From the NCBI GenBank assembly GCA_051252395.1, contig JBPOFX010000001.1, positions 557,835 to 621,834 of the forward strand: a DNA stretch of 64,000 bases. The letters run 5' to 3'. This document shows, one piece after another, positions 1 to 64,000 of the stretch. Within the stretch, counting starts at the first letter, position 1. Every line of letters begins with the position of its first letter. A program made the position numbers and the translations under genes. The DNA comes from Phycisphaerales bacterium. Lineage in GTDB: Bacteria > Planctomycetota > Phycisphaerae > Phycisphaerales > UBA1924. Below the pieces are notes generated by a model, which saw only the letters and a list, made by a program, of their open reading frames with translations, searched no databases and was not told where the DNA came from.

Positions 1-276
1 GAGCATGTGGAGGACGACCCCAGTCGCGGCAACTCCTGACGAAAAGCACAAGCCGTGCTTGGCGCCTTCGAGGTTCGCTAGGTTGGCTTCGAGCGCGGCG
101 CGGGTTGGATTTGCTGCGCGTGAGTAGTCGTACTCTCCGATGATTTCGCCTGGTGATTTTTGGACGAAGGTCGAGGTCTGGTAGATCGGTGTCATGATCG
201 CGCCGGTTGATGGGTCAGGCTGTTGACCAGCGTGGACTGCGCGGGTTCCGAACTTATGGGAATCGTTGACATGCAT
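1..276 (-). CDS. Cys/Met-metabolism PLP-dependent enzyme (cystathionine gamma-lyase/gamma-synthase family), N-terminal part only; gene runs off the window start
   Basis: Reverse complement of 1-276 reads MHVNDSHKFGTRAVHAGQQPDPSTGAIMTPIYQTSTFVQKSPGE... with no stop. This is the conserved N-terminal signature of the CGS/CGL/MetC family. A GGAGGAG Shine-Dalgarno lies 7 nt upstream of the ATG at 276. It is absent from the ORF track because there is no stop inside the window. Confidence 0.7.
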   Translation of the reverse strand, partial: MHVNDSHKFGTRAVHAGQQPDPSTGAIMTPIYQTSTFVQKSPGEIIGEYDYSRAANPTRAALEANLANLEGAKHGLCFSSGVAATGVVLHML

Positions 277-321
277 GGGTACTGCTCCTCCGCTCATCTT
301 GCGGGAGTTGATGGGTGGTGG

Positions 322-1767
322 TTAGTTTGAGTGTTTGCTGAGGTGTTCGATGAGGTCGATTTGGGAGACCACGCCGAGGATCTGGTTGGACTCGTAGACG
401 AGCGCAACCTGATCGGCGCCGAACACGCCGTAGAGTTCTTCGACGCGAGCTTTCGGGTGGAGGAGTCCACCGAGTTCATTGGCGATCGCTTTGGCAGCTG
501 AGTCTGTCGAAGCAGATCCAGCTTGGAGAGCTCTGAGGATATCGACTTCGTGGACGATCCCGGTTGGTTTCCCGTTTGAGTCTGTGATCGGGACCTGCGA
601 GATGCCGTTAGTGCGGAGAGTCTCGATGACCTCCCCCACTGTTGCTGAATCGGCTACTGAGATCACTGGCTTTGATCGGTCGATGAGGTCCTCGATGATT
701 CCGAGTCCCTTGTCAGGCTCAAGGAAGCCGTGCATCTTCATCCATTCGTCGGAGAGATATTTGGTGACATAGCGAGTCCCAGAGTCTGGACAGATCGCGA
801 TGACTTTTTTGTCGGGTCCCATCTTCTTCGCGACTTCACACGCGATGTGGACCATGCCTCCCGATGAACCGCCACAGAACAAGCCTTCTTCGCGGACAAG
901 GCGACGGCCTACTGTGAAGCACTCGTAATCGTTGACTTGGTACATCTCGTCGATAACCGTTGGATCGAATGCTCGGCAGACGATGTCCTCTCCGAGCCCT
1001 TCGACCTTGTAGACATAGGGAGTGCTTGGTTTACCGGTATGGAAGATCGAGTAGTGGACCGAACCGAGCGGATCGACTCCGATGATTTTGGTTTTGGCGC
1101 CCATCTTCTTGAAGTAGCGACCGATGCCTGACGCTGTGCCACCGGTGCCTGTGCCGACGACGATCGCGTCGACTTGACCGCCATCGGTTTGCTCGTAGAG
1201 CTCGCGTCCAGTGGAGAGTTCGTGCGCTTCGATGTTCCACTGGGAGTGGTACTGGTCCATGTAAAACGAGTTCGGGGTTTCCTCGGCGACACGCTTGGCT
1301 ACATTGACATAGTGATCGGGAGAATCACCAGGAACATCAGTCGGGGTGATGATGACCTGAGCGCCGTACGCACGGAGCCCATCGATCTTCTCTTGGCTCA
1401 TCTTGTCGGGCATCGTGAAGACCGCTTTGTATCCCTTAGCAGCGGCGGTCATCGCGGCTCCCATCCCGGTGTTCCCTGAGGTGTTCTCGACGATGGTCCC
1501 GCCCGGCTTGAGGAGCCCTTCCTTCTCAGCCATCTCGATGATGTAGCGAGCCATCCGGTCTTTGATTGATCCGGCAGGGTTCATGAACTCGCACTTGGCG
1601 TAGACGCTCGCTCCACTCTGATCAGCAACCTTGTTGAGGCGGATCAATGGGGTGCTCCCGATCGCGTCAAGGATCGAGTCGTAGGTTGGTGCGGTTCGCT
1701 GAGCGGCTGGTGTTTCTTTGGTCATGGTCATGGCAAATGGTAGGAGGATACCCTTCAATGATCGCAA
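322..1767 (-). CDS. cystathionine beta-synthase (PLP-dependent CysK/CBS fold plus C-terminal tandem CBS domains)
   Basis: 481-aa ORF. It has an N-terminal cysteine-synthase-like PLP domain (TPLIRLNKV..., SIKDRMA, GNTG) and a C-terminal CBS pair. The longest ORF starts at TTG 1767; the first ATG gives MTMTKETP at 1731. It sits next to the CGL gene, forming a reverse-transsulfuration pair. Confidence 0.85.
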   Translation of the reverse strand: MRSLKGILLPFAMTMTKETPAAQRTAPTYDSILDAIGSTPLIRLNKVADQSGASVYAKCEFMNPAGSIKDRMARYIIEMAEKEGLLKPGGTIVENTSGNTGMGAAMTAAAKGYKAVFTMPDKMSQEKIDGLRAYGAQVIITPTDVPGDSPDHYVNVAKRVAEETPNSFYMDQYHSQWNIEAHELSTGRELYEQTDGGQVDAIVVGTGTGGTASGIGRYFKKMGAKTKIIGVDPLGSVHYSIFHTGKPSTPYVYKVEGLGEDIVCRAFDPTVIDEMYQVNDYECFTVGRRLVREEGLFCGGSSGGMVHIACEVAKKMGPDKKVIAICPDSGTRYVTKYLSDEWMKMHGFLEPDKGLGIIEDLIDRSKPVISVADSATVGEVIETLRTNGISQVPITDSNGKPTGIVHEVDILRALQAGSASTDSAAKAIANELGGLLHPKARVEELYGVFGADQVALVYESNQILGVVSQIDLIEHLSKHSN

Positions 1768-1807
1768 AAAAGAATCACCAAGATCGATGTGCTAAGATCG
1801 ACCTTCC

Positions 1808-1880
1808 GGCCCCGTAGCTCAGCGGTTAGAGCGCGCGACTCATAATCGTTTGGTCCCCGGTTCGAATCCGGGCGGGGCTA
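1808..1880 (+). tRNA. tRNA-Met/fMet (anticodon CAT)
   Basis: GGCCCCG-TA-GCTCAGCGGTTAGAGC...CTCATAA anticodon loop...GGTTCGAATCC T-arm. Acceptor 7 bp with one G-U; 73 nt. Confidence 0.8.
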
Positions 1881-2009
1881 TTTCAGGCCATTGAATGCAG
1901 TTCCATGATCGCGTATCAAGCGTTCGCAACCCCCTCCACATACCCCTATTGATGACTGCACCTCTAGCTGGACTCTAAGTTTGTCCAGCGTAGAATGCAT
2001 ATCACTCAA

Positions 2010-2081
<72 letters not shown>

Positions 2082-2136
2082 TTATTGGTTGTATCCGATT
2101 CGTGCGTTCGATGCATATATGTGACACACGATCCCT

Positions 2137-4641
2137 CTACTCGTCCTTCTCGCTCAGTAGTTGACTGATAAAGAGCGTATGGATTCTCCGCATTTGATCT
2201 AGCCACGATGAGGGTTCTTTGTACCCGTGCGGCTCGATAGGTGCGAGAGCGAGTTCCCAGTTCTCTTTTTCGAGTTCAATCAATCGCTGACTCAAGCGGA
2301 TGATGTCTTGCGCGACGACATTGTCGTCCTGCATGCCGTGGAGCATAAGGAGGTGCCCTTCGAGTCCCTCGGCATGGTTGATGGGGGACGATCGTTGAAA
2401 GGCTTCAGGGTCAATCTCAGGTGTGTTGAGGATATTGCTTGTGTAGCCGTGGTTGTAGTGCGCCCAGTCGGTTACGGATCGGAGAGCTGCACCCGCTTTG
2501 TAGGTTTCTGTCTCGAGGAACATTGCCATCAGGGTCATGAATCCGCCGTAGGACCCCCCGTAGATACCAACATTTTTACGGTCGGCATTGTGGTTCGTCA
2601 CGACATAGTCGATCGCATCTTGAAAGTCTTCGAGTTCGGGATACCCCATGTTGCGGTAGATCGCGGTGCGCCAGTCTCGGCCGTATCCAGAAGAGGCACG
2701 AAAGTCTGGTGCGATCACAATGAAACCAAGCTGAGTGAGCATGGAGTGGTACATATGTTCGCGGGAGTAGTAGGACCACTGATAGTTGGCGTGCTGGAGA
2801 TAGCCCGCGCCGTGGGAGAAGAGCACGACTGGTCGTGGGCTCTCAAACTGTGTTTCATCGGGGAGATAAAGTCGCGTATAAATCGGGTGGTCAGTGTGTG
2901 TTGATGGGATGGGAACAATCTGGGGTGTTTGAAAGCCGTAGCTCAAGAACTCATCGGTGATTGTGTTGGAGATTCGGATGGGCTCTGAATCTAGTTTCAG
3001 ATCCATCAGGTACAGTTCAGGCGGGGAGTTGATGTTCGAGTACATGAAGAGCAGCTCGGATTCGCTTGGGGAGACTCTGAACGACTCGACGGTCCCACCC
3101 ATGTCCGTGATTGGTGTCAGTTTGCTATCTGCTATATCAAGCCGATCGATTTCCTGGATTCCTGGATGGGTTCGATTCGTTCTCAGATATACCGAGTTCC
3201 CATCGTGTGTGAAAGTTACCGATCTGACCTCATAGTTCCCTTGCGTGCGTTGGGTCACCACTCCGCTCGGTGAGCGTGTGTAAAGGTGGCCGTATCCGGA
3301 CTCTTCGGACAGGTACCAGAGGGTGTCTGTTTTTGGAACAAATCCGAAGGAGTTGAAGCTCCAGCCGATCCATGCTTCATCGCGGAGATGGTGTGCAGTG
3401 AGTGGTGATGGTGTTTCGTTGGTTGTGTCGATCAGCACAATCCAGCGGTCCTTGTTGTCATGTGACAACAGCATCACCGCGGCGGTGGTCCCTGAATCGT
3501 TCCAGCGGACTCCTGAGGAAGAAACCGGACGGGGGAGTTGCTCGGATTCATCAGGCTCGGATGCATCAGTCCCGGGTTCAGCATCGACCTCAGTTTGGGG
3601 TTCAATCTCTGAGTCTGATGTTTTTTCAGTTGATTCCTCGCTCTCAGTTTCTTTGAGCCATGCGAGCGGGTCATCGTGGATCATCGGGAGGTCATCGAGG
3701 GAGAGATCGATGACGAGTTCGTTTTCAAGATCCAACAGCACCAGTTCGATAGCGGTCTCTGTGGCGTGTCCAACTTTGGATCGGACTTTGGTGGATGTGA
3801 CATATCCATCTTCGCTGATGTAGTTAGGCATGGAATCACGCGGATCATCGGCGCGATCTGATGACGCGGTTACGACGAGCATGTGAGTCCCCGACGGGCT
3901 CAGCCAACTCCCCATCGAGCGTTTGCCCTTCCCGAGATAGAACGGGCCGGACACGGCGGTAGGATTGGTGTCTCTCCATAAATCTTTGTCGTCTTCCCGG
4001 AGCTCTTTTCGCTGATCCTCAAGCGTGATGATGTCAAACAGGTCGCGTTGTTGCTGCTGGAGATAGTTGAGTTCAGGATCCTCTTGTTCTTCTTCATTCG
4101 GGTCGTCTTCAAACTTGATATCCGCGGCTTGGTACTCAAGATTCGATTTCAATGATCGGATAAACCACCCTCCATCCTTCCAGAACGCGTATCGGATGTC
4201 GTCTGCGAGGAAAAATGGTGATGACTCTCTTGTTGTCGTCTGCGTCAGTTGAACTGTTGAGCGGTCAGTTTGATTGAACAGGAACAAATCGCCAGCATTG
4301 CTAAGTAAACTCGCTGATCGATCGGTGTTCCAGTCGCCGTTGTTCGTGAAGTATGGGCCGGGGTTTTCGGGAGTGATCTGTGTGGGAGCGGACTCAAGCG
4401 AGTCGATTGAGATGAGGTACTGATCCGAGAAATCACGAGCCATCAGTCCTTCTCGGCGTGATGAAAATCTGATCGCGGTTCCATCAATCAACCATCTCGG
4501 ATTACGAGGCGATCTTGCGATCCAGTCCTGCTCTGCCGTGATCACTTTGAGGGTTGGTGTTGGATGTTGAGCGTCTGATTGTGCGATAGCGGCTGACGCG
4601 AGACATGCGACAAGGATGAACCGAAAGGCTTTGGTATTCAT
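2137..4641 (-). CDS. secreted S9-family serine peptidase (prolyl oligopeptidase / dipeptidyl aminopeptidase type) with N-terminal beta-propeller
   Basis: 834 aa. Signal peptide MNTKAFRFILVACLASAAIAQ. C-terminal alpha/beta-hydrolase with GGSYGG nucleophile elbow and the Asp/His region typical of S9 peptidases. Confidence 0.8.
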   Translation of the reverse strand: MNTKAFRFILVACLASAAIAQSDAQHPTPTLKVITAEQDWIARSPRNPRWLIDGTAIRFSSRREGLMARDFSDQYLISIDSLESAPTQITPENPGPYFTNNGDWNTDRSASLLSNAGDLFLFNQTDRSTVQLTQTTTRESSPFFLADDIRYAFWKDGGWFIRSLKSNLEYQAADIKFEDDPNEEEQEDPELNYLQQQQRDLFDIITLEDQRKELREDDKDLWRDTNPTAVSGPFYLGKGKRSMGSWLSPSGTHMLVVTASSDRADDPRDSMPNYISEDGYVTSTKVRSKVGHATETAIELVLLDLENELVIDLSLDDLPMIHDDPLAWLKETESEESTEKTSDSEIEPQTEVDAEPGTDASEPDESEQLPRPVSSSGVRWNDSGTTAAVMLLSHDNKDRWIVLIDTTNETPSPLTAHHLRDEAWIGWSFNSFGFVPKTDTLWYLSEESGYGHLYTRSPSGVVTQRTQGNYEVRSVTFTHDGNSVYLRTNRTHPGIQEIDRLDIADSKLTPITDMGGTVESFRVSPSESELLFMYSNINSPPELYLMDLKLDSEPIRISNTITDEFLSYGFQTPQIVPIPSTHTDHPIYTRLYLPDETQFESPRPVVLFSHGAGYLQHANYQWSYYSREHMYHSMLTQLGFIVIAPDFRASSGYGRDWRTAIYRNMGYPELEDFQDAIDYVVTNHNADRKNVGIYGGSYGGFMTLMAMFLETETYKAGAALRSVTDWAHYNHGYTSNILNTPEIDPEAFQRSSPINHAEGLEGHLLMLHGMQDDNVVAQDIIRLSQRLIELEKENWELALAPIEPHGYKEPSSWLDQMRRIHTLFISQLLSEKDE

Positions 4642-4718
4642 GAACGCAGTATAGCGTTCACGGAAATCTGCTTCCGTTCAGTTCTTCTGTCCTGAGTGTG
4701 TAGCGATACGCCGAGTCT

Positions 4719-4943
4719 TTACCGACGGTAGGTGATGCGACCCTTGGTCAGATCGTACGGGGAGATCTCGACAGTCACCGTATCGCCTGGGAGGATGCGG
4801 ATGTAGTGCTTGCGCATTTTGCCTGAGATGTAGCCGATGATCTCGGTCTGCTGCTCGTTGGGAAGGCGGACCCTGAACATGGCGTTGGGAAGCGCTTCGA
4901 TTACGATCGCGTCCATGGTAATTTTGTCGTCTTGCTTTGCCAT
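4719..4943 (-). CDS. infA: translation initiation factor IF-1
   Basis: [74 protein letters not shown] is near-consensus IF-1 (S1-like OB fold). The ORF-track ORF (to 5033) carries an unlikely 30-aa N-extension. The start was chosen at the MAKQ ATG. Confidence 0.9.
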
Positions 4944-5081
4944 CTTCGAGTGGGTCTCCGTGCCGAGTTCAGTTCCCATACATTTGGGATACAGGGAGTA
5001 GAGGATACGCGTGGTTTCGGTGTCTGGACTCAAAATGACCTTCTGAGCACGAGAATTCCGTTTGATTCTTCCCTGAAGGGT

Positions 5082-6266
5082 TCAATTGAGAGGGTCTGTG
5101 CAGACCAGGCAGACATCATTCACATTTGTCCCGGTAGGGCCGGTCCAAAATATTGCTGAAAGCGATTCCAAGAATGGGAGCGAGTCGTGACTCTGGAGAG
5201 CAATGGTGGCTGCTTCCAGCATCTGGGGATCTCTGAGCATATCCGCACAAACCACGGCTCCGGCGGCTCCTGACGGGCCATCAATGCCGTCACTGGCCAA
5301 TCCGAGGACTATCCAGCCCTTGGCATCATATTCGGCCTTAGAGAGTTCTCGAGCTGTACTCAGCACCAGTTCGAGCATTGGACCCCCAACTCCTGATGCG
5401 GATTGTGTATCGACCGTTGTCTCACCAGCAATTAGATGCGGAGTGTTCCCGCCGAGCTCTAGAAACCGCTCTGCGAGCACTCTGCCTACCTCTGCCGAAG
5501 AGCCACGGACCTGAGCTTGGGTTATTGAAGAACGCATTGATCTGGAATCCATATATCGAGCAGCAGTAGAGAGGAGCGTGCGGTGATCGCCGATGACATG
5601 ATGGGGTACTCTCAACTGTTCGTCATACATTGGACCAGAAGCGATCGTGCTGAGGTCATTACCCAGCACATCTGAAAGGACAATCGCTTCACAGTTCTCG
5701 ATGTTTTTGAAGACACGAGCGAGTCCTCCGGATTTCAGTGTTTCCAACTCCTTGCGTGAGCAATTTAGTGTGCCGATCGTTGCTCCTTGAGCATTCAGTT
5801 TTTGAGTAACGCTGATAACTTGATTGAGAGAAACGCCATCTCGCGGGGAACACAGGTGAGCGGATCCGCCTCCAGAGATGCAGACAATGCAGTGCTCTTC
5901 ATTGGGTATAGATCGAGCGTATTGAACAAGTTGCTGAGTCGCGTCGATGTTTCTCTGTGTTGGGAGCGGATGGTCTGCAGCAAAGAACCGGAGATGCTCA
6001 TTATGTTGATGTGGTATGGTCTCTGCTGGAGCAAGTACAACCCCGCCAGCAAAGCGTGATCCCAGTTGGGTCGCGCACTCGGAGGCCATCGCAACAGAAG
6101 CTTTCCCGAAGGCGAGCACATGGGTCTTGTTTGTGTAGTGATCGAATACGAATTGATCGCGGATCAGCTTTGCAGGGTCGCAAGAGTTGAGGAGTGTCTG
6201 CACATAGTCCTCAGCAATTGCACACAGATTCGAATCGAGCTGATCTCCGAAGCGAATCGAGGTCAT
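5082..6266 (-). CDS. glycerate kinase, MOFRL family (glycerate 2-kinase / hydroxypyruvate reductase-like)
   Basis: 394 aa. AFGKASVAMA motif near the N-terminus and DGIDGP near the C-terminus, as in DUF4147+MOFRL glycerate kinases. Confidence 0.65.
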   Translation of the reverse strand: MTSIRFGDQLDSNLCAIAEDYVQTLLNSCDPAKLIRDQFVFDHYTNKTHVLAFGKASVAMASECATQLGSRFAGGVVLAPAETIPHQHNEHLRFFAADHPLPTQRNIDATQQLVQYARSIPNEEHCIVCISGGGSAHLCSPRDGVSLNQVISVTQKLNAQGATIGTLNCSRKELETLKSGGLARVFKNIENCEAIVLSDVLGNDLSTIASGPMYDEQLRVPHHVIGDHRTLLSTAARYMDSRSMRSSITQAQVRGSSAEVGRVLAERFLELGGNTPHLIAGETTVDTQSASGVGGPMLELVLSTARELSKAEYDAKGWIVLGLASDGIDGPSGAAGAVVCADMLRDPQMLEAATIALQSHDSLPFLESLSAIFWTGPTGTNVNDVCLVCTDPLN

Positions 6267-7462
6267 CGCACTATCGCCGATCGGAGTCTGCTGATTGCTT
6301 CATCGATGGTACTCATCTGTTTGCAGAATGCGAATCGAACAAAGTTCGCTCCGGACTCGGGGTGCTCATAGAACACACTCGGCGGGATCGCCGCGACTCC
6401 CGCATGTTCTGGGAGCCACTTGCACAACTCGATGTCATCCTTGCACCCCAGTCGTTCACTGACGGCGCGATGATCAGCCATGATGAAGAACGCACCCGTT
6501 GGAGCGTGGACATTGAACCCGAGTTCGTCCAGAGCTTCACAGAGGACTTCGCGAGTCTTTGAGTAATGATCACGGATCGCAGCGGCATCATCGCGTGCTT
6601 CATTGAGCAGCGCTGCAGATCCGAGTTGCATAGGGCCGGGGACTGAGAAGGTCAGGAACTGATGCGCGGCCCGGATTCCAGCGGTGAGCTGAGGGGGAGC
6701 GATGGTCCACCCAACTTTCCATCCGGTCAACGAAAATGTCTTCCCGATCGACGACATCACCACAGTACGCTGACGCATCTGGGGGAGCGTCGCGATGGAC
6801 TGGTGCTTCGCTCCGTCGTAGGTGAGCTGCTCGTAGACCTCATCGGAGAACGCGAGGGAATTATGCTGCTGGCAAAGCTCAGCGATCAACTGGAGCTGCT
6901 CAATGCTAAAGACCATTCCGGTCGGATTGTGTGGCGTGTTGATCAAGATGGCGCGTGTTTTGGAGTTGAATGCTGCTCTGAGTTCAGCAGGATCAAACCC
7001 GAATCCGCCTCCTGCACTCTCCATTGGCTTGATCGTCACAAATCTTGGAATCCCACCGGCCATCGCGATTGCTGCTCGATACGAGTCATAATACGGCTCA
7101 AACAGGATTACCTCATCTCCTTGATCCACCAAGCCGAGCAAGGATGCGACGATTGCTTCGGTACATCCGCTCGTGATGGTGACTTCCGAATCAGGATCAC
7201 AAGTGAGCCCATTCATTTCGTTGGACCAAGTTGATACCGCGTTCCTGAGGGCCGGCAATCCGGGAAGGGGTGCGTACTGGTTCATTCCCGACTGGATCCC
7301 CTGGCAGGCCGCGTCCTTGCCGATCTTGGGGCCATCGAAGTCTGGGAACCCTTGCGAAAGGTTCACGGCGTTGTGCGTATTGGCAAGATTGGTCATCTCG
7401 CTAAAGATAGTGGTCCCGAACGGGCGGAATCTGGGGGCGATCTCGTTGCGTGGCTCAGTCAT
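6263..7462 (-). CDS. class I/II PLP aminotransferase (methionine aminotransferase YbdL/MalY-like)
   Basis: 399 aa. SQGFPDFDGP and KTFSLTGWKVGW (Schiff-base lysine region) motifs. The stop overlaps the start of the glycerate kinase gene by 4 nt. Confidence 0.8.
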   Translation of the reverse strand: MTEPRNEIAPRFRPFGTTIFSEMTNLANTHNAVNLSQGFPDFDGPKIGKDAACQGIQSGMNQYAPLPGLPALRNAVSTWSNEMNGLTCDPDSEVTITSGCTEAIVASLLGLVDQGDEVILFEPYYDSYRAAIAMAGGIPRFVTIKPMESAGGGFGFDPAELRAAFNSKTRAILINTPHNPTGMVFSIEQLQLIAELCQQHNSLAFSDEVYEQLTYDGAKHQSIATLPQMRQRTVVMSSIGKTFSLTGWKVGWTIAPPQLTAGIRAAHQFLTFSVPGPMQLGSAALLNEARDDAAAIRDHYSKTREVLCEALDELGFNVHAPTGAFFIMADHRAVSERLGCKDDIELCKWLPEHAGVAAIPPSVFYEHPESGANFVRFAFCKQMSTIDEAISRLRSAIVR

Positions 7463-7647
7463 GTCATCACAATAGATTCAAATCTCGATGCACGACGCCT
7501 ATCGGACGGCTCTGGACAACAGGAGACACGGAGACTATGTCAGCAATCGCGCAGAATCGTCCCTAAATGTGCATTCTGATGCAGAAATGGACGATGCGGA
7601 CTTGACACCAGCAATGTTGAGCCTAGCGTAGTTGCTGAACATTCAGA

Positions 7648-7720
7648 TCCTCCGTAGCTCAATTGGTAGAGCGAGCGGCTGTTAACCGCTAGGTCACTGG
7701 TTCGAGTCCAGTCGGAGGAG
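7648..7720 (+). tRNA. tRNA-Asn (anticodon GTT)
   Basis: TCCTCCG-TA-GCTCAATTGGTAGAGC; anticodon stem AGCGG/CCGCT with loop CTGTTAA; T-loop TTCGAGT; acceptor 3' CGGAGGA. Confidence 0.8.
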
Positions 7721-7727
7721 TTCAAAG

Positions 7728-7759
7728 AAAAACGACCCCCATTTGGTGGTCGTTTTTTT
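7728..7759. terminator. bidirectional rho-independent terminator (A-run, GC hairpin, T-run)
   Basis: AAAAACGACCCCCATTTGGTGGTCGTTTTTTT immediately after tRNA-Asn and 36 nt from the convergent end of the NMO gene. Confidence 0.6.
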
Positions 7760-7794
7760 ATGGACAATTCGTATCGACGCTTCTGGATAGCTGA

Positions 7795-9315
7795 TCAGAT
7801 CGCGGGTTTGGTCGCTTTCTGCGGCTCAGCGTTGATGACGACTGTCATCGGTTTGGGCAACAGATACTCAATAACATCCTTCGCTGAATACGAGGTCGCT
7901 CCAGGCTTGAGGAAGCGAGCGATATCCGCGACATCGTCGCCGGAGGTGATGAGCGGCTTCTCGAGCAATCCATCTTTCTGGATTTGACCGAGTCCAATAT
8001 TGGACATCAAGCCATTGCAGACGCATTTGCGTCCCACAGTGTCCTCCAGGACACCACCCTTTTTGAGATAGTCATCGATTGGTTCCGATGGACAGCGCCA
8101 ACCAACTTTGCCGTTCTCTTTTTTGTAGGCATGTCGAAGGTACCCAAGATCACAGATCCGGGATCGTTCTTCGTAGAGGTCCTGTTCGGACAGGGTCTCT
8201 TCCATCTTGAGTACTTTGAACGGGAATCCTGTCGGAGAAGCGACTGGGTCTGTGAAGACATGCGCCTCGCCTTGTTTGCTGAGTTCGAGGCTCGCTTCAC
8301 GGAGTTCAGAATCGAATCCTGTTTCGTTGCAGAACGCGAATGCGGTCCCGACCTGAACACCGGTAGCACCCATTTCGAGTGCTTCAGCAACGCGTTCTGG
8401 TTCAGCGTATGAACCTGCGAGCCAGAACGGGAGTCCGAGTTTGTTGATCGCTTCGAGATCACAGTCGTCGCGATCGCCGTAGATTGGTTCGCCTTCGATA
8501 CTGAGTTGCATCTTCCCGCGTGGAGGAGCGTTGTGTCCTCCTGCGGTAGGGCCTTCGATAATGAACCCGTTGACTTTCCCGCTTGATTTGCGAGCGAGCA
8601 TGCTCGCGAGCGTCGCTGAGGACACAATCGCGAGGAAGTCTGGACGGATGAGATCTGGGACCTCTCCATCACAGAACGCGACGGGATCAAATCGTGTGCA
8701 GAAATCATCCCCGGCTTCAGCGCCTTGGACATCGATCTTGAGTTCGACGGATTCTTTGCGAGCGAGACGATCGAGGATGCCTGGGATCGCTTTGGGGATT
8801 CCGGCGCCCATCAGGACATAGGAAACTCCTGCGAGCATTGCTCCGAAGATCGAGGGAAGATTCGGTGCTTGGATTTTTTCGAGGTAGTTGATCCCGACCG
8901 GCCCGTTGTGGCCTTCTTTGGCAAGGAAGACCTCGACGAAATTGGAAGCAACCAGAAGTTCCTCGAGTGTTTTCGATGGCTTCATACTCGGAACAGGTTT
9001 GGGCTTGAACGGAGTGTCATTCGCTTTGCCGCCTTCGATGAAGTATCGATCGAGGATGCGTTGTGCGACGCCTGGGATCGGGAAGTGGCTGAGTGCTCTT
9101 CGCATGTGACCCCCCGGGTCACCGACCTGGAGACGACGAGCGAGAATGATGTCGAGAGCAGTGCCGGACACCACACCGAGTTGTCCGGTTCGAGAGACAG
9201 CATTGGCGAGTGTCCAACTGGAGACTCCAGCACCCATGCCGCCTTGAATGATTGTTGGTCTTGTAGGGCTCATCATGTATGGGTATCCTAGCCCGATCTT
9301 GCCCTGTCGCCCCAT
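7795..9315 (-). CDS. FMN-dependent nitronate monooxygenase (NMO / 2-nitropropane dioxygenase)-family oxidoreductase with Cys-rich C-terminal extension
   Basis: 506 aa. PTIIQGGMGAGVSS FMN-binding signature near the N-terminus. The C-terminal ~120 aa carry C-x-n-C pairs (CDLGYL...RCPSEP...KCVCNGL). Confidence 0.65.
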   Translation of the reverse strand: MGRQGKIGLGYPYMMSPTRPTIIQGGMGAGVSSWTLANAVSRTGQLGVVSGTALDIILARRLQVGDPGGHMRRALSHFPIPGVAQRILDRYFIEGGKANDTPFKPKPVPSMKPSKTLEELLVASNFVEVFLAKEGHNGPVGINYLEKIQAPNLPSIFGAMLAGVSYVLMGAGIPKAIPGILDRLARKESVELKIDVQGAEAGDDFCTRFDPVAFCDGEVPDLIRPDFLAIVSSATLASMLARKSSGKVNGFIIEGPTAGGHNAPPRGKMQLSIEGEPIYGDRDDCDLEAINKLGLPFWLAGSYAEPERVAEALEMGATGVQVGTAFAFCNETGFDSELREASLELSKQGEAHVFTDPVASPTGFPFKVLKMEETLSEQDLYEERSRICDLGYLRHAYKKENGKVGWRCPSEPIDDYLKKGGVLEDTVGRKCVCNGLMSNIGLGQIQKDGLLEKPLITSGDDVADIARFLKPGATSYSAKDVIEYLLPKPMTVVINAEPQKATKPAI

Positions 9316-9371
9316 TTTATGGAGATCTGGGAAAGAACTCGGGATTCAATAGGGGATTGATCCCCCACTTC

Positions 9372-11075
9372 TCACCACTGCTGGCCGTTGGCACCATTGC
9401 TTGCTGTCGTGGTCTTTCTCTTGACTTGGATATCCGATTTCTTCACACGGTTCTTGACAACACCAGAACCTTGTTTGGGTTTCCCAGAATGCGGGGCTGA
9501 TTGCCCGCCCTTTCTGTGTCCGCGGCTGCTCTTGGATGAGCGATCAGAATCCTGACCCGATTGAGCCAAGGGGAATCCTCCGGAGTCCTTTTTCTTAAAC
9601 CCTTTACCTTTGAAGGGCTTGCTGCTGTTGGACTTCGAGTACGGCTTGGATTCGGAGTTGCGATCGCGTTCTTCGCCTTGCTTGGCTTCGAACTTGCCTG
9701 GTTTTTTACCAAACTTCTTCCCGGGCTTGCTTCGTGGACGATCTCCGTATTGATCGTTTGAGGACTGATCCGGCTTTCCGGAAGGTCGCTGACGATCGAA
9801 ACGCTTTGGCCCATTGGCATTGCGTTGTCCGCGATGCTTCTTTGGAGCGCCACGACGCATTGGATCCGGAGCTTTGAAGGTGATATCGGTGTGGTTGGTC
9901 CCAACTTCGATCGTGATCTTGGTGCGGCGTTCGATGGCTCGGTAGATTCCGAGTTCGCCGTAGTCACACAATGAGATTGCGATTCCGGATGCACCTGCAC
10001 GGGCTGTGCGTCCGATCCGGTGGACATAGGTCTCTGGATCGATTGGCATGTCAAAGTTAACGACATGCGTGATGTTGTCAACATCGATCCCGCGTGATGC
10101 GATATCCGTCGCGACGAGCACTTGTGTGGCGCCGGATTTGAATCGGCGCATCGTTCGCGTACGAGCGTTCTGTGTTTTGTTGCCATGGATCGCTTCAGCG
10201 TTGACACCGGATTGATTCAAGACCTTGACCAGCTTGTCGGCGCCGTGCTTTGTGCGTGTAAAGACGAGCGCACGCCCAACTTCTTCCTCTAGGAGGATGC
10301 GATCGAGCAGTTCCGCTTTAAACTCACGCTCGACAGTGTAAATACGCTGTGCGATGAGCTCCGCAGTGGAGGACTCAGGCGCGGTCTCGACCATTGCTGG
10401 CTCAAAGAGGATCGCGTCAGAGAGCGTCTTGATCTCACGCGACAGGGTCGCAGAGAAGAACAAGGTCTGACGCTCGCTCGGCATCATGTCGATCACTTTG
10501 CGGATGTCGTGGATGAATCCCATATCGAGCATCCGGTCCGCTTCATCAAGCACGAGTGTTTCGACTCGGCTCAGATCGATGTGACCCTGATTCACCAGAT
10601 CCAGCAAACGACCAGGAGTAGCGATCAGGACATCGACTCCAGCACGGAGTTCGCGGACCTGCTTGCTCTGGCTCACGCCGCCGAAGACGACGGAGTGGCG
10701 GAGAGGGAGGTTGCGGCCGTATGCGACGAAGCTCTCAAAGATCTGCATCGCGAGTTCGCGTGTTGGGCAGAGGATGAGTGCGCGAGGGGGTCGGCCGTGT
10801 CCGCCGTTGCGGTTCCGCTTTGCTTTTTTGTGCTTGGTTTCACGCTTGCCCCAGCCTGGATCTTGATCGACTGGTGCGTTCTCTGAGAGTCTGTGAAGGA
10901 TCGGGAGTGCGAAAGCACAAGTCTTCCCGGTGCCTGTTTGAGCACATCCGAGGACATCTTGACCATCCAGTGCAAACGGGATTGATTGCGCTTGGATAGG
11001 AGTCGCCGTGGTGTAGCCTTTATCGGCAACCGCGCGAACGATAGGCTCTGCGAGCCCCAGTTCATTAAAATTCAT
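9372..11075 (-). CDS. DEAD-box ATP-dependent RNA helicase with long basic/RG-rich C-terminal tail
   Basis: Q-motif (TPIQAQSIP), Walker A AQTGTGKT, DEAD, SAT, HRIGRTAR(AG) motifs. The C-terminal ~170 aa are K/R/G-rich and low-complexity. Confidence 0.9.
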   Translation of the reverse strand: MNFNELGLAEPIVRAVADKGYTTATPIQAQSIPFALDGQDVLGCAQTGTGKTCAFALPILHRLSENAPVDQDPGWGKRETKHKKAKRNRNGGHGRPPRALILCPTRELAMQIFESFVAYGRNLPLRHSVVFGGVSQSKQVRELRAGVDVLIATPGRLLDLVNQGHIDLSRVETLVLDEADRMLDMGFIHDIRKVIDMMPSERQTLFFSATLSREIKTLSDAILFEPAMVETAPESSTAELIAQRIYTVEREFKAELLDRILLEEEVGRALVFTRTKHGADKLVKVLNQSGVNAEAIHGNKTQNARTRTMRRFKSGATQVLVATDIASRGIDVDNITHVVNFDMPIDPETYVHRIGRTARAGASGIAISLCDYGELGIYRAIERRTKITIEVGTNHTDITFKAPDPMRRGAPKKHRGQRNANGPKRFDRQRPSGKPDQSSNDQYGDRPRSKPGKKFGKKPGKFEAKQGEERDRNSESKPYSKSNSSKPFKGKGFKKKDSGGFPLAQSGQDSDRSSKSSRGHRKGGQSAPHSGKPKQGSGVVKNRVKKSDIQVKRKTTTASNGANGQQW

Positions 11076-11391
11076 ATTGTTGTTGTCTCTTCGTCCGGAG
11101 TGAGTCGGGCATCGGGTTCCCGTGAATACCGGACTGTCGCTGTACGCCTAGACGCTTAAAGCAATGCTACCGGCGTGAAATGTGTGCCTGTGATCCCGAT
11201 AGTCCACAGTGCGTGGAACACTAGGCAACTGATCTCAGGAAGTCCAGATTTATCAAGCACATAGGAGTTCCAGCATGTCCCTATAAATACTGGCTTTGAA
11301 CCCGTTGCAACTGGACTGTTCATTTCTGGTACAATTCTCAATCAGCGATTCCGCTGGTGGTCTCGAAGATCTTCCGTATTAAAGGGTCAGC

Positions 11392-13323
11392 ATGGCACAA
11401 CGCACACGCTATACCGCACTCTGTGCGGCTGCATTATTCTCGGTTTCCGGATTCCCAGCTCATGGACACGCCGAGCTTGATATCAAGAATCAGTACCTCT
11501 CCAACAGTGATCTCCAACAACGGATCCGATCCTTTGCTGGGTCCAATACATCCGTCCAAACGGCATCGATCGGGACATCTCTCAACGGAGATCCGATTAC
11601 GCTGATCACGCTCTCGCAGCATAGAAACAAATCAGAGCAACACCCGGCTCTGCTCATCACGGCTGGTCTTGACGGGCGGTACTTATCGAGCACAGAAATC
11701 GCGATCAGGATCGCCGAGGATTTGGTTGAGAACCATTCCGATCTGCTTCAAGAGATCACGGTCTACATCATCCCGCAAGTGAATCCCGATGGCGCTGCAA
11801 TGAACTCGGGGACGGTCTACAACGAGCATATTGGGAACGCGCGATCCACAGATGACGACCGAGACCGGGCAGCGGATGAGGACGGCCCAGATGATCTCAA
11901 CGGCGATGGGTTGATCACTATGATGCGGAGACTTAACCCACCATTAAATGATCCTGCGACCCACCTCCAAGATCCTGAGAATCCTTTGCTCAACATCGAG
12001 CCGGATCCGAAGGAAGATCATCGTGCGACCTTTACGCTCTATCCAGAAGGTCTCGACAACGATCTGGACGGATCTATCAATGAAGACGGCGCTGGTAGCG
12101 TTGATCTTGATTCAAACTTCATGCACCGCTGGCCCGAGCATCAGAAGGGGGCGGGCAAGTATCCGTTATCCGAGCCGGAATCACTCGCGCTCGCGGAGTT
12201 TGTGCTTTCGCATGACAACATCGTGATGGCATTGACGATTGGGCGCCATGACAACCTCGTCAATCAACCCGATGCGAAAGCGAAGGACATCACTGGGACA
12301 GCACCCAAGGCGATCGACGCGAAGGATGCTGGTCTCTACAAAGCAATCGGCGAGATGTACACCGAGATCACAGGCATCAACGCAGCTCCGAAAGAAGAGA
12401 TCGCGGGGAGCTTCCATGCTTGGCTCTACGCACAGCGCGGGATCCCAAGCTTTGCGGTAGTGCCTTGGACTAGGCCTGCACCTGAGGGTACGGAATCAGA
12501 GTCCAAGAATGATGACTCAGAATCCACAACCCAAACTCCAGCTATTGAAGGCAATGGATTAACCCCTTCGGGTGTGGGTGACATCAGCATGGAAACGCTT
12601 GATGAGCTCAAAGCCGCGTATGAGGCGCAGACGGGCGAGTCTGTGGATGAATCCATGATCGCGAACATCACTCCCGAGATGGTCGAAGGATTCGCGGCTC
12701 AAGCGGGAATTGAAGTCCGAAGAGTTGTCGAAGGAACCCCCGCTGGTGAACCGACTCCAGCCAAGGGATCAAAGAAGAAAGCTCAGAAGAAGAGCGACGA
12801 CCAGAAATGGCTTGACTACTTTGAACAAGCGGATATTGATGGATTTGTGGAGTGGGAGCCGTACGAGCATCCAACGCTCGGGAGTGTTGAGATCGGTGGT
12901 TTCTTGCCGCACGCGAGGATCAATCCTCCAGCCTCGGAGCTTGATCCAATCGCTCAGCGTATGACAGCGTTTGTGGTCAAGCTGATCGAATCTAGGCCGG
13001 TTCTGAACACCGTCGGCCCTGAAGTCAAAGAACTCGCATCGGGGGTCTACGAGATCCGATTCTCTGTGACAAACGAGGGCAAAGTCCCTACGACCACAGC
13101 ACATTCCCGATCATCCAAGTCTACAAAGCCGACGATTGTTCGACTCTCCAGCGAGGTTGACCAGATCATAACCGGACAGCGTGTGTCACGAGTTTGGGGG
13201 ATCGATCCGCACGGCGGACGATCGGATCATCACTGGATTATCCGCACAAACAATATCAACAACGAACGCATCGAGATCATCGATCCACGCTTCGGGAACC
13301 GCACAATTGAGCTAGGACGATAA
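11392..13323 (+). CDS. secreted M14-like zinc carboxypeptidase family protein (paralog 1, divergent)
   Basis: 643 aa. Signal peptide, then a peptidase-M14-like core (PALLITAGLDGRY...). The first of two tandem paralogs, separated by 2 nt. Confidence 0.55.
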   Translation: MAQRTRYTALCAAALFSVSGFPAHGHAELDIKNQYLSNSDLQQRIRSFAGSNTSVQTASIGTSLNGDPITLITLSQHRNKSEQHPALLITAGLDGRYLSSTEIAIRIAEDLVENHSDLLQEITVYIIPQVNPDGAAMNSGTVYNEHIGNARSTDDDRDRAADEDGPDDLNGDGLITMMRRLNPPLNDPATHLQDPENPLLNIEPDPKEDHRATFTLYPEGLDNDLDGSINEDGAGSVDLDSNFMHRWPEHQKGAGKYPLSEPESLALAEFVLSHDNIVMALTIGRHDNLVNQPDAKAKDITGTAPKAIDAKDAGLYKAIGEMYTEITGINAAPKEEIAGSFHAWLYAQRGIPSFAVVPWTRPAPEGTESESKNDDSESTTQTPAIEGNGLTPSGVGDISMETLDELKAAYEAQTGESVDESMIANITPEMVEGFAAQAGIEVRRVVEGTPAGEPTPAKGSKKKAQKKSDDQKWLDYFEQADIDGFVEWEPYEHPTLGSVEIGGFLPHARINPPASELDPIAQRMTAFVVKLIESRPVLNTVGPEVKELASGVYEIRFSVTNEGKVPTTTAHSRSSKSTKPTIVRLSSEVDQIITGQRVSRVWGIDPHGGRSDHHWIIRTNNINNERIEIIDPRFGNRTIELGR

Positions 13324-13325
13324 TC

Positions 13326-15089
13326 ATGAAAACAAAATCCACTACTCAAAAATCATTCAGTGTCGCAACAGTATTGGCGGCGGTCGGACTCTGCAGCCCG
13401 CTTGCACATGCACAACAACAAGTGCCTTCTGAGATCGATGTCTCTTGGAACCGGTTTTATGATGCCGACGAGATGAACACGATCATCAAGGATCTCGTCA
13501 ATGCGTATCCAGAACTGCTGACGCTGGAATCGCTCGGCAAGAGCGAACAGGGTCGCGATATGTGGCTCGTAACGCTCAACAACCCCAAGACCGGTCCTGC
13601 ATCAGAAAAACCAGCGATGTATATCGACGGCAATGTCCATGGCAACGAAATCCAAGCAACGGAAACCGTTCTCTACTCCATCTGGTACCTCACCAAAAGT
13701 TACGGCAAGGTCGATCAACTCACCGAACTCATGGACCGTGTCGCGTTTTACTTTGTCCCATCACAGAACCCAGATGGTCGCGCGGAGTGGTTTGCCAACC
13801 CCAACTCCCCACACTCCGCACGAACCGGACAGCGCCCAACTGACAACGACTATGACGGGCTGTACGACGAAGACGGCCCAGAAGATCTCGACGGGGACGG
13901 CAGCATCACACAGATGTGGAAACTGGATCCCAACGGGAACTACCGACGCAATGATTTGGACCCTCGGATCATCGAGCGTGCACCTGAAGGGACACAGGGA
14001 ACCTTGACCCGCCTTGGGTCAGAAGGCATCGACAACGATGGTGACGGTCGGATCAACGAAGATGGCCCAGGCGGATACGACATGAACCGCAACTGGGCAA
14101 GCGATTGGCAACCCAACTACATCCAGTACGGTGCGGGACAGCGTCCGTTTGATAGTCCTGAAACCAACTCGATCGCGCAGTTTATTCTCGATCACCCCAA
14201 CATTGCTGCAGGACAGAGCTACCACAATACCGGAGGCATGATCCTGCGTGGACCTGGAGCGAAGTACCTCGGAGATCTCTATCCATCGGGTGACCGACGC
14301 GTCTATGACAAACTCGGGAGTGCTGGGGAGGACCTGCTCCCCTACTACGACTACATGGTCATCCATGCGGATCTCTACACCGTCCACGGCGGATTCGTGA
14401 ACTGGCTCGCGGAAGGTCTCGGGATCGTGAGTTTCACCAATGAACTCTGGACAAACTCGCGGATGATGCCTGACCCGGATCGTGAGTTCACTCCAGCTGA
14501 GCGGATGCACTGGCAAGACAGGATGCTCTTCGGTCAGACATTCACTGACTACACCGAATACGATCACCCTGAGCACGGGAAAGTTTTGATCGGAGGCGGG
14601 ACGAAGTATTCATCGCGGGTCACCCCGCCGTTCATGCTTGAGGAGGGGTGCCATCGGAACTTCGCGTTCACGATGTTCCACGCTCAGCAGATGCCTGAGC
14701 TCTCGTACAAATGGATTGAGTGCAAAGAACTCGATCAGGGACTCTGGCAAGTGACTGTCGAGATCGAGAACTCCAAACTCATCCCGACTCGCATGCAACT
14801 CGCGCAGAGGAAGAATATCGGTCTGCCTGATCTTCTCGAGCTTTCCGGCGCAGAAGTGGTGCTTTCAGGACGGCTCTCGGACCGATTTGATCGCACACTA
14901 GACCCTGTCGAGCATCGGCCTGCAAAGATCTTTGTGAACGAAGGCATTGGGAGCGAAGATCTCTCAACCTTCCGTTTCCTAGTACAAGGATCGCAAGGCG
15001 AATCCATCACGCTGAGTTATACCGCTGAGAAGGCGCGGGATATCGAAGTCAGTTTCAATCTCTCCGATGGAGTTGTCAATCTCGATTAG
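13326..15089 (+). CDS. secreted M14 zinc carboxypeptidase (paralog 2)
   Basis: 587 aa. Signal peptide. Canonical M14 zinc ligands in YIDGNVHGNEIQATE (HxxE) and downstream residues. Confidence 0.8.
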   Translation: MKTKSTTQKSFSVATVLAAVGLCSPLAHAQQQVPSEIDVSWNRFYDADEMNTIIKDLVNAYPELLTLESLGKSEQGRDMWLVTLNNPKTGPASEKPAMYIDGNVHGNEIQATETVLYSIWYLTKSYGKVDQLTELMDRVAFYFVPSQNPDGRAEWFANPNSPHSARTGQRPTDNDYDGLYDEDGPEDLDGDGSITQMWKLDPNGNYRRNDLDPRIIERAPEGTQGTLTRLGSEGIDNDGDGRINEDGPGGYDMNRNWASDWQPNYIQYGAGQRPFDSPETNSIAQFILDHPNIAAGQSYHNTGGMILRGPGAKYLGDLYPSGDRRVYDKLGSAGEDLLPYYDYMVIHADLYTVHGGFVNWLAEGLGIVSFTNELWTNSRMMPDPDREFTPAERMHWQDRMLFGQTFTDYTEYDHPEHGKVLIGGGTKYSSRVTPPFMLEEGCHRNFAFTMFHAQQMPELSYKWIECKELDQGLWQVTVEIENSKLIPTRMQLAQRKNIGLPDLLELSGAEVVLSGRLSDRFDRTLDPVEHRPAKIFVNEGIGSEDLSTFRFLVQGSQGESITLSYTAEKARDIEVSFNLSDGVVNLD

Positions 15090-15093
15090 TCGA

Positions 15094-16128
15094 TCAGTGG
15101 ACTTCCCAAGACTCGTTCCCGGTTACGAGTGCCTGCAGATCCATGTTCCGACCATCCTGCTTGGATGCCTCGACTTGGCCATGCAGCATCTCGTTGTAGG
15201 TCGGTTTCGACGGATCAGCATGAAGCACACCGATCGGCTCTGGGAACTCCGGATGAGCCATCTGTGAGTAGATGTACGCGAGGGTCATATCGGTCTCGTC
15301 GTGGACGAGCAGGTCAGCGCTCCCGATCCCGTCTTCGCCGATCGTGACCACAGTCGGACGGGTACCCTGGAGTTTGATCCCCTTGTTTCGTTCCGCGCCG
15401 AAGATCAAAGGCTTGCCGTGCTCGAGTTCGATTGTGGTCTCGGCGCGGGTGTCTTTTTGTGATGCGTACCACCACGCTTTGTGATTGAAGATGTTGCAGT
15501 CTTGGTAGATCTCAACAAAGGAAGTTCCCTTGTGTCCCATTGCACGCTTGATGAGTTGATCGAGTCCCTTCATGTCAACATCGATCCCACGCGCGATGAA
15601 CGAGCATCCCGCTGCGACAGAGATCGCGACAGGATTCACAGGGTAATCGATCGATCCAGCGGGAGAGGTTGGGGAGATCTTTCCTGTCTCGCTGGTTGGT
15701 GAGTACTGCCCTTTGGTTAGGCCGTAGATCTTGTTGTTGAGGAGGAAGATCGAGATGTCCAGGTTCCGGCGCATCGTGTGGATCGTGTGGTTCCCACCGA
15801 TCGAGAACAGGTCTCCGTCTCCAGAGACCACATTGACCGCGAGGTCGGGGTTTGCCGTTTTGACCCCTGTCGCGACGGCGAGTGCGCGACCATGGATGGA
15901 GTGCATGCCGTAGGTTTCCATGTAGTATGGGAAACGCGCGGCGCAACCGATGCCTGAGATAAAGACAACATCTTCCTTCTTGCGACCTATGTCAGGCATG
16001 GCCTTACGCATCGCAGAGAGAACGGCGTAATCGCCGCAGCCTGGACACCAGCGGACATCCTGATCGGTCGTGAAGTCCTTCGCGGTGTACACGGGGAGTT
16101 GTGTGTCTTTGGATTCGAGTGTGCTCAT
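15094..16128 (-). CDS. korB: 2-oxoacid:ferredoxin oxidoreductase beta subunit (TPP-binding)
   Basis: CPGCGDYA TPP/Fe-S region typical of KorB/PorB. It overlaps korA by 4 nt. Confidence 0.85.
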   Translation of the reverse strand: MSTLESKDTQLPVYTAKDFTTDQDVRWCPGCGDYAVLSAMRKAMPDIGRKKEDVVFISGIGCAARFPYYMETYGMHSIHGRALAVATGVKTANPDLAVNVVSGDGDLFSIGGNHTIHTMRRNLDISIFLLNNKIYGLTKGQYSPTSETGKISPTSPAGSIDYPVNPVAISVAAGCSFIARGIDVDMKGLDQLIKRAMGHKGTSFVEIYQDCNIFNHKAWWYASQKDTRAETTIELEHGKPLIFGAERNKGIKLQGTRPTVVTIGEDGIGSADLLVHDETDMTLAYIYSQMAHPEFPEPIGVLHADPSKPTYNEMLHGQVEASKQDGRNMDLQALVTGNESWEVH

Positions 16129-18047
16129 GACTTCATCGCCTCCTCGATCTCTTCGACCAGAGTCCCGACTTTGAATGGCTGCCCCTTCACGATGTTGATC
16201 CCAACGGTATCAATCAAGAACTTCGATCGGATCAGGACACTGAGCTGACCAAGATTGATCTCTGGGATGATGATCCGCTTGAATGATCGCAGGACTTGCT
16301 CAGTGTTTGAAGGGAATGGGTTCAAGTACTGCAGGTGTGCGCTGCTGACTTGGTGGCCCTTGTTGCGGAGTTCACGCACTGCTGTGGTGATCGAGCCGTA
16401 GGTGCCTCCCCATCCCAGCACCAGTGTGTCTCCAGACTCCGCTCCATCAACTTCCAGCAATGGGATCGAATCAGCAGCACGAGCGACCTTCTCCGCACGC
16501 GTACGGACCATCGCGTCGTGGTTGTCGGGATCATACGAGACATTCCCGGTTTCGGCCTCTTTCTCCAAGCTCCCAACACGATGCTCAAGACCCTCCGTAC
16601 CTGGGATCGCCCATTTGCGTGCGAGCGTTTCTGGGTTGCGTTCATAAGGCAGGAAGGTGTCTCCTGTCACATCATCGAGCGTTGGGTGGCTGATCTCGAT
16701 CTCAGGGATCTGCGAAACATCAGGCACTTTCCAAGGTTCCGCACCGTTCGCGATGTATCCATCCGAAAGATAAATCACAGGACACATGTACTCGACCGAC
16801 AAGCGGACCGCTTCGATGGCCATATTGAAACAATCGGACGGACTCCGAGGTGCCACCACAAGCACCGGACTTTCGCAGTGACGACCAAACATCGCTTGGA
16901 GCAGATCAGCTTGTTCTGTTTTGGTAGGTAATCCAGTCGCAGGACCAGCACGCTGGACATCAACCACGACAAGCGGGAGCTCGAGCATCATCGCGAGCCC
17001 CAGTGCTTCGCCTTTGAGAGCGAGTCCGGGTCCGGAGGTCCCCGTCACACCAATATCTCCCGCGAAGCTCGCGCCGATCGCGGTACAGACCGCTGCGATC
17101 TCGTCTTCCGATTGGATGGTCTTGATCCCGAACCGTTTGAGATTCGCCAGTCCATGCAAGACATTCGACGCCGGCGTGATCGGATAACTCGCGTAGGTGA
17201 GCGACTTTTGGGCTTTCTGCGCCGCCGTCACCAATCCGAGGACGGTTGCTTCGTTGCCGCTGATCTGTCGGTAAAGACCTGGCTCTTGTTTCGCGGCTGG
17301 GACTCGGTAACGAGACGCGAAAAGCTCGGTAGTTTCACCGAAGTAGTACCCCGCTTCCAGAGCACGGATATTGATCTCCGCGATTTTGGGAAGCCCCTTC
17401 TTCTTCTCAAACTTCTGGATCAAGTACGATTTGGTCGTGTCGACCGGACGCTCGTAGAGCCAGTAGACGATCCCCAACGCAAACATGTTTCGGCACTTAT
17501 TGACATCTTTCGCGCCCATCCCAGAATCTGCGAGCGATTCCTTGGTCATGCGTGACATTGGGACCTTGACGAGGTTGTAGGTACTCGCGATTTGTTCATC
17601 TTCGAGTGGGTTGTATCCATCCGGATAGCCGCACTTGGAAAGATTGCCCTTCGTGAACTCGTCCTCGTTGACGATGACGATCCCTCCCGGCTCAACATCA
17701 GGGAGGTTCACCTTCAGTCCTGCAGGGTTCATCGCGACGATCGCGTTGACGCGATCGCCGGGTGTATAGATGTCGCTGCTTGAGAACTGGAGCTGGAATC
17801 CTGAGACGCCGAAGGTGGTCCCTTTGGGAGCGCGGATTTCAGCCGGGAAGTCTGGGAAGGTCGCGAAGTCGTTCCCGAAGAGCGCCGAGGTTTCAGTGAA
17901 CTGACCACCGGTGAGTTGCATGCCGTCGCCGGAGTCGCCGCAGAAGCGGATCACAACGGTTTCGAGGGTGGAGGTGGGTTTCTCTATTATCTGGTCAGAA
18001 GGCATGGGAGCCGCGCCTTTGGAGAGAGGATTGGGGCTCGGCTCCAA
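16125..18047 (-). CDS. korA: 2-oxoacid:ferredoxin oxidoreductase alpha subunit
   Basis: 640 aa with the N-terminal KorA/PorA domains. It is translationally coupled to korB. Confidence 0.85.
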   Translation of the reverse strand: MEPSPNPLSKGAAPMPSDQIIEKPTSTLETVVIRFCGDSGDGMQLTGGQFTETSALFGNDFATFPDFPAEIRAPKGTTFGVSGFQLQFSSSDIYTPGDRVNAIVAMNPAGLKVNLPDVEPGGIVIVNEDEFTKGNLSKCGYPDGYNPLEDEQIASTYNLVKVPMSRMTKESLADSGMGAKDVNKCRNMFALGIVYWLYERPVDTTKSYLIQKFEKKKGLPKIAEINIRALEAGYYFGETTELFASRYRVPAAKQEPGLYRQISGNEATVLGLVTAAQKAQKSLTYASYPITPASNVLHGLANLKRFGIKTIQSEDEIAAVCTAIGASFAGDIGVTGTSGPGLALKGEALGLAMMLELPLVVVDVQRAGPATGLPTKTEQADLLQAMFGRHCESPVLVVAPRSPSDCFNMAIEAVRLSVEYMCPVIYLSDGYIANGAEPWKVPDVSQIPEIEISHPTLDDVTGDTFLPYERNPETLARKWAIPGTEGLEHRVGSLEKEAETGNVSYDPDNHDAMVRTRAEKVARAADSIPLLEVDGAESGDTLVLGWGGTYGSITTAVRELRNKGHQVSSAHLQYLNPFPSNTEQVLRSFKRIIIPEINLGQLSVLIRSKFLIDTVGINIVKGQPFKVGTLVEEIEEAMKS

Positions 18048-18220
18048 CAGAACCGAATCGTACTCTATTTTAGGCCTTCACCTTTGGATCAACAGGGATT
18101 CTTCACAATCGGAATCAGATGATTTCCAGTGCTACTCTTCCTGTTGCTGCGATTCTGTAAGATCCTGTTGCGGATCGGAATACGCATGATCGATTCAAAC
18201 CCACAAGACACCCAGTCCAC

Positions 18221-20035
18221 ATGCTCCTGACCGCACGAAACTTGATCAAGGCGTACCCTGCAAACCTGCTGTTTGAGGGGATCGGGATAACTGTTCACGA
18301 AGGTGAACGGATCGGACTCATCGGTCCCAACGGCTCTGGGAAATCGACCCTTCTCAAGATCCTCGCAGGGATCCTCGAACCTGATGACGGCGAAGTTGTC
18401 CGGAATCGTGGATTGCGTGCCGTGTATGTTGAGCAGGATGACCGATTTGCTGACGACGCGACCCCATTATCCGTGGTTCAGGAGAGTCTGGATCATTCTG
18501 ATGACTCGGGAATGGATCCAGCGACCAGAGCATCGATCACCCTCACAAAGCTCGGATTTACTGATCTTGATCGATCCGTCGGCACCCTCTCAGGAGGTTG
18601 GCGGAAACGACTCGCGATTGCGAAGGCGCTCGCGCAGGATCCCGAACTCTTGATGCTCGATGAGCCGACCAACCACCTCGATCTTGAAGGCGTGCTTTGG
18701 CTTGAACGATTCGTACAGCAGGTTTCCTGCGCGATCGTGTTCGTCACCCACGATCGGCGATTCCTCGAAAACACCGCAACCCGAATCATCGAACTCTCCA
18801 AGGCGTATCCCGGAGGATCATTCGAATCCGAAGGCAACTACACAGAGTTCGTCAAACGCAAAGACGCGTTCCTCGAAGCACAGCAAGCAGAGCAAACCAG
18901 CATCGCGACCAAGGTCCGGCGCGATACGGCTTGGCTCAATCAAGGGATCCAGGGTAGACAAACCCGAAACAAGACGCAGGTCCAAGCCGCGGCTGCTCGA
19001 CGCGAACAACTCAAAGCGACTAGCGATCGAAATGCGGCACCTACGCGCACGGCTTCATTCGCGTTCCACTCAACCAATCGGAAGACAACCAAGCTCCTAA
19101 CGCTCGAAGGTGTTTCCAAATCGATGGGCGACAAGCAACTCTTCGATTCGCTCAGTCTCACGCTCACTCCAAAGCAACGCATCGGACTCCTCGGCGTCAA
19201 CGGCTCAGGAAAAACAACACTCATGCGTTTGATGTCCGGAGATCTGCTGCCCGATTCAGGTTCGATCATGCGTGCAGATGATCTGCAGGTGGTCACATTC
19301 AGTCAACATCGAGAAACCCTGAACCAGAACCACACGCTGCAAGAAGCACTGTGCCCCTACGGCGAGACTGTCAACTATCACGGACACTCCTTCCATGTCT
19401 CTGGATGGGCGACACGATTCCTCTTCAGCAAAGACCAACTCTCCACTCCAATCAAGAACCTCTCAGGTGGCGAGCAAGCACGCGTGCTGATCGCAAATCT
19501 CTCCCTGCTCCCAGCAGATGTACTGCTCCTCGACGAACCCACCAACGACCTCGACATCCCTTCGCTCGAAGTCCTCGAACAATCACTCATGGAGTTCACT
19601 GGATCGATCGTGCTCGTCACCCACGACCGATTCTTGCTCGAACGCATCTCCACCGAATATCTAGCACTCAACAACGAGGGTGATGCGAAGTGGTTCGCCT
19701 CGATCGAGCAATGGCAGAAAGCATCCAAAGCCGCAGCCACTCAAGCGACTACAAAGGCTCCGAGTTCGAACACAGAAAAGAAAGCTCAGAGCACAACCAA
19801 GCCTACTACGAAACTCTCCTACAAGTACCAACTCGAGTTCGACGGTATGGAAGATGCAATTCTCGAAGCTGAGACCCGTGTCGAGGAACTCGAGGCAGAA
19901 GCGGCTGATCCGGCACTTGTTGCAGATCATCAGCGGGCGACCGAAGTCTATTCCAAACTCAAAGATGCACAAGCCCATGTCGCCCAGCTGTATGCACGAT
20001 GGTCGGAGCTTGAAGCGATGCAAAGCGGAGCATGA
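18221..20035 (+). CDS. ABC-F family ATPase (two tandem ABC domains, no TMD; EttA/Uup/YbiT type)
   Basis: Two Walker A sites (GPNGSGKST, GVNGSGKTT), two LSGG signatures, an inter-domain linker and a C-terminal coiled coil. Confidence 0.9.
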   Translation: MLLTARNLIKAYPANLLFEGIGITVHEGERIGLIGPNGSGKSTLLKILAGILEPDDGEVVRNRGLRAVYVEQDDRFADDATPLSVVQESLDHSDDSGMDPATRASITLTKLGFTDLDRSVGTLSGGWRKRLAIAKALAQDPELLMLDEPTNHLDLEGVLWLERFVQQVSCAIVFVTHDRRFLENTATRIIELSKAYPGGSFESEGNYTEFVKRKDAFLEAQQAEQTSIATKVRRDTAWLNQGIQGRQTRNKTQVQAAAARREQLKATSDRNAAPTRTASFAFHSTNRKTTKLLTLEGVSKSMGDKQLFDSLSLTLTPKQRIGLLGVNGSGKTTLMRLMSGDLLPDSGSIMRADDLQVVTFSQHRETLNQNHTLQEALCPYGETVNYHGHSFHVSGWATRFLFSKDQLSTPIKNLSGGEQARVLIANLSLLPADVLLLDEPTNDLDIPSLEVLEQSLMEFTGSIVLVTHDRFLLERISTEYLALNNEGDAKWFASIEQWQKASKAAATQATTKAPSSNTEKKAQSTTKPTTKLSYKYQLEFDGMEDAILEAETRVEELEAEAADPALVADHQRATEVYSKLKDAQAHVAQLYARWSELEAMQSGA

Positions 20036-20321
20036 TCAGAGATCTGCATCGTCCCTAGACATCATTCCTGCATGAACTTGTGGTTTCAAAGCTCGCCTGT
20101 AGTTGTTGAAGCGTGCTGAATGAAGAGTTACGCTTCAGATTTGAATCAAGTGTACAACGATCAAGCACAGCATATATAAAGGACTCGCAAATGAATGCAA
20201 GTCCTTTAGTGTCTAGCAATGATGGTGGGCAAAACTAATTGGCTGACGCGAGCGAGTTTTCTATCCTGAGTTATAGATGATCACTTCAAAGTGATGGCTG
20301 AAAAGTCACAGCCGATTCTGA

Positions 20322-22949
20322 TCACGAACACCCTGATGAATACTGCGACAGAAACGCGGAGACATCAAAGAAATCAAAGAGACCATTGCCATCGAAGTCC
20401 GCGGATGGATCTTGATCCGCATACCCGGCAAGAAATGCCGAGATATCAAAGAAGTCCAGCAATCCGAACGGCATCGCTAAATCCGCATTGCAGGTGACCA
20501 CGAGCCGGAGCGAATCGGTATTGGACTCGACCCGCATGATCAACGGAGATACATCCGGGAGATCAATCGAGTCAAATGATTCATCGATGGTCCATTCGCC
20601 GGTATCGTCGCCGCCGAGGACGGTCATCGCGTCGCCAGCGGTTGGTTCATAGCTATCAGGAAGCGTGACCTGGAGTGTGCCTCCGAGTGTTGCGGTGCCA
20701 TGCCCGCGAATCGCTCCATCTGCTTCGTCAGTGTCCGGATCGAACTCGACATTGAGCGTGTGCTCCGCCCCAGTCACGATGTCGAAATCTTCCGCCGTGA
20801 CATCTACTCCCGAACGCAGGAAGAGATGGCCGGAATGGTCTACTTCTCGTAGTGTGATCGCTGATCCAATGAGTTCAATCTTTCCGGTTCCAATCGTCTC
20901 AATTGTTCCGCCATGGACGGTTGTCGGACTGTCACCAACCAACCGAATAGACCTTCCATTGGCTTCGAGGCGTCCCGCTGGATATGACCCGAATGGGTAC
21001 TGTTGTAAGTACAAGCCATCGAGTTCAATGGTTCCTCCGGATTCCGTACCGATCGTCCCATTGTTGCGTAGTTCTTGATATCCTACAATTCGCATCGGCC
21101 CTGAAGACCAGTCGGCCAATATTCTACCTCTGTTTGTAAACGGACGAGTGATCTCACCATAACCAGCCAATGTTCCGTTCGTACCAATTGAGATCCCATA
21201 TGTTGCGGGCAAAATCGATCCGCCAAAGAATCGTACTTCGCCATCACTGATGACCAATGATCCAGCAAAGTCACTTGTATTCGATGCGCGAAACACTGCG
21301 AACCCGGTGCCTCTCTTGATGATCCCGTGGCTACCAAACGGACTTTCAAGATGACCAAGGAATGTAAAGCTCTCATCCGTCTCACCGATCTTCAACGAAG
21401 TATGTGAAGGAATCTCTACCGTCCCCGACCCCTCGATGATCGGCACACTCAGATCCTCAAGGACTAAAAATGTCCCGAGCGAGTACACCTCGACCTTTGA
21501 GGCGCCTCCAACGGCTGAATCCGTAAGCCCGAGCGTGCCTTCCGTGATTACAATCGAGGTGTTAGTGAGATCGTTCGTGCCAACAAGATCTTGTCTACCA
21601 GTACCAGTCTTGGTGATCCTGTTGTTACTTTCAAGGCTGCCGCTGAAGACGCCATTTGCATTCCCATTCCCAAAGATGACCCTTGAATGCTCGCTCAGTT
21701 CAATGGCCCCCTCCCCTTCAATTGCTCCAATCGTATATGGGCTAGCACCACCGAACTCGACTCGATCTGATGGCTGATCAACACATAGGGTCATTGTTGA
21801 GTTGAGCCCAGAGAAGTTGAGGTGGATTTCTCCGCCGCTCGCCTCCATTTTACCTGAGAACTCATTGAAAATGTCGCTTGTGGTTGGGGACGACGCACTC
21901 AAAAATCCTGGCCCAACAACCCTCAGCACTCCATCACCACTCATGCTGGATGTGCTATAGAGCGAACCGTTTTCCGTCTCGAGGACATACCCATTGGTAT
22001 CGATACCCCCTCGAATATCTAGCCGTCTTGGGCTCGCGTCCGTAGCCAGCCGAAGCATAGTGAGCTCGCTCGATCTGACCAGTGACGAATCAATACTCCC
22101 AGTATTCGCCTCAAGCGTGCCCTCTGAGATGACCCATTCGTCTTGACTGTCAGACCCGATCCCTGTCACGCTGAGTGTGCCTTGCCCGATTTTTTGTGTC
22201 ACTCCGCCGGTTTCAAACTGAGTGAGCTTCACTGTGTCAGGCGTGTTTGTATCCAGAATGCCATTCCCAGGAGCAGAAACTGGGATCGAAACCGTCATCC
22301 CTTCATTAAACTGCAGGCTGCTAAAATTACCCATCTCCACTGAGTTCGAAACAGCACCAAGATGCCAACTCTTTGAGATCACCAACTTCGTACTGTCACC
22401 GAGTTCAATCCCACCGGTAATTGTATGCGATGGGCGAAAGCTTGGTCTTAACTCAACATCTCCATACGCAACTCGCAGGCCTGTCGTCCCTGCAAGCGGC
22501 GTCTCCAAGATTAATGGGTAGGAGCGTTGGCTATAGATATAACATTTTTCGCCGGGTAGGCTCGTCCTCAGACGCAAGGGTGATCCTGTAATCCGAACAA
22601 TTCCGGTAGCGGAGTTTAATCGGTGGATACTAGAAACGCTCAGGTAGTCAATCAGATTGTTATCTGCAACGCAATCGCCACTTTGGGCGAACTCGAACAC
22701 CAAATGATTTTTTGCCTCCGGGTGGTGATGTGGCCGGTTAAAGTCTTCCCAGTTCGAATAATCACTCATTGAACCGGTCTCAGGCGCACCATTGGGGTTC
22801 CACCACCGATAGTGAGCTTCAGGCTGAGCAGATGCCGAGGAGACGGCTAATCCTGTGAAGAGCATCAATGCAGCTTTCAGGAGTCGCGTAGAGCTTTGGC
22901 TCTTGGGCTCAGATTCTCGGTTTTCGAGTCGAATAGCATCATTTTGCAT
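20322..22949 (-). CDS. secreted beta-helix repeat protein (autotransporter-associated beta-strand repeats) with C-terminal GC-type dockerin-like module
   Basis: 875 aa. Signal peptide. Many G-T-L-x-L/GSxxxxG repeats. The C-terminus is ...DLAMPFGLLDFFDISAFLAGYADQDPSADFDGNGLFDFFDVSAFLSQYSSGCS, paralogous to the C-terminus of the 38009-41026 protein. Confidence 0.7.
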   Translation of the reverse strand: MQNDAIRLENRESEPKSQSSTRLLKAALMLFTGLAVSSASAQPEAHYRWWNPNGAPETGSMSDYSNWEDFNRPHHHPEAKNHLVFEFAQSGDCVADNNLIDYLSVSSIHRLNSATGIVRITGSPLRLRTSLPGEKCYIYSQRSYPLILETPLAGTTGLRVAYGDVELRPSFRPSHTITGGIELGDSTKLVISKSWHLGAVSNSVEMGNFSSLQFNEGMTVSIPVSAPGNGILDTNTPDTVKLTQFETGGVTQKIGQGTLSVTGIGSDSQDEWVISEGTLEANTGSIDSSLVRSSELTMLRLATDASPRRLDIRGGIDTNGYVLETENGSLYSTSSMSGDGVLRVVGPGFLSASSPTTSDIFNEFSGKMEASGGEIHLNFSGLNSTMTLCVDQPSDRVEFGGASPYTIGAIEGEGAIELSEHSRVIFGNGNANGVFSGSLESNNRITKTGTGRQDLVGTNDLTNTSIVITEGTLGLTDSAVGGASKVEVYSLGTFLVLEDLSVPIIEGSGTVEIPSHTSLKIGETDESFTFLGHLESPFGSHGIIKRGTGFAVFRASNTSDFAGSLVISDGEVRFFGGSILPATYGISIGTNGTLAGYGEITRPFTNRGRILADWSSGPMRIVGYQELRNNGTIGTESGGTIELDGLYLQQYPFGSYPAGRLEANGRSIRLVGDSPTTVHGGTIETIGTGKIELIGSAITLREVDHSGHLFLRSGVDVTAEDFDIVTGAEHTLNVEFDPDTDEADGAIRGHGTATLGGTLQVTLPDSYEPTAGDAMTVLGGDDTGEWTIDESFDSIDLPDVSPLIMRVESNTDSLRLVVTCNADLAMPFGLLDFFDISAFLAGYADQDPSADFDGNGLFDFFDVSAFLSQYSSGCS

Positions 22950-23204
22950 AGCAGTCTCCTTTTTCTGTTAATCAACTCCCTACTCCTATGAAGTATCACG
23001 AGATCGGGAGACACTTTGCGCAATCAAATTTGAAAAATATGGCCCGTGATCATCCAGACAGGATGAGGTCATCCGGCATATACCGGTTTCACTGCAAATT
23101 AAGTGCTCTGGAAGCGACTCGAGCTTGCTGCAGTCTTGGATAGGCTTTTTCGGAAACTTCGAGCACGAATACGCCCATAAGTTAAGCACTTCTTACTGAA
23201 ATGC

Positions 23205-26200
23205 TTATCTTGTGATTTGATCAAGAATATACGGATCCTTGATCTCGTTATCGCGTGCGAGCAACAAGACTTTCGAGAGAACCTCGGCAGACTTTGGATC
23301 ATCATCGGCAAAGGGAAGGAATATCCGGCCACGGTGCTGACTATGAACGGCCACGATGAACATTGCTTTTCCGGGAAGCACAGATGTAGAAGCACTCCCC
23401 AGATGTACCGAATAGGTCGCCCGGGTACCATCGATGATTGCATGATGATCCTTGACCTGTACATTATTCAATCCAAGAAGGATACATGTTTCTCTCAAGA
23501 GGGATGCTCGCATTTCAACAGTTGATGCTGATGCTTCAGGATCCACTCCTCCAGCGTGTGCAACACTGACGACAAGATCAAGATCACGCATTGCTTCACT
23601 GAATATACGATCAGGAATTTCACCCATCGCAATATGCTGCTCTTTATCCCCTTTGCGTTTAAATGCAACACCTTCGAGCGTTAAACCTTCGACTTCTGCA
23701 GGTGTGTAAAAATGCTCTTGGAACCAAAGCTCTGCAATTAACTTTTCATCATGAAATACCTTGCGAACCCCTTCTTCAGGAGAATGGATCCACTGACGCC
23801 CCTTGAGCAACGCGAGAGCTTGTCGAGGGTTCACTTGATGCCCGGCATATCGAGTTGTCATATCACAGTGATCAAGCTCAGACTTTGTCTTAGGATATAC
23901 CTCTCTAAAGACTTGTTTGAATGGCTGGATGCGCTCGGCTTCGAAGCAATCGCGTTGCCAATCATTCCAGCTTCCAGTGTTGAGTAAATCAATAGGGTGT
24001 GCAACCCGTAACTTGTCCGAGTTTCCTACCGGCTCTAGTCCTCCATCAATGCTTCGTAAGAGTTGTCCTGATTTTTCTGGATATCCGATGAGTTTGCCGT
24101 CGCCGATGAAAACTAACCGTTCAATCATCGGTCTGAGAATTGGATGGGCTGCGAACTCTTTGAGCTCGGCCCTGGAGAACTCATCACCTCTGCACATGGA
24201 TTCCTCAAGTGATATACGCATCCGGGATCGCTGCTTACGAAGTTCGGTGACTCGAGAACGCAAATGGGTGATCTGTTCATTCTTCCTGAGTTTGGCAGGT
24301 ACACTCTTGAGCTTCTTGCCCTTCTTTAGCACAGTTAACTCAGGCTCGCCCGATTCTGTGATTGAAAGAGAAACGCTTGTCTCTTCTACAGTGACAACCA
24401 CTGGGCCTTTAGCGAGATCAGCAACCGCTTGTGATTCCATAGCCCACTGCAGACGCCTTGGATCACGGAAACCTGCTGTTCTTGCGAGGTTCTGCATCGC
24501 AATTGCGACCGACTTCCCCTCGCTCGCTTGGCGTTGACTTCCAAACTGACGGCTTTGACGCTTGAACTCTTGGATTTGTGTATAGCGAGTAAGCAACTCA
24601 TTCTTCGCATCTGATTTTTTCTTCGGCAAAGGGATCAAACCGAGTGCGCGGACAGCGTCCTGATGCCGCTTGTCATGAATTCGTAAAAGGAGTTCATCCT
24701 CATCTAAGCGATGAAGCATTGCATCGGCAAAGAGCTGCGCTCGCTTATGCCCTCCACTGTTCGAGGCATACTTCGCAGGCTTTTGCAGCTTCGTCCATCC
24801 ATCTTCACCAACGAGTTCAATCACTTGAGTAAACCATCGGACATCTACAGCCCCTTCTTCCAGATCCTCGGAGTCGAGTTCGGTTCGCTCATTAATCTGA
24901 GCCGCCCAGATTTCTCGAAAGTCTTGATTCCGCCAATAATCATTCTTTTTCGTGTGTGCGTGAATCCACCACACGGCTTCCTCAAGGCCGTCTATCCCGA
25001 GGGCATACTCTGCATGCGATGCCCATTGAGGAGCAAACATGACGAGTTCAAGCAGCCGCGTTTCCTGAAGTCCTGATGATTGATAGAGCCGGGAGAATAA
25101 TTTTGGCGAATCGTCCTCTGTTGGATTTGTTACCGAGATGAGCCGGCTGTATGAATATGCTCTGGTAGGATCCCCCCACTGGTCTTGACGAACAATCTTG
25201 TCTTTCCCTAAGGCAACAGCGAAATCGAAGAATACTTTGGCGCCACCTGAGAAACGAAGCGATGCGGCCGGATGACTGGCTGGCATAAGCATTTCACCAC
25301 GCGTGAGTTCCAATGCGACAATGCGATTCCGCATTTCATCAACTGATCGAGTTAGCTCTGTTCTGTCGCCGATTGCCTTATGCGTTTTGAAACCTGTCAG
25401 TTCATTGATTGGGCCCAATATCACGGAGGGACCATATGCGTATCCATCGCGCTTTGGTTGTACTCGCGGATGGAGCATGAGCCAAACAAAGTCTCGATCA
25501 TTGACCAATCCATTGTCAAAAGCTGCAACGAACTCCTCTACCGTAGGGCCATAGCAATATGGTTCATCCCGATCCAACGCTAGTATCTTGAGCACGCCGA
25601 GTTGGATGATGTCATTCTTGGTGAACAAATACTTATGATCAGTGCGGATAGAAGCTTGGACATGTGCCCGTTTTGATACTAAGCCTGTCTCTCGATACCC
25701 TCGATCCTCTCGAAGATCTGCTTTTTCTTGGTCACTCATTGCGTCACGAGCGAGTGAGTCTTCGAAGTATTGAACAAGCATTTTTCCAGCGTTCTGTGGT
25801 TCTGAAAGGAGCATCAGCCAGGAAACCAATCTCTCAAATCCGTATCGCAACTGCCAAACATATCTTTCTTGGAATGGCTTTGGAAGGAGCTTCATGTACG
25901 AATCACCACGATGGATCCATGCCATAGCACGAACCAGCTCTAGTCCATCCGAATCACGCGTTTCCTTTGACCGATTGTCAAGCCAATCCAGCCAAACATC
26001 GCATAACGGAAGACGCTCGGCCGCTTCCTTACGGTGATTCTCACTTGCCTTCGGCTTTGGAAACTTCCATCCGGCAGATGAAAGTAGTTCTACGCTCTTC
26101 CCCTGATCCCCTAGCTCGCCCTCTTCAAGTTTAACTTCTGTTTCACCATGAAGAATAAACAAATCAGCGATTTCTTTGAGACATTTCTTCGTGGCAGAAG

Positions 26201-28142
26201 TTTCGATTCGAACACCTACAAACTTCGGTTTGATCGTTGGGCATCGCGACCCCTTTGGGACAAGCCCAAGGCAATCATCAAGGGTAACTACTTCAGTAGC
26301 TTCACCAAGAATCCGACCCAGTGTCTCTTTCTGATCTTTGTCAGCGAACACGTCTTCATATGATCGAACTAGTGCCTGCACTTTCTTAGCGGAGCGATTG
26401 TTTTCGACTAAATGTGATGCGAGTTCAAGCCCAGCTGCCCGTTTTTTGGCGTTCTTGTCCCCGATCAATATGCCAATGATTTCAACTACCTTGACATCTT
26501 TGAGCTTCGACAGTCGACTAATTGCACCTTGACGAAGACTCGCGGCTGTCCGGTGCAAGTTGGACATCAGCAACTCAACTTCGTCTTCCTCGACGGGGAG
26601 CTTATCGATCGCCAAGAATGCAGCCTTCTGAACATCTTGACGCGGATCGCAGGTGAGTTGTATAACCGCTGAGCGGGCTTGAGCTGTGAGCTTACTTGGT
26701 TTTCGTTTGACCCTCTTCCCATTGACCCAGCTGTGCCCAGTCTCAGCTAGATGATTAATAAGATTGACAACATCCCATGAATCAAGTGCGTGCATATATG
26801 GGGTCATGAGATCTGGCGAGCCAGCTGACATTGCCTTGAGAGCCGAAGCGACCACTCGTCGATCGTACTCATACTTTGCCCAAGGCCAAACGATGGGGTC
26901 AAGTTTCTTCTTGCGTTTGGGCATTGAGTTGAAGAGAGTACCCAAAGATTGAAACAACTCAGGAGTTACTGAAGTAAACTGGATACGAGCAATGAATGAC
27001 AACATGGCCATGAGCACGCGCTCATCCTTTTCCTCGTGAGATCGTAATCGTGTCGCTATTCTTTCAACTGACTCTGGTAGTAGAGCGAGGTGTTCGAGAA
27101 TTTTTACGGCAACGAATCTGCGTTCTGCACATTGATGAACCAACGCCACCTCAGCCTGTTTCACAGCTTCTTGCGCATTCAGATACGCGCTGACCCATAG
27201 CGCAAGATAAGCCTCGGCTGGCTTAGCGGATTCGATCGCCTGCAATCTCGCTTTTTCGTCATCTAAATACAAGCAGAGTGAATCAATACCATCGTGAACA
27301 ACTTTACTGCTTCCACTGGCCCATTGCATACCGAGCCACGCATCGAATGCACGAACAGTAGCACTGAAACGCGCTAAATCATGTTCACGAATGATGCCCA
27401 GCATATATCGAAATGCTTCTGGATTGGCCCCGTCGATTGCCTCCAGTATTGACTGGCGTAAGCCCTCCTGTCGCTGAGCAGCGAGCAATAATTTAGCGAT
27501 GACTTCCCAATCATCACGCTGATTTGAGTTGAGCATCGCAGAGATGACATGATGCCCCATATCACCAATTTCATGATCACCATTGATCGAGTCCACAAGA
27601 ACGCTTCGTACACGATCAGCATCATCACCGCCTTGTCGTAGGACAGTGGCGAGCAACCAACCGATATGTGCCTTGGGCTCATTGGAGTACATCTTGAGAT
27701 GCTGCGACCAAGCCGCGACCCATTCAATGTCTTCCTTGTAGCCGGCGAGCGAGTCACACAGTGAGAGGAAGAAACGAGCCCGATTGGCATCGACACTCTC
27801 AGCTCTATCTGGTGCACGAAAAGGAAATCGTATGTAGCCATGTTGATATGGGCGATCGCCTGCAGTTTGCCACGCTTGCTCAATATGCAGTGCCATCTTC
27901 GGGAACAATGAGTCCCAGAGCTTCAGCCTTCGTTTCTCATCGATCTTACTGAAGTACTTTATCGTTCGCTGCTGTCGGTCATCATTCTCGATATGACGGT
28001 AGCCATCTCTTTTATGGTCAACGATCGATCTCAACTCATCTCGTGCCTTGCCGGGTGTTCGAATCAGTTTCTTTATTTGAGCGTCGATCCATTTGACATC
28101 ACGAGCGTCTTCGGCTTGTTGCTGTAGATTTTCTCGATCCAC
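23205..28142 (-). CDS. giant (1645 aa) alpha-helical repeat protein of unknown function. The C-terminal region possibly belongs to the DUF4132 (MolR/YehI-like) family.
   Basis: Uninterrupted 4.9-kb ORF. It starts 17 nt after the stop of the 142-aa ORF and lies in the same orientation downstream of rtcA. It is helical and HEAT/ARM-like over most of its length. The C-terminal third contains W-x-x-W...QPFKQVFREVY and ...YSVHLGSASTSV... blocks that I recall as DUF4132-like (from memory, unverified). Confidence 0.6.
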   Translation of the reverse strand: MDRENLQQQAEDARDVKWIDAQIKKLIRTPGKARDELRSIVDHKRDGYRHIENDDRQQRTIKYFSKIDEKRRLKLWDSLFPKMALHIEQAWQTAGDRPYQHGYIRFPFRAPDRAESVDANRARFFLSLCDSLAGYKEDIEWVAAWSQHLKMYSNEPKAHIGWLLATVLRQGGDDADRVRSVLVDSINGDHEIGDMGHHVISAMLNSNQRDDWEVIAKLLLAAQRQEGLRQSILEAIDGANPEAFRYMLGIIREHDLARFSATVRAFDAWLGMQWASGSSKVVHDGIDSLCLYLDDEKARLQAIESAKPAEAYLALWVSAYLNAQEAVKQAEVALVHQCAERRFVAVKILEHLALLPESVERIATRLRSHEEKDERVLMAMLSFIARIQFTSVTPELFQSLGTLFNSMPKRKKKLDPIVWPWAKYEYDRRVVASALKAMSAGSPDLMTPYMHALDSWDVVNLINHLAETGHSWVNGKRVKRKPSKLTAQARSAVIQLTCDPRQDVQKAAFLAIDKLPVEEDEVELLMSNLHRTAASLRQGAISRLSKLKDVKVVEIIGILIGDKNAKKRAAGLELASHLVENNRSAKKVQALVRSYEDVFADKDQKETLGRILGEATEVVTLDDCLGLVPKGSRCPTIKPKFVGVRIETSATKKCLKEIADLFILHGETEVKLEEGELGDQGKSVELLSSAGWKFPKPKASENHRKEAAERLPLCDVWLDWLDNRSKETRDSDGLELVRAMAWIHRGDSYMKLLPKPFQERYVWQLRYGFERLVSWLMLLSEPQNAGKMLVQYFEDSLARDAMSDQEKADLREDRGYRETGLVSKRAHVQASIRTDHKYLFTKNDIIQLGVLKILALDRDEPYCYGPTVEEFVAAFDNGLVNDRDFVWLMLHPRVQPKRDGYAYGPSVILGPINELTGFKTHKAIGDRTELTRSVDEMRNRIVALELTRGEMLMPASHPAASLRFSGGAKVFFDFAVALGKDKIVRQDQWGDPTRAYSYSRLISVTNPTEDDSPKLFSRLYQSSGLQETRLLELVMFAPQWASHAEYALGIDGLEEAVWWIHAHTKKNDYWRNQDFREIWAAQINERTELDSEDLEEGAVDVRWFTQVIELVGEDGWTKLQKPAKYASNSGGHKRAQLFADAMLHRLDEDELLLRIHDKRHQDAVRALGLIPLPKKKSDAKNELLTRYTQIQEFKRQSRQFGSQRQASEGKSVAIAMQNLARTAGFRDPRRLQWAMESQAVADLAKGPVVVTVEETSVSLSITESGEPELTVLKKGKKLKSVPAKLRKNEQITHLRSRVTELRKQRSRMRISLEESMCRGDEFSRAELKEFAAHPILRPMIERLVFIGDGKLIGYPEKSGQLLRSIDGGLEPVGNSDKLRVAHPIDLLNTGSWNDWQRDCFEAERIQPFKQVFREVYPKTKSELDHCDMTTRYAGHQVNPRQALALLKGRQWIHSPEEGVRKVFHDEKLIAELWFQEHFYTPAEVEGLTLEGVAFKRKGDKEQHIAMGEIPDRIFSEAMRDLDLVVSVAHAGGVDPEASASTVEMRASLLRETCILLGLNNVQVKDHHAIIDGTRATYSVHLGSASTSVLPGKAMFIVAVHSQHRGRIFLPFADDDPKSAEVLSKVLLLARDNEIKDPYILDQITR

Positions 28143-28159
28143 TGTATACTCCGAGTTGT

Positions 28160-28588
28160 TTATGCCCCAGCCAAAAAGACAAGGCGGATAAATGTAATAT
28201 GACTCGTTGGACTTAGCTGGACAATCTCATCAAGACATTTCCGTTCGACTTCATCGATAACTACAAGGTATAGCCCATCAATAAACCCCATCAGGGCAGC
28301 CCCAACAGCCTCTTCGACATCCACAGAATGGGGAATGCTCTTGTTTGCAGGATCGATTTTCCCTAAAACTATCCCACGGTCTATTTGCGACTTGCTCAGT
28401 ACTCGATCAAACTGCAACTGCTCCTGCCGACGATCAAACTTGGCAACTTCGCTATGTACGATGTGCTCAATGATTTTACGGAGTGTTAAATCATCCCCAT
28501 CACCAATCTCAGATGGAGGGGGCACACTGAAATCCGCGAGCAGCGGCTTCCGTTTACCAAGCAATCTCGTTGAAACAACAATGGACAA
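28160..28588 (-). CDS. hypothetical protein (142 aa), probably co-transcribed with the giant ORF
   Basis: The ORF lies 145 nt downstream of rtcA and 17 nt upstream of the 1645-aa ORF. No motif recognised. Confidence 0.45.
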   Translation of the reverse strand: MSIVVSTRLLGKRKPLLADFSVPPPSEIGDGDDLTLRKIIEHIVHSEVAKFDRRQEQLQFDRVLSKSQIDRGIVLGKIDPANKSIPHSVDVEEAVGAALMGFIDGLYLVVIDEVERKCLDEIVQLSPTSHITFIRLVFLAGA

Positions 28589-28733
28589 GAAAACAACTCC
28601 CTATAGAACGACAAAACCGATCTATGGTATGTTATGGCATTTTCTTTAGGATTGTGGCGCACGATAGAGTCAATAGTGATTATCATAGCATCAGAACACA
28701 GTTCTACTGCGACTCAAAATTTCCAATACTTGC

Positions 28734-29750
28734 TCAAACAATCCGGACTGTATTCAATCCCCGATCGAGTTCTTTCGATTGAATCTTGATCTGCAAAAAC
28801 TGCTCGATCACGAATGCATTTGTCTCCGAATGAGGAGTCAGAGCACATGTCCTGAACTCCCCCACTCCTGCCATCGCAAACGGGAGCATAAGTTGATCAG
28901 CGAGATGACTCCATACTGGTACACCCTTGTGCAAGTAATGATGGACTTGTGCCGCCGTTGATTTGGCCACACGCTCAGCGGATCGTCCGCGCTCGCCGAA
29001 TCCAGTAAAGACCTCGGTTACATGCTCACTCTGTATCTCGATGCTGAGCACATTCCCAGGGCCTACTGAATCAGCGAGTTGCTCGATGCAAAGCGAGTCC
29101 TGCTCCCATTCAAGATTCTTAGCGATCACATCCAACTCTCGTTTTGCAATGTCAGTGGATAGTCCAGCGACTGTAGCAGTCGCTGTCTGTGCGACAATAT
29201 CACCACGCTCCACGATTGACACTGGCGCAAGTTTCTTTACCGGATCAATTTCAACCCGGATCCGTCCTCCTCCAGCGGGGTAAAAACCATGTCGCTCGAT
29301 CTCAACACGCACACGCGGCCCCATTCGTTCGATGATTGGCAGGAACGACTTGCAAAGAAAATCGACACTGGGCGCGTGGGTATTGTGCGTCCCGCCCTCG
29401 ATCATCACCACCGATGGCGCAGAAGCGATCATCAACGCGGGAAGAATCGTTTGAAGCACAAGTGTTGTGCTCCCAGCCGAGCCGATGGCGAAAGAATACT
29501 CTCCGCTCTGGACTGGTCCTGGTCGAAACTCTACCTTGGACGATCCGAGTTCTGCTCCCGTGACCTTTGCACCACATACGGCGGCTGCTGCTTTGACCGC
29601 GGTGAGGTGTTGGCGCAAAAGCCCCGGCTTCTGACGGCCGGAGCGAATTTTCTCGATGCAAAAAGGGCGAGCAGTCACCATCGAGAGTGCCAAAGCACTT
29701 CGAAGGATCTGCCCGCCGCCTTCGCCTGTTGAGCCATCAATATGAATCAT
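28734..29750 (-). CDS. rtcA: RNA 3'-terminal phosphate cyclase
   Basis: MIHIDGSTGEGGGQILRSALALSM...GLLRQHLTAVKAA...FAIGSAGSTTLVLQTILPAL...HGFYPAGGG aligns residue-for-residue with E. coli RtcA as I recall it. Confidence 0.9.
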   Translation of the reverse strand: MIHIDGSTGEGGGQILRSALALSMVTARPFCIEKIRSGRQKPGLLRQHLTAVKAAAAVCGAKVTGAELGSSKVEFRPGPVQSGEYSFAIGSAGSTTLVLQTILPALMIASAPSVVMIEGGTHNTHAPSVDFLCKSFLPIIERMGPRVRVEIERHGFYPAGGGRIRVEIDPVKKLAPVSIVERGDIVAQTATATVAGLSTDIAKRELDVIAKNLEWEQDSLCIEQLADSVGPGNVLSIEIQSEHVTEVFTGFGERGRSAERVAKSTAAQVHHYLHKGVPVWSHLADQLMLPFAMAGVGEFRTCALTPHSETNAFVIEQFLQIKIQSKELDRGLNTVRIV

Positions 29751-29766
29751 GAATGTAACCTCTCAA

Positions 29767-31281
29767 CTAGTCGTCGGCTTTGTCGCCGTCCTTAATAACA
29801 AACTTTGCGTCCAAGCGGGCGACCTCGCTTGCGAGGCCTGCAGTTTTGACTGACTTCAGTACTTCCTCGAAGTCTTTGTATGCCGCAGGTGCTTCGTCGA
29901 TCGGGTAGTTTCGACAGTTCGAGAGGATATCTCGGTCTGCGAATGATTGATCGACGACCTTCTGGTCCAAGTCTCGCTTCGCGCCGGTTCGTGACATTGC
30001 TCGTCCTGCACCGTGGTTGACGCTGTAGCACGAGAGCGCAGCGCCGGCGTCGGCGACCATGACTGCGGATCCGTCCTGTGGATTCCCTGGGAGCAGGATC
30101 GGGTGTCCGGTCTCTGCGAAAGGGGTGTCCTTGAGGCCGTGGTGACCTGCAGGGAAGGCGCGGGTGGCGCCCTTGCGGTGGACCCACTCCATGCGATCAT
30201 TGACAACTTCTTGGCGTGCGATGTTGTGGCTGATGAAGTACACCAGTCGGCCATCGATGCCTGGGAAGATCTCTTGGAACGCGTCGAGTACGAGCGCGTT
30301 AATCAACAGGTGATTGACGGTCGCGAAGTTTGCTCCCAGTGACATATCGTCGATATAAGAATCTGCTTCGGGAGTTCCGAGCGGTGCGCAGACGAGGTTT
30401 CGGTCACCTCCAGGGAGCGGGATATCCCACTTCGCAAAGTGATCCTGCAGAGTACGAAACTGTCCTGATGCGAGATCGTGACCGAATCCGCGTGATCCGC
30501 AGTGCGAGAGGAAAGCGACGCCGCCGTCGCGGAGTCCGAAGACTTCTGCGACTTTCTTGCTGCGGTCTGACTCTCCAACACGGACGACTTCGCATTCACC
30601 GAAGTGATTTCCTCCGCCGTAGGAACCGAGCTGGCGCATCTTTCCTGCGAAACGCTCTCCGAAGCGGAGACGCTTTCCGGTATTGAACTGCGGATCGTTG
30701 CAGAGGATATCGAGACGAGCGCGGAGCGCATCGTGGGAGCCGTCGTGTCCGACATGTGTGCTGTCTTCGCAGCGATCTGCCCACTCTGGTGGGATCCCGA
30801 GTTGGTTGCATACATCCTCCGATGCGCCCTCGGCGACCAGCTGGCGTCCGAGTTCCTCGGAGACAGGACGAGCCTTCTTGACATGGCGCTGACCCCGACC
30901 GGTTCCCGTTGGGGTCCGCTCGCAGATCGCTTCGATGAGTGCGCGGCGAGTCTTGCGATCCACAATCGCGTCCTCGTCGATGTCGACTGCGAGGAGGCTC
31001 ATGGAACACTTAATGTCCACGCCGACCGGTCCTGGGTAGATGTGCGAAGGGGAAGACATGACGCAACCGACGGGGGCGCCGTATCCGACATGAGCGTCTG
31101 GATTGAGGACAACCTGTGAGACGCCTGGCGCCATTGCGGAGTTGATCGCTTGCTGCAAGCAGGGCGCATCGAATGTCTTTCGGATTGATTCGGTTCCGAT
31201 CACAGTGACCGGCTTCTGGTTGTTTGGAAGGGGAAGGATCGCGGTTGCTTCCCCGGTTTCGATCAGCGTTGATTCAGACAT
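29767..31281 (-). CDS. rtcB: RNA-splicing ligase RtcB (3'-phosphate/5'-OH RNA ligase)
   Basis: NPDAHVGYGAPVGCV, the GGNHFGE-type metal site and the C-terminal SVNHGAGRAMSRTGAK...PAAYKD blocks match the RtcB family. It lies 16 nt upstream of rtcA. Confidence 0.9.
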   Translation of the reverse strand: MSESTLIETGEATAILPLPNNQKPVTVIGTESIRKTFDAPCLQQAINSAMAPGVSQVVLNPDAHVGYGAPVGCVMSSPSHIYPGPVGVDIKCSMSLLAVDIDEDAIVDRKTRRALIEAICERTPTGTGRGQRHVKKARPVSEELGRQLVAEGASEDVCNQLGIPPEWADRCEDSTHVGHDGSHDALRARLDILCNDPQFNTGKRLRFGERFAGKMRQLGSYGGGNHFGECEVVRVGESDRSKKVAEVFGLRDGGVAFLSHCGSRGFGHDLASGQFRTLQDHFAKWDIPLPGGDRNLVCAPLGTPEADSYIDDMSLGANFATVNHLLINALVLDAFQEIFPGIDGRLVYFISHNIARQEVVNDRMEWVHRKGATRAFPAGHHGLKDTPFAETGHPILLPGNPQDGSAVMVADAGAALSCYSVNHGAGRAMSRTGAKRDLDQKVVDQSFADRDILSNCRNYPIDEAPAAYKDFEEVLKSVKTAGLASEVARLDAKFVIKDGDKADD

Positions 31282-31436
31282 TGTGATACTCCTTTGTATT
31301 CATATACTCATTGAACGGTGAATGGCGGGGATTGAACCTGCAACATTCGGATTCTGGGACCGATGCTTCTTTCTGTTCGGTTACGAATTCTGTTCTTGAA
31401 TCGTGTCTCGTCTGCTTTCGCAGACGGGACGCGTGG

Positions 31437-32621
31437 TTATTGCACTGCCTCACGCTTGATGAGGCTGCTGATCTGCTCGCTCAGATCTCCTTGTCCGAGC
31501 ACGAAGGTTGCTTCGGTGCCTCGCAGGATTTCCTGCAGGGCTTCAAGTTCCTTCATGCGTGCGAGCACGGGGTTCTGTTCGAGGAGCTTTGCGGTGTTTG
31601 CCTGGCTCCGTGCGGCGGCGGTTTCCTCTCGGCGACGGATCAGGTTTGCTTCCGCTTGCTTCTCGGCGACAATGACCTGGTTGAGGATCACCTTCATGTC
31701 GCCGGGAAGGATGATGTCTCGGAGTCCGACACCCATGACTGAAACCCCGAACTGGGCTGCGCGGTTTGCGAGCCTGTTTTTGATTTCGCCTCCGACTTCG
31801 TCCTTGTCTGCGAGCAGTTTCTCGAGCGAGCGGCCGCCGATGGCAGAGCGGAGTTCGAGCTGTGCTTCTCGGTACAAAGCTTGCGACCAGTCAACGACTT
31901 CGGTGACGGCCTTGACGGGATCGGTGACGCGATGGGTCACGACGAGGTTGACCCTGAGGGTTACCTTGTCGGCGGTCATGATCTCTTGGCCTTGGATGTC
32001 TTCGACCTGCTCGCGCAGATCGATCGACTTCCAGGTGAAGCTTGGGCCTCCGCGCCAGAAGGTGTAGCGTCCTGCTCCGAGTTGGTCGACGAGCTTGCCG
32101 TCCATGAACAGCATGACCTGTTCGTGGGACTCAACTCGAACGCCGGTGAAGAAGCGGATACCTCCTGGGAAGTTCTCGATGGTTTCGAGCTTTGGGTGCT
32201 CGAACCGACCTGAGCTGACATCAAAGCGTTCGACGACGATCTCTGCATTCTGAGTCCAGAATGCGTGGACCCCTGCTGAGAGGATCGAACCGAGTCGTCC
32301 GTCGATCCAGACCAGCGCACGCTCTGTATCCTTGAGGTCAACGACGCACAGACGCGACGCGATGCGGGGATCGCGGACGAGTGCATTGAGATCGTTGTGC
32401 TCGAAACGCGGGGAGAGGGTGTTGATCGTCTCGAACCGATCGCACTTGGCGCCGAACGGCATGGACCATGCGTTGTACTTCCCCTGATCGAGGACTCGGT
32501 GGAGTTCGTTGTGACGGAACCACAGTCCGAGTTCATGCTTACGGATTCGGATGGTCTTTCTCATGGCTTGGCTCCTTTCGTTGGGCGTTTGTGCATGAGG
32601 CACTTGGTGCAGTTCAAACAA
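31437..32621 (-). CDS. SPFH / band-7 (stomatin-prohibitin-flotillin-HflKC) domain protein with ~170-aa N-terminal extension
   Basis: The C-terminal ~230 aa show the SPFH signature (TADKVTLRVNLVVTHRVTDPVKAV...ELRSAIGGRSLEKLLADKDEV...GVGLRDIILPGDMKVILNQVIVAEKQAEANLIRRREETAAA). It is the first ORF of the sigma54-driven rtc transcription unit. Confidence 0.8.
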   Translation of the reverse strand: MFELHQVPHAQTPNERSQAMRKTIRIRKHELGLWFRHNELHRVLDQGKYNAWSMPFGAKCDRFETINTLSPRFEHNDLNALVRDPRIASRLCVVDLKDTERALVWIDGRLGSILSAGVHAFWTQNAEIVVERFDVSSGRFEHPKLETIENFPGGIRFFTGVRVESHEQVMLFMDGKLVDQLGAGRYTFWRGGPSFTWKSIDLREQVEDIQGQEIMTADKVTLRVNLVVTHRVTDPVKAVTEVVDWSQALYREAQLELRSAIGGRSLEKLLADKDEVGGEIKNRLANRAAQFGVSVMGVGLRDIILPGDMKVILNQVIVAEKQAEANLIRRREETAAARSQANTAKLLEQNPVLARMKELEALQEILRGTEATFVLGQGDLSEQISSLIKREAVQ

Positions 32622-32949
32622 ATGCGTCTGACGACTGAGACACCATGATCATTAAATGCGGATTGAAAGCGTCCTCACACGCGTCCACCCAGTTCTTCGG
32701 CGGGGCATGGTTTCAGACAGTCCTGGGCGTTCTCGATGCTGCGAGCGCCCCACTGCTTGCGGAGAAGAGTGGTGCGCGTGCTGGGCATGTTGAAGTTCGA
32801 GGAGTGTCGGGATCAACCGAGCCTCGGGCTGAGTCATTGGTGCTGATCCAGAGTCATCAAGGTGCGTGCACGAGGATGAGGACTGGATCTGCTGTGTCTG
32901 CGTGATTGGCTCACTCTCAATCCACTTCGATAGCCAGAGTTTTGAAGTC

Positions 32950-33205
32950 TGGAGATATGGGGATTCGAACCCCAGGGCGTAGCCCTTGACCTGTGATGCG
33001 TGCGGGACTCGAACCCGCGACCGGCGAGTTTGGTACTCGCTGCTCTAACCAGCTGAGCTAGCGCAACACGCTATGTTCATCGGGAGAACCCATGCCGCGG
33101 GACCCATGGACTTCAGAGAAGTTTGAGCCGCTGGACGATGGAACAAAGCGAATGGATGCAGAGGGAATCGAACCCTCAGCCGGGGGGAGATGCAATCCCT
33201 CCCCC
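32950..33205 (-). ncRNA. cluster of three tRNA-like modules in the rtc operon leader. One is a near-complete tRNA-like element (32994-33067) with anticodon-loop TACCAAA. One is a 3' tRNA fragment with encoded CCA (32950-32991). One is a 10-bp GC hairpin plus T-arm module (33131-33205).
   Basis: Minus strand. (i) A D-arm TAGCTCAGCTGGTTAGAGC, an anticodon arm GCGAG-TACCAAA-CTCGC (A at position 33, not the universal U) and a T-arm GCGGG-TTCGAGT-CCCGC. The acceptor pairs at only 5 of 7 positions. (ii) ...AGGGCTACGCCCT-GGGG-TTCGAAT-CCCC-ATATCTCCA. (iii) CCGGGGGGAG-GGATTGCAT-CTCCCCCCGG followed by GAGGG-TTCGATT-CCCTC-TGCATCCA. Confidence 0.55.
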
Positions 33206-33286
33206 CGGCGTGGCCAATATGCGATCCTGATTGATCATGGTGTCTCAGTTGTCAGAGAAGCAGCTTGTTGAGCTGAGATACAGCTA

Positions 33287-33302
33287 TGCAGTTGGTGTGC
33301 CA
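33287..33302 (-). promoter_or_regulatory. sigma54 (RpoN) -24/-12 promoter reading leftward into the tRNA-like leader, SPFH gene, rtcB and rtcA
   Basis: The minus strand reads TGGCAC-ACCAA-CTGCA, with GG and GC exactly 10 nt apart and one mismatch to TGGCAC-N5-TTGCW. It lies 113 bp from the divergent rtcR start codon, the canonical rtcR / rtcBA arrangement. Confidence 0.6.
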
Positions 33303-33414
33303 AAGATGTCGAAGCTGCTTATTTGCCTCTAATGGTCGTTTTTGAACACTTTGATGACCATGGATATCTATTTATCTATCAAAATATATCGTAATCTATC
33401 CGATATAATCGCCT

Positions 33415-35019
33415 ATGGATACACAGAAACGCAAACCAACTGTCGTGATCGGGCTTCTCGGGACGACGCTGGATATCGGCAAGGGGACGAAGCGATGGGA
33501 ACGCTGGAGGCCGACGGTTTCGCTTTGTCAGCATGAGGACTTTGTGGTCGATCGGCTCGAGCTCATCCATAGCAAACGCGCGACGGCGCTTGCAGAGTTG
33601 GTCGAAGCGGATATTCGATCGGTTTCGCCTGAGACGACGGTGGTTCGGCACAGGGTTGAGATGCGTGACGCGTGGGACTTCCAGGAGGTCTACACGAAGC
33701 TCCATGACTTTGCACGCGCATATGCGTTTGACACGGATACCGAAGACTATCTCGTGCACATCACGACTGGGACGCATGTCGCGCAGATCTGCAACTTCTT
33801 GCTGACTGAAACAAGCTACTTTCCTGCGAAGCTGATTCAGACCTCTCCTCCTCGTGGGAAGAAGGAGGGAGCGGGACGGATTCAGATTATTGATCTGGAT
33901 CTCTCGAAGTATGATCGGCTCGCATCAAGATTTGAGCGTGAGTACGAAGACGCGGTCGAATCTCTCAAGGATGGCATCGAGACCAGAAACAAAGCATTCA
34001 ACTCACTCATTGAACGCATCGAGCAAGTCGCCGTACGAACTACAGACCCAATCCTGCTCACCGGCCCCACGGGGGCAGGAAAATCTCGACTCGCAAGTCG
34101 AATCTTTGATCTTCGCAAGCACAGGCACCTAGTGACCGGCCATCTCGTCGAAGTCAACTGCGCCACCATTCGTGGCGATTCGGCAATGTCCACGCTCTTT
34201 GGACACAAAAAGGGCGCGTTCACCGGCGCTGTGACTGATCGCCCTGGACTCCTTCGTAGGGCGCATGGCGGAACGCTCTTCTTAGATGAAATCGGCGAGC
34301 TGGGTATCGATGAACAGGCCATGCTCCTGCGGGCGATTGAAGAGAAGCGATTCACCCCTCTCGGCTCGGATGTCGAAGTATCAAGCGATTTTCAGCTCAT
34401 AGCGGGAACAAACCGAAACCTAATCGATCATGTTCGCCAAGGCTTATTCCGCGACGATCTACTCGCACGGATCAATCTTTGGACATTCGAGCTCCCGGCA
34501 TTACGCGATCGCCCCGAGGATATCGAGCCCAATATCGAGTTTGAACTTGAACGACTCTCCCAAAGCCGAAATCAACGAGCGAGATTCAGCAAAGAAGCCC
34601 ATCGCCGCTTTCTTGATTTTGCAACCTCACCAGAAGCAACCTGGCCCGGCAACTTTCGGGATTTGAACGCCGCCCTTACCCGTATGTCCACACTCGCGCT
34701 TGGCGGACGCATCACTGTTGAGACTGTTGAGGAAGAAACCAGTCGGCTTCTCACATTATGGGAGAGCCCTACCCGTACGAGCCATGACAGACTACTCTCG
34801 GAGCTACTCACCCAAGAACAAATCTCCGAGATTGACCTCTTTGATCAAGCTCAGCTTACTTTTGTATTCGATGTGTGTCGAAATTCAAACTCACTATCTG
34901 ATGCTGGGCGAAAGCTATTCGCCGCTTCTCGCGTCCGACGGTCATCCACAAACGATTCTGATCGTGTACGGAAATACCTTGCCAAGTTTGGATTGGACTG
35001 GGACCGGGTCACTTCATAG
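33415..35019 (+). CDS. rtcR: sigma54-dependent transcriptional activator RtcR (N-terminal CARF domain, AAA+ sigma54-activator domain, C-terminal HTH)
   Basis: 534 aa, collinear and about half identical by eye with E. coli RtcR. Matching blocks are KWRPT, VSPET, YLVHITTGTHVAQIC, LTGPTGAGKS, GAFTGA (GAFTGA loop), FLDEIGELG and KYLAKFGL. Confidence 0.9.
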   Translation: MDTQKRKPTVVIGLLGTTLDIGKGTKRWERWRPTVSLCQHEDFVVDRLELIHSKRATALAELVEADIRSVSPETTVVRHRVEMRDAWDFQEVYTKLHDFARAYAFDTDTEDYLVHITTGTHVAQICNFLLTETSYFPAKLIQTSPPRGKKEGAGRIQIIDLDLSKYDRLASRFEREYEDAVESLKDGIETRNKAFNSLIERIEQVAVRTTDPILLTGPTGAGKSRLASRIFDLRKHRHLVTGHLVEVNCATIRGDSAMSTLFGHKKGAFTGAVTDRPGLLRRAHGGTLFLDEIGELGIDEQAMLLRAIEEKRFTPLGSDVEVSSDFQLIAGTNRNLIDHVRQGLFRDDLLARINLWTFELPALRDRPEDIEPNIEFELERLSQSRNQRARFSKEAHRRFLDFATSPEATWPGNFRDLNAALTRMSTLALGGRITVETVEEETSRLLTLWESPTRTSHDRLLSELLTQEQISEIDLFDQAQLTFVFDVCRNSNSLSDAGRKLFAASRVRRSSTNDSDRVRKYLAKFGLDWDRVTS

Positions 35020-35141
35020 CGGTTATCGACTTCAGCTTCGTCCATAATACGGCAGTGCCCCACAACCTGAAGCAGAGCAGGAAAACTTGTTGCCCCCTAC
35101 CATTCTTACGACCACTATCGAAGAAAGCAGACTATGAAATC

Positions 35142-35651
35142 ATGACGACGCCACCTGCAAACCAATCAAGTTCGGACCAACGCCCGGATTGGGACCAATA
35201 CTTCCTTGACCTCGCGGAACAAGTCAGCAGAAGATCTCCAGATCCGAACACAAAGCACGGTTGTGTGCTTGTCGACTCTGGACGCCGAGTACTGAGCACA
35301 GGCTATAACGGCCCCTTGTCTGGGCTTCCTCATGATTTGATTCGGTTTGATCGCCCAAATAAATATGACTGGTTTATTCATGCAGAAGATAACGCAGTCG
35401 CCTTTGCTCGGTGCGATCTTCGAGGAACAACCGCGTATATAACTGGAACCCCTTGCGTAGCCTGCTTTCGTCGGCTGCTACAGGTTGGAGTCATACGAAT
35501 CGTTCAGGGCGATCGCCATTCTGCATGCTTAGAGGCAAGAGAGATGGATGCCTGCCAGCAGATGGCCAGAGCAGTCGGTATCGAGTGGATTGTTTATGAC
35601 AATGACGGTATTCATCGATTGGGCCGAGATGGCTTCAGCAACTGCTCATAA
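35142..35651 (+). CDS. dCMP/cytidine deaminase-family zinc-dependent deaminase
   Basis: HAEDNA (H-A-E zinc/catalytic motif) and TPCVACFRRL (PCxxC) motifs. The start was chosen at the MTTPPANQ ATG inside the ORF-track ORF 35055-35651. Confidence 0.65.
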   Translation: MTTPPANQSSSDQRPDWDQYFLDLAEQVSRRSPDPNTKHGCVLVDSGRRVLSTGYNGPLSGLPHDLIRFDRPNKYDWFIHAEDNAVAFARCDLRGTTAYITGTPCVACFRRLLQVGVIRIVQGDRHSACLEAREMDACQQMARAVGIEWIVYDNDGIHRLGRDGFSNCS

Positions 35652-36694
35652 CCGCGGAGCTTTGACGGCGTCTATTCAGCCCATATCCATTCTTTCATGT
35701 TGCACGAATCACAGCATCGAAAGTACTTGTCGCCCGCTTACCGGATATTGACCACCATGCCACACCAGCCGTTGGCAAAACACATCCAGCTATTGGTTGC
35801 CGTGGTCGCATTGACATCGCAATGTTGGCATAGCCAGTAGTATCCGTACTGTCACAGATGCGCGTCCAGCTGCTCGCATCGGCACGCTGACCCGTACGGC
35901 TATGAACCCACTTTGAAGGTATAGATTACAATATTTCGGAAAATGATTTCGATTCCTTAGTTAGCAAATACGAAGAAACTCTGCCTACAGGCGAGCTTGC
36001 CTTACGGAAGATGACTGCTACTCAATCGTGATTCGACTCGAGACTCCCAATCAGTAGCACGACCATTGTCCCCTCCACATAAAGGATCGCGATCCTCGTG
36101 ACCTAACCGTACCAGGTATACATATCCTGAACTAGCATTTGTTGCCTACTGCGCACCGATTCCACGAATGGTCGGCGAAAGGCGAAAGGCTCATTACGCG
36201 AGTGCGAATGATTTGAGTTACAGAATGGGAGCCGCGCAAAAGGCACTGTTCGAATCGCATACAAACCCATAGCGAGAAAAGCTTCGAACCGCTGTTGCGA
36301 ATCGAAGCCTTTGAAAATCAATAGCGGTGTCGCAACGCTCTTCATAATTGGAGTAGAGACTCCGTGCCTGCTTATGGATCTTCTACAAACCAGTTCACTG
36401 CAATTCCATATGATTACACGCATTGAGCATGGACTAGGCTGTGGGGGCAGGTCAAGATACAAGGCAATCAGCAATGGCAATCCATGATGAGTTGTATCGG
36501 GTGTGTTGTAGGTCAGTAAACGGTGAGGAATGAAGCTGCTTGGGGTGCAGGGGTCTCGGTATGCACTATGCAACCACATACAAATGATCGCCTATCAAGC
36601 GTCTGGGTTATTTCGTACAATACCAGCTCCGTTGAATGCTATCAGTACAACGACCTACTCTGTGGAGTCTTCGTCGGACGGAACTCCTCGTGGA

Positions 36695-37765
36695 TCAGTC
36701 GTTGTCGATCCGCAGCATGCGATGGATTTCTTCGGATTTGAAACCCAGCAGCTTGGGTCGGACGATACCCGGCAGCGCGATCGCGTCGTAGAGTTCGTGC
36801 ACTACGCCTTGGATGCGTATCCAGTGCTCGGTTGCGCCGGTGTCCATGTTGATGATCTGTAGCGAGCAGCGTGGCTCGGCGTCACGCGAGCGGAGGTTTT
36901 CGTCGAGCGGGAGTCCTTGGAAAGTTCGGTTCTCTCGGGCTGCTGAAACGCCCACGACTGCGTATCGCCCGACGAATGCCATACCTCTTGCAAATCCCGG
37001 CACAAACGCGACCTCTGTAAAGGCGCCTGTGTTTATATCTGCGTAGCCGAAGAAACCGGTCCCAGCGTTGAGTAACCAAACTCGATCAGGATATGCAGCG
37101 TGCATCCTGGGAGAATGGGGCATGCTCAATCCTTCGCAGACGATGTCGTCGGTGCGTATATCCAAGAGTAGGCCGCCGTCGTTTCGTCGATCGCGCCATC
37201 CGTCGCTCACATCGCTTTTGCTGACCATTGTGGCGTAGGTCGGGGCGCCTGTGTCGGGATCGCCTGCGAGTCCATTGAGATGGCAGCGGTCTTCTGGCAC
37301 GGTGGCTGAGATAAACGGCGGCTTCCAGATCGGTCGGAAGCTGTGTCCTTCGCTGAGTGTTGCTACGGAGTTGAATGTGGTTGCGGCGAAGGCAGGCGGG
37401 CCGTCCTTCGGGAGCACGATGTCGTGCGTGTCTAGATCGCCTGTCGTGTATCCCACAGTCGGTACATACAGCGCGTCGTATCCATCGGGGGTCGTCCCGT
37501 CTTGTGGTACGAAGTTATCGAGGCGCCAGAGCTGATACTGAGTCGCCATCCACAACTGTCGCGCGTCAGGCGAGACCGCGAGTCCCATGCAGCGGCTAAA
37601 GTTTCGTTCATAGATGCTGAGTCGTCCGTCGGGCTGCAAGCCGATCAGGAATAGCTTCCCGGCTTGGTAGGTTGAGAACCCAAGGCTTACGCGATGTTCA
37701 GCCATCCACGATGTAGCATGGCGGGACGAGGTGATGATTAGATCATTTGGGGTTTGTTTCGACAT
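36695..37765 (-). CDS. conserved hypothetical protein (beta-rich; possibly TIGR03032/DUF4915-like)
   Basis: 356-aa ORF with good coding periodicity. No catalytic motif recognised. Family assignment is from weak memory only. Confidence 0.5.
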   Translation of the reverse strand: MSKQTPNDLIITSSRHATSWMAEHRVSLGFSTYQAGKLFLIGLQPDGRLSIYERNFSRCMGLAVSPDARQLWMATQYQLWRLDNFVPQDGTTPDGYDALYVPTVGYTTGDLDTHDIVLPKDGPPAFAATTFNSVATLSEGHSFRPIWKPPFISATVPEDRCHLNGLAGDPDTGAPTYATMVSKSDVSDGWRDRRNDGGLLLDIRTDDIVCEGLSMPHSPRMHAAYPDRVWLLNAGTGFFGYADINTGAFTEVAFVPGFARGMAFVGRYAVVGVSAARENRTFQGLPLDENLRSRDAEPRCSLQIINMDTGATEHWIRIQGVVHELYDAIALPGIVRPKLLGFKSEEIHRMLRIDND

Positions 37766-38008
37766 GAGGGGGATACTAGCCGGCGGATGTTTCGGTTGTT
37801 CGAACGCTTCTGAATGCTGAAATCATCGGTTCATAGTGATCGCGGCCTCAATTGGGCTGATCTTTCTGGTCGATGGCCGTGATGATCACAGATGATGTGC
37901 GGGTTGCTATGTGTCTAGAGGCTGTGGGGATGGGCGTGTAGTCCCAAATATTGAGGGTTTTCGTGTTTTTCTGATCGTGTATGCTGTGATCTGCTGTATT
38001 CTATTTCT

Positions 38009-41000
38009 TTGCTATTTGCACTCCTGCTAGTTATAGGAATCATGATGAAGAATACACCGGCTCATTTATCGACCCCTTCTATGGCCTTGGCATTGATGCT
38101 TGCTGCAGGAATGGCTTCGGCACAGTTGTCCGAGCCATTCCCAGCAGAGATGAATCTCTCATCGCTTAACGGGACGACGGGTTTCGCACTTACTGGGGTC
38201 GTCAATAACAGCTACACCGGTGTGGTGTCTTCTGCGGGCGATGTGAACGGCGATGGCATCGACGATGTGATCATTGGAAGGGCGAGTGCTTCTCCAAACG
38301 GGAACTCCGATGCAGGAGTAAGCTATGTGGTCTTTGGGAATGCAAATGCTGGATCAACAGGCTCAATCAGCGTCTCTTCACTGGATGGTTCGAATGGCTT
38401 TGTACTCAACGGGATCAGCCAATACGATAGAAGCGGTGGTGATGTTTCGTCTGCAGGTGATGTGAACGGTGACGGCTTCGACGATCTCATCATCGGAGCG
38501 AGAGGAGTTGATCCGAACGGTGAGAATCCAGGGCTAAGCAACGCCGGTGCTAGCTATGTAGTCTTCGGCGGTCCCGCAGTCGGTTCGGGCGGGGTTATCG
38601 AGCTTTCGTCGCTCAATGGCACCAACGGATTTGTAGTCAATGGGGCATATGATTATGACTTCAGCGGCACTTCAGTGTCGTCTGCTGGTGATGTGAACGG
38701 TGACGGTATCGACGATCTCCATGTTGGTGCCTCCGGTAGTGATCCTAACGGAACCTACGACGCCGGGAAGAGCTATGTAGTCTTTGGCAACGCAAGCTTG
38801 GGCTCAACAGGTTCTGTGGACCTGTCCTCGCTTAACGGTACGAATGGTTTCGTGATGAACGGGATTAGCAAATATGATCGGGTAGGGAGTGCCGTATCAT
38901 CAGCAGGAGATGTAAACGGTGATGGCATTGATGACCTCCTGGTCGGCTCAGGTGATGTTTACTATGCTGGAGCTACTCCAGGTTCGAGCTATGTGGTTTT
39001 CGGTAGTAAGTCGATTGGCTCGACTGGGGTCATCGAACTCTCCTCGCTCAACGGTGCGAACGGGTTCGCGATCAAAGGGGTCGATGATGATGATGGCAGC
39101 GGGTCTTCTGTCTCATCTGCGGGAGATGTGAATGGGGACGGGTTCAATGACCTGCTCATTGGGGCGAATCGGGCTCAACTGCCGTTTCCGCATAGCTATG
39201 GTTATGACACGGGTGTAAGTTATGTGGTCTTCGGAAGCCCAACTGTGGGTTCAACAGGAGACTTCGAACTCTCCACGCTCGACGGTACCAACGGTTTCGC
39301 ACTCGGCGGGATCGATTCTTATGATCGCGCAGGCTATTCAATATCATCTGCGGGTGATGTGAACGGCGACGGGATTGACGACCTACTCATCGGAGCGCCT
39401 CAAGCTGAACAAAGCAAAAAATATGGGTATTCAAAATCCATTGATACTGGCGAGAGTTATGTCATCTTTGGTAGCCCAAGTGTGGGTTCAAGCGGGATTT
39501 TCAAGCTCTCTGAGCTGAATGAGGCCAACGGATTCCTGCTCGTTGGGATTAACAATTACGATCGGAGCGGTAGCTCCGTGTCTTCTGCAGGCGACATGAA
39601 CGGCGACGGCATCGATGACATGATCATTGGTGCACTACAAACCCCCTACGGCTACGGAGAATCCGATCTGGGCTATGTTGTCTTCGGGCGATTGATCCCG
39701 CAGAAGTGGATACAAAGCGGCGGTGGTGATTTTGAGTCTGGTCCCAACTGGTTTACCGGTATGAGCCCTCGGTCTGGTCCCGTTACGGTCGAGCCTGAGT
39801 TTGGTGGCACCGTCACGCTGTCGCAGCCGGGGGCTTTGAATCTTGGATCGCTTGCGTTGGGATCAGAGCGTGGAGTGACGACGCTTGATATTGGTTCGTT
39901 GAGTCTGTTGAGTGTTCATGAATCGTTTGATGTATCGCCTTCTGCGGCGATCGCAGGATCGGGGATCTTTGTAGCGGATGCTGGGCTCATGAACAATGGG
40001 CTTCTTGGTGGTGATGGATTGTTCATCTTTTCAGAATCGGGTGTGGTCAACGAAGGCGAGATCGCCGCTCAGGATCTTTTCATCTTGGCAGATGTGACGA
40101 ATAACTCGTTGATCGATCTTGACGGGAACAGCACAGGCGATGATGGCCGCTCAGAGTTGGGCGTTGATGGTTTGCTCTCAAATCAAGCATCGGGCATCAT
40201 TCAGATGCGCCGAGCCGTAACTGAACTTGGTGTGTCAGCAGGTTTGGAGAATGCTGGACAGGTTTCGATTGCGTTCTCAGTTGCGGACATCGTCGGTGAT
40301 GTCACGAATCTCGGCACTCCTGACGGCATGGGTGGCTTTACACCGCTGGGCTCGATGGCGATCTCAGGAAGCTCGAGCGCGCTGCTCACCGACGATCTAA
40401 CCAACCAGAGCAGGGTGGTCCTGACAAGTGATTCGGAGCTCATTATCCTTGGTGGACTAGCAGGTAACGGCATCTCGGGTCCTGGCGGTCCGGGCACTGC
40501 GGGCATGGTCTTTATCGAAGATGGCATCAGTCCCGGCTTTAGCCCCGGTATCGCACGCTTTGACGGCGATTTGCAACTCGGGATTTTCAGCGAGATCCAG
40601 TTCGAGATCGCTGGAACGACACCTGGTGTTGGCGGCCATGATCAGATTGTTGTTGCCGGCACATTCGGCGTCAGTGGCAGCGCGAGCATTCAACTTACCG
40701 ATGGCTTCATACCGTCTGCTGGTGATATTTACCAGTTGCTTGAGTTCGGCGCGATCAATGGCGGCTTCTCATCACTGGCGATCGACGAGCAGTTGCTTGC
40801 TCTCAATGTTGACACAAGCAATCTGTTGATCGACGGCACGATCTCGATCCCCGTTGGCTGCCTCGCCGATCTGAACGGTGATGGTGTCCTGGACTTCTTT
40901 GATATTTCTGCGTTCTTAACCGCATTTGCAAATCAGGATCCGGCGTCGGACTTTAGTGGTGACGGGCTCTTTGATTTCTTTGACATCTCCGCGTTCCTCC

Positions 41001-41026
41001 AGGCGTACAGCAATGGCTGCCCATAA
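38009..41026 (+). CDS. secreted FG-GAP (integrin-alpha-like beta-propeller) repeat protein with C-terminal GC-type dockerin-like module
   Basis: 1005 aa. Signal peptide. About 9 copies of ...SSAGDVNGDG(I/F)DDL(L/I)IGA... spaced ~65 aa apart (FG-GAP calcium-binding blades). The C-terminus is GCLADLNGDGVLDFFDISAFLTAFANQDPASDFSGDGLFDFFDISAFLQAYSNGCP. Confidence 0.8.
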   Translation: MLFALLLVIGIMMKNTPAHLSTPSMALALMLAAGMASAQLSEPFPAEMNLSSLNGTTGFALTGVVNNSYTGVVSSAGDVNGDGIDDVIIGRASASPNGNSDAGVSYVVFGNANAGSTGSISVSSLDGSNGFVLNGISQYDRSGGDVSSAGDVNGDGFDDLIIGARGVDPNGENPGLSNAGASYVVFGGPAVGSGGVIELSSLNGTNGFVVNGAYDYDFSGTSVSSAGDVNGDGIDDLHVGASGSDPNGTYDAGKSYVVFGNASLGSTGSVDLSSLNGTNGFVMNGISKYDRVGSAVSSAGDVNGDGIDDLLVGSGDVYYAGATPGSSYVVFGSKSIGSTGVIELSSLNGANGFAIKGVDDDDGSGSSVSSAGDVNGDGFNDLLIGANRAQLPFPHSYGYDTGVSYVVFGSPTVGSTGDFELSTLDGTNGFALGGIDSYDRAGYSISSAGDVNGDGIDDLLIGAPQAEQSKKYGYSKSIDTGESYVIFGSPSVGSSGIFKLSELNEANGFLLVGINNYDRSGSSVSSAGDMNGDGIDDMIIGALQTPYGYGESDLGYVVFGRLIPQKWIQSGGGDFESGPNWFTGMSPRSGPVTVEPEFGGTVTLSQPGALNLGSLALGSERGVTTLDIGSLSLLSVHESFDVSPSAAIAGSGIFVADAGLMNNGLLGGDGLFIFSESGVVNEGEIAAQDLFILADVTNNSLIDLDGNSTGDDGRSELGVDGLLSNQASGIIQMRRAVTELGVSAGLENAGQVSIAFSVADIVGDVTNLGTPDGMGGFTPLGSMAISGSSSALLTDDLTNQSRVVLTSDSELIILGGLAGNGISGPGGPGTAGMVFIEDGISPGFSPGIARFDGDLQLGIFSEIQFEIAGTTPGVGGHDQIVVAGTFGVSGSASIQLTDGFIPSAGDIYQLLEFGAINGGFSSLAIDEQLLALNVDTSNLLIDGTISIPVGCLADLNGDGVLDFFDISAFLTAFANQDPASDFSGDGLFDFFDISAFLQAYSNGCP

Positions 41027-41043
41027 AGCATGCATAGAGATTT

Positions 41044-44000
41044 TCAGATATCGAGAAATTTAGCAGCGTTTTTTGTGTTCATCATATCTGGAAGATTGAT
41101 TGGACGAAACTTTTGAAGCGTCCCTTCAACATCATCCGCCAGGATAGCTCTGTTGGCACCCAGCGTAGATGCTACGGAAGTATCGATAAGTGAAGCAGAG
41201 TCCGAAGCGCTCATTTGCATTAATGCCCTGAGTCCGAACTCACGGATCGTTGTCCGCTCCATCGCACGCTCAAGGTTAGTGAGCGTGTCGCACCAAGCAA
41301 GTGCCCAGACACCTACGGCCGGTCCTTCTCTGAGGATGTGAACCAGATCTTTGTCAGGGCTCACTTTGGCTTCCTCCATCGAGAACGAGTAGTCGTCGCT
41401 CTTTCGCAAAGACCGAAGACGATGAAGCCCTGCGAGCACAAGAATGACTGGCTCACTAGCGATATCATTACGGTCCTCAACTAATTTTCGTACTTCTTCG
41501 ACAACCTGGTCCGCTTCTTTATGGGTCACAAATCGAGTGTTGATACCAGTTGCCTCAATGGCTTCGCCAATACGCCCGTGGATCGCATCATCTTCCGGCG
41601 TGGGATCAATCACGATTAAACGAGTACAAGGCGTAGAACCTGCAGTGATCGCGGCGGATACCAGCATTCCAAGCGATGGCTCCGGTTGTTGCCCCACAAT
41701 GAGTAGATTGGACCCTGACCTCTTGAGCAATGGCGCTGATGTTGGCGGAGCGATCGCAACCGCATCTCCAAGCAACACTCTCGGTACTGTCCGATTCGGA
41801 TACGCCTGTACAAAGGCCTCCACTGATACATCAAACTGAGCGGGACGGTTCCCTTCAAACACCACCGTGGATGTTCGGTTGTCATTTGTATTAGGCATCC
41901 GAACGAGACTTTCATCTCGCTCCGCATCAGAGAGCCAAGCTGTCTGGAATGGGCTGTTCCCCTCCACCAGTCCTCCGGCATTGTTGTAGATGGCTTCGCC
42001 TGGTCGCTCAAGAAGGCGTGCTGCATTGTTGTCTTCCCCCAGAATTAGATACGAATCCGCCTCTGAACACTGAAGCGCAATACGGACACCGATCTGCCCG
42101 AGCGTTGACCTTGCGAGTGAGTAGGAACCAGCGAGCGTCTGTGATCCGAGAATAACATGGACTCCAAAAGCGCGGCCTTGGCGAATAAGACGATCAAGAA
42201 GAAGGGTTGCCTCCGACGCTACATCATCGTCCTCAGTGAAGAACTCTTGGAATTCATCGATGAGCAGCAACACTCTTGGAAGCCGCTCCTCTGGAGCCAT
42301 CGACCTTGCAGAAGCAAGATTCTGTGCCCCCAACTTACGGAACAGATCACCACGGGTTGTCATTTCGTCATCGAGACGCTTCAGAACTGACAAACCAAAC
42401 TCTCTATCAGACTCGATCGCTACCGCCCGTACATGAGGGGCTTGATTTCCTGTGTACGCCTTGAACTCAACCCCCTTTTTGAAGTCAATTAGATATAGCT
42501 CGAGTTCGTCTGGGGAGTGCCATAGCATCGCCGCTGAAATAATGACATGCAGCAGGGTAGATTTACCAGATCCGGTTCTACCCGCTATCAGAGCATGTTG
42601 ACGGGTACCGAGACCCAATCGGAGTTCTTGATTCTTGTGAGCTCCAGATCGCCCGATCGGAATTACAAGCTCATCAGCGCAGGACTGTGACCAGATAGCG
42701 TCAGCATCGGGTACCAGTCGCTCGAAGGGGACTTCCACATTCCCTGCATACAACCCGGCTTGGCCAATACGCGTCAGCAGTTGAGCGGCGATTCGATCAT
42801 CCGGTTCCTCAAGCAGCGAAATGGATACCCCATCAAATCTGTCGTCGTCAAAAGCGATCTGGCTGTCGTTGATTTCAAGAACAACTGTATTTGATCGGAG
42901 TTCTTCCAGATTAAGATTCGAGGGGAGCTTGCTGCCTGCAGTTGTTGAAAGCAATGCATAGACACCACAGCGAGGACCAGACTCCAGAATACTTTTGAGT
43001 CGTGCGGCACCGATCTCCGTGAGCGCTTCGGGAAGATCGGCGATGACCACAAACCGGTATGGCTCAGAGATCTCTCCGGCGGCTATGTTGTACTCTTCAA
43101 TGGTCTCATAGTCTGCCCTCAGATACTTTTGGATAACCGTTTGCATGTGCTCGGTGATGTCTGAGAGCTGGCGCTCGATGGGCTGAGGATCCGCCCAGAT
43201 GCGCTGCCCTACTGGGGAAGGTTCTTGATCGGACAGTGTCATGAACTCCGCGAACGACTGACCAATCCCAATTGGATCTGCCAACATGAACCGTACTTTC
43301 CCGGCTGGGAATGATGCGAGTATGCGGAGTATCGAGTTTCGCATTGTTGAGAGTGCCTGCTCTCGCCCCTGAGAACCATGCCGGATTATCAATGATCGTT
43401 GCCCTGGGAGTGACCAGACAACAGGCGTATCTATGGCCATAGGCACCACAAGATCTCCACGGATACTTTCTGCGAAACGGTTGAGTGCTGGTTCTAGATC
43501 CTGATGTCCATTCGCAATTGAGATGACTCTTGGGACAGTCGTTGCATGTTCTGATTCAAGCGCTGACAACCAATCGGGATTCGAACTTTGCGCTAGTTCT
43601 TGCGTACCTTTAATGAGGCTCAGCGCAACCCTTGTCAATTCAGCTACCCGTTCACGGCCGGAAGCGAGTTCGGCTTCATATTCTTTTGACATGACATCAG
43701 AAATGTTGGCGCACTTACTCTTTGCGTCTTCGCAAAGCTGACGGTGCTTCTCGTGAGCCGTTTCAAGCTGCTTGGTGTACCAAGATTCAATCTCGGAAGT
43801 ATCATCTGAAACTCGTTTTTGAATCTCTTCTGATTGTGAAGTAAACTTTTCGTGCTCTAGCCGAACCTGCTCCCCAGCCTTTGTATCCAATGCGAGTACT
43901 GATTGCTGATACTTGCGTTCAGCATTCTGGTATTCAATCTTTCGAGCATCACTCATCTTTCCCAAGATAAGTTCGTGCTGTGTTGCGACATTGTCTTGAA

Positions 44001-44820
44001 GCGTTAGAGTGTAGGCTTTGGCGTTGATTATCTGGTTGCTGGCCTCAATCCCTAACTCCAGTGATTTGGCTCCGCCTCGGATCAGTTTGCGAATACCCCC
44101 ATCTTTGTAGTTGGAAATCGCAAGATCGATATTATGGACTAAAGTGCGCAGGCCATCAAGTGTAACATCGCCTGGGAGTGCTTGGTGAACATCGCTGCCC
44201 TGTGCCACCTTTGCCGCTCTGGCTGGACCAAGCTCAACCATCAGCTGAGTGAACTGTTCTTCGATAGTTTTTTGAAGATCGGAAAGATCTCTGGAAAAAG
44301 CGTCATGTTCATTCTGGGCTTTCTTGAATGAGGACTCGTAGATGGTATCCGCCATCCATGCGCTCTCTTCACGCACTTTCTTCGCACGTTGAACACCATT
44401 GTTGTATCCCCCACGAGTTTGATGTATCCGCTGATCATGCTCCAACTTGAGAGCTTCAAGCTTTCCGTCATACTTGTCATCCAGTTTCGTTTGGGCCTCA
44501 ACCTTTCTCTGCTCGATGGCGACAAGCTTTTCGGCTAGTTTGGTATCAGCAAGCTTAAGCTGTCGATCTCGATTTTCTTCCACTGCATTGATGGTCTCTT
44601 TGCGGAGTGTTGTTGCTGAATCGATACGGTTTGCGTATTCATCAAGACCAATCCGGAGCAATGCAAATGCATCTGCTTGCGCGTCATAGCCGGGGCGATG
44701 ATCACTCATTGCAGATACGGACACTGAGAGAATCGAATCAGGATCATTCACACGCACGCCTCGCCTCTTCACAGATTGATTGCAAACGCTCCATCGCATC
44801 GCGTGATTGCCTGGCAGCAT
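41044..44820 (-). CDS. FtsK/SpoIIIE-family P-loop ATPase (EssC/EccC-like architecture) with ~450-aa N-terminal coiled-coil region; no transmembrane segment seen
   Basis: Walker A GRTGSGKST and Walker B LLLIDEFQEF in the first ATPase domain. A second, degenerate FtsK-like domain follows (LLIVGQQPEPS...VIDPTPEDD). The true start is probably the internal MSDHRPG (44709), which removes the overlap with the upstream small ORF. Confidence 0.75.
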   Translation of the reverse strand: MLPGNHAMRWSVCNQSVKRRGVRVNDPDSILSVSVSAMSDHRPGYDAQADAFALLRIGLDEYANRIDSATTLRKETINAVEENRDRQLKLADTKLAEKLVAIEQRKVEAQTKLDDKYDGKLEALKLEHDQRIHQTRGGYNNGVQRAKKVREESAWMADTIYESSFKKAQNEHDAFSRDLSDLQKTIEEQFTQLMVELGPARAAKVAQGSDVHQALPGDVTLDGLRTLVHNIDLAISNYKDGGIRKLIRGGAKSLELGIEASNQIINAKAYTLTLQDNVATQHELILGKMSDARKIEYQNAERKYQQSVLALDTKAGEQVRLEHEKFTSQSEEIQKRVSDDTSEIESWYTKQLETAHEKHRQLCEDAKSKCANISDVMSKEYEAELASGRERVAELTRVALSLIKGTQELAQSSNPDWLSALESEHATTVPRVISIANGHQDLEPALNRFAESIRGDLVVPMAIDTPVVWSLPGQRSLIIRHGSQGREQALSTMRNSILRILASFPAGKVRFMLADPIGIGQSFAEFMTLSDQEPSPVGQRIWADPQPIERQLSDITEHMQTVIQKYLRADYETIEEYNIAAGEISEPYRFVVIADLPEALTEIGAARLKSILESGPRCGVYALLSTTAGSKLPSNLNLEELRSNTVVLEINDSQIAFDDDRFDGVSISLLEEPDDRIAAQLLTRIGQAGLYAGNVEVPFERLVPDADAIWSQSCADELVIPIGRSGAHKNQELRLGLGTRQHALIAGRTGSGKSTLLHVIISAAMLWHSPDELELYLIDFKKGVEFKAYTGNQAPHVRAVAIESDREFGLSVLKRLDDEMTTRGDLFRKLGAQNLASARSMAPEERLPRVLLLIDEFQEFFTEDDDVASEATLLLDRLIRQGRAFGVHVILGSQTLAGSYSLARSTLGQIGVRIALQCSEADSYLILGEDNNAARLLERPGEAIYNNAGGLVEGNSPFQTAWLSDAERDESLVRMPNTNDNRTSTVVFEGNRPAQFDVSVEAFVQAYPNRTVPRVLLGDAVAIAPPTSAPLLKRSGSNLLIVGQQPEPSLGMLVSAAITAGSTPCTRLIVIDPTPEDDAIHGRIGEAIEATGINTRFVTHKEADQVVEEVRKLVEDRNDIASEPVILVLAGLHRLRSLRKSDDYSFSMEEAKVSPDKDLVHILREGPAVGVWALAWCDTLTNLERAMERTTIREFGLRALMQMSASDSASLIDTSVASTLGANRAILADDVEGTLQKFRPINLPDMMNTKNAAKFLDI

Positions 44821-44956
44821 TCTCTACGGGATCGATAAACTCAGCTTCAAACCTATCGGCATTTTGATCTGACCACGATGACCGGCATCTCTGCCATGAT
44901 TGATGCAGACTCTTAACCGCATCGCTCAAAATCCCCACACCTGAAGACCTGCTCAT
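44744..44956 (-). CDS. small helical WXG100-like protein (paralog B)
   Basis: 70 aa. Central SSWSDQNADRFEAEF matches the HTWRDQEHAKFQGEF motif of the 90-aa ORF. It overlaps the start of the 188-aa ORF by 4 nt. Confidence 0.45.
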   Translation of the reverse strand: MSRSSGVGILSDAVKSLHQSWQRCRSSWSDQNADRFEAEFIDPVENAARQSRDAMERLQSICEEARRACE

Positions 44957-45519
44957 GGTTGCTGCTCCCCTGAGGTGTCATGCTTGTCATTGGATGCTGA
45001 ATCATTGCTTGGATTTGGACTCTGCGCAGACTTTGATTGCTCAGGTGAACCGGAGTCCATATACGCATCTATTGCTGTAGTAAGCGAATCAAGCCGAGCA
45101 ACTCCGCGGGTCATGCATGATTGTGCAAGCTCTGACATTGGTTGAATCGTTCCTCGATACTGATCAATCTCTTTTTCTATAGTCCGTATCCACCTGCGAG
45201 TGAGTTCCTGCTTCTCTTCTGCTTCACGCACGCGGCGTTTAGCGAACTCAAATTCCTTCCGTGCATCGACCGATGGCCTCGGCTCTTTGCTCGCGGTCTG
45301 CTGGATGAGCTTCGTGTTGGCGCGAACAGCGTCTTCGGAACGGATCCGAATCTCACGCTTCCAGTACGAGAGGCGGTCATGCTGCAGCCAGCTCAATACC
45401 TTCATCGCATCGCTGCGATCGCTGTTCAATGCGGACTGGCTCACTTCACCAAACTTAATTAATGCAGGACGAAGATCTGCGAGAGCTTTGACATCCGTTA
45501 TCCGCGCGGCGTTCCCCAT
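44953..45519 (-). CDS. hypothetical protein (188 aa) inside the FtsK/WXG-like operon
   Basis: It lies 3 nt downstream of the 90-aa ORF and is coupled to the 70-aa ORF. It is helical, with a Ser/Asn/Asp/Glu/Gln-rich acidic C-terminal tail. Confidence 0.45.
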   Translation of the reverse strand: MGNAARITDVKALADLRPALIKFGEVSQSALNSDRSDAMKVLSWLQHDRLSYWKREIRIRSEDAVRANTKLIQQTASKEPRPSVDARKEFEFAKRRVREAEEKQELTRRWIRTIEKEIDQYRGTIQPMSELAQSCMTRGVARLDSLTTAIDAYMDSGSPEQSKSAQSPNPSNDSASNDKHDTSGEQQP

Positions 45520-45521
45520 GT

Positions 45522-45794
45522 CTATCGCTGCCTTAGATATTCTTCGATACGATCGGCCTTTCGAAGCAGGAAGGGCACTTGCTCGTCGATCGATTCTTTG
45601 AACCGAGCCAACTGACGCATGGTTTGATCAAACTCGCCTTGAAACTTGGCATGCTCCTGATCTCGCCATGTATGTCCGAGGCTGGCCATCTGCCCATTGA
45701 GCTGCGTGAGCTCTTGATCCATACCATTCCCGAACCGCTTCAGCATCTGAGCGAAACGGCGGATTTCATCGGGATCTGCTACTGCTTTGGCCAT
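45522..45794 (-). CDS. small helical-hairpin WXG100-like protein (paralog A)
   Basis: 90 aa, the typical size. Central W-x-D/G...F-x-G-E-F motif (LGHTWRDQEHAKFQGEF). It is the first gene of a tight minus-strand operon ending in the FtsK-family ATPase. Confidence 0.5.
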   Translation of the reverse strand: MAKAVADPDEIRRFAQMLKRFGNGMDQELTQLNGQMASLGHTWRDQEHAKFQGEFDQTMRQLARFKESIDEQVPFLLRKADRIEEYLRQR

Positions 45795-45897
45795 ATTGAG
45801 TCTCCGATTCTAGACCATTATCTACTCTTGAAACACCAGACCACTAGATGTTCGGCTCTTTGCATTGAAAGTTCTGATCTATCAAACAAATCCGTAT

Positions 45898-46611
45898 TTA
45901 AAGTCCACGATCAAGCAGTCGATCGCGTACTGCTCTAGCGATTCCGATTGCACCTTCAGAATCGCTATGAACGCACAAGAGTTGGCAGTTGGATGTATTG
46001 ACCAAACGCTCCGCTTGTGCAGCGGCGAGTTCTGGAGCACTGATCATCGAACCAGTTTCATCTCGATGTCGTAGCGTGCCGTCCATTTCATATGCTCGAT
46101 CGCAGAAGCCTTCAGCCAGTACCGGTATCCCAGACGATCGGAACTCAACAAGAACCGGAGATCCGAATGGACCAACGAATCGAGCCAGAGGAATAACTGA
46201 TTCGCATACCGACCAGTACCAGTAACCAAGCTCAACGTCACTGGCGACAGCGTGATAGAGAGCGCCGTGGGCCTTGATCATAGAAATAGAAGCGTCGAGT
46301 TCGACTGCGATTTGAGCAAACCTACTAAGTTGCTCCCTAATGGATGATTCCAGTGTTCGGCGATCAACCTCGATGTCTCTACGTCCAAATCCATCCCGAT
46401 CTGGGTAGGATGGATGCGCCCCGATTAGGCAGCCATGCTGAGAAGCCGCTCTGATCGCCTCACGCATCGAATCTGCATCGCCTGCATGCCCTCCACATGC
46501 AATGTTCACCGCAGATACATAGGGCAGCAATGCCAACTCAATATCTCGTCCCGGACCTGCTTCAGCCTCGCCGGTGTCACATCCAAGGTACACACGTGGT
46601 TGATCAAGCAT
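45898..46611 (-). CDS. pxpA: 5-oxoprolinase subunit A (LamB/YcsF family)
   Basis: GCDTGE...NIACGGHAGD...GAHPSYPDRDGFGRR motifs of LamB/YcsF. Confidence 0.85.
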   Translation of the reverse strand: MLDQPRVYLGCDTGEAEAGPGRDIELALLPYVSAVNIACGGHAGDADSMREAIRAASQHGCLIGAHPSYPDRDGFGRRDIEVDRRTLESSIREQLSRFAQIAVELDASISMIKAHGALYHAVASDVELGYWYWSVCESVIPLARFVGPFGSPVLVEFRSSGIPVLAEGFCDRAYEMDGTLRHRDETGSMISAPELAAAQAERLVNTSNCQLLCVHSDSEGAIGIARAVRDRLLDRGL

Positions 46612-47596
46612 TCGGTGATACCCCTGAGAGTTGATGTGGGGCCTGTGGTTGAATGGATTGAATCATTGCATGTTGATCGTGGATTGCCTTCATTGCCTCT
46701 TGTCGGCTTACCCAGCGAAACTGTACTTGCTCGCGGATTTCGCATTGAGCTAGGACTGGTAGGTCCGCTTCGATCACACTTGCAATGACGGGATACCCTC
46801 CTGTGGTTGGGCCATCAACACCAAGGACGATTGGTGATCCTGATTGTGGAACTTGTATATAGCCAGGAAGAGTTCCCTCACTTGCGATGCCGCACGGAAG
46901 ACTCCCAGGGATGTTGCTCGATGACAAACGGAGACCTGCACGATTGCTCTGATCAGAGACACTGAAGGTATTTTCAACCAATGCCCCGTGTTGTGACCCC
47001 GTGAACATGTCATAGTGTGCACCCGGCACAATTCTAAGAGAGTGATTCTGCCTCCCAGTTGATTTAGGCTTTTGGATATGAAGTTTGTTGGCGGGGTCAT
47101 TACTTACGGTAATACACTCAGCAGCTATGAGAGAATCGCCCGGAATCAGTGCTCGACCGAGTCCTGCATCGGGCAACGAAACAAGAGCTGATCGGCTTCC
47201 AAGCATCATCGGGGTTTGGATTCCGCCTGCGACACAGAGATAGGCACGGGCACCATTGGTCAATCGACCTATTCGTAGCGTGCTCCCGAGAGGAACAACG
47301 GTTGGCTGCTGATGGCATAACGGATAGCGATGATCTCCACACAGAATCATGGCATCATCAGCACGTGCCCCTGTGATACACACAACAGTCTCCATCATGA
47401 ACCGAAACTCGCCTCCCGTCATCGTCATCTCAATCGCGGCATCTATATCAGCGTTGCCTAATAACCGATTGCCTACAGAGAGTGCTACGAGATCAAATGC
47501 ACCACTCCGAGGGACTCCCGCATCCTGATAGTCCACGCGACCACCATCTTGGACACTGCTCAGCATACCTGGTTTCAGGACTTCGATCGTACCCAT
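46604..47596 (-). CDS. pxpC: 5-oxoprolinase subunit C (KipA / allophanate hydrolase subunit-2-like)
   Basis: N-terminal LKPGMLSSVQDGGR...GVPRSGAFD typical of KipA/PxpC. It overlaps pxpA by 8 nt. Confidence 0.8.
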   Translation of the reverse strand: MGTIEVLKPGMLSSVQDGGRVDYQDAGVPRSGAFDLVALSVGNRLLGNADIDAAIEMTMTGGEFRFMMETVVCITGARADDAMILCGDHRYPLCHQQPTVVPLGSTLRIGRLTNGARAYLCVAGGIQTPMMLGSRSALVSLPDAGLGRALIPGDSLIAAECITVSNDPANKLHIQKPKSTGRQNHSLRIVPGAHYDMFTGSQHGALVENTFSVSDQSNRAGLRLSSSNIPGSLPCGIASEGTLPGYIQVPQSGSPIVLGVDGPTTGGYPVIASVIEADLPVLAQCEIREQVQFRWVSRQEAMKAIHDQHAMIQSIQPQAPHQLSGVSPNA

Positions 47597-48312
47597 CAGC
47601 GATCACCCCACTGCTGTGTGACATCGTGGTCATTGAACTCTTCGAGAGTGATCGGTTCGAATCGTACTGAATCACCTATTCGCAGTAACGCTGGATCCTT
47701 GTTCTCCGGCTCAAAGAGCCGAAGTGGTGTCCGGCCAATGAGGTGCCAACCACCAGCGCTCTGATTGGGATACACCGCTGTCATGTTCTCTGCGATTGCC
47801 ACGCTTCCTGCAGGAACATGGGTACGGGGTATTGTCTTTCGCGGTAGCCGTAGCGAATCGTGGAGGGGACTCAGGTACCCAAATCCCGGCATAAACCCGA
47901 TGGTGTCAACTGTGTAGTGGGCAGCTGTATGCATCTCAACAATCTTATCAGGGTGATAGCCGAGCCGCTGAGCAACCTCGTTCATGTCTGGCGCGAAGGA
48001 TCCGTCATAGCAAACGGGAATCCGTACTTCCCGAGGAGCCAACGCTGTTGTTGATCCTGAAAGAGGTCGTTCACGAGCGAATGACTCCAACATACCAACC
48101 ACCATAGACCAAGGGTCCTCAGCTATGCATAAACGAGTGTCGAACTCGATTAGCACTCCACCGGATGAAGGGGTCGTTGCTCGTATTGATGCAATGTGTT
48201 GAGAAGTAATCCAAGCGACCAGCTCACTCATGACACGAGAATGAAGCATGTCGTCAGGCGATGCCGCCCAGATCGACCGTTCACTCGTCCATCGAAGTTG
48301 CCATCCGCACAT
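47596..48312 (-). CDS. pxpB: 5-oxoprolinase subunit B (KipI / allophanate hydrolase subunit-1-like)
   Basis: KipI-family blocks (IPVCYDG...GFMPGFGYL...GGWHLIGRTP). It overlaps the pxpC start. Confidence 0.8.
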   Translation of the reverse strand: MCGWQLRWTSERSIWAASPDDMLHSRVMSELVAWITSQHIASIRATTPSSGGVLIEFDTRLCIAEDPWSMVVGMLESFARERPLSGSTTALAPREVRIPVCYDGSFAPDMNEVAQRLGYHPDKIVEMHTAAHYTVDTIGFMPGFGYLSPLHDSLRLPRKTIPRTHVPAGSVAIAENMTAVYPNQSAGGWHLIGRTPLRLFEPENKDPALLRIGDSVRFEPITLEEFNDHDVTQQWGDR

Positions 48313-48383
48313 ATCAGAGCATACGCACTTCCAATGACCCGTATGAGTGAGCTATTTCAGAGATGCTTATTGTCTGAGCAAAT

Positions 48384-48995
48384 CTAACCATGCCACCGGG
48401 GTCGGCTTGCGAAACCTGATTGAACAGGATCCCGATTGGCCATCGCCTGAACAGCCGAATCCTGACTGAGGTGGTCGAGGTATTGAATCGTGGTCAGCAG
48501 AGACACATGCCCAAGCTGCCGCTTGATGATCGCGACATCAAGACCCTCGCTCCGGAGCTCTGAAGCGTGGGTATGCCGCAACCCATGCGAATGAATGCGT
48601 TTATAGATACCAGCTACGCGACCCAGCTCGGGCAGCCGCCTTCGCCAGTACCCCTGTGTCATGACCTGCCCTGAACCTGTTAGGAACAATGGATCGCCGA
48701 TCGTGTGCCCCCTGGCCGAATGCTCTTCAATCCACTCAACGATCTCCTGAAGACCCAATGGATCGATCCCGATCGTTCTTGCCCTGCCACCCTTTCCACG
48801 AAGTACCCGTATCGCTCCCCTTTCGGAATCAACATCACATGGACGAATTGCCAACGCTTCAGATAGCCGCAGGCCAGTCCGATACAGAAGTACGATCAGC
48901 GCATAGTTCCGCCGATCGGTCCACTTCTCTTTCCCGCACGCCTCGAGCAACGCCCCCACTTCCTTCCTCGTTAAGACCTCTGCTGGGTACTTCAT
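48384..48995 (-). CDS. tyrosine site-specific recombinase, short form (203 aa, catalytic domain only; FimB/FimE/Xer size class)
   Basis: R...HxxR...Y catalytic set: GLRLSEA (Arg I), HGLRHTHAS (HxxR), GHVSLLTTIQYL (Tyr). There is no N-terminal core-binding domain. Confidence 0.8.
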   Translation of the reverse strand: MKYPAEVLTRKEVGALLEACGKEKWTDRRNYALIVLLYRTGLRLSEALAIRPCDVDSERGAIRVLRGKGGRARTIGIDPLGLQEIVEWIEEHSARGHTIGDPLFLTGSGQVMTQGYWRRRLPELGRVAGIYKRIHSHGLRHTHASELRSEGLDVAIIKRQLGHVSLLTTIQYLDHLSQDSAVQAMANRDPVQSGFASRPRWHG

Positions 48996-49077
48996 GGCCA
49001 GCTCCTATGGATACGCTTTGTCAGTAAAGCTGTATCCATCAGTGATACCACCACTCCCGAGCATGAAGCAAGGCCGA

Positions 49078-49293
49078 TTACGGCGGTTCGCTCGATTTTT
49101 CTGGCTGCTGTGTATCAACTACCACGAAGCGTGTCACAAGCGGGAGCTCCCCGCACAGCTCGCACGGCTCGGGAAGCGGATCACCCTGAAAGAGGAAGAC
49201 CTGCCCGCCCCGCTCGCGGCAGTGGCGACAGCCCCACATCGCCCGGACCGCATGCTCGATCGTGTTCAATCGTGATGAAAGATTGCGTTTCAT
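49078..49293 (-). CDS. small zinc-ribbon-like protein (CxxC...CxxC)
   Basis: 71 aa with CRHCRERGG...CELCGELP. It overlaps the upstream HTH gene by 4 nt. Confidence 0.35.
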   Translation of the reverse strand: MKRNLSSRLNTIEHAVRAMWGCRHCRERGGQVFLFQGDPLPEPCELCGELPLVTRFVVVDTQQPEKSSEPP

Positions 49294-49694
49294 AGCGAAG
49301 ACTCCGAGGCGATGCGTTCGAGCGCGTCGATGCGTGAAACAAGGTCATCAAGTTCGATGCTCTCACGCGCAAACCTCAGCACCTGCGACGCCGCATTGAC
49401 CCTCGACGACCAGGTCGCCTTGGGATCGTGCATGATCCGCAAGAGCACCGCCACCGCACCCGCCGAGGACCGCTGCGTCAATCCGATTGCCTGCGCGAAC
49501 GCCTCTCTCCTGCTCCTCCGGTACTCATTGGCAAAGTCCTCCTGCCGGAGCCACCGATGCAGTGTCCGCTCCCCTACCCCTGCCTTGCTCGCCGCCGCCG
49601 CTATCGACGGCTCGGTCAGTAATGCCAAGATCGACTGCTCCTGCGCCGATGTCAGCCCGAGTTCGTGTTCATTCCCCATCATTCCCCCCTTCAA
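49290..49694 (-). CDS. helix-turn-helix DNA-binding protein (phage/element regulatory or terminase-small-subunit-like)
   Basis: 134 aa with an LTEPSIAAAASKAGVGERTLHRWL HTH segment. Confidence 0.45.
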   Translation of the reverse strand: MKGGMMGNEHELGLTSAQEQSILALLTEPSIAAAASKAGVGERTLHRWLRQEDFANEYRRSRREAFAQAIGLTQRSSAGAVAVLLRIMHDPKATWSSRVNAASQVLRFARESIELDDLVSRIDALERIASESSL

Positions 49695-49723
49695 AGAAAT
49701 CTCTCATTCTCTCCTGATACGCC

Positions 49724-50263
49724 TTGCAATCTGAGCCACCTGATGCCTTCATGGTGTCAACCACCCCCGACTACCCGCTTGTAGCAGGCAGTCAAAGCAT
49801 GGAGAACAAGACGATGAAAACAAAATCCACGAACAGTAAACCCAAGGTCATCCCAGCAACGAGCAGAGCGAAACAAGCACCCAAGGGCAAGGCTTCGCCC
49901 GTGGGCGGCGACAAGGGCGTGTCACGCGGCCCAGCCAAGAAGGCGACGCCCGTAGCCAACGCGCCCCAACAACGAGCACACGCCAACACAACGCGCCGTG
50001 CGGGGAAAGCAAAAGCCGCACCAAGTCTCAGTTGCTTGCAAGCTGCGGAAGTTGTACTCGCCGACGCCCCCGTCGAGGGATGGAGTACCAAAGAGATCGT
50101 CGAACGCATGGCCGCCAAGAAGCTCTGGAGCAGCCCCAACGGCAAGACCCCGGAAGCCACCCTGTACGGGGGCATAGTGCGTGAGATCGAACGCAAGCGC
50201 GAAGCAGCCCGCTTCCTAAAGGTCGGACGCGGTCGCTTCACCCTCCGGCCATCGGGCGATTGA
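49724..50263 (+). CDS. histone-H1-like K/A/P-rich region fused to a C-terminal winged-helix (Mrr-N/HARE-HTH-like) domain
   Basis: N-terminal KPKVIPATSRAKQAPKGKASPVGGDKGVSRGPAKKATP low-complexity basic region. C-terminal W-x-x-KEIVERM...TPEATLYGGIVREI...FLKVGRGRFTL pattern. The start is possibly the internal MENKTMKT. Confidence 0.45.
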   Translation: MQSEPPDAFMVSTTPDYPLVAGSQSMENKTMKTKSTNSKPKVIPATSRAKQAPKGKASPVGGDKGVSRGPAKKATPVANAPQQRAHANTTRRAGKAKAAPSLSCLQAAEVVLADAPVEGWSTKEIVERMAAKKLWSSPNGKTPEATLYGGIVREIERKREAARFLKVGRGRFTLRPSGD

Positions 50264-50357
50264 TTCATTCGCCCCTTGCGAACACGCCTCCGTTTACGCG
50301 GGGGCGTTCTCAGTTGGTTGACAGGCTCTTCGTGCTGTATTGATTCATCGTCAAAGC

Positions 50358-51764
50358 TCATTGCTCACACCCGACTACACTCGCTACACGCTCGGCCTTC
50401 TTCCCCGTAAACGCCTCCCACCGATTCACGATCACATCGCAGTACGCCGGATCGATCTCCATGAGCCGAGCGTGCCGCCCCATCTGCTCAGCCGCCATCA
50501 GCGTCGAGCCCGACCCACCAAATAGATCCAACACCCGTTCCCCTCGCTTCGACGAGTACTCCATTGCCCTTGACGCAAGCTCGACCGGCTTCTCGGTCAG
50601 ATGCACCATGCTTTGGGGGTTCACCTTCTTGATCGGCCAGACATCGGGGATGTTCTTGGGCCCGTAGAACCTGTGCGCCGCACCCTCACGCCACCCGTAG
50701 AAACACCACTCGTGGTCGCCCATGAAGTCCTTGCGCCCCAGCACCGGATGGAGCTTGTGCCAGATGATCGACTGGCTGAAGTACAAGCCCGAATCCGTGA
50801 ACGCACCAGGATAGTTAGCGATGTTCGCGTACCCGCCCCAGCAGTAGAATGCCCTCCCCGGCTCCAATACACGGGCCATATTGCCAAACCATGCCCGGAG
50901 CATGATTGCGAAGGATTCATCGTCCATAAAGTCGTTGGCGAGCGGGCGGTCTTTCGCACGCATCTTCTTGGTGGTCGGTGACGATTTACCGGGATGCCGG
51001 GCAAGATCCCGCTGCTGCATGTGCGTGCTTGCTTTGGTTGCCGCCGCTGGGAACGATGAGAGACCCGCACTGATCGCGTTGTTTGAGCGCGGCTCAACCT
51101 TCACGTTGTACGGCGGATCGGTGTTGACGAGATGGATGCTCTGACCATCACACAACCGATCGACATCCTCAGCCTTCGAGCTATCCCCGCAGAGGAGTCG
51201 GTGGTTCCCCAGGATCCACAGATTACCCGGCTTGGTGATCGGGTCGTCGGGAGCTTCGGGGATCACATCGGGATCGGGTTCGGTTCCGACTCCCCCCATC
51301 GTGAGCGACGCAAGCTGCGCATCGTCAAAGCCGAACGCCGCCAGTTCCTCGATATCGATCCCCAACGCGACGAGCGCCTCGAGCTCGCTGTCGAGCAGCC
51401 CTGTGTCCCAGTGCGCGAGCTCTGCGGCCCGGTTGTCGGCCAGCCGGTACGCCCTCGCCTTCTCCGGAGTGAGGTCCGTTGCGACATGCACCGGGACCTC
51501 GCTGAGCCCCAGCTGCTGCGCCGCCTTCCACCGCGTGTGCCCGCAGACGATCACCATGTTGCGATCAACAACGATCGGCTGCCTGAACCCAAAGTCCGTG
51601 ATACTCTTGGCGACCGCGTCGATCGCCTGATCGTTGATCCTTGGGTTGGTCTCGAATGGTGTGATGTCCCCCACTGTCTTCATTTCTATCTTCATCTGGT
51701 TCCCCCTTTGTTCTGTTGTGTGACAGGTGACAGATCGTGACAGGTTTTCCAAGAAGTCCCCCAT
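50358..51764 (-). CDS. ParB-like nuclease (ParB/Srx) domain fused to an amino-group DNA methyltransferase (N6-A / N4-C, DPPY motif)
   Basis: The N-terminal GHTRWKAAQQLG matches the ParB GxxRxxAA box. Mid-protein VNTDPPYN (MTase motif IV) and C-terminal SAM-binding blocks are present. This fusion is common in phages and ICEs. Confidence 0.8.
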   Translation of the reverse strand: MGDFLENLSRSVTCHTTEQRGNQMKIEMKTVGDITPFETNPRINDQAIDAVAKSITDFGFRQPIVVDRNMVIVCGHTRWKAAQQLGLSEVPVHVATDLTPEKARAYRLADNRAAELAHWDTGLLDSELEALVALGIDIEELAAFGFDDAQLASLTMGGVGTEPDPDVIPEAPDDPITKPGNLWILGNHRLLCGDSSKAEDVDRLCDGQSIHLVNTDPPYNVKVEPRSNNAISAGLSSFPAAATKASTHMQQRDLARHPGKSSPTTKKMRAKDRPLANDFMDDESFAIMLRAWFGNMARVLEPGRAFYCWGGYANIANYPGAFTDSGLYFSQSIIWHKLHPVLGRKDFMGDHEWCFYGWREGAAHRFYGPKNIPDVWPIKKVNPQSMVHLTEKPVELASRAMEYSSKRGERVLDLFGGSGSTLMAAEQMGRHARLMEIDPAYCDVIVNRWEAFTGKKAERVASVVGCEQ

Positions 51765-51910
51765 ACGCGCGCGTAGGAAAAGTCTTGGGAATATCTGTCA
51801 TACCTGTCACCATTTCCGTAAGTCATTGATTTTAATTGCCTTAAGCAGTGACAGATAGCATTCGGATCTGTCACCAATCTGTCATTTTCCCTTCTATCTG
51901 TCATGGTGCT
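51720..51910. repeat. iteron-like array: about 10 direct and inverted copies of TGACAG / (AT)CTGTCA(CC)
   Basis: gtgacaggtgacagatcgtgacagg ... atctgtcatacctgtcacc ... cagtgacagatag ... gatctgtcaccaatctgtcatttt ... ctatctgtcatgg, lying between the primase stop and the ParB-MTase start. Confidence 0.5.
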
Positions 51911-54105
51911 CACGACAGCCCACCGTTCGTCGCATCAGAATTCAGCTCCAAACCGATCCAGTACCGTTCCGAACTGTTCCGACCATCAGCAAATCCAAGC
52001 GAATGCAACCGTGATGACATCATCTTGCCGCTCACCTTCTTTTCATTGTTCTCGATGCACCATTCAGCAAACGCATCATTCAGCTCTCCCTTGGATACGG
52101 TCACCCCGTCGGCAACCACACAGCACTCATCGATAAACTGGTTCAGAGGGTTCGCGTTCTTCCGGTAGGCACTGGTCGCCGAGAGCACCGCTTCAGGTTC
52201 GGAGAGACCATGTACTTGCCACGCGAGGCACCCCCGCACCGCCCACGCGAGGATCCCATTGGCTTCCGCCTTGAGCGCATCGATTAGGTGGGGGTCGCGT
52301 TCGGACTCGGGAATGGTGACATTGAACGGGATCTGTCGGATCCGTCTCCAGATACCATGATCCACCCCTGTCATAGACGGTAGGTGGTTCCCGTAGAGCA
52401 AAAGCTTGTGGGTCGGATCAAACTCGATGGGTTCCTTGTAGAGTTGCCTCGCAACGATGCGGTCACCGCCAGTCAGATCTTTGATCAACGCCTCCCCGAA
52501 CTGCTGCCCCTCCTCAAGCTCCGACGTGATGACGAGTCTTGAACCCCGCAGTCTTGCTTTATCCGGTGTTGCGCCACCAGATGAACGCTCCGGCTTGAGG
52601 ATCAGTTCCGCGGGTGCCCGCTGGCTGTAATCGCCCAGTATGTACATGAGAATCGACGCGAAGACGCTCTTACCGTTACACCCGTTCCCATGCATGAAGA
52701 ACAAGCATTGTTCGCTCACATCACCCGTGAGCATGTAGCCTGCCACACGCCGCATGTACCCAATGAGTTCGCAGTCTGAACCGAAGATTCGGTCAAGGAA
52801 CGCGTCCCACCTCGGGCATTGAGCGGTCTCATCAAACCACGCAGGCGAGATCTTTGTATGCATCTCACTCCGGTCATGACTCCTGAACGAGCCGTTGCGA
52901 AGATTCACGGTCCCGTTGTGGCAGTTGAGGAGCATCGGATCAGCATCGAGCGTATCGACGCCAACCGTGATCCCAGGCTCGGATCGTGCGAGGTAGAGCA
53001 GTTCTTCAATACCGCGCTTGGTGCTCGTACTTTTCTGGTGCTTGGGATCCTCGATCGTGTTGGCGCAGAGCTTGGCCATGCATTCGATACGCTCGGGCTT
53101 GATCGCCCATCGGTTGGTATCCCAGACCAGCCAGTCTTTAAGCGCAAAACAGTACTTGGCTGAATCACCGTGCTGAGCGGCGAAACGTTCCCCGTTCCCG
53201 ATGCCGTGGTGTGCATACTGCTGATCGCCAATGGCTCGTACCTGACCTGTATCAATAGTGGTCTCGCGGAGTCCAGCAGAGTACCCGCTCTCGAAGGTGG
53301 ATAGCGTTTCACTCTCTTCGAGTCCGCACAGCCTTGCTCCTCGCTGGCAGAGTGCCCACGCTTCAGGTCGCGGCATTCCCTTGTTGCCCAAGGCGTAAGC
53401 GGTCGAGTTAAGTTCTGCATTCCGACTCGATTGAGCTGTCTGCCCGCGTAAAAACTGAAGGCATCTGTTCGTGAGATCGATCGACGGCTTCGTCGGGAGT
53501 CTGCTCACTACACATGAATCGAAGTCACCGCTCTGGTAGGTGTCGCCGAGGTCTTCGTTGGGTTCGTTCGGTAAGAATACCTGTGTGAGCTTCTCTGTTT
53601 TGGGAAAAATCTCCGGCTCTTTCCCCCGATTGAAACCCCAGGCTCTGAACCAGCTCACAAACTCTTCACAAGTGATCGGTTCTTGAAGCTGAAAGAACGC
53701 GTGTTGTCCCTTCCCCCCCTTGGAGGTGAACACCACAGGCGTTGCCCCAAAGAACCGGCTCAACGCACCAAGTAAGTGAACATTCCCCCCGTCGTCGGTG
53801 TGATCATCCAAATCCACACAGAACACCGAGACCATCCCGGCCAGATGCAGTACGAGCCCGATACGGCTCGCCCCCTCGATGGTGTAGTCCGAACCATCCT
53901 TCGTCGTTGACTCGAAACGCTCAGCTTCAAGCGATCCGTTCCTGTACGCTTGCACAGCGCGGTTGAAATCGCTCTTCCCGTGGATCCAGCCCGGCCCAGA
54001 CCCTCTGCTCTTCGGATACGACACGGCTGCCACATCAGCCTCACAATGTGGCAACAACCAGTCGAGCAGCTCATGCCGATCAATCCCCATAGATTCCCCC
54101 TTCAT
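51910..54105 (-). CDS. bifunctional primase-polymerase (AEP/PrimPol) N-terminal domain fused to D5/P4-family SF3 helicase domain
   Basis: VDLDDH (AEP DxD), KGGKGQHAFF (AEP hGxGxH-type motif), and the downstream Walker A GNGCNGKS typical of the P4-alpha/D5 primase C-terminal helicase. Confidence 0.8.
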   Translation of the reverse strand: MKGESMGIDRHELLDWLLPHCEADVAAVSYPKSRGSGPGWIHGKSDFNRAVQAYRNGSLEAERFESTTKDGSDYTIEGASRIGLVLHLAGMVSVFCVDLDDHTDDGGNVHLLGALSRFFGATPVVFTSKGGKGQHAFFQLQEPITCEEFVSWFRAWGFNRGKEPEIFPKTEKLTQVFLPNEPNEDLGDTYQSGDFDSCVVSRLPTKPSIDLTNRCLQFLRGQTAQSSRNAELNSTAYALGNKGMPRPEAWALCQRGARLCGLEESETLSTFESGYSAGLRETTIDTGQVRAIGDQQYAHHGIGNGERFAAQHGDSAKYCFALKDWLVWDTNRWAIKPERIECMAKLCANTIEDPKHQKSTSTKRGIEELLYLARSEPGITVGVDTLDADPMLLNCHNGTVNLRNGSFRSHDRSEMHTKISPAWFDETAQCPRWDAFLDRIFGSDCELIGYMRRVAGYMLTGDVSEQCLFFMHGNGCNGKSVFASILMYILGDYSQRAPAELILKPERSSGGATPDKARLRGSRLVITSELEEGQQFGEALIKDLTGGDRIVARQLYKEPIEFDPTHKLLLYGNHLPSMTGVDHGIWRRIRQIPFNVTIPESERDPHLIDALKAEANGILAWAVRGCLAWQVHGLSEPEAVLSATSAYRKNANPLNQFIDECCVVADGVTVSKGELNDAFAEWCIENNEKKVSGKMMSSRLHSLGFADGRNSSERYWIGLELNSDATNGGLS

Positions 54106-54110
54106 CCCCG

Positions 54111-54545
54111 CTAGTTCGCTTTCCTAGCGGGCTTGTCTTTGTTGGTGTGGTTCTCGCCCCTGAGAACCCTGAGTTTGTACCGCTCAGGCTCGAACGCTCG
54201 ATCAGCCAACGCCAAGAAGATGTGCCCCACCGACTCCCCCTCGGGTGATCCAGTATCGATCTGGATCGTCCCAAGCTGTTCGCTTGAACTGTACCGTGTT
54301 CCCAATCTGAGCTTCGCTTCGCTATAGAGCCCGCTCGCGGCGATGATCGCCAACTGAACAAGCTCCTCGGCTTCGCAGACGTCTTTCGTGTCTTCAAACT
54401 GACACTGAATCGATTTGATATTCATACTCCCCCACCAGCTGTATAGGCCTCTGGTCTTCCGAACGCTCCCCGAGCGATGAAAGTCGACAGAGACAACCCT
54501 CTCCCCATATATACATATCCAATCTGGAACGATGGTGTCGAACAA
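54111..54545 (-). CDS. hypothetical protein (144 aa) upstream of and coupled to the primase
   Basis: ORF ending 6 nt before the primase start. No motif recognised. Confidence 0.35.
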   Translation of the reverse strand: MFDTIVPDWICIYGERVVSVDFHRSGSVRKTRGLYSWWGSMNIKSIQCQFEDTKDVCEAEELVQLAIIAASGLYSEAKLRLGTRYSSSEQLGTIQIDTGSPEGESVGHIFLALADRAFEPERYKLRVLRGENHTNKDKPARKAN

Positions 54546-54548
54546 ATA

Positions 54549-55217
54549 TCACATTTCTTCGTATCTTTTGAACCGTCTTTGGATGTCGTTGCTTTGCTTC
54601 TTCACCTGGTACCTTGATACACCGCGCCATTCAGCGGTTTGCTTCACACTCGACCTCGATACTTCGAGTAGCAGATCGGCATCCTCATCTGAAATCTGCG
54701 TGAGGATGTGCTGTACATAGTCAATGAGATCAAAAAGCTCTGTGAATCTGTAATTCTCAATCCCAAGCCTGCGTGAATAACTCTCATTATCCATCAGTTC
54801 TGAGACCTCCACAAACTCCCTAGTAAGCGGATCCACCATGCAATCGCTCTGGAAGTACACCTTGTTCTCCGGGCACCTCTTTCGGGCTCTCGAATCGCGG
54901 ATGTATTTCTTGGCGAAGTTGTTGATCACCTCAGTGGCAAAGGTGATTGGTGCCGACTGGGTGGGGTCATACTGTTCATCGATTTGTATTAACCACAGTC
55001 TGCACTCTTGCTCGAAGTCTTCCCGATCACACGCCCTGATCCCCCCGCTGTTCACAAGTTCCGTTGCCTGAACCACAATGTGTGTCTGAACCTTGTCGTC
55101 GTCAATGAGTCTGTACTGTGATTTCATTCGCATCTTTCCCCCGCTGATACGGGATTCTCGCTTGTGATCTAGGCGCAGGATACCTGTGCCGCGATGACTC
55201 ACGGCAAACTTGGGCAC
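54549..55217 (-). CDS. putative sigma-70/ECF-like sigma factor or HTH regulator
   Basis: The C-terminal LLEVSRSSVKQTAEWRGVSRYQVKK resembles a sigma region-4 HTH. A weak region-2-like segment precedes it. Confidence 0.4.
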   Translation of the reverse strand: MPKFAVSHRGTGILRLDHKRESRISGGKMRMKSQYRLIDDDKVQTHIVVQATELVNSGGIRACDREDFEQECRLWLIQIDEQYDPTQSAPITFATEVINNFAKKYIRDSRARKRCPENKVYFQSDCMVDPLTREFVEVSELMDNESYSRRLGIENYRFTELFDLIDYVQHILTQISDEDADLLLEVSRSSVKQTAEWRGVSRYQVKKQSNDIQRRFKRYEEM

Positions 55218-55463
55218 TGCCCTAGACCGATGTGATTTCTGCTTGGATCAGTTCAACTTCTGCTCTTCCCACCCGTCATTCCATTGGATAACCCTCCCCG
55301 TTTCTTTGGGTTTGATGATCGTGATTGAGTTGATTGGGATGATCCCACCCCATTCGAAATCATGTACACTCACAGCTCATGAATGGCCCGAGTGCTGTCT
55401 TTGGCACTGAAATTATAGCGAAGATAGCGACTTCGCGACTTGCATAGATTGTGGATTGCGCTG

Positions 55464-55871
55464 TTATTTTTCGCCATGCAAGCTCTTGAGCTCCTCCCAG
55501 CGCAGAACTTGCTCACTCCATCGTACGAGAGACACAACCTCTCGAATCCCATGCTCATGGATACGGTCTTCCCATGGATCTGAGCCATTAAAGTCCAAGA
55601 TCTCTTCTTGGATCAAAGGACACAAATGCAACAGGTTCATGATCTGCGTCATCCGTGGCTGCGTCACTTGAGCCAGCAACGCAAGCTCTGACTGATTCTC
55701 CATCACACCGTCCTTGAGCAGTTGGTCGTACCGGATCGCGAGCGCCATCAGCTTGGAGATCCTTGGGACTCTCTGCCCGCCCTGCTCACCCTGTTCAGGC
55801 TCTGGCTCACGCACGATCCGTTTGCGTTTACCATTCACCGCGAAATGTACCGGTCTCGTCACTGTCGTCAT
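55464..55871 (-). CDS. hypothetical protein (135 aa) coupled to the serine recombinase (ATGA overlap)
   Basis: ORF overlapping the recombinase stop by 4 nt. Unknown function. Confidence 0.35.
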   Translation of the reverse strand: MTTVTRPVHFAVNGKRKRIVREPEPEQGEQGGQRVPRISKLMALAIRYDQLLKDGVMENQSELALLAQVTQPRMTQIMNLLHLCPLIQEEILDFNGSDPWEDRIHEHGIREVVSLVRWSEQVLRWEELKSLHGEK

Positions 55872-57436
55872 GCCGCCTCCTGATTCTGTTGCAGATCCGC
55901 CAGCTTCTCAAACTCATTTGGGCGGTACGTGATCTGCACGCACTGCCCCTCCGCGTCGTACTCGACCTTCTCGATCAGCAGCTTGAGCAAGCGAGCCTGC
56001 TCGCGTGGGATCAGGTTCGACCAGACTTCGTCGAAGTCCCCGAGCATGACCCCGATCGCTTCTGAGTCGATCTGCTCGCCCTGGGCCGATTCCAGCCGAT
56101 CCCGGATCCGCTCTGCACGGCGTTCATTGGCCGCGATGATCCCCTGAAGCTCCGTGACCCGCTCTTGATCATCGCTCGGCTGCCGAATCAACTTGGTAAG
56201 GGCCCCGCGCTGATTGGCCAGTTCACCGTTCACCTCCGAGAGCTCCAGTTCGAGACCTTGGATATCTTCAGTACGCTTCAATGTGGCTTGCTCAATTGTC
56301 TTCTCGAAGATCGACGGGTCGCGAAACAACTCCCGGACTTCCTCGATGACCAACTGTTCGATCTCCGGGGCGGGGAGACTCCCTGAGTTGCACTCGGCTG
56401 CCCCCTTCTTGATCGCCCCCACACACCGGTAGTACCGGTACTGGCGGCTTCGTTTTCCCCGAGCCGTCGTAAAGACGTGCGTCATCGCGTGGTCGCACCC
56501 CTTGCACCGCAGGATCCCCCTGAGCAACGCCCCGTACTTGTTGCGGACCTCGGCCCCTCCGGTGCGCCCGTTGTGCTTGAGGGTCTTCTGGACCCGCTCG
56601 AAGACCTCTGCCTTGATGATCGCTTCGTGCTCACCCTCATAGATGTCACCCTTATGCGTGATCTTTCCGGTGTAGATGGGGTTGGTGAGGTGGTTGTAGA
56701 GGGTGGACTTGTCGAAGGGACGATCCCCGATGGGCTTGCCCTTGGCCGTCACCCGCTTCTTGTTGCGCCAGTCCCGCAGACGGAGTTCCTCGCATACCGG
56801 CTGGAGCGATTGCTTCTCAAGATAGAGATCAAAGATCGCTCTGATCCGCGATGCTTCAGCTGCGTTGACCACCAGCTTCGGACTCCCGGTGCTCCGATCC
56901 ACGTCGTATCCCAGCATCGGGACACCCCCGGTCCACTTACCCTTGCGTTTCTGAGCGGCGATCTTGTCGCGGATCCGCTCGCCGATGATCTCCCGCTCAA
57001 ACTGAGCGAAGCTGAGGAGGATGTTGAGTGTTAATCGCCCCATCGAGCTCGTCGTGTTGAACTGCTGCGTCACCGACACGAACGAAACCCCGTTGGCATC
57101 AAACGACTCCATGATCTTCGAGAAGTCCATCAGCGAGCGGCTGAGCCGGTCCACCTTGTAGACGACCACGCAGTCTATCTTCCCCGCCTCAATATCCCGC
57201 ATCAACCGGTCCATCGCCGGACGCTCGAGGCTCCCGCCCGAGAACCCCCCATCGTTGTACTGCTCGGGGAGACACACCCACCCCTGTGCCTTCTGGCTGG
57301 CGATGAACGCCTCGGCGCTTTCTCGTTGCGCGTCAAGGGAGTTGAACTCCTGCTCTAATCCCTCCTCGCTGCTCTTGCGTGTGTAGATCGCGCATCGGAT
57401 CGTCTTCGGTGTTGTACTGCCACTCTTGTGGTTCAT
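55868..57436 (-). CDS. large serine recombinase (resolvase catalytic domain, recombinase domain and zinc-ribbon / coiled-coil)
   Basis: The N-terminus AIYTRKSSEEG...SLDAQRE...VVYKVDRLSRS places the catalytic Ser in YTRKSS. It is 522 aa with the C-terminal Cys pairs and coiled coil typical of phiC31/TnpX-type integrases. Confidence 0.9.
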   Translation of the reverse strand: MNHKSGSTTPKTIRCAIYTRKSSEEGLEQEFNSLDAQRESAEAFIASQKAQGWVCLPEQYNDGGFSGGSLERPAMDRLMRDIEAGKIDCVVVYKVDRLSRSLMDFSKIMESFDANGVSFVSVTQQFNTTSSMGRLTLNILLSFAQFEREIIGERIRDKIAAQKRKGKWTGGVPMLGYDVDRSTGSPKLVVNAAEASRIRAIFDLYLEKQSLQPVCEELRLRDWRNKKRVTAKGKPIGDRPFDKSTLYNHLTNPIYTGKITHKGDIYEGEHEAIIKAEVFERVQKTLKHNGRTGGAEVRNKYGALLRGILRCKGCDHAMTHVFTTARGKRSRQYRYYRCVGAIKKGAAECNSGSLPAPEIEQLVIEEVRELFRDPSIFEKTIEQATLKRTEDIQGLELELSEVNGELANQRGALTKLIRQPSDDQERVTELQGIIAANERRAERIRDRLESAQGEQIDSEAIGVMLGDFDEVWSNLIPREQARLLKLLIEKVEYDAEGQCVQITYRPNEFEKLADLQQNQEAA

Positions 57437-57462
57437 AGACCCCCCTTTGGTACTCGTTTCAC

Positions 57463-57975
57463 CTACTTACCCCCTAATTGAAAGAACCGGAAGCCGTTGA
57501 TATGGCTCCCGGTAATGTGCTTGGCGACCGCACTCAGTGTCGCGTACCGATCCCCGTTGTATTCAAACCCGTCCCCATCCGGCAGGACCGTCACCCGGAC
57601 GGTCTCACCCTTGTACTCGCGGACGATCACCGACCCCACGCTCGGGAGCCTCGGATCCCTCGGCGTGTACGGTTTCGTGACAGAAACCCGCATACCAGCC
57701 TGTGGCGGGCTCACAAACGACTTGGGTGCCATCACCCGGATATCGGAGTCATTAGCGAGTTCAGCCGCCCGAGCCTTCGCACGCTCACTCAGTCCTCCCA
57801 TCGCGTTCGCTTGAATCCGCCACGCGATCTTGCGGATCAGATACTGACGATGCCGTGTCCGAACAGGCTGGCCGTGAAGCTCGTCGTACTTCACCGAGAG
57901 TTCCCCCGTCGTCATGTGCTGCAGCTCATCGAGCTGAGTTTCAATCTTCGAATCGATTGCCTGGGCCAAAATCAC
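57463..57975 (-). CDS. DUF2924-family protein (recombinase-associated)
   Basis: It carries TGELSVKYDELHGQPVRTRHRQYLIRKIAWRIQ, the DUF2924 hallmark region. It lies immediately upstream of, and co-oriented with, the serine recombinase, as is typical. Confidence 0.7.
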   Translation of the reverse strand: MILAQAIDSKIETQLDELQHMTTGELSVKYDELHGQPVRTRHRQYLIRKIAWRIQANAMGGLSERAKARAAELANDSDIRVMAPKSFVSPPQAGMRVSVTKPYTPRDPRLPSVGSVIVREYKGETVRVTVLPDGDGFEYNGDRYATLSAVAKHITGSHINGFRFFQLGGK

Positions 57976-58639
57976 CTCCCCTATGGATACAGAATAGCAG
58001 AGTTACCAGATAGTGGACTGATAACCGACACACTGAGGTCTGCATGGGTTCAGTTATCAAGTGACTGTGGCGAAGAAACTTGGAGATTCTGAGCGGTTCT
58101 CCATGTGCGATCGATACCACGCGGCTTTGTCTTTGTATCGTGCTGAGCGCGATAGACCCCCACAGCGAGGATGGACGCGATCTCGTCGAGCCGTTCCTCG
58201 GTGGTCATGGACTCTGGATTCCGAGTGGAATCCGTGTGCTGAAATGACATGTGTACCCCCTTGATATGACAGGACTTCCCGTGTCCCGGTTCCCCTTTGA
58301 TACAGAGCAATGCTGCTCCTCCCCATTCATATATATCCGGTTGGGGGACAGGGTGTCGGAGTTTTCGAAGAGTATTTTGGAAAACCAAACTGCATGCGAA
58401 ACTGTGAAGCGAACTCGATGTGAAATAGTTCAAGAAGAACGGCTTCACTCTTATGACATAATCACTTCACTACTCAGTGGTATGCGTTTTGACTTCTGGG
58501 ATTGGTCATACAATCTGCTTTCCTCAGCCGCTATACTCAAGATTCCGGAATCCGGCACAATTCATGAGTGTGATGCCTGCCGTCTATGATGGCATCAAAA
58601 CCCAATGGCTGATTGATCAGCCATAATTAGGAACTGCCC

Positions 58640-60301
58640 ATGTTACGTGATGAAACACAGTCCTTCCTAAATGATTTGGACCGCAAACTATGGGCCACCG
58701 CCGACAAACTCCGAAACAACCTCGACGCCGCCCAGTACAAACACGCCGTGCTCGGCCTGATCTTCCTGAAGTATGTCTCCGACGCCTTCGACACTCGCCG
58801 TGAGGCCGTCAAGGCCGAACTCGGTGACCCCAAGAGCGATCTTTACTTCGAGGACGCTACGGAAGATGACCTCCACACAGAGCTGGAAGACCGTGACTAC
58901 TACACCAGCCAGAACACATTCTGGGTCCCTCCACTCGCCCGCTGGCAAAACCTCCAGTCCTGGGCCAAACTCCCCTCACAGACCACGGTCGAGGTCAGAA
59001 ACGGTAAGACCGAGGAGTACACGATCAAGAGCACCGCCCTGCTCATCGACGACGCCCTCGCCGCCATCGAAAAAGAGAACGACACCCTCAAAAATGTCCT
59101 CGCCAAAGACACCTACGCCCGCCTCCAACTCGACCCCGACAACCTCCGCGGCCTCATCGACCTCGTCGCCTCCATCCCCTTCACGCACGACAAGCTCCAA
59201 CCCAAAGACATCCTCGGCCACGTCTACGAGTACTTCCTCGGCCAGTTTGCCCTCGCGGAGGGCAAGAAGGGCGGCCAGTACTTCACGCCTAAGTCCATCG
59301 TCGGGCTCATCGTTGAAATGCTCCAGCCCTACTGGGGGCGCGTCTACGACCCCGCCATGGGTTCGGGCGGTTTCTTCGTCGAGATCGAAAAACATGTCGA
59401 GCAGAAGTACGCCGAGGACACCCACGGCACCCACGGCTCCATCTCCGTCTACGGCCAGGAATCCAACCCCACCACCTGGCGGCTGGCCGCGATGAACATG
59501 GCCATCCGCGGCATCGACTACAACTTCGGCAAGGCCTGGGCCAACAGCTTCACCAGCGACCAGCACCCCGACCTCCGGGCCGACTTCGTCATGGCCAACC
59601 CGCCGTTCAATGTGAGTGACTGGTGGGACGCCAAGCTCGAAAATGACCCGCGCTGGAAGCACGGCACACCCCCCAAGGGCAATGCCAACTTCGCATGGGT
59701 CCAGCACATGCTCCACCACCTCGCCCCCACCGGCAGCATGGCCCTGCTGCTGGCCAACGGCTCCATGTCGGGCACCAGCGGCGGCGAGGGTGACATCCGC
59801 AAGTCTTTGGTCGAGAACGACCTCGTCGAGTGCATGGTCGCCCTGCCCGGCCAGCTCTTTACCAACACCCAGATCCCCGCCTGCATCTGGTTCCTCACCA
59901 AGGACAAGTCCGCCCGCGACGGCAAGCGTGACCGCACCGGCCAGGTCCTCTTCCTCGACGCCCGCGATGTTGGATACATGAAAGACCGCGTCCTGCGCGA
60001 CTTCACCGCCGACGACACGCAAAAGATCGCCGGCACCTTCCACGCCTGGCAGAGAATGGGCGGCGAGTACAAGGACATCCCCGGCTTCTGCAAGGAGGCC
60101 ACCCTCAAAGAGATCGCCGCCCACGGCCACGTCCTCACCCCAGGCCGCTACGTCGGTGCCGCTGAAGCCGAGGACGACGGCGAACCCTTCGAGGGGAAGA
60201 TGCAACGCCTGACCACCGAGCTCCGTGATCAGTTCGCCGAGGCTGCAAAGCTCGAGGCGAGGATCCGTAAGAACCTGGAGGAGGTGGGGCATGGGGTCTG
60301 A
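58640..60301 (+). CDS. hsdM: type I restriction-modification system methyltransferase subunit
   Basis: N-terminal LWATADKLRNN (HsdM N-domain), NPPF catalytic motif (FVMANPPFNVSDWW), SAM-binding GSGGF. 553 aa. Confidence 0.9.
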   Translation: MLRDETQSFLNDLDRKLWATADKLRNNLDAAQYKHAVLGLIFLKYVSDAFDTRREAVKAELGDPKSDLYFEDATEDDLHTELEDRDYYTSQNTFWVPPLARWQNLQSWAKLPSQTTVEVRNGKTEEYTIKSTALLIDDALAAIEKENDTLKNVLAKDTYARLQLDPDNLRGLIDLVASIPFTHDKLQPKDILGHVYEYFLGQFALAEGKKGGQYFTPKSIVGLIVEMLQPYWGRVYDPAMGSGGFFVEIEKHVEQKYAEDTHGTHGSISVYGQESNPTTWRLAAMNMAIRGIDYNFGKAWANSFTSDQHPDLRADFVMANPPFNVSDWWDAKLENDPRWKHGTPPKGNANFAWVQHMLHHLAPTGSMALLLANGSMSGTSGGEGDIRKSLVENDLVECMVALPGQLFTNTQIPACIWFLTKDKSARDGKRDRTGQVLFLDARDVGYMKDRVLRDFTADDTQKIAGTFHAWQRMGGEYKDIPGFCKEATLKEIAAHGHVLTPGRYVGAAEAEDDGEPFEGKMQRLTTELRDQFAEAAKLEARIRKNLEEVGHGV

Positions 60302-61571
60302 GTGGTCAGCGGTGCCGCTAGGCGAGGTCGCGAGCGTTCGATCTGGCTATGCATTCAAAAGCAGAGACTGGACGGATTCCGGCGTTCCTGTTGTGAAGAT
60401 TGCAAATGTGAAGGCGGGTCGCCTCGATCTCAACGGTTGTTCGTTCGTCACAGAAGAAATTGCCGAAAGCGCGGGTGAGTTTAATCTTGAGCTCGACGAC
60501 ATCGTAATCGCGATGACCGGGTACATCGGCGAAACAGCAAGGGTTCAGTCAACCGACCTGCCATGCGTTCTCAACCAACGGGTCGGTAAATTCAAGGTCA
60601 TGGACAGCAATCGGCTTGATCCGGACTATCTCTACGCGTTTCTCAGTTGGAAGAGCACTCGGGAACGGATTGAAGCACTTGGCTACGGCTCGGCTCAGCC
60701 GAACGTCTCGCCGAAGCTAATTCATCAAATCAAAATCCCGCTTCCCCCGATGCCCAAACAACAGGCAATTGCGGAGGTGTTGGGGTCACTGGACGACAAG
60801 ATCGAGTTGAACCGCCGGATGAACCGGACGCTGGAGTCGATGGCCCGGGCGCTGTTCAAGAGCTGGTTCGTCGACTTCGACCCCGTCCACGCCAACGCCG
60901 CCGGCAAACCAACCCTGCCGCCTAAACTCGCCGCCCTGTTTCCCGACAGATTCGATCCGTCCCGGATTGGTGATATCCCGGAGGGATGGGAAGTTCGGAG
61001 CCTCGACGAGATTGCCAACTACCTCAACGGTTTGGCATTGCAGAAGTACCCTGCCGAGGAAGGCGAACCAACGCTGCCACGACTGAAGATTGCCCAGCTT
61101 CGCAAGGGCAACACCGAAGGCGCAGATCTGAGCAACACGAACGTTCCATACAAATACATCGTTCAAAATGGCGATGTGATCTTCTCGTGGTCTGGTTCGC
61201 TGCTTGTACGTCTCTGGACTGGCGGCAAGGCGGCATTGAACCAGCACTTATTTAAAGTATCTAGCGATGAGTTTCCTCGCTGGTTTTTTTATCTATGGAC
61301 TCAGCACCACCTCGACGATTTTCAAGCCACAGCTGCAGCCAAGGCTACGACAATGGGGCATATCCAGCGCCATCACCTAAGCGATGCGAAGGTGATAGTC
61401 CCCCCAGCGTCATCCATTGCTTCACTTGACGCTGTCTTCTCGCCGATCATTGATAGACTTGTGATGAACGACCTGGAATCACGAAACCTCTCAGAGATCC
61501 GCGATTCGTTGCTCGGCCCGCTTCTATCAGGCGACATGCAGATCAACATGCCCAAAGGGGGTGAGAAGTGA
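60291..61571 (+). CDS. hsdS: type I restriction-modification system specificity subunit (two TRDs)
   Basis: The start ATG overlaps the hsdM stop. Central and C-terminal conserved repeats (IPLPPMPKQQAIAEVLGSLDDKIELNRRMNRTLESMARALFKSWFVDFDPV and VIVPPASSIASLDAVFSPIIDRLVMNDLESRNLSEIRDSLLGPLL) flank two variable target-recognition domains. Confidence 0.85.
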   Translation: MGSEWSAVPLGEVASVRSGYAFKSRDWTDSGVPVVKIANVKAGRLDLNGCSFVTEEIAESAGEFNLELDDIVIAMTGYIGETARVQSTDLPCVLNQRVGKFKVMDSNRLDPDYLYAFLSWKSTRERIEALGYGSAQPNVSPKLIHQIKIPLPPMPKQQAIAEVLGSLDDKIELNRRMNRTLESMARALFKSWFVDFDPVHANAAGKPTLPPKLAALFPDRFDPSRIGDIPEGWEVRSLDEIANYLNGLALQKYPAEEGEPTLPRLKIAQLRKGNTEGADLSNTNVPYKYIVQNGDVIFSWSGSLLVRLWTGGKAALNQHLFKVSSDEFPRWFFYLWTQHHLDDFQATAAAKATTMGHIQRHHLSDAKVIVPPASSIASLDAVFSPIIDRLVMNDLESRNLSEIRDSLLGPLLSGDMQINMPKGGEK

Positions 61572-62722
61572 GCATCGACGAGACGAAATTGGACCAGACA
61601 CTTATGTCTGCCGCAGAAGGGGCTTTGAAAGAGGCCTATGAGCAACACGAAGAGTTCAATGCGGCGCTCGACAAGCAGAATGACGAGGTGGTCATTCAGA
61701 GCCTAATCAAGGACCAGAAGCCGTGGCAGGTTCGCCCCTCCGAAGTAATCTACTTAACAGATCGTATCGGGTACGAGGTTGAGAGAGCGGCATGGCAAGA
61801 ACGTGAGATTCGCGACAAGAACTCTGATGCATTTCGCGTCATCATGGATGGGGAACACCAGACTGCCATACATGATTTAGCAACCGCAATTGCACGAGGG
61901 CGCGTGGCTCCGTTTGTTGGGGCCGGACTTTCGGCTTTTGCTTATCCTTTGTGGGGGGATGCTCTTAAGACACTGATCGACCGAATCGGTGACCTTGACA
62001 GAGAAACCATTCATGACTTAATCGACTCAGGTCAGTATCTAGAGGCGGCGCAAGGGCTCTGGGAAGCTGACTCAATAACCGTGAAGGCATTCATACGGGA
62101 TCGCTTTGGAATCAACCGCATCGGAAGTGGTGACGCAAAGGGAGCCGTACCTCTCCTGAAGGCGATCACTAATGGCTGCATCATCACCACCAACTTTGAC
62201 TCCGTGATCGAACAGGTGGTTGGCGACGGCCAATTTGATGGCTATATGCACGGACTACAACGGTCCGCGAAATTTAACGCCCGACTCATCAGTGGCGATA
62301 GATGTCTCATGAAGCTCCATGGCGACTCAGACGACGACAGCACGTATATTCTGACCCAAGATCAATACACAGCGGCGTACGGCGATCCGCTCGATTACGA
62401 AGCACCTGTCGCAAGCACGCTCAGACATATTTTCCTTAGTCACTCGTTACTTTTTCTCGGATGCAGCCTTGAGCAGGATCGCACGCTTGAGCTCCTAGCC
62501 GATGTCTGCTCTAAGAATGAGCAACTTGTCCCAGACCACTACGCGATCATCGTTGAACCAGAGGGGGGCAGGGCAAAAGTAGAGAAAGAGCAGCGTCTTA
62601 GGAACATGAAAATTCGGCCGATATGGTATCCACCCAACAAGCACCATTACGTTGAACAGATTCTACGAGTTGCAATCGCACTTTCTGAAGGATCCATCAC
62701 ATCGTTGGAGCCGCAAAAATGA
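61568..62722 (+). CDS. SIR2-like (SIR2_2 / ThsA-type) NAD-binding domain protein inserted between hsdS and hsdR
   Basis: 384 aa. The GTG start overlaps the hsdS stop (GTGA) and the stop overlaps the hsdR start (ATGA). It has the motifs PFVGAGLSAFAYPLWGDAL, CIITTNFDSVIEQ, CLMKLHGDSDDDSTYILTQDQY and LLFLGCSLEQD. These are the Rossmann glycine-rich loop, the TTNYD-type Asn and the KLHGS-type His blocks of the SIR2_2 family, preceded by a ~100-aa helical N-terminal extension. Confidence 0.8.
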   Translation: MSIDETKLDQTLMSAAEGALKEAYEQHEEFNAALDKQNDEVVIQSLIKDQKPWQVRPSEVIYLTDRIGYEVERAAWQEREIRDKNSDAFRVIMDGEHQTAIHDLATAIARGRVAPFVGAGLSAFAYPLWGDALKTLIDRIGDLDRETIHDLIDSGQYLEAAQGLWEADSITVKAFIRDRFGINRIGSGDAKGAVPLLKAITNGCIITTNFDSVIEQVVGDGQFDGYMHGLQRSAKFNARLISGDRCLMKLHGDSDDDSTYILTQDQYTAAYGDPLDYEAPVASTLRHIFLSHSLLFLGCSLEQDRTLELLADVCSKNEQLVPDHYAIIVEPEGGRAKVEKEQRLRNMKIRPIWYPPNKHHYVEQILRVAIALSEGSITSLEPQK

Positions 62723-64000
62723 TCAGTGAAGACTCTGTCGAGAAACAAGCGATCGCCTGGTTTCAAGAGACGGGATGGTCCTACCTCCACGGCTCAAAAC
62801 TTGCCCCAGACATCGCGACCGAGCAGCGGGCAGACGGACGGGCCGTCATTCTCAATGGTCGGTTCAAGGATGCCATCCACCGCCTCAACCCGCAACTCCC
62901 GCCCGAGGCGGCCGAGGAGGTCGCAAGGGTTGCCATCCAACCCGAGCACCCTGACCTTGCCCGAGCCAATGCCGCGTTTCATCGCAAGCTCGTCGACGGC
63001 GTTCCGGTCGTCTATACCGATGCCAGCGGCAAGAAACAACAGGACGTGGCCCGCTTGGTCGACTTCGCGGATGCCAAGAACAACGACTGGCTGGTTGTCA
63101 ATCAGCTGGCTGTGTCGGGCACGAAGGGCGGGCGGCGGCCGGATATCGTGTGTTACATTAACGGTCTACCGATTTCTGTGATTGAGTTGAAGAACCCGGC
63201 GGACAAGAACGCGGATGTGTGGGCGGCCTACCGGCAGCTGCAGACCTACAAGGACGAGATCGGCGACCTGTTCCTCACCAACGAGGCGCTTGTCATCAGC
63301 GACGGTATCATCGCCCGCGCCGGTTCGCTCACAGCAAGTCCTGAGTGGTTCATGCCGTGGCGGACGCTCGCCAGTGAGAGCGACACACCGGCAGTAGAGT
63401 TCGAGCTGGAGCGTGTCATTCGAGGCTTCTTCCGCCCTGACCTGTTGCTGGACTACCTGAGGTACTTCGTGCTCTTCGAGGGCGAAGAGGATGTGGTGAA
63501 GAAAATCGCCGGTTACCACCAGTTCCACGGTGTGCGGGCGGCGGTCGAGCAGACACTAATGGCGACCAAGCACGAGGGTAAGGCCGGTGTATTCTGGCAC
63601 ACGCAGGGCTCAGGCAAAAGCATCTCGATGGCGATGTACGCCGGAAAGCTCTTACAGCAACCGGGCATGCGGAACCCGACACTGGTGGTCGTCACCGATC
63701 GCAACGACCTTGACGGCCAGCTCTTTGGTCAATTCGCTGCAGCGAAAGCGCTGCTTCGTGAGGCCCCACAGCAGGCGGATAGCCGGGAACAACTACGCGA
63801 AATCCTCGACGGGCGACAGTCGGGCGGGATCGTTTTCACCACGGTGCAGAAGTTCTCGCCTATGAACGATGAGGAAACACACCCCGTTCTGAGCAAGCGA
63901 AGCAATATCGTCGTCATCAGCGACGAGGCACACCGCAGCCAGTACGGGATCAAGCCCAGGCTCGACATGAAGACCGGCAAGTATGTCTACGGCTACGCCA
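62719..64000 (+). CDS. hsdR: type I restriction enzyme R subunit (HsdR), N-terminal ~427 aa; continues beyond the window end
   Basis: Frame 1 from ATG 62719 is open to the window end. It starts MISEDSVEKQAIAWFQETGW (the typical HsdR N-terminus) and carries helicase motif I WHTQGSGKS and motif II ISDEAHRSQ. It is absent from the ORF track because there is no stop. The ORF-track entry 62726-63181 is in a different frame and spurious. Confidence 0.85.
   Translation, partial: MISEDSVEKQAIAWFQETGWSYLHGSKLAPDIATEQRADGRAVILNGRFKDAIHRLNPQLPPEAAEEVARVAIQPEHPDLARANAAFHRKLVDGVPVVYTDASGKKQQDVARLVDFADAKNNDWLVVNQLAVSGTKGGRRPDIVCYINGLPISVIELKNPADKNADVWAAYRQLQTYKDEIGDLFLTNEALVISDGIIARAGSLTASPEWFMPWRTLASESDTPAVEFELERVIRGFFRPDLLLDYLRYFVLFEGEEDVVKKIAGYHQFHGVRAAVEQTLMATKHEGKAGVFWHTQGSGKSISMAMYAGKLLQQPGMRNPTLVVVTDRNDLDGQLFGQFAAAKALLREAPQQADSREQLREILDGRQSGGIVFTTVQKFSPMNDEETHPVLSKRSNIVVISDEAHRSQYGIKPRLDMKTGKYVYGYA

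What the first reader, a model, noticed from the sequence alone, without database searches (positions are those of the whole stretch)
23205..28588. Giant 1645-aa helical-repeat protein plus a 142-aa partner appended to the rtcBA operon
Downstream of rtcA, in the same orientation, sits a 142-aa ORF and then, 17 nt later, a 4.9-kb ORF with no stop. The intergenic gaps are 145 nt and 17 nt.

Canonical rtc loci are rtcR/rtcBA only, occasionally with rsr/Y-RNA. A >180-kDa helical protein in this position is unexplained. Its C-terminal third contains blocks (WNDWQRDCFEAERIQPFKQVFREVY; TRATYSVHLGSASTSV) that I recall as resembling the DUF4132 domain of the MolR/YehI proteins. That family is large, of unknown function, and suspected to act in conflict or stress systems.

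Linkage to the Rtc locus and its CARF regulator would tie this family to RNA-damage responses for the first time.
Basis: partly seen in the sequence, partly recalled or inferred. Interest (0 to 1): 0.7.

Follow-up and report, generated by a model that had tools for sequence, protein, structure and literature searches.

The report
Ubiquitin-like/giant pair on RNA-repair operon
Behind the RNA-repair genes rtcB and rtcA sits a widespread, uncharacterised two-gene unit: a small ubiquitin-like protein and a 1645-residue helical giant. The same pair turns up next to several different RNA-repair systems in other bacteria and is switched on by radiation-type damage in Deinococcus, so it is probably an unrecognised part of nucleic-acid damage responses.

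Summary
On the minus strand, rtcA is followed after 145 nt by a 142-aa ORF, then after 17 nt by a 1645-aa ORF.

- **Giant:** Pfam DUF5724 + DUF4132 + DUF7737. It is only remotely related to E. coli YehI/MolR.
- **Partner:** no Pfam family. It models as a ubiquitin-like beta-grasp, and family members end exactly in Gly-Gly or Gly-Ala.
- **Distribution:** the pair is a strictly conserved two-gene module in at least ten phyla.
- **Linkage:** the exact rtcBA-pair order occurs only in one narrow Phycisphaerales clade, and about 90% of loci have no repair neighbour. Among neighbours, though, only RNA-repair-related genes recur. These are RtcB/RtcA/RtcR, Pnkp-Hen1, RlaP-Pnkp, an SPFH protein and tRNA arrays, in at least six separate giant lineages and in different gene orders.
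- **Published support:** the Deinococcus radiodurans orthologues are DRA0165/DRA0166, a DdrO/IrrE damage-induced operon.

Best reading: a nucleic-acid-damage response module that this clade has attached to an RtcR/sigma-54 operon. Its biochemistry is unknown, and the giant's C-terminal module has no solved structural relative. Co-transcription with rtcBA is not shown.

The parts
23205..28142 (-). Giant protein, 1645 aa: N-terminal HEAT-type helical solenoid plus a conserved C-terminal alpha/beta module
   Evidence: ORF. Pfam DUF5724 at residues 58-1235 (E 8e-190), DUF4132 at 1275-1451 (2e-44), DUF7737 at 1542-1643 (4e-33). HEAT/alphaRep matches in the PDB profile search. 884 homologues.
24438..27971 (-). 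DUF5724 region of the giant (helical repeats)
23790..24320 (-). DUF4132 domain of the giant, containing invariant C1399 and the QPFKQxFRE motif
23214..23519 (-). DUF7737 domain of the giant, with invariant H1580, H1600, Q1602, R1604, R1606, D1613, D1615
28160..28588 (-). 142-aa ubiquitin-like (beta-grasp) partner ending in ...FLAGA
28589..28733 (-). 145-nt rtcA-to-partner spacer, with no terminator and no stable structure
28734..29750 (-). rtcA (RNA 3'-terminal phosphate cyclase)
29767..31281 (-). rtcB (RNA ligase), 504 aa
31437..32621 (-). SPFH/Band-7 protein, first protein-coding gene of the operon
   Evidence: The same SPFH cluster recurs near the pair in L067, L148 and L150.
32993..33067 (-). 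tRNA-like element in the operon leader, called tRNA-Trp(CCA) but with A at position 33
33288..33302 (-). Sigma-54-type -24/-12 promoter element TGGCACaccaaCTGC
   Evidence: It is conserved at the same place in L003, L004, L005, L009 and L090.
33415..35019 (+). rtcR (CARF-type sensor domain plus sigma-54 activator), divergent from the operon
   Evidence: NCBIfam RNA_repair_RtcR, 814 bits.

Best explanation
The 142-aa and 1645-aa genes form one autonomous, ancient two-gene module. It pairs a ubiquitin-like beta-grasp protein, whose C-terminus is a free Gly-Gly or Gly-Ala, with its dedicated giant partner. The giant has a roughly 1000-residue HEAT-type solenoid, which would serve as a docking platform. 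It also has a highly conserved C-terminal DUF4132/DUF7737 module, which would be the catalytic or ligand-binding part.

The module belongs to nucleic-acid-damage responses. In this Phycisphaerales clade it has been attached to the 3' end of an RtcR/sigma-54-controlled operon. The order is promoter, tRNA-like RNA, SPFH, rtcB, rtcA, ubiquitin-like gene, giant. On this reading it would be made together with the RNA healing and sealing enzymes when RtcR senses damaged tRNA.

**Shown**
- Domain content.
- Strict pairing of the two genes across phyla.
- Recurrent neighbourhood with RNA-repair genes.
- Damage induction of the Deinococcus orthologues (published).

**Inferred**
- Co-transcription with rtcBA.
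- Physical complex between the two proteins.
- Action on damaged RNA or the translation apparatus.

**Speculative (about 0.25)**
- The giant itself activates or receives the C-terminal glycine of the small protein, as adenylation, thiocarboxylation or conjugation. The reason to suspect this is that no E1, E2 or JAB gene travels with the pair.
For: **The pair is a unit**
- A small-protein homologue lies immediately upstream of the giant in nearly all of 166 loci from Planctomycetota, Verrucomicrobiota, Gemmatimonadota, Cyanobacteria, Chloroflexota, Armatimonadota, Deinococcota, Actinomycetota, Desulfobacterota and Bacteroidota.

**The small protein is ubiquitin-like**
- GG or GA at the exact C-terminus in 123 of 139 distinct sequences.
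- Nearly all of the top 150 representatives are 135-150 aa with the match running to the last residue, and none carries a fused domain.

**RNA-repair neighbours in different orders and lineages**
- rtcB-rtcA-pair: window, L003/L009, L004/L005, L090, L088.
- pair-RlaP-Pnkp with a 31-nt gap: L022.
- RlaP-pair with a 16-nt gap: L141, L147.
- pair-Hen1-x-Pnkp: L038, L084.
- Pnkp-Hen1 divergent from the pair: L125.
- pair-tRNA array-rtcB: L135.
- rtcR convergent on the giant: L027, L007, and a remnant in L084.

**Unbiased neighbour clustering**
- After the pair itself, the top recurrent neighbours are SPFH, RtcR, RtcB and RtcA. RlaP and Pnkp each recur in 4 loci.
- The linked loci are scattered over at least six clades of a giant-protein tree.

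**Operon features in the window**
- Conserved sigma-54 promoter.
- No terminator or stable structure in the 145-nt spacer.

**Deinococcus orthologues**
- D. radiodurans DRA0165/DRA0166 are orthologues.
- The published RDRM operator lies exactly upstream. An RDRM-like palindrome is also present in D. ficus.
- The paper shows DdrO/IrrE-dependent induction (PMC8533742).

**Other**
- Some family members carry a fused WGR domain.
Against: - About 90% of loci show the pair alone in unrelated contexts, including other Phycisphaerales.
- The exact rtc linkage is restricted to genomes whose giants are 82-86% identical. It could therefore be inherited synteny.
- The 145-nt AT-rich spacer could hold its own promoter. 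It contains a conserved TTGACT and a TGcTATGAT-like element. L007, from the same clade, has the pair without rtcBA upstream.
- In Deinococcus the inducing stress is DNA damage or desiccation, not demonstrably RNA damage.
- The window protein ends in Gly-Ala, not Gly-Gly.
- The expected background rate of repair loci is my estimate. It was not computed on genomes.
Confidence: 0.55

Rival explanations
1. Coincidental or merely inherited juxtaposition. The pair is a self-contained operon with an unrelated cellular role. In one clade it happens to sit after rtcA and is transcribed from its own promoter.
For: - Most loci lack repair neighbours.
- The exact gene order occurs only in close relatives.
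- The spacer is 145 nt and AT-rich with promoter-like motifs.
- L007 has a different upstream context.
Against: - Three different repair systems (Rtc, Pnkp-Hen1, RlaP-Pnkp) lie directly beside the pair in different orders. They occur in at least six giant lineages and two or more phyla, some with 16-31 nt operonic spacing.
- No other functional class recurs among neighbours.
Confidence: 0.22
2. The small protein is a MoaD/ThiS/TtuB-like sulfur carrier, and the giant is a scaffold for thiolation of tRNA or of a cofactor. Repair of damaged tRNA would then be coupled to re-modification.
For: - MoaD and ThiS are among the top fold matches, and the family has a GG terminus.
- From my own knowledge, sulfur-carrier ubiquitin-like proteins are used for tRNA 2-thiolation (TtuB, Urm1, SAMP2).
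- E. coli molR was isolated as a molybdate-utilisation locus (cited in PMC8533742).
- Thiamine and molybdate genes lie near the pair in D. radiodurans and L034.
Against: - No E1-like (ThiF/MoeB), cysteine desulfurase or thiolase gene recurs next to the pair.
- The thi and mod neighbours occur in only two loci and are not adjacent operon partners.
- The small protein has a roughly 50-residue helical insert that MoaD and ThiS lack.
Confidence: 0.1
3. The pair is a conflict or immunity system: a sensor scaffold plus a ubiquitin-like modifier, in the manner of bacterial ubiquitin-like defence operons. It would damage or tag nucleic acids or invader proteins, with the RNA-repair genes serving as a reset.
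For: - In L141 the RlaP-pair lies beside GAP1-N2, DO-GTPase2 and an integrase-like gene.
- Some members carry fused WGR domains.
- From my own knowledge, RNA-repair systems are often linked to conflict systems.
Against: - No PADLOC hit and no phage copies.
- The only plasmid hits are on non-mobilizable large replicons.
- The pair is usually single-copy in housekeeping-type contexts.
- No nuclease, toxin, E1, E2 or JAB domain was detected.
Confidence: 0.08

Closest known systems
Deinococcus radiodurans drA0165-drA0166 operon (radiation/desiccation response regulon; PMC8533742)
   Same: - It is the orthologous pair. The small protein is 134 aa and ends in LAGG (hhalign probability 99.7%).
- The giant is 1626 aa with DUF5724, DUF4132 and DUF7737, and is 50% identical over the C-terminal 616 residues.
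- The two genes are 2 nt apart.
- The pair is stress-induced.
   Different: - It is controlled by the DdrO/IrrE system through an RDRM operator, not by RtcR/sigma-54.
- No rtc genes are nearby. An Endo_dU gene lies downstream instead.
- The paper assigns no function and does not note the ubiquitin-like nature of DRA0165.
E. coli YehI / MolR (YehH) / YehF locus
   Same: It shares the DUF4132 domain. It is a large helical protein of unknown function, and molR is said to be in the LexA regulon (PMC8533742).
   Different: - No significant full-length similarity.
- YehI lacks DUF5724 and DUF7737 (not tested here by Pfam; inferred from the absence of any alignment).
- The E. coli locus has a WGR protein, MoxR, vWA and SWIM neighbours, and a YehK protein unrelated to the ubiquitin-like partner.
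Canonical RtcR-regulated rtcBA operon (E. coli; Salmonella rsr-yrlBA-rtcBA)
   Same: - Divergent rtcR with a CARF-type sensor domain plus a sigma-54 activator domain.
- A -24/-12 promoter, then rtcB and rtcA.
- A structured, tRNA-like RNA in the leader. From my own knowledge this recalls the tRNA-like module of the Salmonella YrlA RNA.
   Different: - No Rsr/Ro.
- It has an SPFH gene first and a tRNA-like element (tRNA arrays in relatives).
- Two extra cistrons, the ubiquitin-like gene and the giant, sit at the 3' end.
Anabaena TrcR translational-stress regulon (PMC8421152, PMC10272220)
   Same: It co-regulates rtcB, a tRNA array, hen1-pnkP and a slipin (SPFH) gene. This is the same set of functions that clusters physically around the pair here.
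   Different: - The genes are dispersed and controlled by a repressor, not gathered in one sigma-54 operon.
- Neither paper mentions a DUF5724/DUF4132 gene in the passages I searched.
Ubiquitin-like sulfur carriers and modifiers (MoaD, ThiS, TtuB, Urm1, SAMP)
   Same: Predicted beta-grasp fold, a flexible C-terminal tail and a terminal Gly-Gly in most family members.
   Different: - No sequence-level membership.
- A large helical insert.
- No linked E1-like enzyme.
- The obligate partner is a 1650-aa HEAT protein.
Pnkp-Hen1 and RlaP-associated RNA repair cassettes (RlaP: PMC12776372)
   Same: In other genomes these are the direct operonic neighbours of the pair.
   Different: They are absent from this window. 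Here the partner system is RtcBA.

Membership tests
Pfam DUF5724-type giant proteins (DUF5724 + DUF4132 + DUF7737) | All three Pfam domains above gathering score, in that order | tested here: met
   634, 152 and 114 bits against cut-offs of 25, 27 and 27.
Pfam DUF5724-type giant proteins (DUF5724 + DUF4132 + DUF7737) | Full-length collinear similarity to proteins of about 1650 aa | tested here: met
   39-86% identity over 95-100% of the query for most of the 120 listed homologues. Alignment A1 has many invariant columns.
Pfam DUF5724-type giant proteins (DUF5724 + DUF4132 + DUF7737) | A partner gene of about 140 aa immediately upstream | tested here: met
   17-nt gap in the window. The partner is found upstream in nearly all loci that have upstream sequence.
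MolR/YehI proteins of E. coli | DUF4132 domain | tested here: met
   E 2e-44.
MolR/YehI proteins of E. coli | Significant overall sequence similarity to YehI | tested here: not met
   Best BLASTP segment has E 0.16 over 31 residues.
MolR/YehI proteins of E. coli | WGR domain in the protein or in an adjacent gene, and MoxR/vWA/SWIM neighbours | tested here: not met
   No WGR hit in the window protein. The window neighbours are rtcA and a beta-helix protein. The E. coli locus is shown.
Ubiquitin-like beta-grasp proteins with an activatable C-terminus (ThiS/MoaD/ubiquitin type) | Beta-grasp fold | tested here: met
Ubiquitin-like beta-grasp proteins with an activatable C-terminus (ThiS/MoaD/ubiquitin type) | Gly-Gly at the exact C-terminus | tested here: inconclusive
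   Across the family, 76 of 139 end in GG and 47 in GA, and the penultimate residue is Gly in 125 of 139. The window protein itself ends in Gly-Ala.
Ubiquitin-like beta-grasp proteins with an activatable C-terminus (ThiS/MoaD/ubiquitin type) | Sequence match to ThiS, MoaD or ubiquitin profiles | tested here: not met
   No Pfam or NCBIfam hit even at E 5. The only recurrent weak hit is DUF3509, in 10 of 55 members.
Ubiquitin-like beta-grasp proteins with an activatable C-terminus (ThiS/MoaD/ubiquitin type) | Linked E1-like adenylating enzyme, E2 or JAB peptidase | tested here: not met
   No such cluster appears among recurrent neighbours in 166 loci. Trans-acting enzymes are not excluded.
Ubiquitin-like beta-grasp proteins with an activatable C-terminus (ThiS/MoaD/ubiquitin type) | C-terminal adenylate, thiocarboxylate or conjugate formed in vivo | not testable with these tools
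   Needs mass spectrometry.
RtcR-regulated rtc RNA-repair operon | rtcB, rtcA and a divergent rtcR | tested here: met
RtcR-regulated rtc RNA-repair operon | Sigma-54 -24/-12 promoter facing the operon | tested here: met
   TGGCAC-N5-CTGC at 33288..33302(-). An exact TGGCAC-N5-YTGCA sits at the same position in five related loci.
RtcR-regulated rtc RNA-repair operon | The pair is transcribed from that promoter | not testable with these tools
   Only indirect evidence: same strand, no terminator, and spacer z-score +1.05.
Known anti-phage defence systems (PADLOC) | Match to any defence-system protein model | tested here: not met
   No hits for the giant, the partner or SPFH.

The most novel reading that the evidence does not exclude
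The pair is a previously unrecognised kind of ubiquitin-like system that works without E1, E2 or JAB enzymes. The giant's DUF4132/DUF7737 module, which has no solved structural relative, would activate or accept the Gly-Gly/Gly-Ala C-terminus of the small protein. It would use it to mark, protect or re-modify damaged tRNA, rRNA or ribosomes. This would be a third step alongside RNA end-healing and sealing, and the module would have been recruited independently under RtcR, DdrO/IrrE and Pnkp-Hen1/RlaP cassettes.
Probability: 0.25. Interest if true: 0.88.

Novelty: new variant of a known kind. Interest (0 to 1): 0.68.

Why it matters
DUF4132 and DUF5724 proteins are widespread. At least 492 GTDB species genomes carry this giant, and the partner forms 1758 clusters at 50% identity. 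No function is known for either.

This work contributes four things:
- The giant always comes with a ubiquitin-like Gly-Gly/Gly-Ala protein.
- Its only recurrent neighbours are RNA-repair enzymes, an SPFH protein and tRNA arrays.
- The damage-induced Deinococcus genes DRA0165/DRA0166 are the same pair.
- Together these turn an anonymous DUF into a testable hypothesis in tractable organisms: D. radiodurans, Bacteroides finegoldii and Acaryochloris marina.

If the pair does act on damaged RNA or ribosomes, it adds a new component to bacterial RNA-repair pathways and possibly a new ubiquitin-like chemistry. It also enlarges the known cargo of RtcR regulons.

Tried and rejected
- **PDB profile search.** It returned only HEAT/alphaRep repeats.
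- **PADLOC.** No hits.
- **YehK as a possible counterpart of the small protein.** Rejected (hhalign probability 1%).
- **HEPN-like R-x5-H in TRATYSVH.** Rejected because the Arg is not conserved.
- **Rfam search for Y RNA or other families in the operon.** Only a tRNA match.
- **Word-index search from the Trueperaceae small protein, to reach Deinococcus.** No named Deinococcus hit. The link was made through plasmid tblastn instead.
- **Literature.** No paper mentions DUF5724, and none combines DUF4132 with RtcB. Burroughs & Aravind 2016 (NAR 44:8525), the most likely place for a prior mention, is not held, so priority could not be checked.
- **Pfam census of all immediate neighbours.** Prepared but not run, because the crude ORF calls were noisy and exceeded the size limit.
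- **Promoter scan of the rtcA-partner spacer.** Inconclusive.
- **RDRM search upstream of the Trueperaceae pair (L032).** No convincing motif by eye.
Full report
**1. Observation**

The described ORFs exist, on the minus strand.
- The giant is at 23205..28142: 1645 aa, GTG start, GGAG seven bases upstream.
- The small ORF is at 28160..28588: 142 aa, TTG start, GGAG upstream.
- rtcA is at 28734..29750 and rtcB at 29767..31281.
- The gaps are 145 nt and 17 nt, and both quoted peptides are present.

Pfam and NCBIfam confirm RtcA, RtcB and a divergent RtcR at 33415..35019(+).
- an SPFH/Band-7 gene (31437..32621);
- a tRNA-like element (32993..33067);
- a sigma-54-type -24/-12 element, TGGCACaccaaCTGC, at 33288..33302(-). 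It is conserved at the same position in the five closest related loci.

**2. What the two proteins are**

*The giant.* It matches DUF5724 (residues 58-1235, E 8e-190), DUF4132 (1275-1451, 2e-44) and DUF7737 (1542-1643, 4e-33).
- The recalled DUF4132 resemblance is therefore correct for the first quoted block. The second block lies in DUF7737.
- The N-terminal two thirds contain HEAT-type repeats.
- The last roughly 600 residues are the most conserved part, with many invariant polar residues. These include C1399, H1529, H1580, H1600, R1604, R1606, D1613 and D1615.
- An AF2 model of residues 1030-1645 is confident (pLDDT 84). It has no significant solved relative beyond helical repeats.
- Similarity to E. 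coli YehI is not significant by BLASTP. The window protein has no WGR domain, although some relatives carry one fused at the C-terminus.

*The small protein.* It has no Pfam, NCBIfam or PADLOC hit.
- Its AF2 model (pLDDT 79.6) is a beta-grasp with a helical insert.
- Gly141 is invariant.
- Among 139 distinct homologues taken from the loci, 76 end in Gly-Gly and 47 in Gly-Ala. Thirteen more carry a two- or three-residue extension.
- In an exhaustive profile search there are 1758 cluster representatives at E<=1e-3. Nearly all of the top 150 are 135-150 aa, with the match running to the last residue, and none shows a domain fusion.

This is the signature of a ubiquitin-like protein whose C-terminal carboxylate matters.

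**3. The pair is one module**

I scanned one genome per GTDB species (at least 492 relatives, best 80 kept) and JGI metagenomes (at least 411 relatives, best 80 kept).
- tblastn finds a small-protein homologue directly upstream of the giant in nearly every locus that has upstream sequence.
- The phyla are Planctomycetota, Verrucomicrobiota, Gemmatimonadota, Cyanobacteria, Chloroflexota, Armatimonadota, Deinococcota, Actinomycetota and Desulfobacterota. Large replicons add Bacteroidota.
- No phage carries it.

**4. Is the rtc linkage real?**

The exact order rtcR <> SPFH-rtcB-rtcA-small-giant occurs only in genomes whose giants are 82-86% identical to this one: L003/L009, L004/L005, L090 and L088. 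More distant Phycisphaerales have the pair alone in unrelated contexts. Taken alone, that would look like inherited synteny.

Other RNA-repair genes, however, sit beside the pair elsewhere, in different arrangements.

| Locus | Source | Arrangement |
|---|---|---|
| L022 | Limisphaerales | small-giant-RlaP-Pnkp, 31-nt gap and then an overlap |
| L141, L147 | metagenome | RlaP-small-giant, 16-nt gap |
| L038 | Phycisphaerales | giant-Hen1-x-Pnkp |
| L084 | Phycisphaerales | giant-Hen1-x-Pnkp, with a 41-aa rtcR C-terminal remnant between giant and hen1 |
| L125 | metagenome | Pnkp-Hen1 divergent from small-giant |
| L135 | metagenome | giant, six tRNA genes, rtcB |
| L148 | metagenome | RtcB-TatD upstream; four tRNA genes and SPFH downstream |
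| L150 | metagenome | tRNA genes and SPFH downstream |
| L067 | Pirellulaceae | tRNA-Trp and SPFH upstream |
| L027, L007 | Phycisphaerae; unclassified MAG (NORP141) | rtcR convergent on the giant |
| L103 | metagenome | intein-containing RtcB 7 kb away |
| L034 | Pirellulaceae | RlaP 3.7 kb away |

An unbiased all-against-all clustering of every ORF in the 166 loci and the window gave this ranking after the pair itself: SPFH (9 loci), RtcR (7), RtcB (7) and RtcA (6). RlaP and Pnkp each recurred in 4 loci. A few unannotated clusters also reached 4-6 loci. In the earlier 86-locus run, the comparably sized clusters I could identify were generic kinase and ABC ATPase families.

On a neighbour-joining tree of giant C-termini, the linked loci fall in at least six separate clades. 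One clade (L022, L135, L141, L147, L034) is linked throughout, but with changing partners.

After collapsing giants that are at least 80% identical, there are 137 groups. By my count, about 11 of these contain a repair enzyme or RtcR, and 7 of them have it directly adjacent.

My estimate of the chance expectation is below one. It assumes one or two such loci per 4-9 Mb genome and 2.7 Mb of flanks examined. This is an inference from general knowledge, not a computed background.

**5. Independent experimental anchor**

tblastn against plasmid records hit Deinococcus replicons at 49-50% identity over the whole C-terminal query.
- In D. radiodurans a 134-aa gene ending in LAGG (hhalign probability 99.7% against the small-protein profile) lies 2 nt upstream of a 1626-aa DUF5724/DUF4132/DUF7737 gene.
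- The RDRM operator published for DRA0165, GGTTATGCTATTTACATAAC, lies exactly 63-82 nt upstream of that small gene. The pair is therefore DRA0165/DRA0166.
- PMC8533742 reports the following. The operon is strongly up-regulated on DdrO depletion. DRA0166 protein rises after mitomycin C in an IrrE-dependent way.
- D. ficus has an RDRM-like palindrome at the same place.

Separately, work on Anabaena shows that rtcB, a tRNA array, hen1-pnkP and a slipin (SPFH) gene are induced together under translational stress (PMC8421152, PMC10272220). That is the same functional set found physically around the pair here.

**6. Most likely mechanism**

*Shown:* a conserved pair made of a ubiquitin-like protein and a giant; recurrent physical linkage to RNA healing and sealing enzymes, SPFH and tRNA arrays; damage-inducible expression of the Deinococcus orthologues.

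*Inferred:*
- In this genome RtcR activates the sigma-54 promoter at 33288..33302. From established knowledge, RtcR is triggered by tRNA fragments with 2',3'-cyclic phosphate ends (Hughes et al. 2020, as cited).
- The transcript would run through the tRNA-like RNA, SPFH, rtcB and rtcA into the pair. The 145-nt spacer has no terminator and no stable structure (z +1.05).
- The two proteins act together. The solenoid would dock a large ligand, and the C-terminal module would handle the Gly tail.

*Speculative:* the giant itself activates or receives the small protein's C-terminus.

I put 0.55 on the general statement that this is a damage-response module functionally coupled to RNA repair. I put about 0.25 on the specific ubiquitin-like chemistry.

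**7. Rivals**

- Coincidental or inherited synteny with an independent promoter: 0.22.
- A MoaD/ThiS/TtuB-like sulfur-carrier role: 0.10.
- A conflict or defence system: 0.08.

Evidence for and against each is given in the structured fields.

**8. Comparison and novelty**

The giant is a bona fide member of the catalogued but uncharacterised DUF5724 family. It should not be filed with E. coli MolR/YehI beyond the shared DUF4132 domain.

The locus is a new variant of an RtcR operon, with SPFH, a tRNA-like leader and the pair as extra cargo.

Three points do not appear in the literature I could search: the ubiquitin-like nature of the partner, its strict coupling to the giant, and the recurrent RNA-repair neighbourhood. 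I could not read Burroughs & Aravind 2016, so priority is uncertain.

**9. Verdict**

The finding is a good lead rather than an explained system. Interest is 0.68.

Noticed in passing
window 32950-33210 (minus strand); L003 4044-4117; L004 5316-5389: The leader between the sigma-54 promoter and SPFH holds a tRNA-like element, called tRNA-Trp(CCA) at only 45 bits. Its anticodon loop is UACCAAA (A at position 33) and its acceptor stem is irregular. Two extra T-arm-like hairpins flank it (GGGTTCGATTCCC and GGGGTTCGAATCCCC). In L003 and L004 the orthologous element has nearly identical acceptor, D and T arms but a different anticodon arm, reading Ile(GAU). The anticodon arm has therefore been swapped between close relatives.
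   Followed up: partly
L003 6133-6472; L004 7003-7263; L090 6561-6821: In close relatives, three or four tRNA genes (Pro, Leu, Arg, Leu) lie between SPFH and rtcB inside the operon. The window lacks them (155-nt gap). The 'Leu' genes are 73-76 nt long and so lack the long variable arm of bacterial tRNA-Leu.
   Followed up: partly
L135 7566-8492: An array of six tRNA genes lies between the giant and rtcB. All encode CCA. All have unusual T-loops (for example GGTGCAATTCC, with G where the universal U55 should be) and D-loops that lack the GG pair. Their Rfam scores are low (36-60 bits).
   Followed up: partly
L148 15522-16095 and L150 9005-9735: Four-gene tRNA arrays start about 750 nt downstream of the giant and are followed by an SPFH gene of the same cluster as the window's. 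This suggests a mobile 'tRNA array plus SPFH (plus RtcB)' module.
   Followed up: partly
L084 14965-15087 and 15254-22847: A 41-aa remnant of the rtcR C-terminus lies antisense between the giant and hen1. hen1 is split into two ORFs. A 1234-aa ORF with no Pfam hit lies between hen1 and pnkp.
   Followed up: partly
L141 4411-8686: Directly upstream of RlaP-small-giant lie an integrase-like gene, a DO-GTPase2-like gene (weak hit) and a GAP1-N2 gene. This is a GTPase-type conflict system.
   Followed up: no
L008 9938-13885: This genome comes from the same species group as L004/L090 and has identical downstream genes. Its giant starts only at about residue 352, and the small gene and the whole rtc locus are absent upstream. 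This is either a deletion or an assembly join.
   Followed up: no
L168 9881-10465 (D. radiodurans): An Endo_dU (DUF99) gene lies 63 nt downstream of DRA0166 on the same strand. It is not conserved in D. ficus or D. psychrotolerans.
   Followed up: partly
window 20001-30000: G+C dips to 0.48-0.51 across the giant, the small gene, rtcA and the downstream 875-aa gene. Most of the window is at 0.52-0.59. This is compatible with later acquisition.
   Followed up: no
window 20322-22949 (minus strand): An 875-aa secreted-looking repeat protein with a C-terminal DFDGNG...DFFDVSAF dockerin/EF-hand-like motif lies 255 nt downstream of the giant. The downstream neighbour differs in each relative (a transposase in L003, CT_C_D genes in L004).
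   Followed up: no
L103 479-2326: An intein-containing RtcB lies 7 kb upstream of the pair.
   Followed up: no
L167 (E. coli K-12) 4301-13912: The E. coli WGR/DUF4132 genes yehF-yehH-yehI lie immediately downstream of metG (methionyl-tRNA synthetase). This may be coincidence.
   Followed up: no

Follow-up and report, generated by a model that had tools for sequence, protein, structure and literature searches.

A Phycisphaerales rtcBA operon with an SPFH gene and a composite tRNA-like leader RNA under putative RtcR/sigma54 control

Described systems and layout of the Phycisphaerales locus

Rtc-dependent RNA repair in bacteria is understood for RtcB, RtcA, and RtcR, but its accessory protein–RNA pairs are not. 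One described arrangement is the rsr-yrlBA-rtcBA operon of Salmonella, another the yrlA-yrlB-rsr locus of M. smegmatis, where processing of a single precursor encoded ahead of rsr yields tandem T-arm-bearing Y RNAs. [quoted passage not shown] The Band-7/tRNA-like pair has so far been predicted from gene neighbourhoods, and no experimental follow-up of the b7a-tRNA or the SPFH–RtcB pair was found in the searchable literature. The rtc locus of P. aeruginosa comprises PA4581 (rtcR), PA4582/PaFlo8 (SPFH), rtcB, PA4584, and rtcA. [quoted passage not shown]

We analyzed a 64-kb stretch of DNA from a bacterium of the order Phycisphaerales (Planctomycetota), hereafter called the window. On the minus strand, 3' of a sigma54 promoter, three T-arm modules are followed by a Band-7/SPFH gene, rtcB, and rtcA. 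The genes and their control elements are:

33415..35019, plus strand, rtcR, transcribed away from the operon, sigma54-dependent activator whose N-terminal domain is of the RtcR/CARF type (Pfam RtcR 3.5e-83, Sigma54_activat 1.7e-47)
33287..33302, minus strand, putative sigma54 −24/−12 promoter TGGCAC-N5-CTGCA, TGGCACACCAACTGCA (motif match)
32562..32578, minus strand, ribosome-binding site AAAGGAG (invariant in alignment A2) and Band-7 ATG
31437..32564, minus strand, soluble Band-7/SPFH ("slipin family") protein, 375 aa (Pfam Band_7 1.1e-28)
31319..31390, minus strand, decayed tRNA remnant in the Band-7/rtcB gap (Rfam tRNA 18.8 bits, E 0.11, under the gathering score)
29767..31281, minus strand, rtcB RNA ligase (Pfam RtcB 1.5e-101)
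28734..29750, minus strand, rtcA RNA 3'-phosphate cyclase (Pfam RTC 1.2e-78 and RTC_insert)

The hallmarks of an RtcR/sigma54-regulated rtcBA operon were all found, i.e., a divergent CARF-type RtcR, a −24/−12 promoter by sequence, and both rtcB and rtcA. The rtcB gene starts 155 nt past the Band-7 stop, and a 142-aa ORF after rtcA has no Pfam or NCBIfam assignment. A previous interpretation of this DNA, made from the letters alone and referred to here as the sequence-only reading, had placed a near-consensus sigma54 promoter 113 bp from the divergent rtcR, and this holds up well. TGGCAC-N5-YTGCW has a single match in the 64 kb, at 33287-33302 on the minus strand and 113 bp from the rtcR ATG (33415), and TGGCAC-N5-nTGCA recurs at a constant distance (about −740 relative to the ATG of Band-7) in 12/12 related loci with divergent rtcR. 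The motif is missing from almost all loci without rtcR, where two distant and differently placed matches were seen (L037, L039). The same reading had pointed out that a Ro/Rsr gene is absent and that an SPFH/band-7 gene stands where Salmonella has rsr. Pfam agrees: it identifies Band_7, and neither the operon nor ten other window ORFs of 420–700 aa yielded a TROVE domain in a scan that excluded the 438- and 448-aa ORFs at 58976-61571.

The Band-7 ATG agrees with a 375-aa database protein of 100% identity; a longer TTG start (32621) was rejected, since the ATG at 32564 fits both this protein and the conserved ribosome-binding site. In an AlphaFold model (pLDDT 81.7), about 140 aa of beta-strand units precede the SPFH domain, which is followed by a long helix. 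The N-terminal 140 aa have no Pfam or NCBIfam assignment, only beta strand is predicted at the N-terminus, and no membrane segment was detected in the protein (best 19-residue hydropathy 1.2). It thus shares the SPFH domain with the membrane-anchored stomatin and HflK/C but lacks their N-terminal anchor. The best fold matches are stomatin, HflK, and prohibitin, and the longest alignments are with major vault protein. In the vault particle, major vault protein with its SPFH-like shoulder occurs together with vault RNA and the TROVE-domain protein TEP1; the protein here may resemble it in being soluble, in its predicted order of beta-strand repeats, SPFH-type domain, and long helix, and in its genetic link to a small structured RNA. 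A phage origin was rejected, as no Band-7 relative was found in viral contigs.

Features of the b7a-tRNA system are present throughout: a tRNA-like gene beside Band-7 and on the same strand, an adjacent rtcB, resemblance to tRNA, and recurrence across genomes. A Band-7/SPFH gene by rtcB and a tRNA-resembling ncRNA, proposed there as the counterpart of the Y RNAs of Ro operons, are common to both; however, the 2016 prediction, as secondarily cited, is a single tRNA look-alike, whereas the RNA here is a composite of modules A, M, B, and C plus downstream blocks, with M not tRNA-like. The sequence-only reading had proposed a distinct, undescribed variant, which has to be given up in view of that 2016 prediction, as cited in the preprint, and of the known rtcR/Band-7/rtcB arrangement in P. 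aeruginosa. Divergent rtcR, Band-7, and rtcB occur in the same order in P. aeruginosa and B. cenocepacia (L082), whose Band-7 proteins are about 35% identical to that of the window. The B. cenocepacia locus has a sigma54-type promoter and two tRNA-like modules ahead of Band-7; there, a GAAA tetraloop replaces the anticodon loop of the tRNA-like RNA, and our covariance model R1 finds no M. The loci of Salmonella and M. smegmatis resemble that of the window in RtcR and sigma54 control and in tandem T-arm ncRNAs that mimic tRNA without decoding (here judged from sequence), combined with a non-enzymatic partner, RtcB, and RtcA. They differ in this partner, which is Ro60/TROVE there and SPFH here. 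In the window, as in M. smegmatis, the RNAs precede the gene of their partner, whereas in Salmonella they lie between that gene and rtcB.

The leader RNA and its modules

We compared the leader with 80 related loci, 74 of which had enough upstream sequence. Across these loci the leader of ~740 nt is non-coding and conserved end to end, down to the ribosome-binding site, and its fold has a z-score of −3.7. A small 61-aa ORF (32652-32837) in the ~385-nt spacer was rejected: it has no Pfam domain, and tblastx matches occur in every frame, so that the spacer is conserved at the nucleotide level and not as protein. The comparison shows the leader to be a composite of modules A, M, B, and C and further conserved blocks, with the following predicted elements:

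33241..33259, minus strand, conserved 5' leader motif YUCUYUGACA (alignment A2)
33154..33227, minus strand, Module A, reduced tRNA shape (nhmmer in 14 loci, MFE folds, compensatory changes)
33078..33140, minus strand, Module M, rod-like domain P1-P4-P2-P3'-P3 in which the bulges GAC(A) and UUCUnC are conserved, not tRNA-shaped (covariation, covariance model R1)
32994..33067, minus strand, Module B, band-7-associated tRNA-like RNA, complete cloverleaf in which position 33 is A, two acceptor pairs are mismatched, and CCA is not encoded (ARAGORN, Rfam, conservation)
32959..32993, minus strand, Module C, D-loop-like UGGUC/UGGYA, short hairpin AGGGC-UAC-GCCCU, T-arm GGGG-UUCGAAU-CCCC (comparison of loci)
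32934..32952, minus strand, conserved hairpin CCAGA-loop-UCUGG (predicted fold, conservation)
32901..32925, minus strand, conserved block GUGGRUYGAGRG (A2; in many array-type loci as GUGGGUCGGGG)
32804..32843, minus strand, conserved block E, GCACC...GACnCrGCC...GGCUCGGyGGAUaCCGAC (nhmmer in 24 loci; A2)
32654..32716, minus strand, conserved block F, including hairpin CCCGCC-GAAGAA-CUGGG (nhmmer in 16 loci; A2)

The T-arm GGTTCGANTCC has five copies in the window against 0.14 expected; two lie within true tRNAs and three within 214 nt of the leader (33164-33174, 33005-33015, and 32961-32971). These positions bear out the three minus-strand elements with a textbook T-arm that had been read between the promoter and the first ORF. 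The T-arm modules are conserved among relatives as well, with B upstream of Band-7 in 71/80 loci, a second T-arm at the place corresponding to C in 35, and A in 14. The YUCUYUGACA motif was also found in relatives without rtcR and sigma54 promoter (L006, L010, L011, L013, L018); a sigma70 promoter in this TTGACA-like motif was rejected, as a promoter scan found none on the minus strand. No convincing intrinsic terminator separates the modules from Band-7, the best candidate being a weak hairpin (32614-32643) that is shared by none but close relatives.

Module M is a new RNA domain, for which the covariance model R1 is now in hand. In an alignment of 37 sequences, 87.7% of cells were paired and covariation reached 0.43, compared to 0.19 in shuffles (0/500 shuffles as high); on 67 sequences, 90.6% of cells were paired and 20/22 pairs had changes on both sides. 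R1 matched once per locus in 66/80 loci and once in the window, at 33059-33152 with 63.5 bits, and nowhere else in the 64 kb; every match was on the strand of Band-7. M had no Rfam match at E ≤ 10. This fourth conserved structured domain, between the first two modules, had been missed by the sequence-only reading.

Module B is encoded on the Band-7 strand, 430 nt ahead of the ATG of that gene. ARAGORN labels 32994-33067 as tRNA-Trp(cca), and the Rfam tRNA model gives 45.2 bits (relatives: 41–64 bits). This is above the gathering score of 29 and below the 66–72 bits of the three true tRNAs of the window. As had been read, full D-, anticodon, and T-arms are combined with A33 (anticodon loop UACCAAA) and two acceptor mismatches (U2/U71 and C7/A66), leaving 5/7 pairs formed. 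Among relatives, the D stem is invariant, and the anticodon and T stems are 95–100% paired with many compensatory changes. A 7-bp acceptor, in contrast, is found in 1/50 Module B copies versus 228/276 array tRNAs, with offsets applied for ARAGORN end conventions. The 66 anticodon loops include 56 distinct ones and range from 5 to 9 nt, with 19/66 having 5, 6, or 9 nt. The 47 loops of 7 nt have Y32 (47/47), U33 (35/47), R37 (43/47), and A38 (41/47), but comprise 24 "anticodons", and loops vary even where relatives' proteins are 85–89% identical. This comparison of copies shows that the constrained part of Module B is the predicted tRNA elbow (D and T arms) and not the anticodon, with an eroded acceptor and an anticodon loop free to drift. 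Given A33, the acceptor mismatches and erosion, the drifting loops and "anticodons", and the tetraloop in Burkholderia, the leader RNA is by its sequence non-decoding, as the sequence-only reading had held. Since the acceptor stem of B is weak and M sits 4 nt upstream, a clean release of B by RNase P is disfavoured, which counts against the partnership proposed below.

The flanking modules A and C are reduced tRNA shapes maintained by compensatory changes. In Module A, the acceptor-like stem is GGAU(C)GCA/UGCAUCC and the D region is reduced to an 11-nt remnant containing GG; a 10–12-bp hairpin and the T-arm GAGGG-UUCGAUU-CCCUC complete the shape, and CCA is absent. The upstream element had been read as a 10-bp GC hairpin plus T-arm; both parts are there, but this description omits the closing acceptor-like stem. 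Single-sequence MFE folds gave a cloverleaf-like junction in 13/15 sequences, and the acceptor and long hairpin show compensatory changes between clades. The model of the tmRNA tRNA-like domain matches weakly (16.4 bits over 33160-33218). At the position of Module A, array-type relatives carry a normal-looking tRNA-Trp(CCA).

In Module C, a hairpin of 3–7 bp, differing in sequence, abuts the T stem in 33/33 aligned sequences, and the T stem shows a compensatory change (GG to GA, CC to UC) in two sequences. This downstream element had been taken for a T-arm and an acceptor 3' strand with encoded CCA. The T-arm and the letters ATATCTCCA are confirmed, but ATATCTCCA is not an acceptor strand, because the ATATC ahead of CCA is missing in the closest relatives (L001-L003) and the CCA belongs to the 5' strand of the conserved hairpin CCAGA...UCUGG. 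The fifth pair of this hairpin alternates between A-U, U-A, and G-C in L004, L012, L078, and L028.

Association of the RNA with Band-7 and Rtc genes

Among the 74 loci with enough upstream sequence, 61 contain M and B, seven B alone, and three M alone; M precedes B in 60/61 loci with both. The leader RNA occurs together with the Band-7 gene in about 70/80 loci, whereas Rtc genes lie within 4 kb in about 18 of the 80 examined. Comparison of gene neighbourhoods thus shows that the RNA follows Band-7 rather than the Rtc genes and would be the companion of the former, contrary to the primary tie to Rtc that had been proposed. In many relatives, M, B, and Band-7 are located inside arrays in which up to about 18 tRNA genes share one strand, together with an HNH endonuclease and an RtcB paralogue. 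The window differs from such L-array loci in having no tRNA array, and where it has the single decayed tRNA (31319-31390), close relatives have 3–6 intact tRNA genes.

Covariance models for Y RNA and YrlA gave no match at E ≤ 10 (Rfam, 32500-33500), and otherwise only tRNA family matches were notable. With no Ro gene found either, the label "Y-RNA-like" does not hold in the sense of family membership; the likeness to Y RNAs would be one of function, by analogy only.

A proposed SPFH–RNA partnership and its alternatives

We consider it probable that the locus encodes a Phycisphaerales RtcB/Band-7/b7a-tRNA repair system under RtcR/sigma54, in which the RNA is the partner of a soluble SPFH scaffold in tRNA repair. 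The identity of the system is suggested by the gene content, the promoter kept with rtcR, the b7a-tRNA literature, and the layout in P. aeruginosa and B. cenocepacia. That the RNA is real is argued for by the conservation of the leader without a reading frame, the covariation in M, B, C, and A, and the fold z-score. The scaffold idea draws on the lack of a membrane segment, on the fold resembling ring- or cage-forming SPFH proteins and major vault protein, and on the precedent of the M. smegmatis Y RNA precursor. By analogy with Salmonella, RtcR would be activated by damaged tRNA and give rise to one long transcript. Its tRNA-shaped modules would fold independently and either remain linked or be excised by tRNA-processing nucleases. 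The soluble SPFH protein, probably a ring or cage like other SPFH proteins, may bind the modules via their elbow regions. The resulting particle could play the role of Ro60 and Y RNAs in Salmonella, as a scaffold supplying RtcB and RtcA with broken tRNAs or with substrates that resemble tRNA.

More tentatively, the b7a-tRNA may comprise several domains and measure 300 nt or more, with M tied to SPFH as closely as the tRNA mimic, in a bacterial RNP cage or ring that handles damaged tRNAs, either under RtcR or in mobile tRNA arrays; M would then be a new RNA family. We regard this wider proposal as possible rather than probable. If true, the SPFH/M–B particle would join Ro/Y RNA and vault/vault RNA as a third class. 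The locus and its 80 relatives provide RNA module boundaries, a covariance model for M, the elbow constraint, and the link to SPFH over the ligase, and the same layout in B. cenocepacia and P. aeruginosa opens the hypothesis to direct tests in tractable hosts. The link to stress-induced tRNA arrays raises the question of whether repair, tRNA resupply, and the SPFH particle are one response.

The best-placed alternative, which we judge unlikely, is a cis-acting leader with no free RNA partner, whose modules would be cut by RNase P, Z, or E or by tRNA-damaging ribotoxins and would set stability or translation of the Band-7/rtcB/rtcA message as a damage sensor or processing signal. A purely cis-acting leader fits the conservation down to the ribosome-binding site and the lack of a convincing terminator before Band-7 equally well, and it agrees with the fixed distance of about 430 nt from B to the start (window) and with array-type relatives, whose Band-7 message needs processing out of a tRNA precursor. 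However, the lack of variation in the D and T arms and the strong covariation in M look less like cleavage signals than like a stable folded particle, RNase P should act poorly on eroded acceptor stems (by the acceptor-length rule from the Y RNA literature), and the Ro/Y RNA precedent points to a trans-acting RNA.

It is improbable that B, perhaps with A and C, is a decoy or sponge, a role also suggested in the sequence-only reading, i.e., bait for anticodon nucleases or tRNA toxins that would spare real tRNAs or yield cyclic-phosphate fragments for RtcR. A sponge role has been proposed in the literature for array tRNAs, and the 7-nt loops mostly keep the tRNA signature at positions 32, 33, 37, and 38 despite their many "anticodons" and differ between close relatives. 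A general bait role is opposed by the loops of 5, 6, or 9 nt and by the Burkholderia GAAA tetraloop, and further by A33 in the window copy, the close link to Band-7 and no nuclease, and YrlA being uncut by a Salmonella nuclease in the literature.

We give very little weight to the idea that the modules are functionless remnants of tRNA genes decaying from a long array. It would account for the same-strand arrays around Band-7 in relatives, the remnant at 31319-31390, and the tRNA-Trp that array-type loci have in place of Module A, but the stems of A, B, and C are kept by compensatory changes across relatives with 55–89% identical proteins, and M, although not tRNA-derived, is equally conserved. 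Real decay is represented by the 18.8-bit remnant, unlike B at 45 bits.

Less plausible still are true Y RNAs of the YrlA/YrlB type serving a Ro60 from another part of the genome: Y RNAs do have D and T arms like those of tRNA, and in Salmonella they belong to an RtcR-controlled operon, but here no Rfam model of Y RNA or YrlA matched at E ≤ 10, no TROVE protein appeared among the ORFs scanned in the 64-kb window, the RNA tracks Band-7 across 80 loci, and the long terminal stem of the Ro-binding type is not evident in computed folds. That Module B is a working tRNA-Trp isoacceptor, as the ARAGORN call and the score above the Rfam gathering threshold might suggest, is hardly credible: the window copy has A33 and two mismatched acceptor pairs, it scores 20–26 bits under the true tRNAs of the window, and orthologues have other "anticodons" and loop sizes.

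Regarding more distant leaders, the E. coli slipin leader was rejected as a clear homologue (R1 just 8.3 bits, no Rfam matches, fold z-score −1.0). A related slipin island, carried by about one in four complete E. coli genomes, nevertheless adds E. coli to the tractable hosts.

The RtcR/sigma54 operon and its leader

Inspection of the minus strand from 33302 to 32950 bore out the description given by the sequence-only reading overall, with three corrections. Its near-consensus sigma54 promoter, TGGCACACCAACTGCA (33287–33302, −), is the sole TGGCAC-N5-YTGCW match in the window, and 113 bp separate it from the ATG of a divergently transcribed gene, whose product combines RtcR and sigma54-interaction domains. 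Downstream of the promoter, the minus strand carries a Band_7/SPFH gene, rtcB, and rtcA. Scans of the operon and of ten other Ro60-sized ORFs in the window gave no TROVE domain, in agreement with the claim that Ro/Rsr is absent and an SPFH gene takes its place. A 375-aa "slipin family protein" from a Phycisphaerales metagenome-assembled genome matches the Band-7 protein at 100% identity, which fixes the start of the latter at 32564. The AlphaFold model of the Band-7 protein (pLDDT 81.7) comprises ~140 residues of five-stranded beta units, followed by the SPFH domain and a long helix; no membrane segment was found in the protein, and no relative of it in viral contigs.

Relatives were scanned with one genome per species, yielding 80 Band-7 loci (designated by L numbers), mostly from Phycisphaerae and other Planctomycetota. 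The divergent rtcR/Band-7/rtcB/rtcA layout is present in 12 loci, all of which carry TGGCAC-N5-nTGCA ~740 nt ahead of the Band-7 start; this motif is missing where rtcR is missing, except for two distant, differently placed matches (L037 and L039). In the window genome, the leader (the ~740 nt between promoter and Band-7 ATG) follows a sigma54 promoter whose occurrence goes with that of rtcR.

The leader is conserved, structured, non-coding, and composed of several modules, and it is tied to a soluble SPFH gene. An alignment of the window with eight relatives revealed conservation from the promoter to the ribosome-binding site, and since tblastx matches of the spacer occur in all frames, this conservation is not protein-coding. 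A 351-nt stretch folds better than 100/100 shuffles (z = −3.7). In 64 kb, there are five copies of the T-loop string GGTTCGANTCC (0.14 expected); three lie within 214 nt of the leader, corresponding to the three T-arms originally proposed, and the other two belong to ordinary tRNA genes. As anticipated, the T-arm modules (A, B, and C) are conserved in related genomes.

Leader elements in the window, with the number of the 80 loci matched in a profile search with each block
33154–33227 (−), module A, closing stem, long hairpin, and T-arm: 14 loci
33078–33140 (−), module M, in the A–B stretch: 36 loci
32994–33067 (−), module B, tRNA-like element: 72 loci
32959–32993 (−), module C, short hairpin and T-arm: 29 loci
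further downstream (−), block E: 24 loci
further downstream (−), block F: 16 loci

Anatomy of the modules

Module B was called as tRNA-Trp(cca) by ARAGORN (32993–33067). The low score expected for it was obtained with the Rfam tRNA model, i.e., 45.2 bits compared to 66–72 bits for the window's three ordinary tRNAs, though above the gathering score of 29. The described A33 and two acceptor mismatches were found as well (loop UACCAAA; pairs 2-71 and 7-66). Of 66 parsed copies, 65 share an unchanged D stem (GCUC/GAGC); pairing reaches 95% in the anticodon stem and 100% in the T stem, with numerous substitutions in both strands. Anticodon loops of 7 nt are the most common (47 copies), followed by 6 nt (14), 5 nt (three), and 9 nt (two); they comprise 56 distinct sequences and 24 central triplets and differ even where the Band-7 proteins are 85–89% identical, and those of 7 nt tend to retain Y32, U33, R37, and A38. 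The acceptor stem is the eroded part: seven pairs are formed in 1/50 copies, versus 228/276 tRNAs of neighboring arrays (best register). CCA is encoded neither in B nor in the window's true tRNAs. This pattern identifies B as a tRNA mimic in which the elbow, rather than the anticodon or acceptor end, is under constraint; eroded acceptor, drifting loop, and A33 all agree with the earlier view that it does not decode.

Module A had been described as a GC hairpin plus T-arm. Both are present, together with an acceptor-like closing stem, and single-sequence folding gave a cloverleaf-like junction in 13/15 relatives. All three parts differ between clades by compensatory changes (variants GGAUGCA/UGCAUCC, GGACGC/GCGUCC, and ACCGCA/UGCGGU), and array-type relatives have a normal-looking tRNA-Trp(CCA) at this position. 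Module C consists of a D-loop-like UGGYA, a short hairpin, and a T-arm; a 3–7-bp hairpin of differing sequence abuts the T stem in 33/33 aligned relatives. Its proposed acceptor 3' strand with encoded CCA did not hold, as ATATC is missing in the nearest relatives and CCA is the start of a hairpin, CCAGA...UCUGG, that is conserved and covaries at its fifth pair.

Module M, a fourth domain overlooked before, is probably an undescribed RNA domain. It forms an irregular rod of stacked P1, P4, and P2 with a variable apical hairpin and conserved bulges, GAC(A) and UUCUnC, in its 3' strand. In 37 sequences, 87.7% of cells pair, versus ≤45% with partners slid by 1–3 columns, and the covariation score of 0.43 (shuffles, 0.19) was reached by 0/500 shuffles. 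Its covariance model, R1, detected exactly one copy each in 66/80 loci and in the window (63.5 bits), all on the Band-7 strand, with no other match in 64 kb. In 67 sequences, 90.6% of cells pair and 20/22 pairs changed on both sides, in a model-fitted alignment that leans to structure. M ends ~4 nt from the start of B and precedes it in 60/61 loci. With these detectors, the 74 loci with >900 nt of upstream sequence comprise 61 with M and B, seven with B only, three with M only, and three with neither.

A second leader subtype carries the conserved string GCAGGUUGUGGGAGUGAUYC ~60–100 nt after module B, at the place of module C (L035, L037, L042, L043, L046, L049, L052, L055, L056, L060, and L070).

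Related loci and known counterparts

About 60 of the 80 loci lack Rtc genes within 4 kb, and in a few, rtcB and rtcA lie upstream of Band-7. In almost all, a same-strand tRNA-like call precedes Band-7 by ~350–700 nt. In many, long same-strand arrays of normal-scoring tRNA genes flank Band-7 on both sides, with an HNH endonuclease and an RtcB paralogue (27% identity); they match the recorded L-arrays (PMC8421152), including the HNH and rtcB linkage. Up to ~18 such tRNA genes surround Band-7 in L020–L027, L030, L045, L051, L053, and L078. One to six tRNA genes separate Band-7 and rtcB in 9/12 relatives with divergent rtcR; L001–L004 and L015–L017 have three to six normal-scoring ones at ~+1160 to +1900 from the Band-7 start, inside the RtcR/sigma54 operon. 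With tRNA genes in operons and arrays, tRNA supply may be induced jointly with repair. The window's 155-nt Band-7/rtcB spacer holds only a decayed tRNA (31319–31390, −; Rfam tRNA 18.8 bits, E 0.11).

The variant had been considered undescribed. However, a gene neighborhood of RtcB, Band-7 domain protein, and predicted ncRNA is on record for certain bacteria in a YrlA structure preprint (bioRxiv 10.1101/312249), which credits Burroughs and Aravind (2016) and gives the ncRNA as not validated at that time. For P. aeruginosa, an SPFH gene (PA4582, PaFlo8) is likewise on record within the rtc locus. Our literature searches, which covered the 2016 description through the citing preprint, found no later experimental work on this ncRNA. 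The locus belongs to an already predicted type, with an anatomy richer than "a tRNA-like gene".

The layout recurs in B. cenocepacia (L082 4464–4730, from NZ_CP091013.1), with a divergent rtcR (59% identity), the sigma54 promoter TGGCACGCTCCTCGCT, an A-like module with a 7-bp acceptor, a tRNA-like RNA, Band-7 (35% identity), and RtcB; it differs in a GAAA tetraloop replacing the anticodon loop and in the absence of M by R1. A close formal parallel to our leader exists in M. smegmatis, where one precursor upstream of rsr is cut into two Y RNAs with T-arms. An E. coli island between yjbD and lysC (L081/L083; 1425/5426 complete genomes) encodes a slipin (32% identity, full length), a nucleotidyltransferase, and a zeta toxin. 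The 529 nt upstream of this slipin contain TGGCACGCTTCTCGCA, a T-arm (UGGGUUCGAUUCCCA), and an M-like core (CGGC...GUGUUCCG; R1 8.3 bits, E 0.44); their homology to the window's leader is weak.

Putative function and surroundings of the operon

We infer that RtcR would fire upon tRNA damage, as in Salmonella, and that the modules would fold as tRNA-elbow mimics bound by the SPFH protein, in a particle supporting RtcB and RtcA as Ro60 and Y RNAs are thought to do. The tRNA mimics, the SPFH protein in Ro's place, and the sigma54 leader are retained from the sequence-only reading; novelty and encoded CCA are not, nor is membership in the Y RNA families, since no Rfam Y RNA model matched the leader region at E ≤ 10 and the scanned ORFs lack TROVE. 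The main rival, a purely cis-acting leader, appears less likely. A general decoy role is more doubtful still, as some module B loops are not 7 nt long and the Burkholderia RNA has a GAAA tetraloop, and the compensatory changes in stems make dead tRNA remnants highly improbable.

Several further features lie in the surroundings of the operon. An inverted repeat, TATCG-N9-CGATA (33387–33405), 85–103 nt upstream of the −24 element and adjoining the rtcR start, is kept in L001, L002, and L004 and may serve as an operator of rtcR or as a site bound by RtcR. The motif YUCUYUGACA (33241–33259, −), just 3' of the predicted start site, is also kept without rtcR and sigma54 promoter (L006, L010, L011, L013, and L018). 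A weak terminator-like hairpin with a U-rich tail (32614–32643, −), just 5' of the Band-7 ribosome-binding site, is limited to the closest relatives (L001–L004). Directly after rtcA (23205–28588, −), a 142-aa ORF without family match and a 1645-aa protein (DUF5724, DUF4132, and DUF7737) may belong to the same transcription unit. A dCMP/cytidine-deaminase-family gene, below every NCBIfam cut-off, follows rtcR after 36 nt on the same strand (35055–35651, +). A mobile-element or defence-type cluster at 50358–61571 includes a ParB-domain DNA methylase, a large serine recombinase, and an HsdM-type N6 methylase.

Follow-up and report, generated by a model that had tools for sequence, protein, structure and literature searches.

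A minus-strand cluster of four genes, p90, p188, p70, and an EssC-like ATPase, was confirmed as real in the 64,000-nt stretch of contig JBPOFX010000001.1 from a Phycisphaerales bacterium (hereafter the window). The locus is probably a Planctomycetota member of the known cassettes that combine a solo WXG100 protein with a distinct YueA/EssC-like ATPase, that is, a minimal type VII-like module for T7SS-like targeting and translocation. What mainly sets the window's copy apart is the loss, from its ATPase, of the membrane anchor kept by most relatives. The original prediction allowed for a machine of a new kind, but such cassettes have already been described by comparative genomics in Zhang et al. 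2012 and in Bell et al. 2024.

Gene organization and distribution

All four predicted open reading frames were present (Table 1). A gap of 2 nt separates p90 from p188, and p188 and p70 share a 4-nt ATGA overlap. Initiation of the ATPase at ATG 44820 would give a 77-nt overlap with p70; GTG 44751, which yields the 1235-aa NCBI model P0001, or ATG 44709 is the more likely start. The ATPase is 100% identical to a 1235-aa "FtsK/SpoIIIE domain-containing protein" of an NCBI Phycisphaerales MAG.

Among the 81 loci compared from Planctomycetota and Verrucomicrobiales, about 65 have this gene order, and no further neighbour is conserved within 10 kb on either side.

Table 1. Features of the cassette, in positions of the window
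Feature	Position	Strand	Description or basis
p90	45522-45794	-	90-aa WXG100 protein, HP0062 type (by sequence)
p188	44953-45519	-	Long alpha-helical hairpin and disordered polar tail (predicted)
p70	44744-44956	-	70-aa divergent WXG100-like paralogue
EssC/EccC-like ATPase, likely extent	41044-44751	-	Family, PDB, and Foldseek matches
Longest ATPase ORF, 1258 aa	41044-44820	-	ORF call
Antiparallel coiled-coil hairpin, N-terminal	43582-44643	-	ORF aa 60-413; two helices of about 150-165 residues
Hairpin-tip junction (…IRG/GAK…)	44068-44079	-	ORF aa 247-252; TM pair cleanly deleted
ATPase domain 1, degenerate	42727-43539	-	AF2 alpha/beta domain, model residues about 370-640; motif conservation
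ATPase domain 2, intact	41932-42684	-	Pfam FtsK_SpoIIIE 95 bits, aa 741-895
ATPase domain 3, degenerate	41047-41709	-	AF2 alpha/beta domain, model residues about 980-1200; motif conservation; Foldseek

WXG100-like proteins p90 and p70

By its profile matches, p90 is a genuine WXG100 protein, closest to HP0062 of H. pylori. Its Pfam WXG100 score of 38.3 bits lies above the cutoff of 27.3, and its family profile matched, among solved structures, HP0062 best (3fx7, E 2.8e-13), followed by EsxB/EsxA (1e-10 to 1e-6); its homologues are labelled "WXG100 family type VII secretion target" in the NCBI annotation. The protein carries a TW-R-D turn motif at aa 42-45, in which Asp stands in place of the WXG glycine (WxD, not WxG), and a strongly conserved C-terminus, VPFLLRKAxRIEEYLxQR. 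Residues W43, D45, E47, and F51 were invariant in 39 p90 homologues, mean column identity was 65% across classes and phyla, and dN/dS against locus L001 was 0.026.

The second small protein, p70, carries a W28-x-D30 motif, with W28 and D30 invariant in 38 homologues, and a conserved C-terminal Cys69. It remained under the cutoffs of both Pfam WXG100 (17.3 bits against 27.3) and TIGR03930 (E 2e-4). Among all ORFs of the window, the p90-family HMM matched p70 with E 1.7e-5 and the reverse search gave 9.4e-5; hhalign aligned the two families at the WxD motif (P 9e-4). The shared W-x-D motif of the original prediction thus stands, and the similarity exceeds chance. Of the predicted WXG100 pair, p90 passed the PF06013 check, whereas p70 is a divergent paralogue of it. 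p70 was detected in 63 of the 81 loci by phmmer and in 72 by HMM, always just upstream of the ATPase.

Helical protein p188

The AF2 model of p188 (pLDDT 79) showed helices at aa 10-75 and 84-156 and a disordered polar tail at aa 158-188. The gene sits between p90 and p70 in 67 of the 81 loci. Its family comprises 2066 clusters at 50% identity, in which the matched part is always residues 1 to about 170, followed by variable C-termini: none, Imm33-like (PF24719), or in one case a phosphodiesterase. We infer that p188 corresponds to a conserved N-terminal carrier domain, to which variable C-terminal domains are attached in its relatives. The nuclease toxin at the position of p188 in a Helicobacter cassette was counted in favour of this carrier logic, although homology of p188 to the N-domain of that protein was not significant. 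A weak match was obtained to the N-terminus of a 436-aa Caballeronia protein (P 7e-4). No cargo domain and no Pfam LXG match were detected in the window's p188.

Architecture and affinity of the ATPase

One intact and one degenerate FtsK domain had been predicted, but three FtsK-like domains were found, of which the central one alone is predicted to be active. In 75 of 75 homologues, domain 2 has invariant Walker A (G747-R-T-G-S-G-K-S754) and Walker B (D855-E856) motifs. Domain 1 has G485-R486 instead of the Walker A GK[ST] and hhhhAD/N at the Walker B position (75 homologues), and domain 3 is without the Walker A lysine and the Walker B acidic pair. The N-terminal coiled-coil helices lie at residues 2-150 and 192-355 of the AF2 model.

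The predicted affinity to EssC/EccC was borne out by three comparisons. In phmmer searches of the PDB, EccC (1e-30) was far ahead of TcpA (2e-11) and FtsK (1e-9); NCBIfam gave a match to EccCa (9e-34); and the three domains were collinear with D1-D3 of EccC in Foldseek. These results place the ATPase beside EccC/EssC and away from FtsK and the TcpA-type conjugative translocases. With these best matches and with p90 as a WXG100 protein, neither outcome that the original prediction had set against itself, mini-proteins of another fold or a conjugative ATPase, was found.

Loss of the membrane hairpin

The maximum 19-residue Kyte-Doolittle mean of the window's ATPase was 1.43, in agreement with the impression by eye that it has no TM segment. 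By hydropathy scan and alignment, two adjacent TM segments form a hairpin at the coiled-coil tip in 70 of 75 full-length relatives. The description of the system as one without a membrane ATPase consequently applies to the window's copy but not to the family. Clean, in-frame loss of the hairpin characterises the window's marine Phycisphaerales subclade, and the TM-less form was found in at least 16 clusters (54-100% identity) with Walker motifs and partner genes intact. Despite this loss, all four genes are under strong purifying selection, with dN/dS of 0.026-0.105 against a 71%-identical relative. The proteobacterial and actinobacterial ATPase relatives checked had no clear TM segment.

Proposed function and alternatives

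In the favoured reading, an elongated bundle of helices would form from p90, p70, and p188, by analogy with the LXG-Lap1-Lap2 pre-secretion complexes of T7SSb (PMC9600955, PMC10801868). It may serve as the substrate that the ATPase hexamer recognises and then unfolds or translocates, powered by ATP at domain 2. The two-TM hairpin found at the tip of the coiled-coil stalk in most PVC relatives would anchor the ATPase; six copies could supply 12 TM helices, so that the cassette could export alone across the cytoplasmic membrane. In the TM-less subclade, the ATPase, probably still functional, would need either the basic juxtamembrane residues that it has kept or a partner encoded elsewhere to reach the membrane; alternatively, it may act on its helical partners in the cytoplasm.

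Several observations count against export. No membrane component is encoded near the cassette across 80 loci, and the window's ATPase is itself TM-less; Planctomycetota are diderm-like, with no outer-membrane route evident; and the window's p188 bears no cargo, its relation to the nuclease N-domain being weak or not significant. In addition, the 76-77-aa genes that take the place of p70 in proteobacterial cassettes showed no significant similarity to it, and the WXG glycine is replaced by Asp.

A rather less likely alternative, still to be taken seriously, is a cytoplasmic machine without export, in which the p90/p70/p188 complex is remodelled, unfolded, or taken apart by a soluble ATPase hexamer, either in a stress or anti-phage response of the kind proposed for the TerY-P/CoCoNuT-linked versions or in PVC housekeeping. 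The window's ATPase and 16 close clusters are TM-less and yet under strong purifying selection, and the proteobacterial and actinobacterial relatives without a clear TM segment stand beside TerY-P/CARF/VWA or TerD genes. Bell et al. (PMC11090510) judge a different mechanism likely. The very high conservation of p90 is unusual for a secreted effector and suits a fixed interaction within the cell more than a substrate in an arms race. The ATPase clades are mostly congruent with taxonomy, suggesting a long-resident, non-mobile function in PVC. However, 70 of the 75 PVC relatives keep the anchor at the stalk tip, and the WHH nuclease polymorphic toxin and SUKH immunity of the Helicobacter version imply delivery out of the cell. 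As for defence, PADLOC matched only the generic FtsK domain, and no conserved adjoining defence genes were found at the PVC cassettes.

That the ATPase is instead a conjugative or segregational DNA translocase (TraB/TcpA/FtsK-like) of the neighbouring integrative element is very improbable. An FtsK_SpoIIIE domain is present, through which PADLOC gave partial matches to SspH and Mad8, and an integrase, a ParB-methylase, a D5 primase, and a serine recombinase lie 2.5-12 kb away. Against this stand the much closer relation to EccC/EssC and the degeneracy of two of the three ATPase domains, as in T7SS ATPases. Furthermore, the cassette occurs in more than 60 genomes among unrelated neighbours and without the element, and no family members were found in IMG/VR. 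The cassette as a whole also lies outside the adjacent integrative element: pxpABC separates it from the integrase, and the neighbours differ in every other genome.

Equally improbable is a decaying remnant, inactivated by the clean deletion of the anchor and drifting, since the low dN/dS of all four genes and the intact motifs and partners of the TM-less clusters speak against it.

Comparison with known systems

The FtsK, TraB, and TcpA translocases share the FtsK/HerA P-loop fold of domain 2, but they are much weaker matches (E 1e-9 to 2e-11 against 1e-30 for EccC) and are single-domain motors. Neither a gamma nor a DNA-binding domain is present in the window's ATPase.

With T7SSa/ESX, the cassette shares EccC (4nh0) as the best sequence and fold match, tandem WXG100 genes upstream, and, in the relatives, the EccC topology of two TM helices preceding the stalk and ATPase domains. 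It differs in having no EccB, EccD, EccE, or MycP, in the catalytic domain lying between degenerate ones, in an N-terminal cytoplasmic part formed by a 150-200-aa helix, and in an EccCa score of 117 bits (cutoff 509). The T7SSb of Bacillota similarly has an EssC-like multi-domain FtsK ATPase with small WXG100 proteins, and LXG-Lap1-Lap2 likewise joins a helical N-domain protein with variable C-terminal domains to two small helical partners. Unlike T7SSb, the cassette has no FHA domains, no EssA, EssB, EsaA, or YukD genes, a single ATPase domain predicted active (the middle one), no LXG match in p188, WxD in place of WxG, and a diderm-like host; the NCBIfam EssC score was 78 bits (cutoff 778).

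A further counterpart of p90 and the ATPase is the H. pylori "WXG100 secretion system" locus of HP0062 (PDB 3FX7/2GTS) and the FtsK/SpoIIIE protein HP0066. The WRD turn is common to p90 and HP0062, whose gene lies in a cluster with an FtsK/SpoIIIE gene (PMC3397514); both proteins are about 86-90 aa long and lack a signal peptide. In crystals HP0062 formed a homodimer, whereas a p90/p70 heteropair is suspected here. The plasmid cassette of Helicobacter sp. NHP19-012 (L085) has the same order of WXG100, middle protein, small protein, and ATPase, but its middle protein has a WHH/colicin-DNase toxin at the C-terminal end, a SUKH immunity gene comes next, and its ATPase is shorter (823 aa).

The closest comparison is with the solo-WXG cassettes, also credited to Anantharaman et al. 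and exemplified by plasmid pSBC2-5 of Caballeronia sp. SBC2 (L083). Zhang et al. 2012 (PMC3482391, Table 1 footnote 6) list planctomycetes and verrucomicrobia among the lineages that have solo WXG genes together with a YueA-like ATPase in which only the middle domain is active. Bell et al. 2024 (PMC11090510) describe an ATPase with an N-terminal coiled coil and two WXG100 proteins, the CoCoNuT-linked ATPases being without TM helices. Homology to the Caballeronia, Helicobacter, and Rhodococcus plasmid cassettes was detected directly at the sequence level. The ATPase shared 29% identity over 869 aa with the Caballeronia TerY-P/CoCoNuT-linked ATPase (E 7e-82); p90 shared 39% with the plasmid WXG100 (E 6e-22, hhalign probability 99.4), which the p70 HMM also matched (E 3e-8). 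The Helicobacter cassette matched through its 89-aa protein (E 1e-14), and that of Rhodococcus through the p188 HMM (E 1e-6) and a WXG100-like protein (E 6e-13).

Common to the window and these cassettes are three FtsK/HerA domains with the middle one alone active by prediction, a coiled coil instead of FHA domains, the absence of TM segments in the window's copy, and one clear and one cryptic WXG100-like mini-protein around a middle gene with a helical N-domain. In contrast to the exemplars, the window's cassette stands alone, without TerY-P, VWA, CARF, or McrBC neighbours, without a nuclease domain in the middle protein, and without an immunity or DNA-mimic gene. Most PVC relatives carry the two-TM hairpin that the CoCoNuT-linked ATPases, as described in the available text, lack. 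The coiled coil is also much longer in the window's ATPase (about 350 aa against about 100-200), and in PVC its inheritance appears mostly vertical, not "mobile".

Organization of the cassette and its surroundings

The four minus-strand ORFs of the original prediction were all found as described, at the coordinates in the table below. The p90 and p188 genes lie 2 nt apart, those for p188 and p70 overlap at ATGA, and the longest ATPase ORF overlaps the p70 gene by 77 nt. The public protein record P0001 ('MAG: FtsK/SpoIIIE domain-containing protein [Phycisphaerales bacterium]') is identical to the window ATPase but only 1235 aa long, which points to the GTG at 44751 as the start; an alternative ATG start is located at 44709. 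No second FtsK-like or WXG-like gene was found in the window, and a promoter and terminator scan of the cassette returned sites no commoner than in shuffled sequences.

Features of the window, with coordinates and strand
Feature	Description	Position	Strand
p90	90 aa, WXG100 protein	45522-45794	minus
p188	188 aa, helical hairpin	44953-45519	minus
p70	70 aa, cryptic WXG100-type protein	44744-44956	minus
ATPase	1258 aa, longest ORF	41044-44820	minus
DUF4915 and FG-GAP genes	356-aa protein, then 1005-aa FG-GAP repeat protein	36695-41026	
Right-flank island	resembles mobile or defence island	48384-62722	
RNA-repair set	RtcA, RtcB and RtcR	28734-35019	
RtcA		28734-29750	minus
RtcB		29767-31281	minus
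tRNA-Trp	between RtcB and RtcR	32993-33067	
RtcR	sigma-54 activator	33415-35019	plus
875-aa ORF	no Pfam match	20322-22949	
DUF5724/DUF4132/DUF7737 gene	1645 aa	23205-28142	
Deaminase-like ORF	198 aa, cytidine/deoxycytidylate deaminase-like	35055-35651	

The neighbours of the cassette are the FG-GAP protein, pxpABC and then an integrase, and they are not syntenic even in L001, a relative's locus with 71% identity. Only 17 nt lie between the convergent FG-GAP and ATPase genes. The FG-GAP protein has a hydrophobic segment at its N-terminus and an Asp-rich repeat (…DLNGDG…DFFD…) at its C-terminus. The right-flank island encodes a short tyrosine integrase, 203 aa in length, together with an HTH protein, a ParB-N6/N4 methylase fusion, a D5-type primase-helicase, a large serine recombinase, the HsdM and HsdS proteins of a type I R-M system, and a SIR2_2 protein. 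Its GC content is 0.56-0.60 against approximately 0.50 in the cassette, and pxpABC lies between the two. Elsewhere in the window, further ORFs accompany the tRNA gene between RtcB and RtcR, the 875-aa ORF adjoins the DUF5724/DUF4132/DUF7737 gene, and the deaminase-like ORF also matches MafB19-like deaminase, a toxin-type family (E 1e-8).

Properties of the small proteins

The p90 protein scored 38.3 bits against the Pfam WXG100 family (PF06013; cutoff 27.3) and 30.3 bits against TIGR03930, which is below the cutoff of 44.85. It is thus a member by the Pfam cutoff of the WXG100 family of canonical T7SS substrates, and its homologues are labelled 'WXG100 family type VII secretion target' by an NCBI source, with a mean column identity of 65% across phyla. 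The turn of p90 reads TWRD, with WRD rather than WxG. The p90 profile (A1), built from 39 homologues, gave Helicobacter pylori HP0062 (3fx7/2gts) as the top match (E 2.8e-13), followed by EsxB of Bacillus and EsxA of Staphylococcus aureus and streptococci.

The p70 protein was sub-threshold against WXG100 (17.3 bits), with an E-value of 2e-4 for TIGR03930. The family HMMs of p90 and p70 matched reciprocally (1.7e-5 and 9.4e-5), hhalign placed the two in register at WxD (P 9e-4), and the p70 HMM matched a proteobacterial WXG100 protein (3e-8). The motif reported as common to both proteins is real and not accidental, as W43, D45, E47 and F51 of p90 and W28 and D30 of p70 are invariant in the family alignments. 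The proposal of a WXG100-like pair was therefore confirmed directly for p90, while p70 fell below the Pfam cutoff and is connected through its HMM link to p90. The operon contains two WXG100-type mini-proteins, one recognisable and one cryptic.

The AF2 model of p188 (pLDDT 79) showed a single long helical hairpin (aa 10-75 and 84-156) with a disordered tail. No match to p188 was detected in Pfam, NCBIfam or the PDB sequences, and a Foldseek search of the model against the PDB returned generic coiled-coil hairpins only (E>0.05). PADLOC gave zero matches for p90, p188 and p70.

Domain structure and affinity of the ATPase

Pfam detected one FtsK_SpoIIIE domain in the ATPase (aa 741-895). The AF2 model (pLDDT 71) consisted of an antiparallel hairpin of two helices of ~150-165 residues (model residues 2-150 and 192-355), followed by three alpha/beta domains. 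Among 75 homologues, only the central domain had invariant GxTGSGKS (Walker A) and hhhhDEFQ (Walker B) motifs, and motif conservation in the same set showed that domains 1 and 3 are degenerate. One intact and one degenerate FtsK-like domain had been expected; the intact domain was found, but there are three domains in total, of which the first and third are degenerate. The N-terminal coiled coil takes the place of FHA domains and TM helices, and no FHA domain was matched in the window ATPase.

The best Foldseek match was the three-ATPase cytoplasmic region of Thermomonospora curvata EccC, which was collinear over 945 columns (E 6e-18). The next were EccC and EssC D2-D3, whereas FtsK and TcpA matched as single domains only. 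Likewise, the PDB sequence ranking was EccC (1e-30), YukB (1e-13), TcpA (2e-11) and FtsK (1e-9), and the NCBIfam E-values were 9e-34 for EccCa, 7e-24 for EccCb and 4e-22 for EssC. The bit scores remained far below the equivalog cutoffs (EccCa, 117 against 509; EccCb, 84 against 347; EssC, 78 against 778); the ATPase has domains homologous to those of EccC/EssC and is not an equivalog of them. A grouping with TraB/TcpA-type FtsK proteins, named as the outcome that would overturn the original prediction, was not obtained (EccC 1e-30 versus TcpA 2e-11), and a conjugative or segregational FtsK-TraB-TcpA translocase is rejected on this ranking, the three tandem domains and the genomic context. PADLOC returned only partial SspH, Mad8 and HerA matches for the ATPase, through its generic FtsK domain.

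Loss of the membrane anchor in the window ATPase

The absence of a TM segment noticed by eye was borne out by hydropathy analysis, in which the maximum KD mean of the window protein was 1.43. The scan took in 75 full-length family ATPases, and 70 of them contained two adjacent strongly hydrophobic segments (KD 2.0-2.9, ~aa 210-290), which the alignment places precisely at the hairpin tip of the coiled coil. The TM anchor of canonical T7SS ATPases is thus present in most relatives and lost in the window copy. The typical family member accordingly has the EssC/EccC topology, in which an N-terminal cytoplasmic part is followed by two TM helices, then by a stalk and three ATPase domains.

The window protein groups with those of the relatives' loci L001-L003 in a single clade of the NJ tree, and all four share a clean in-frame deletion at the tip, at the junction of IRG and GAKSLELG. 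The segment was missing from each of the 16 protein clusters with 54-100% identity to the window ATPase and present in the next four (29-38% identity). A soluble ATPase is therefore a derived trait of one subclade of marine Phycisphaerales, and this lineage-specific loss of the membrane anchor is the distinctive point of the window copy. In L065 (Phycisphaerae bacterium NAT149), which falls outside the TM-less clade in the NJ tree, the segment is mostly lost, with a short Trp-rich remnant at ATPase aa ~200-260. The ATPases of the Caballeronia, Helicobacter and Rhodococcus plasmids have no clear TM segment either.

The dN/dS values against L001 were 0.026 for p90, 0.05 for p70, 0.105 for p188 and 0.077 for the ATPase. 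These values show that the TM-less cassette is under purifying selection and is not decaying, and a pseudogene is rejected on this basis.

Distribution of the cassette in relatives

The scan for relatives, with one genome per GTDB species, yielded at least 516 confirmed relatives, and the best 80 were analysed. All of these 80 belong to Planctomycetota (Phycisphaerae, Pirellulales, Gemmatales and Isosphaeraceae) or Verrucomicrobiales. Across the 81 loci compared, p90 was found in 65, p188 in 67 and p70 in 63, in the order p90-p188-p70-ATPase, and the loci short of cassette genes were mostly truncated contigs. Four loci (L055, L074, L079 and L081, the last at 7042-13903) have ample upstream sequence yet no recognisable p90 and p188 beside the ATPase; in L081, a TPR gene lies between small upstream ORFs and a p70-like gene. 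The cassette in these four loci may be rearranged or more divergent.

All-against-all ORF clustering of the 81 loci (10 kb on each side) revealed no other conserved neighbour, the next family being present in 8 loci. As only the four cassette genes are conserved, the locus has no EssB/EccB/EccD/MycP-type partner. None of the membrane components EssA/EssB/EsaA or EccB/EccD/EccE/MycP was conserved in this range, so that the suggested search for EssB/EccB/EccD-like genes nearby came back empty. The clades of a rough NJ tree of the ATPase were mostly congruent with taxonomy, with few exceptions. IMG/VR contained no family member, only generic single-domain FtsK matches.

Clustered at 50% identity, the p188 family comprised 2066 clusters with E<=1e-3, of which 1256 reached E<=1e-10. 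Approximately 40% of its best PVC representatives are 320-410 aa long, and the members of this size that were tested have a C-terminal Imm33-like domain (PF24719). The variability of the C-terminal domains indicates that the p188 N-domain behaves as a carrier, which is the logic of WXG/LXG-fused T7SS effectors. One record, P0362 (674 aa), joins the p188-family N-domain to a type I phosphodiesterase/nucleotide pyrophosphatase domain, the sole enzymatic cargo among the PVC-type carriers tested.

Related cassettes on plasmids

The window cassette has sequence homology to exemplar cassettes, and tblastn against plasmids recovered three cassettes (L083, L084 and L085). In Caballeronia pSBC2-5 (L083), the genes encode VWA, WXG100, 436-aa, 113-aa and 76-aa proteins and FtsK, followed by CARF, VWA, PP2C, kinase and AAA-domain proteins. 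The window ATPase was 29% identical to the Caballeronia ATPase in an 869-aa alignment that spans all three domains (E 7e-82), the p90 profile matched the Caballeronia WXG100 protein (39% identity, E 6e-22), and the p188 profile aligned weakly with the first 210 aa of the 436-aa protein (P 7e-4). The Helicobacter plasmid (L085) encodes an 89-aa protein that matches p90 (E 1e-14), a 340-aa protein with a C-terminal WHH/colicin-DNase domain, a SUKH (SMI1/KNR4) immunity protein, a 77-aa protein and FtsK; the p188 profile had no significant match to the N-terminus of its HNH toxin. The p70 profile was likewise not significant against its positional equivalents in Caballeronia (76 aa) and Helicobacter (77 aa).

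The Rhodococcus conjugative plasmid (L084) has the order TerD-fused ATPase, 314-aa, 73-aa and 87-aa proteins, in which the p188 HMM matched the 314-aa protein (E 1e-6) and the p90 HMM the 87-aa protein (E 6e-13). This permuted cassette (L084 6489-11919, Rhodococcus sp. AH-ZY2) has a 1322-aa ATPase with N-terminal TerD, and TerD and DUF475 genes adjoin it.

Possible function of the cassette

The three small proteins p90, p70 and p188 would probably assemble as a helical bundle, in the manner of LXG-Lap1-Lap2 (PMC9600955, PMC10801868). A hexameric ATPase would then recognise and translocate this bundle, with ATP used at domain 2. In the TM-bearing relatives, the 12 TM helices of the hexamer might serve as a conduit, and should the cassette export proteins, it would reveal the minimal requirements of a T7SS, in diderm-like bacteria and with no channel other than the TM helices of the ATPase. 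The window copy could be recruited to the membrane by a partner or by its retained basic juxtamembrane residues, or could be a cytoplasmic module.

Alternatively, the soluble hexameric EssC-type ATPase would be a cytoplasmic unfoldase or disassembly machine acting on WXG100-like bundles, with a long-standing, vertically inherited cellular role in Planctomycetota/Verrucomicrobiota and not in toxin export. We consider this unlikely, although the very high conservation of p90 and the lack of a cargo domain on p188 keep it alive. Since this cassette is naturally TM-less yet strongly conserved while others are anchored, the core activity could proceed without membrane insertion. The TM-bearing and TM-less orthologues are natural matched variants with which the need for insertion can be addressed.

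Comparison with described systems

The feature is real and was correctly spotted. The results show that the window cassette is a four-component member, broadly distributed in PVC bacteria, of the 'solo WXG plus YueA-like ATPase' class (Zhang et al. 2012, PMC3482391). The class is large, common in Planctomycetota and Verrucomicrobiales, with related cassettes in H. pylori and on plasmids. The literature search found no experimental study of any member of this stripped-down WXG100/EssC-like class.

Bell et al. 2024 (PMC11090510) describe a version inserted in Type III-A CoCoNuT/TerY-P loci. Its EssC homologue is active in the central domain alone and has an N-terminal coiled coil that replaces the TM helices and FHA domains; the other products are a coiled-coil-nuclease fusion, a DNA-mimic-like protein and two WXG100 proteins, of which one lacks the motif. 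These authors consider a mechanism other than canonical secretion likely, and for stand-alone copies they refer to Anantharaman et al. 2012. The window ATPase likewise has three FtsK-like domains with the central one alone active. The coiled-coil-nuclease fusion and the immunity/DNA-mimic gene of the CoCoNuT-linked form are absent from the window cassette, in which p188 is a helical domain with a disordered tail only and p188 and p70 have no intervening gene; these two components are accessory to the class and not universal.

The likeness of p188 to LXG-Lap1-Lap2 is by analogy only, as p188 lacks the LXG domain (PF04740), for which 40 p188 homologues gave no Pfam match at E<=0.01. The top match of p90, HP0062, is an 86-aa helical hairpin without a signal peptide; 'WRD' stands in its bend, and its gene is clustered with one for FtsK/SpoIIIE (PMC3397514). 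The same TWRD is found in p90. The H. pylori HP0062/HP0066 locus has been named a 'WXG100 secretion system' (Uchiyama et al. 2016, PMC4978471). The published descriptions and existing annotation indicate that the kind is known from comparative genomics, and the suggested machine of a new kind thus belongs to an already-noted class. The proper label for the locus is a minimal T7SS-like cassette, not a DNA translocase.
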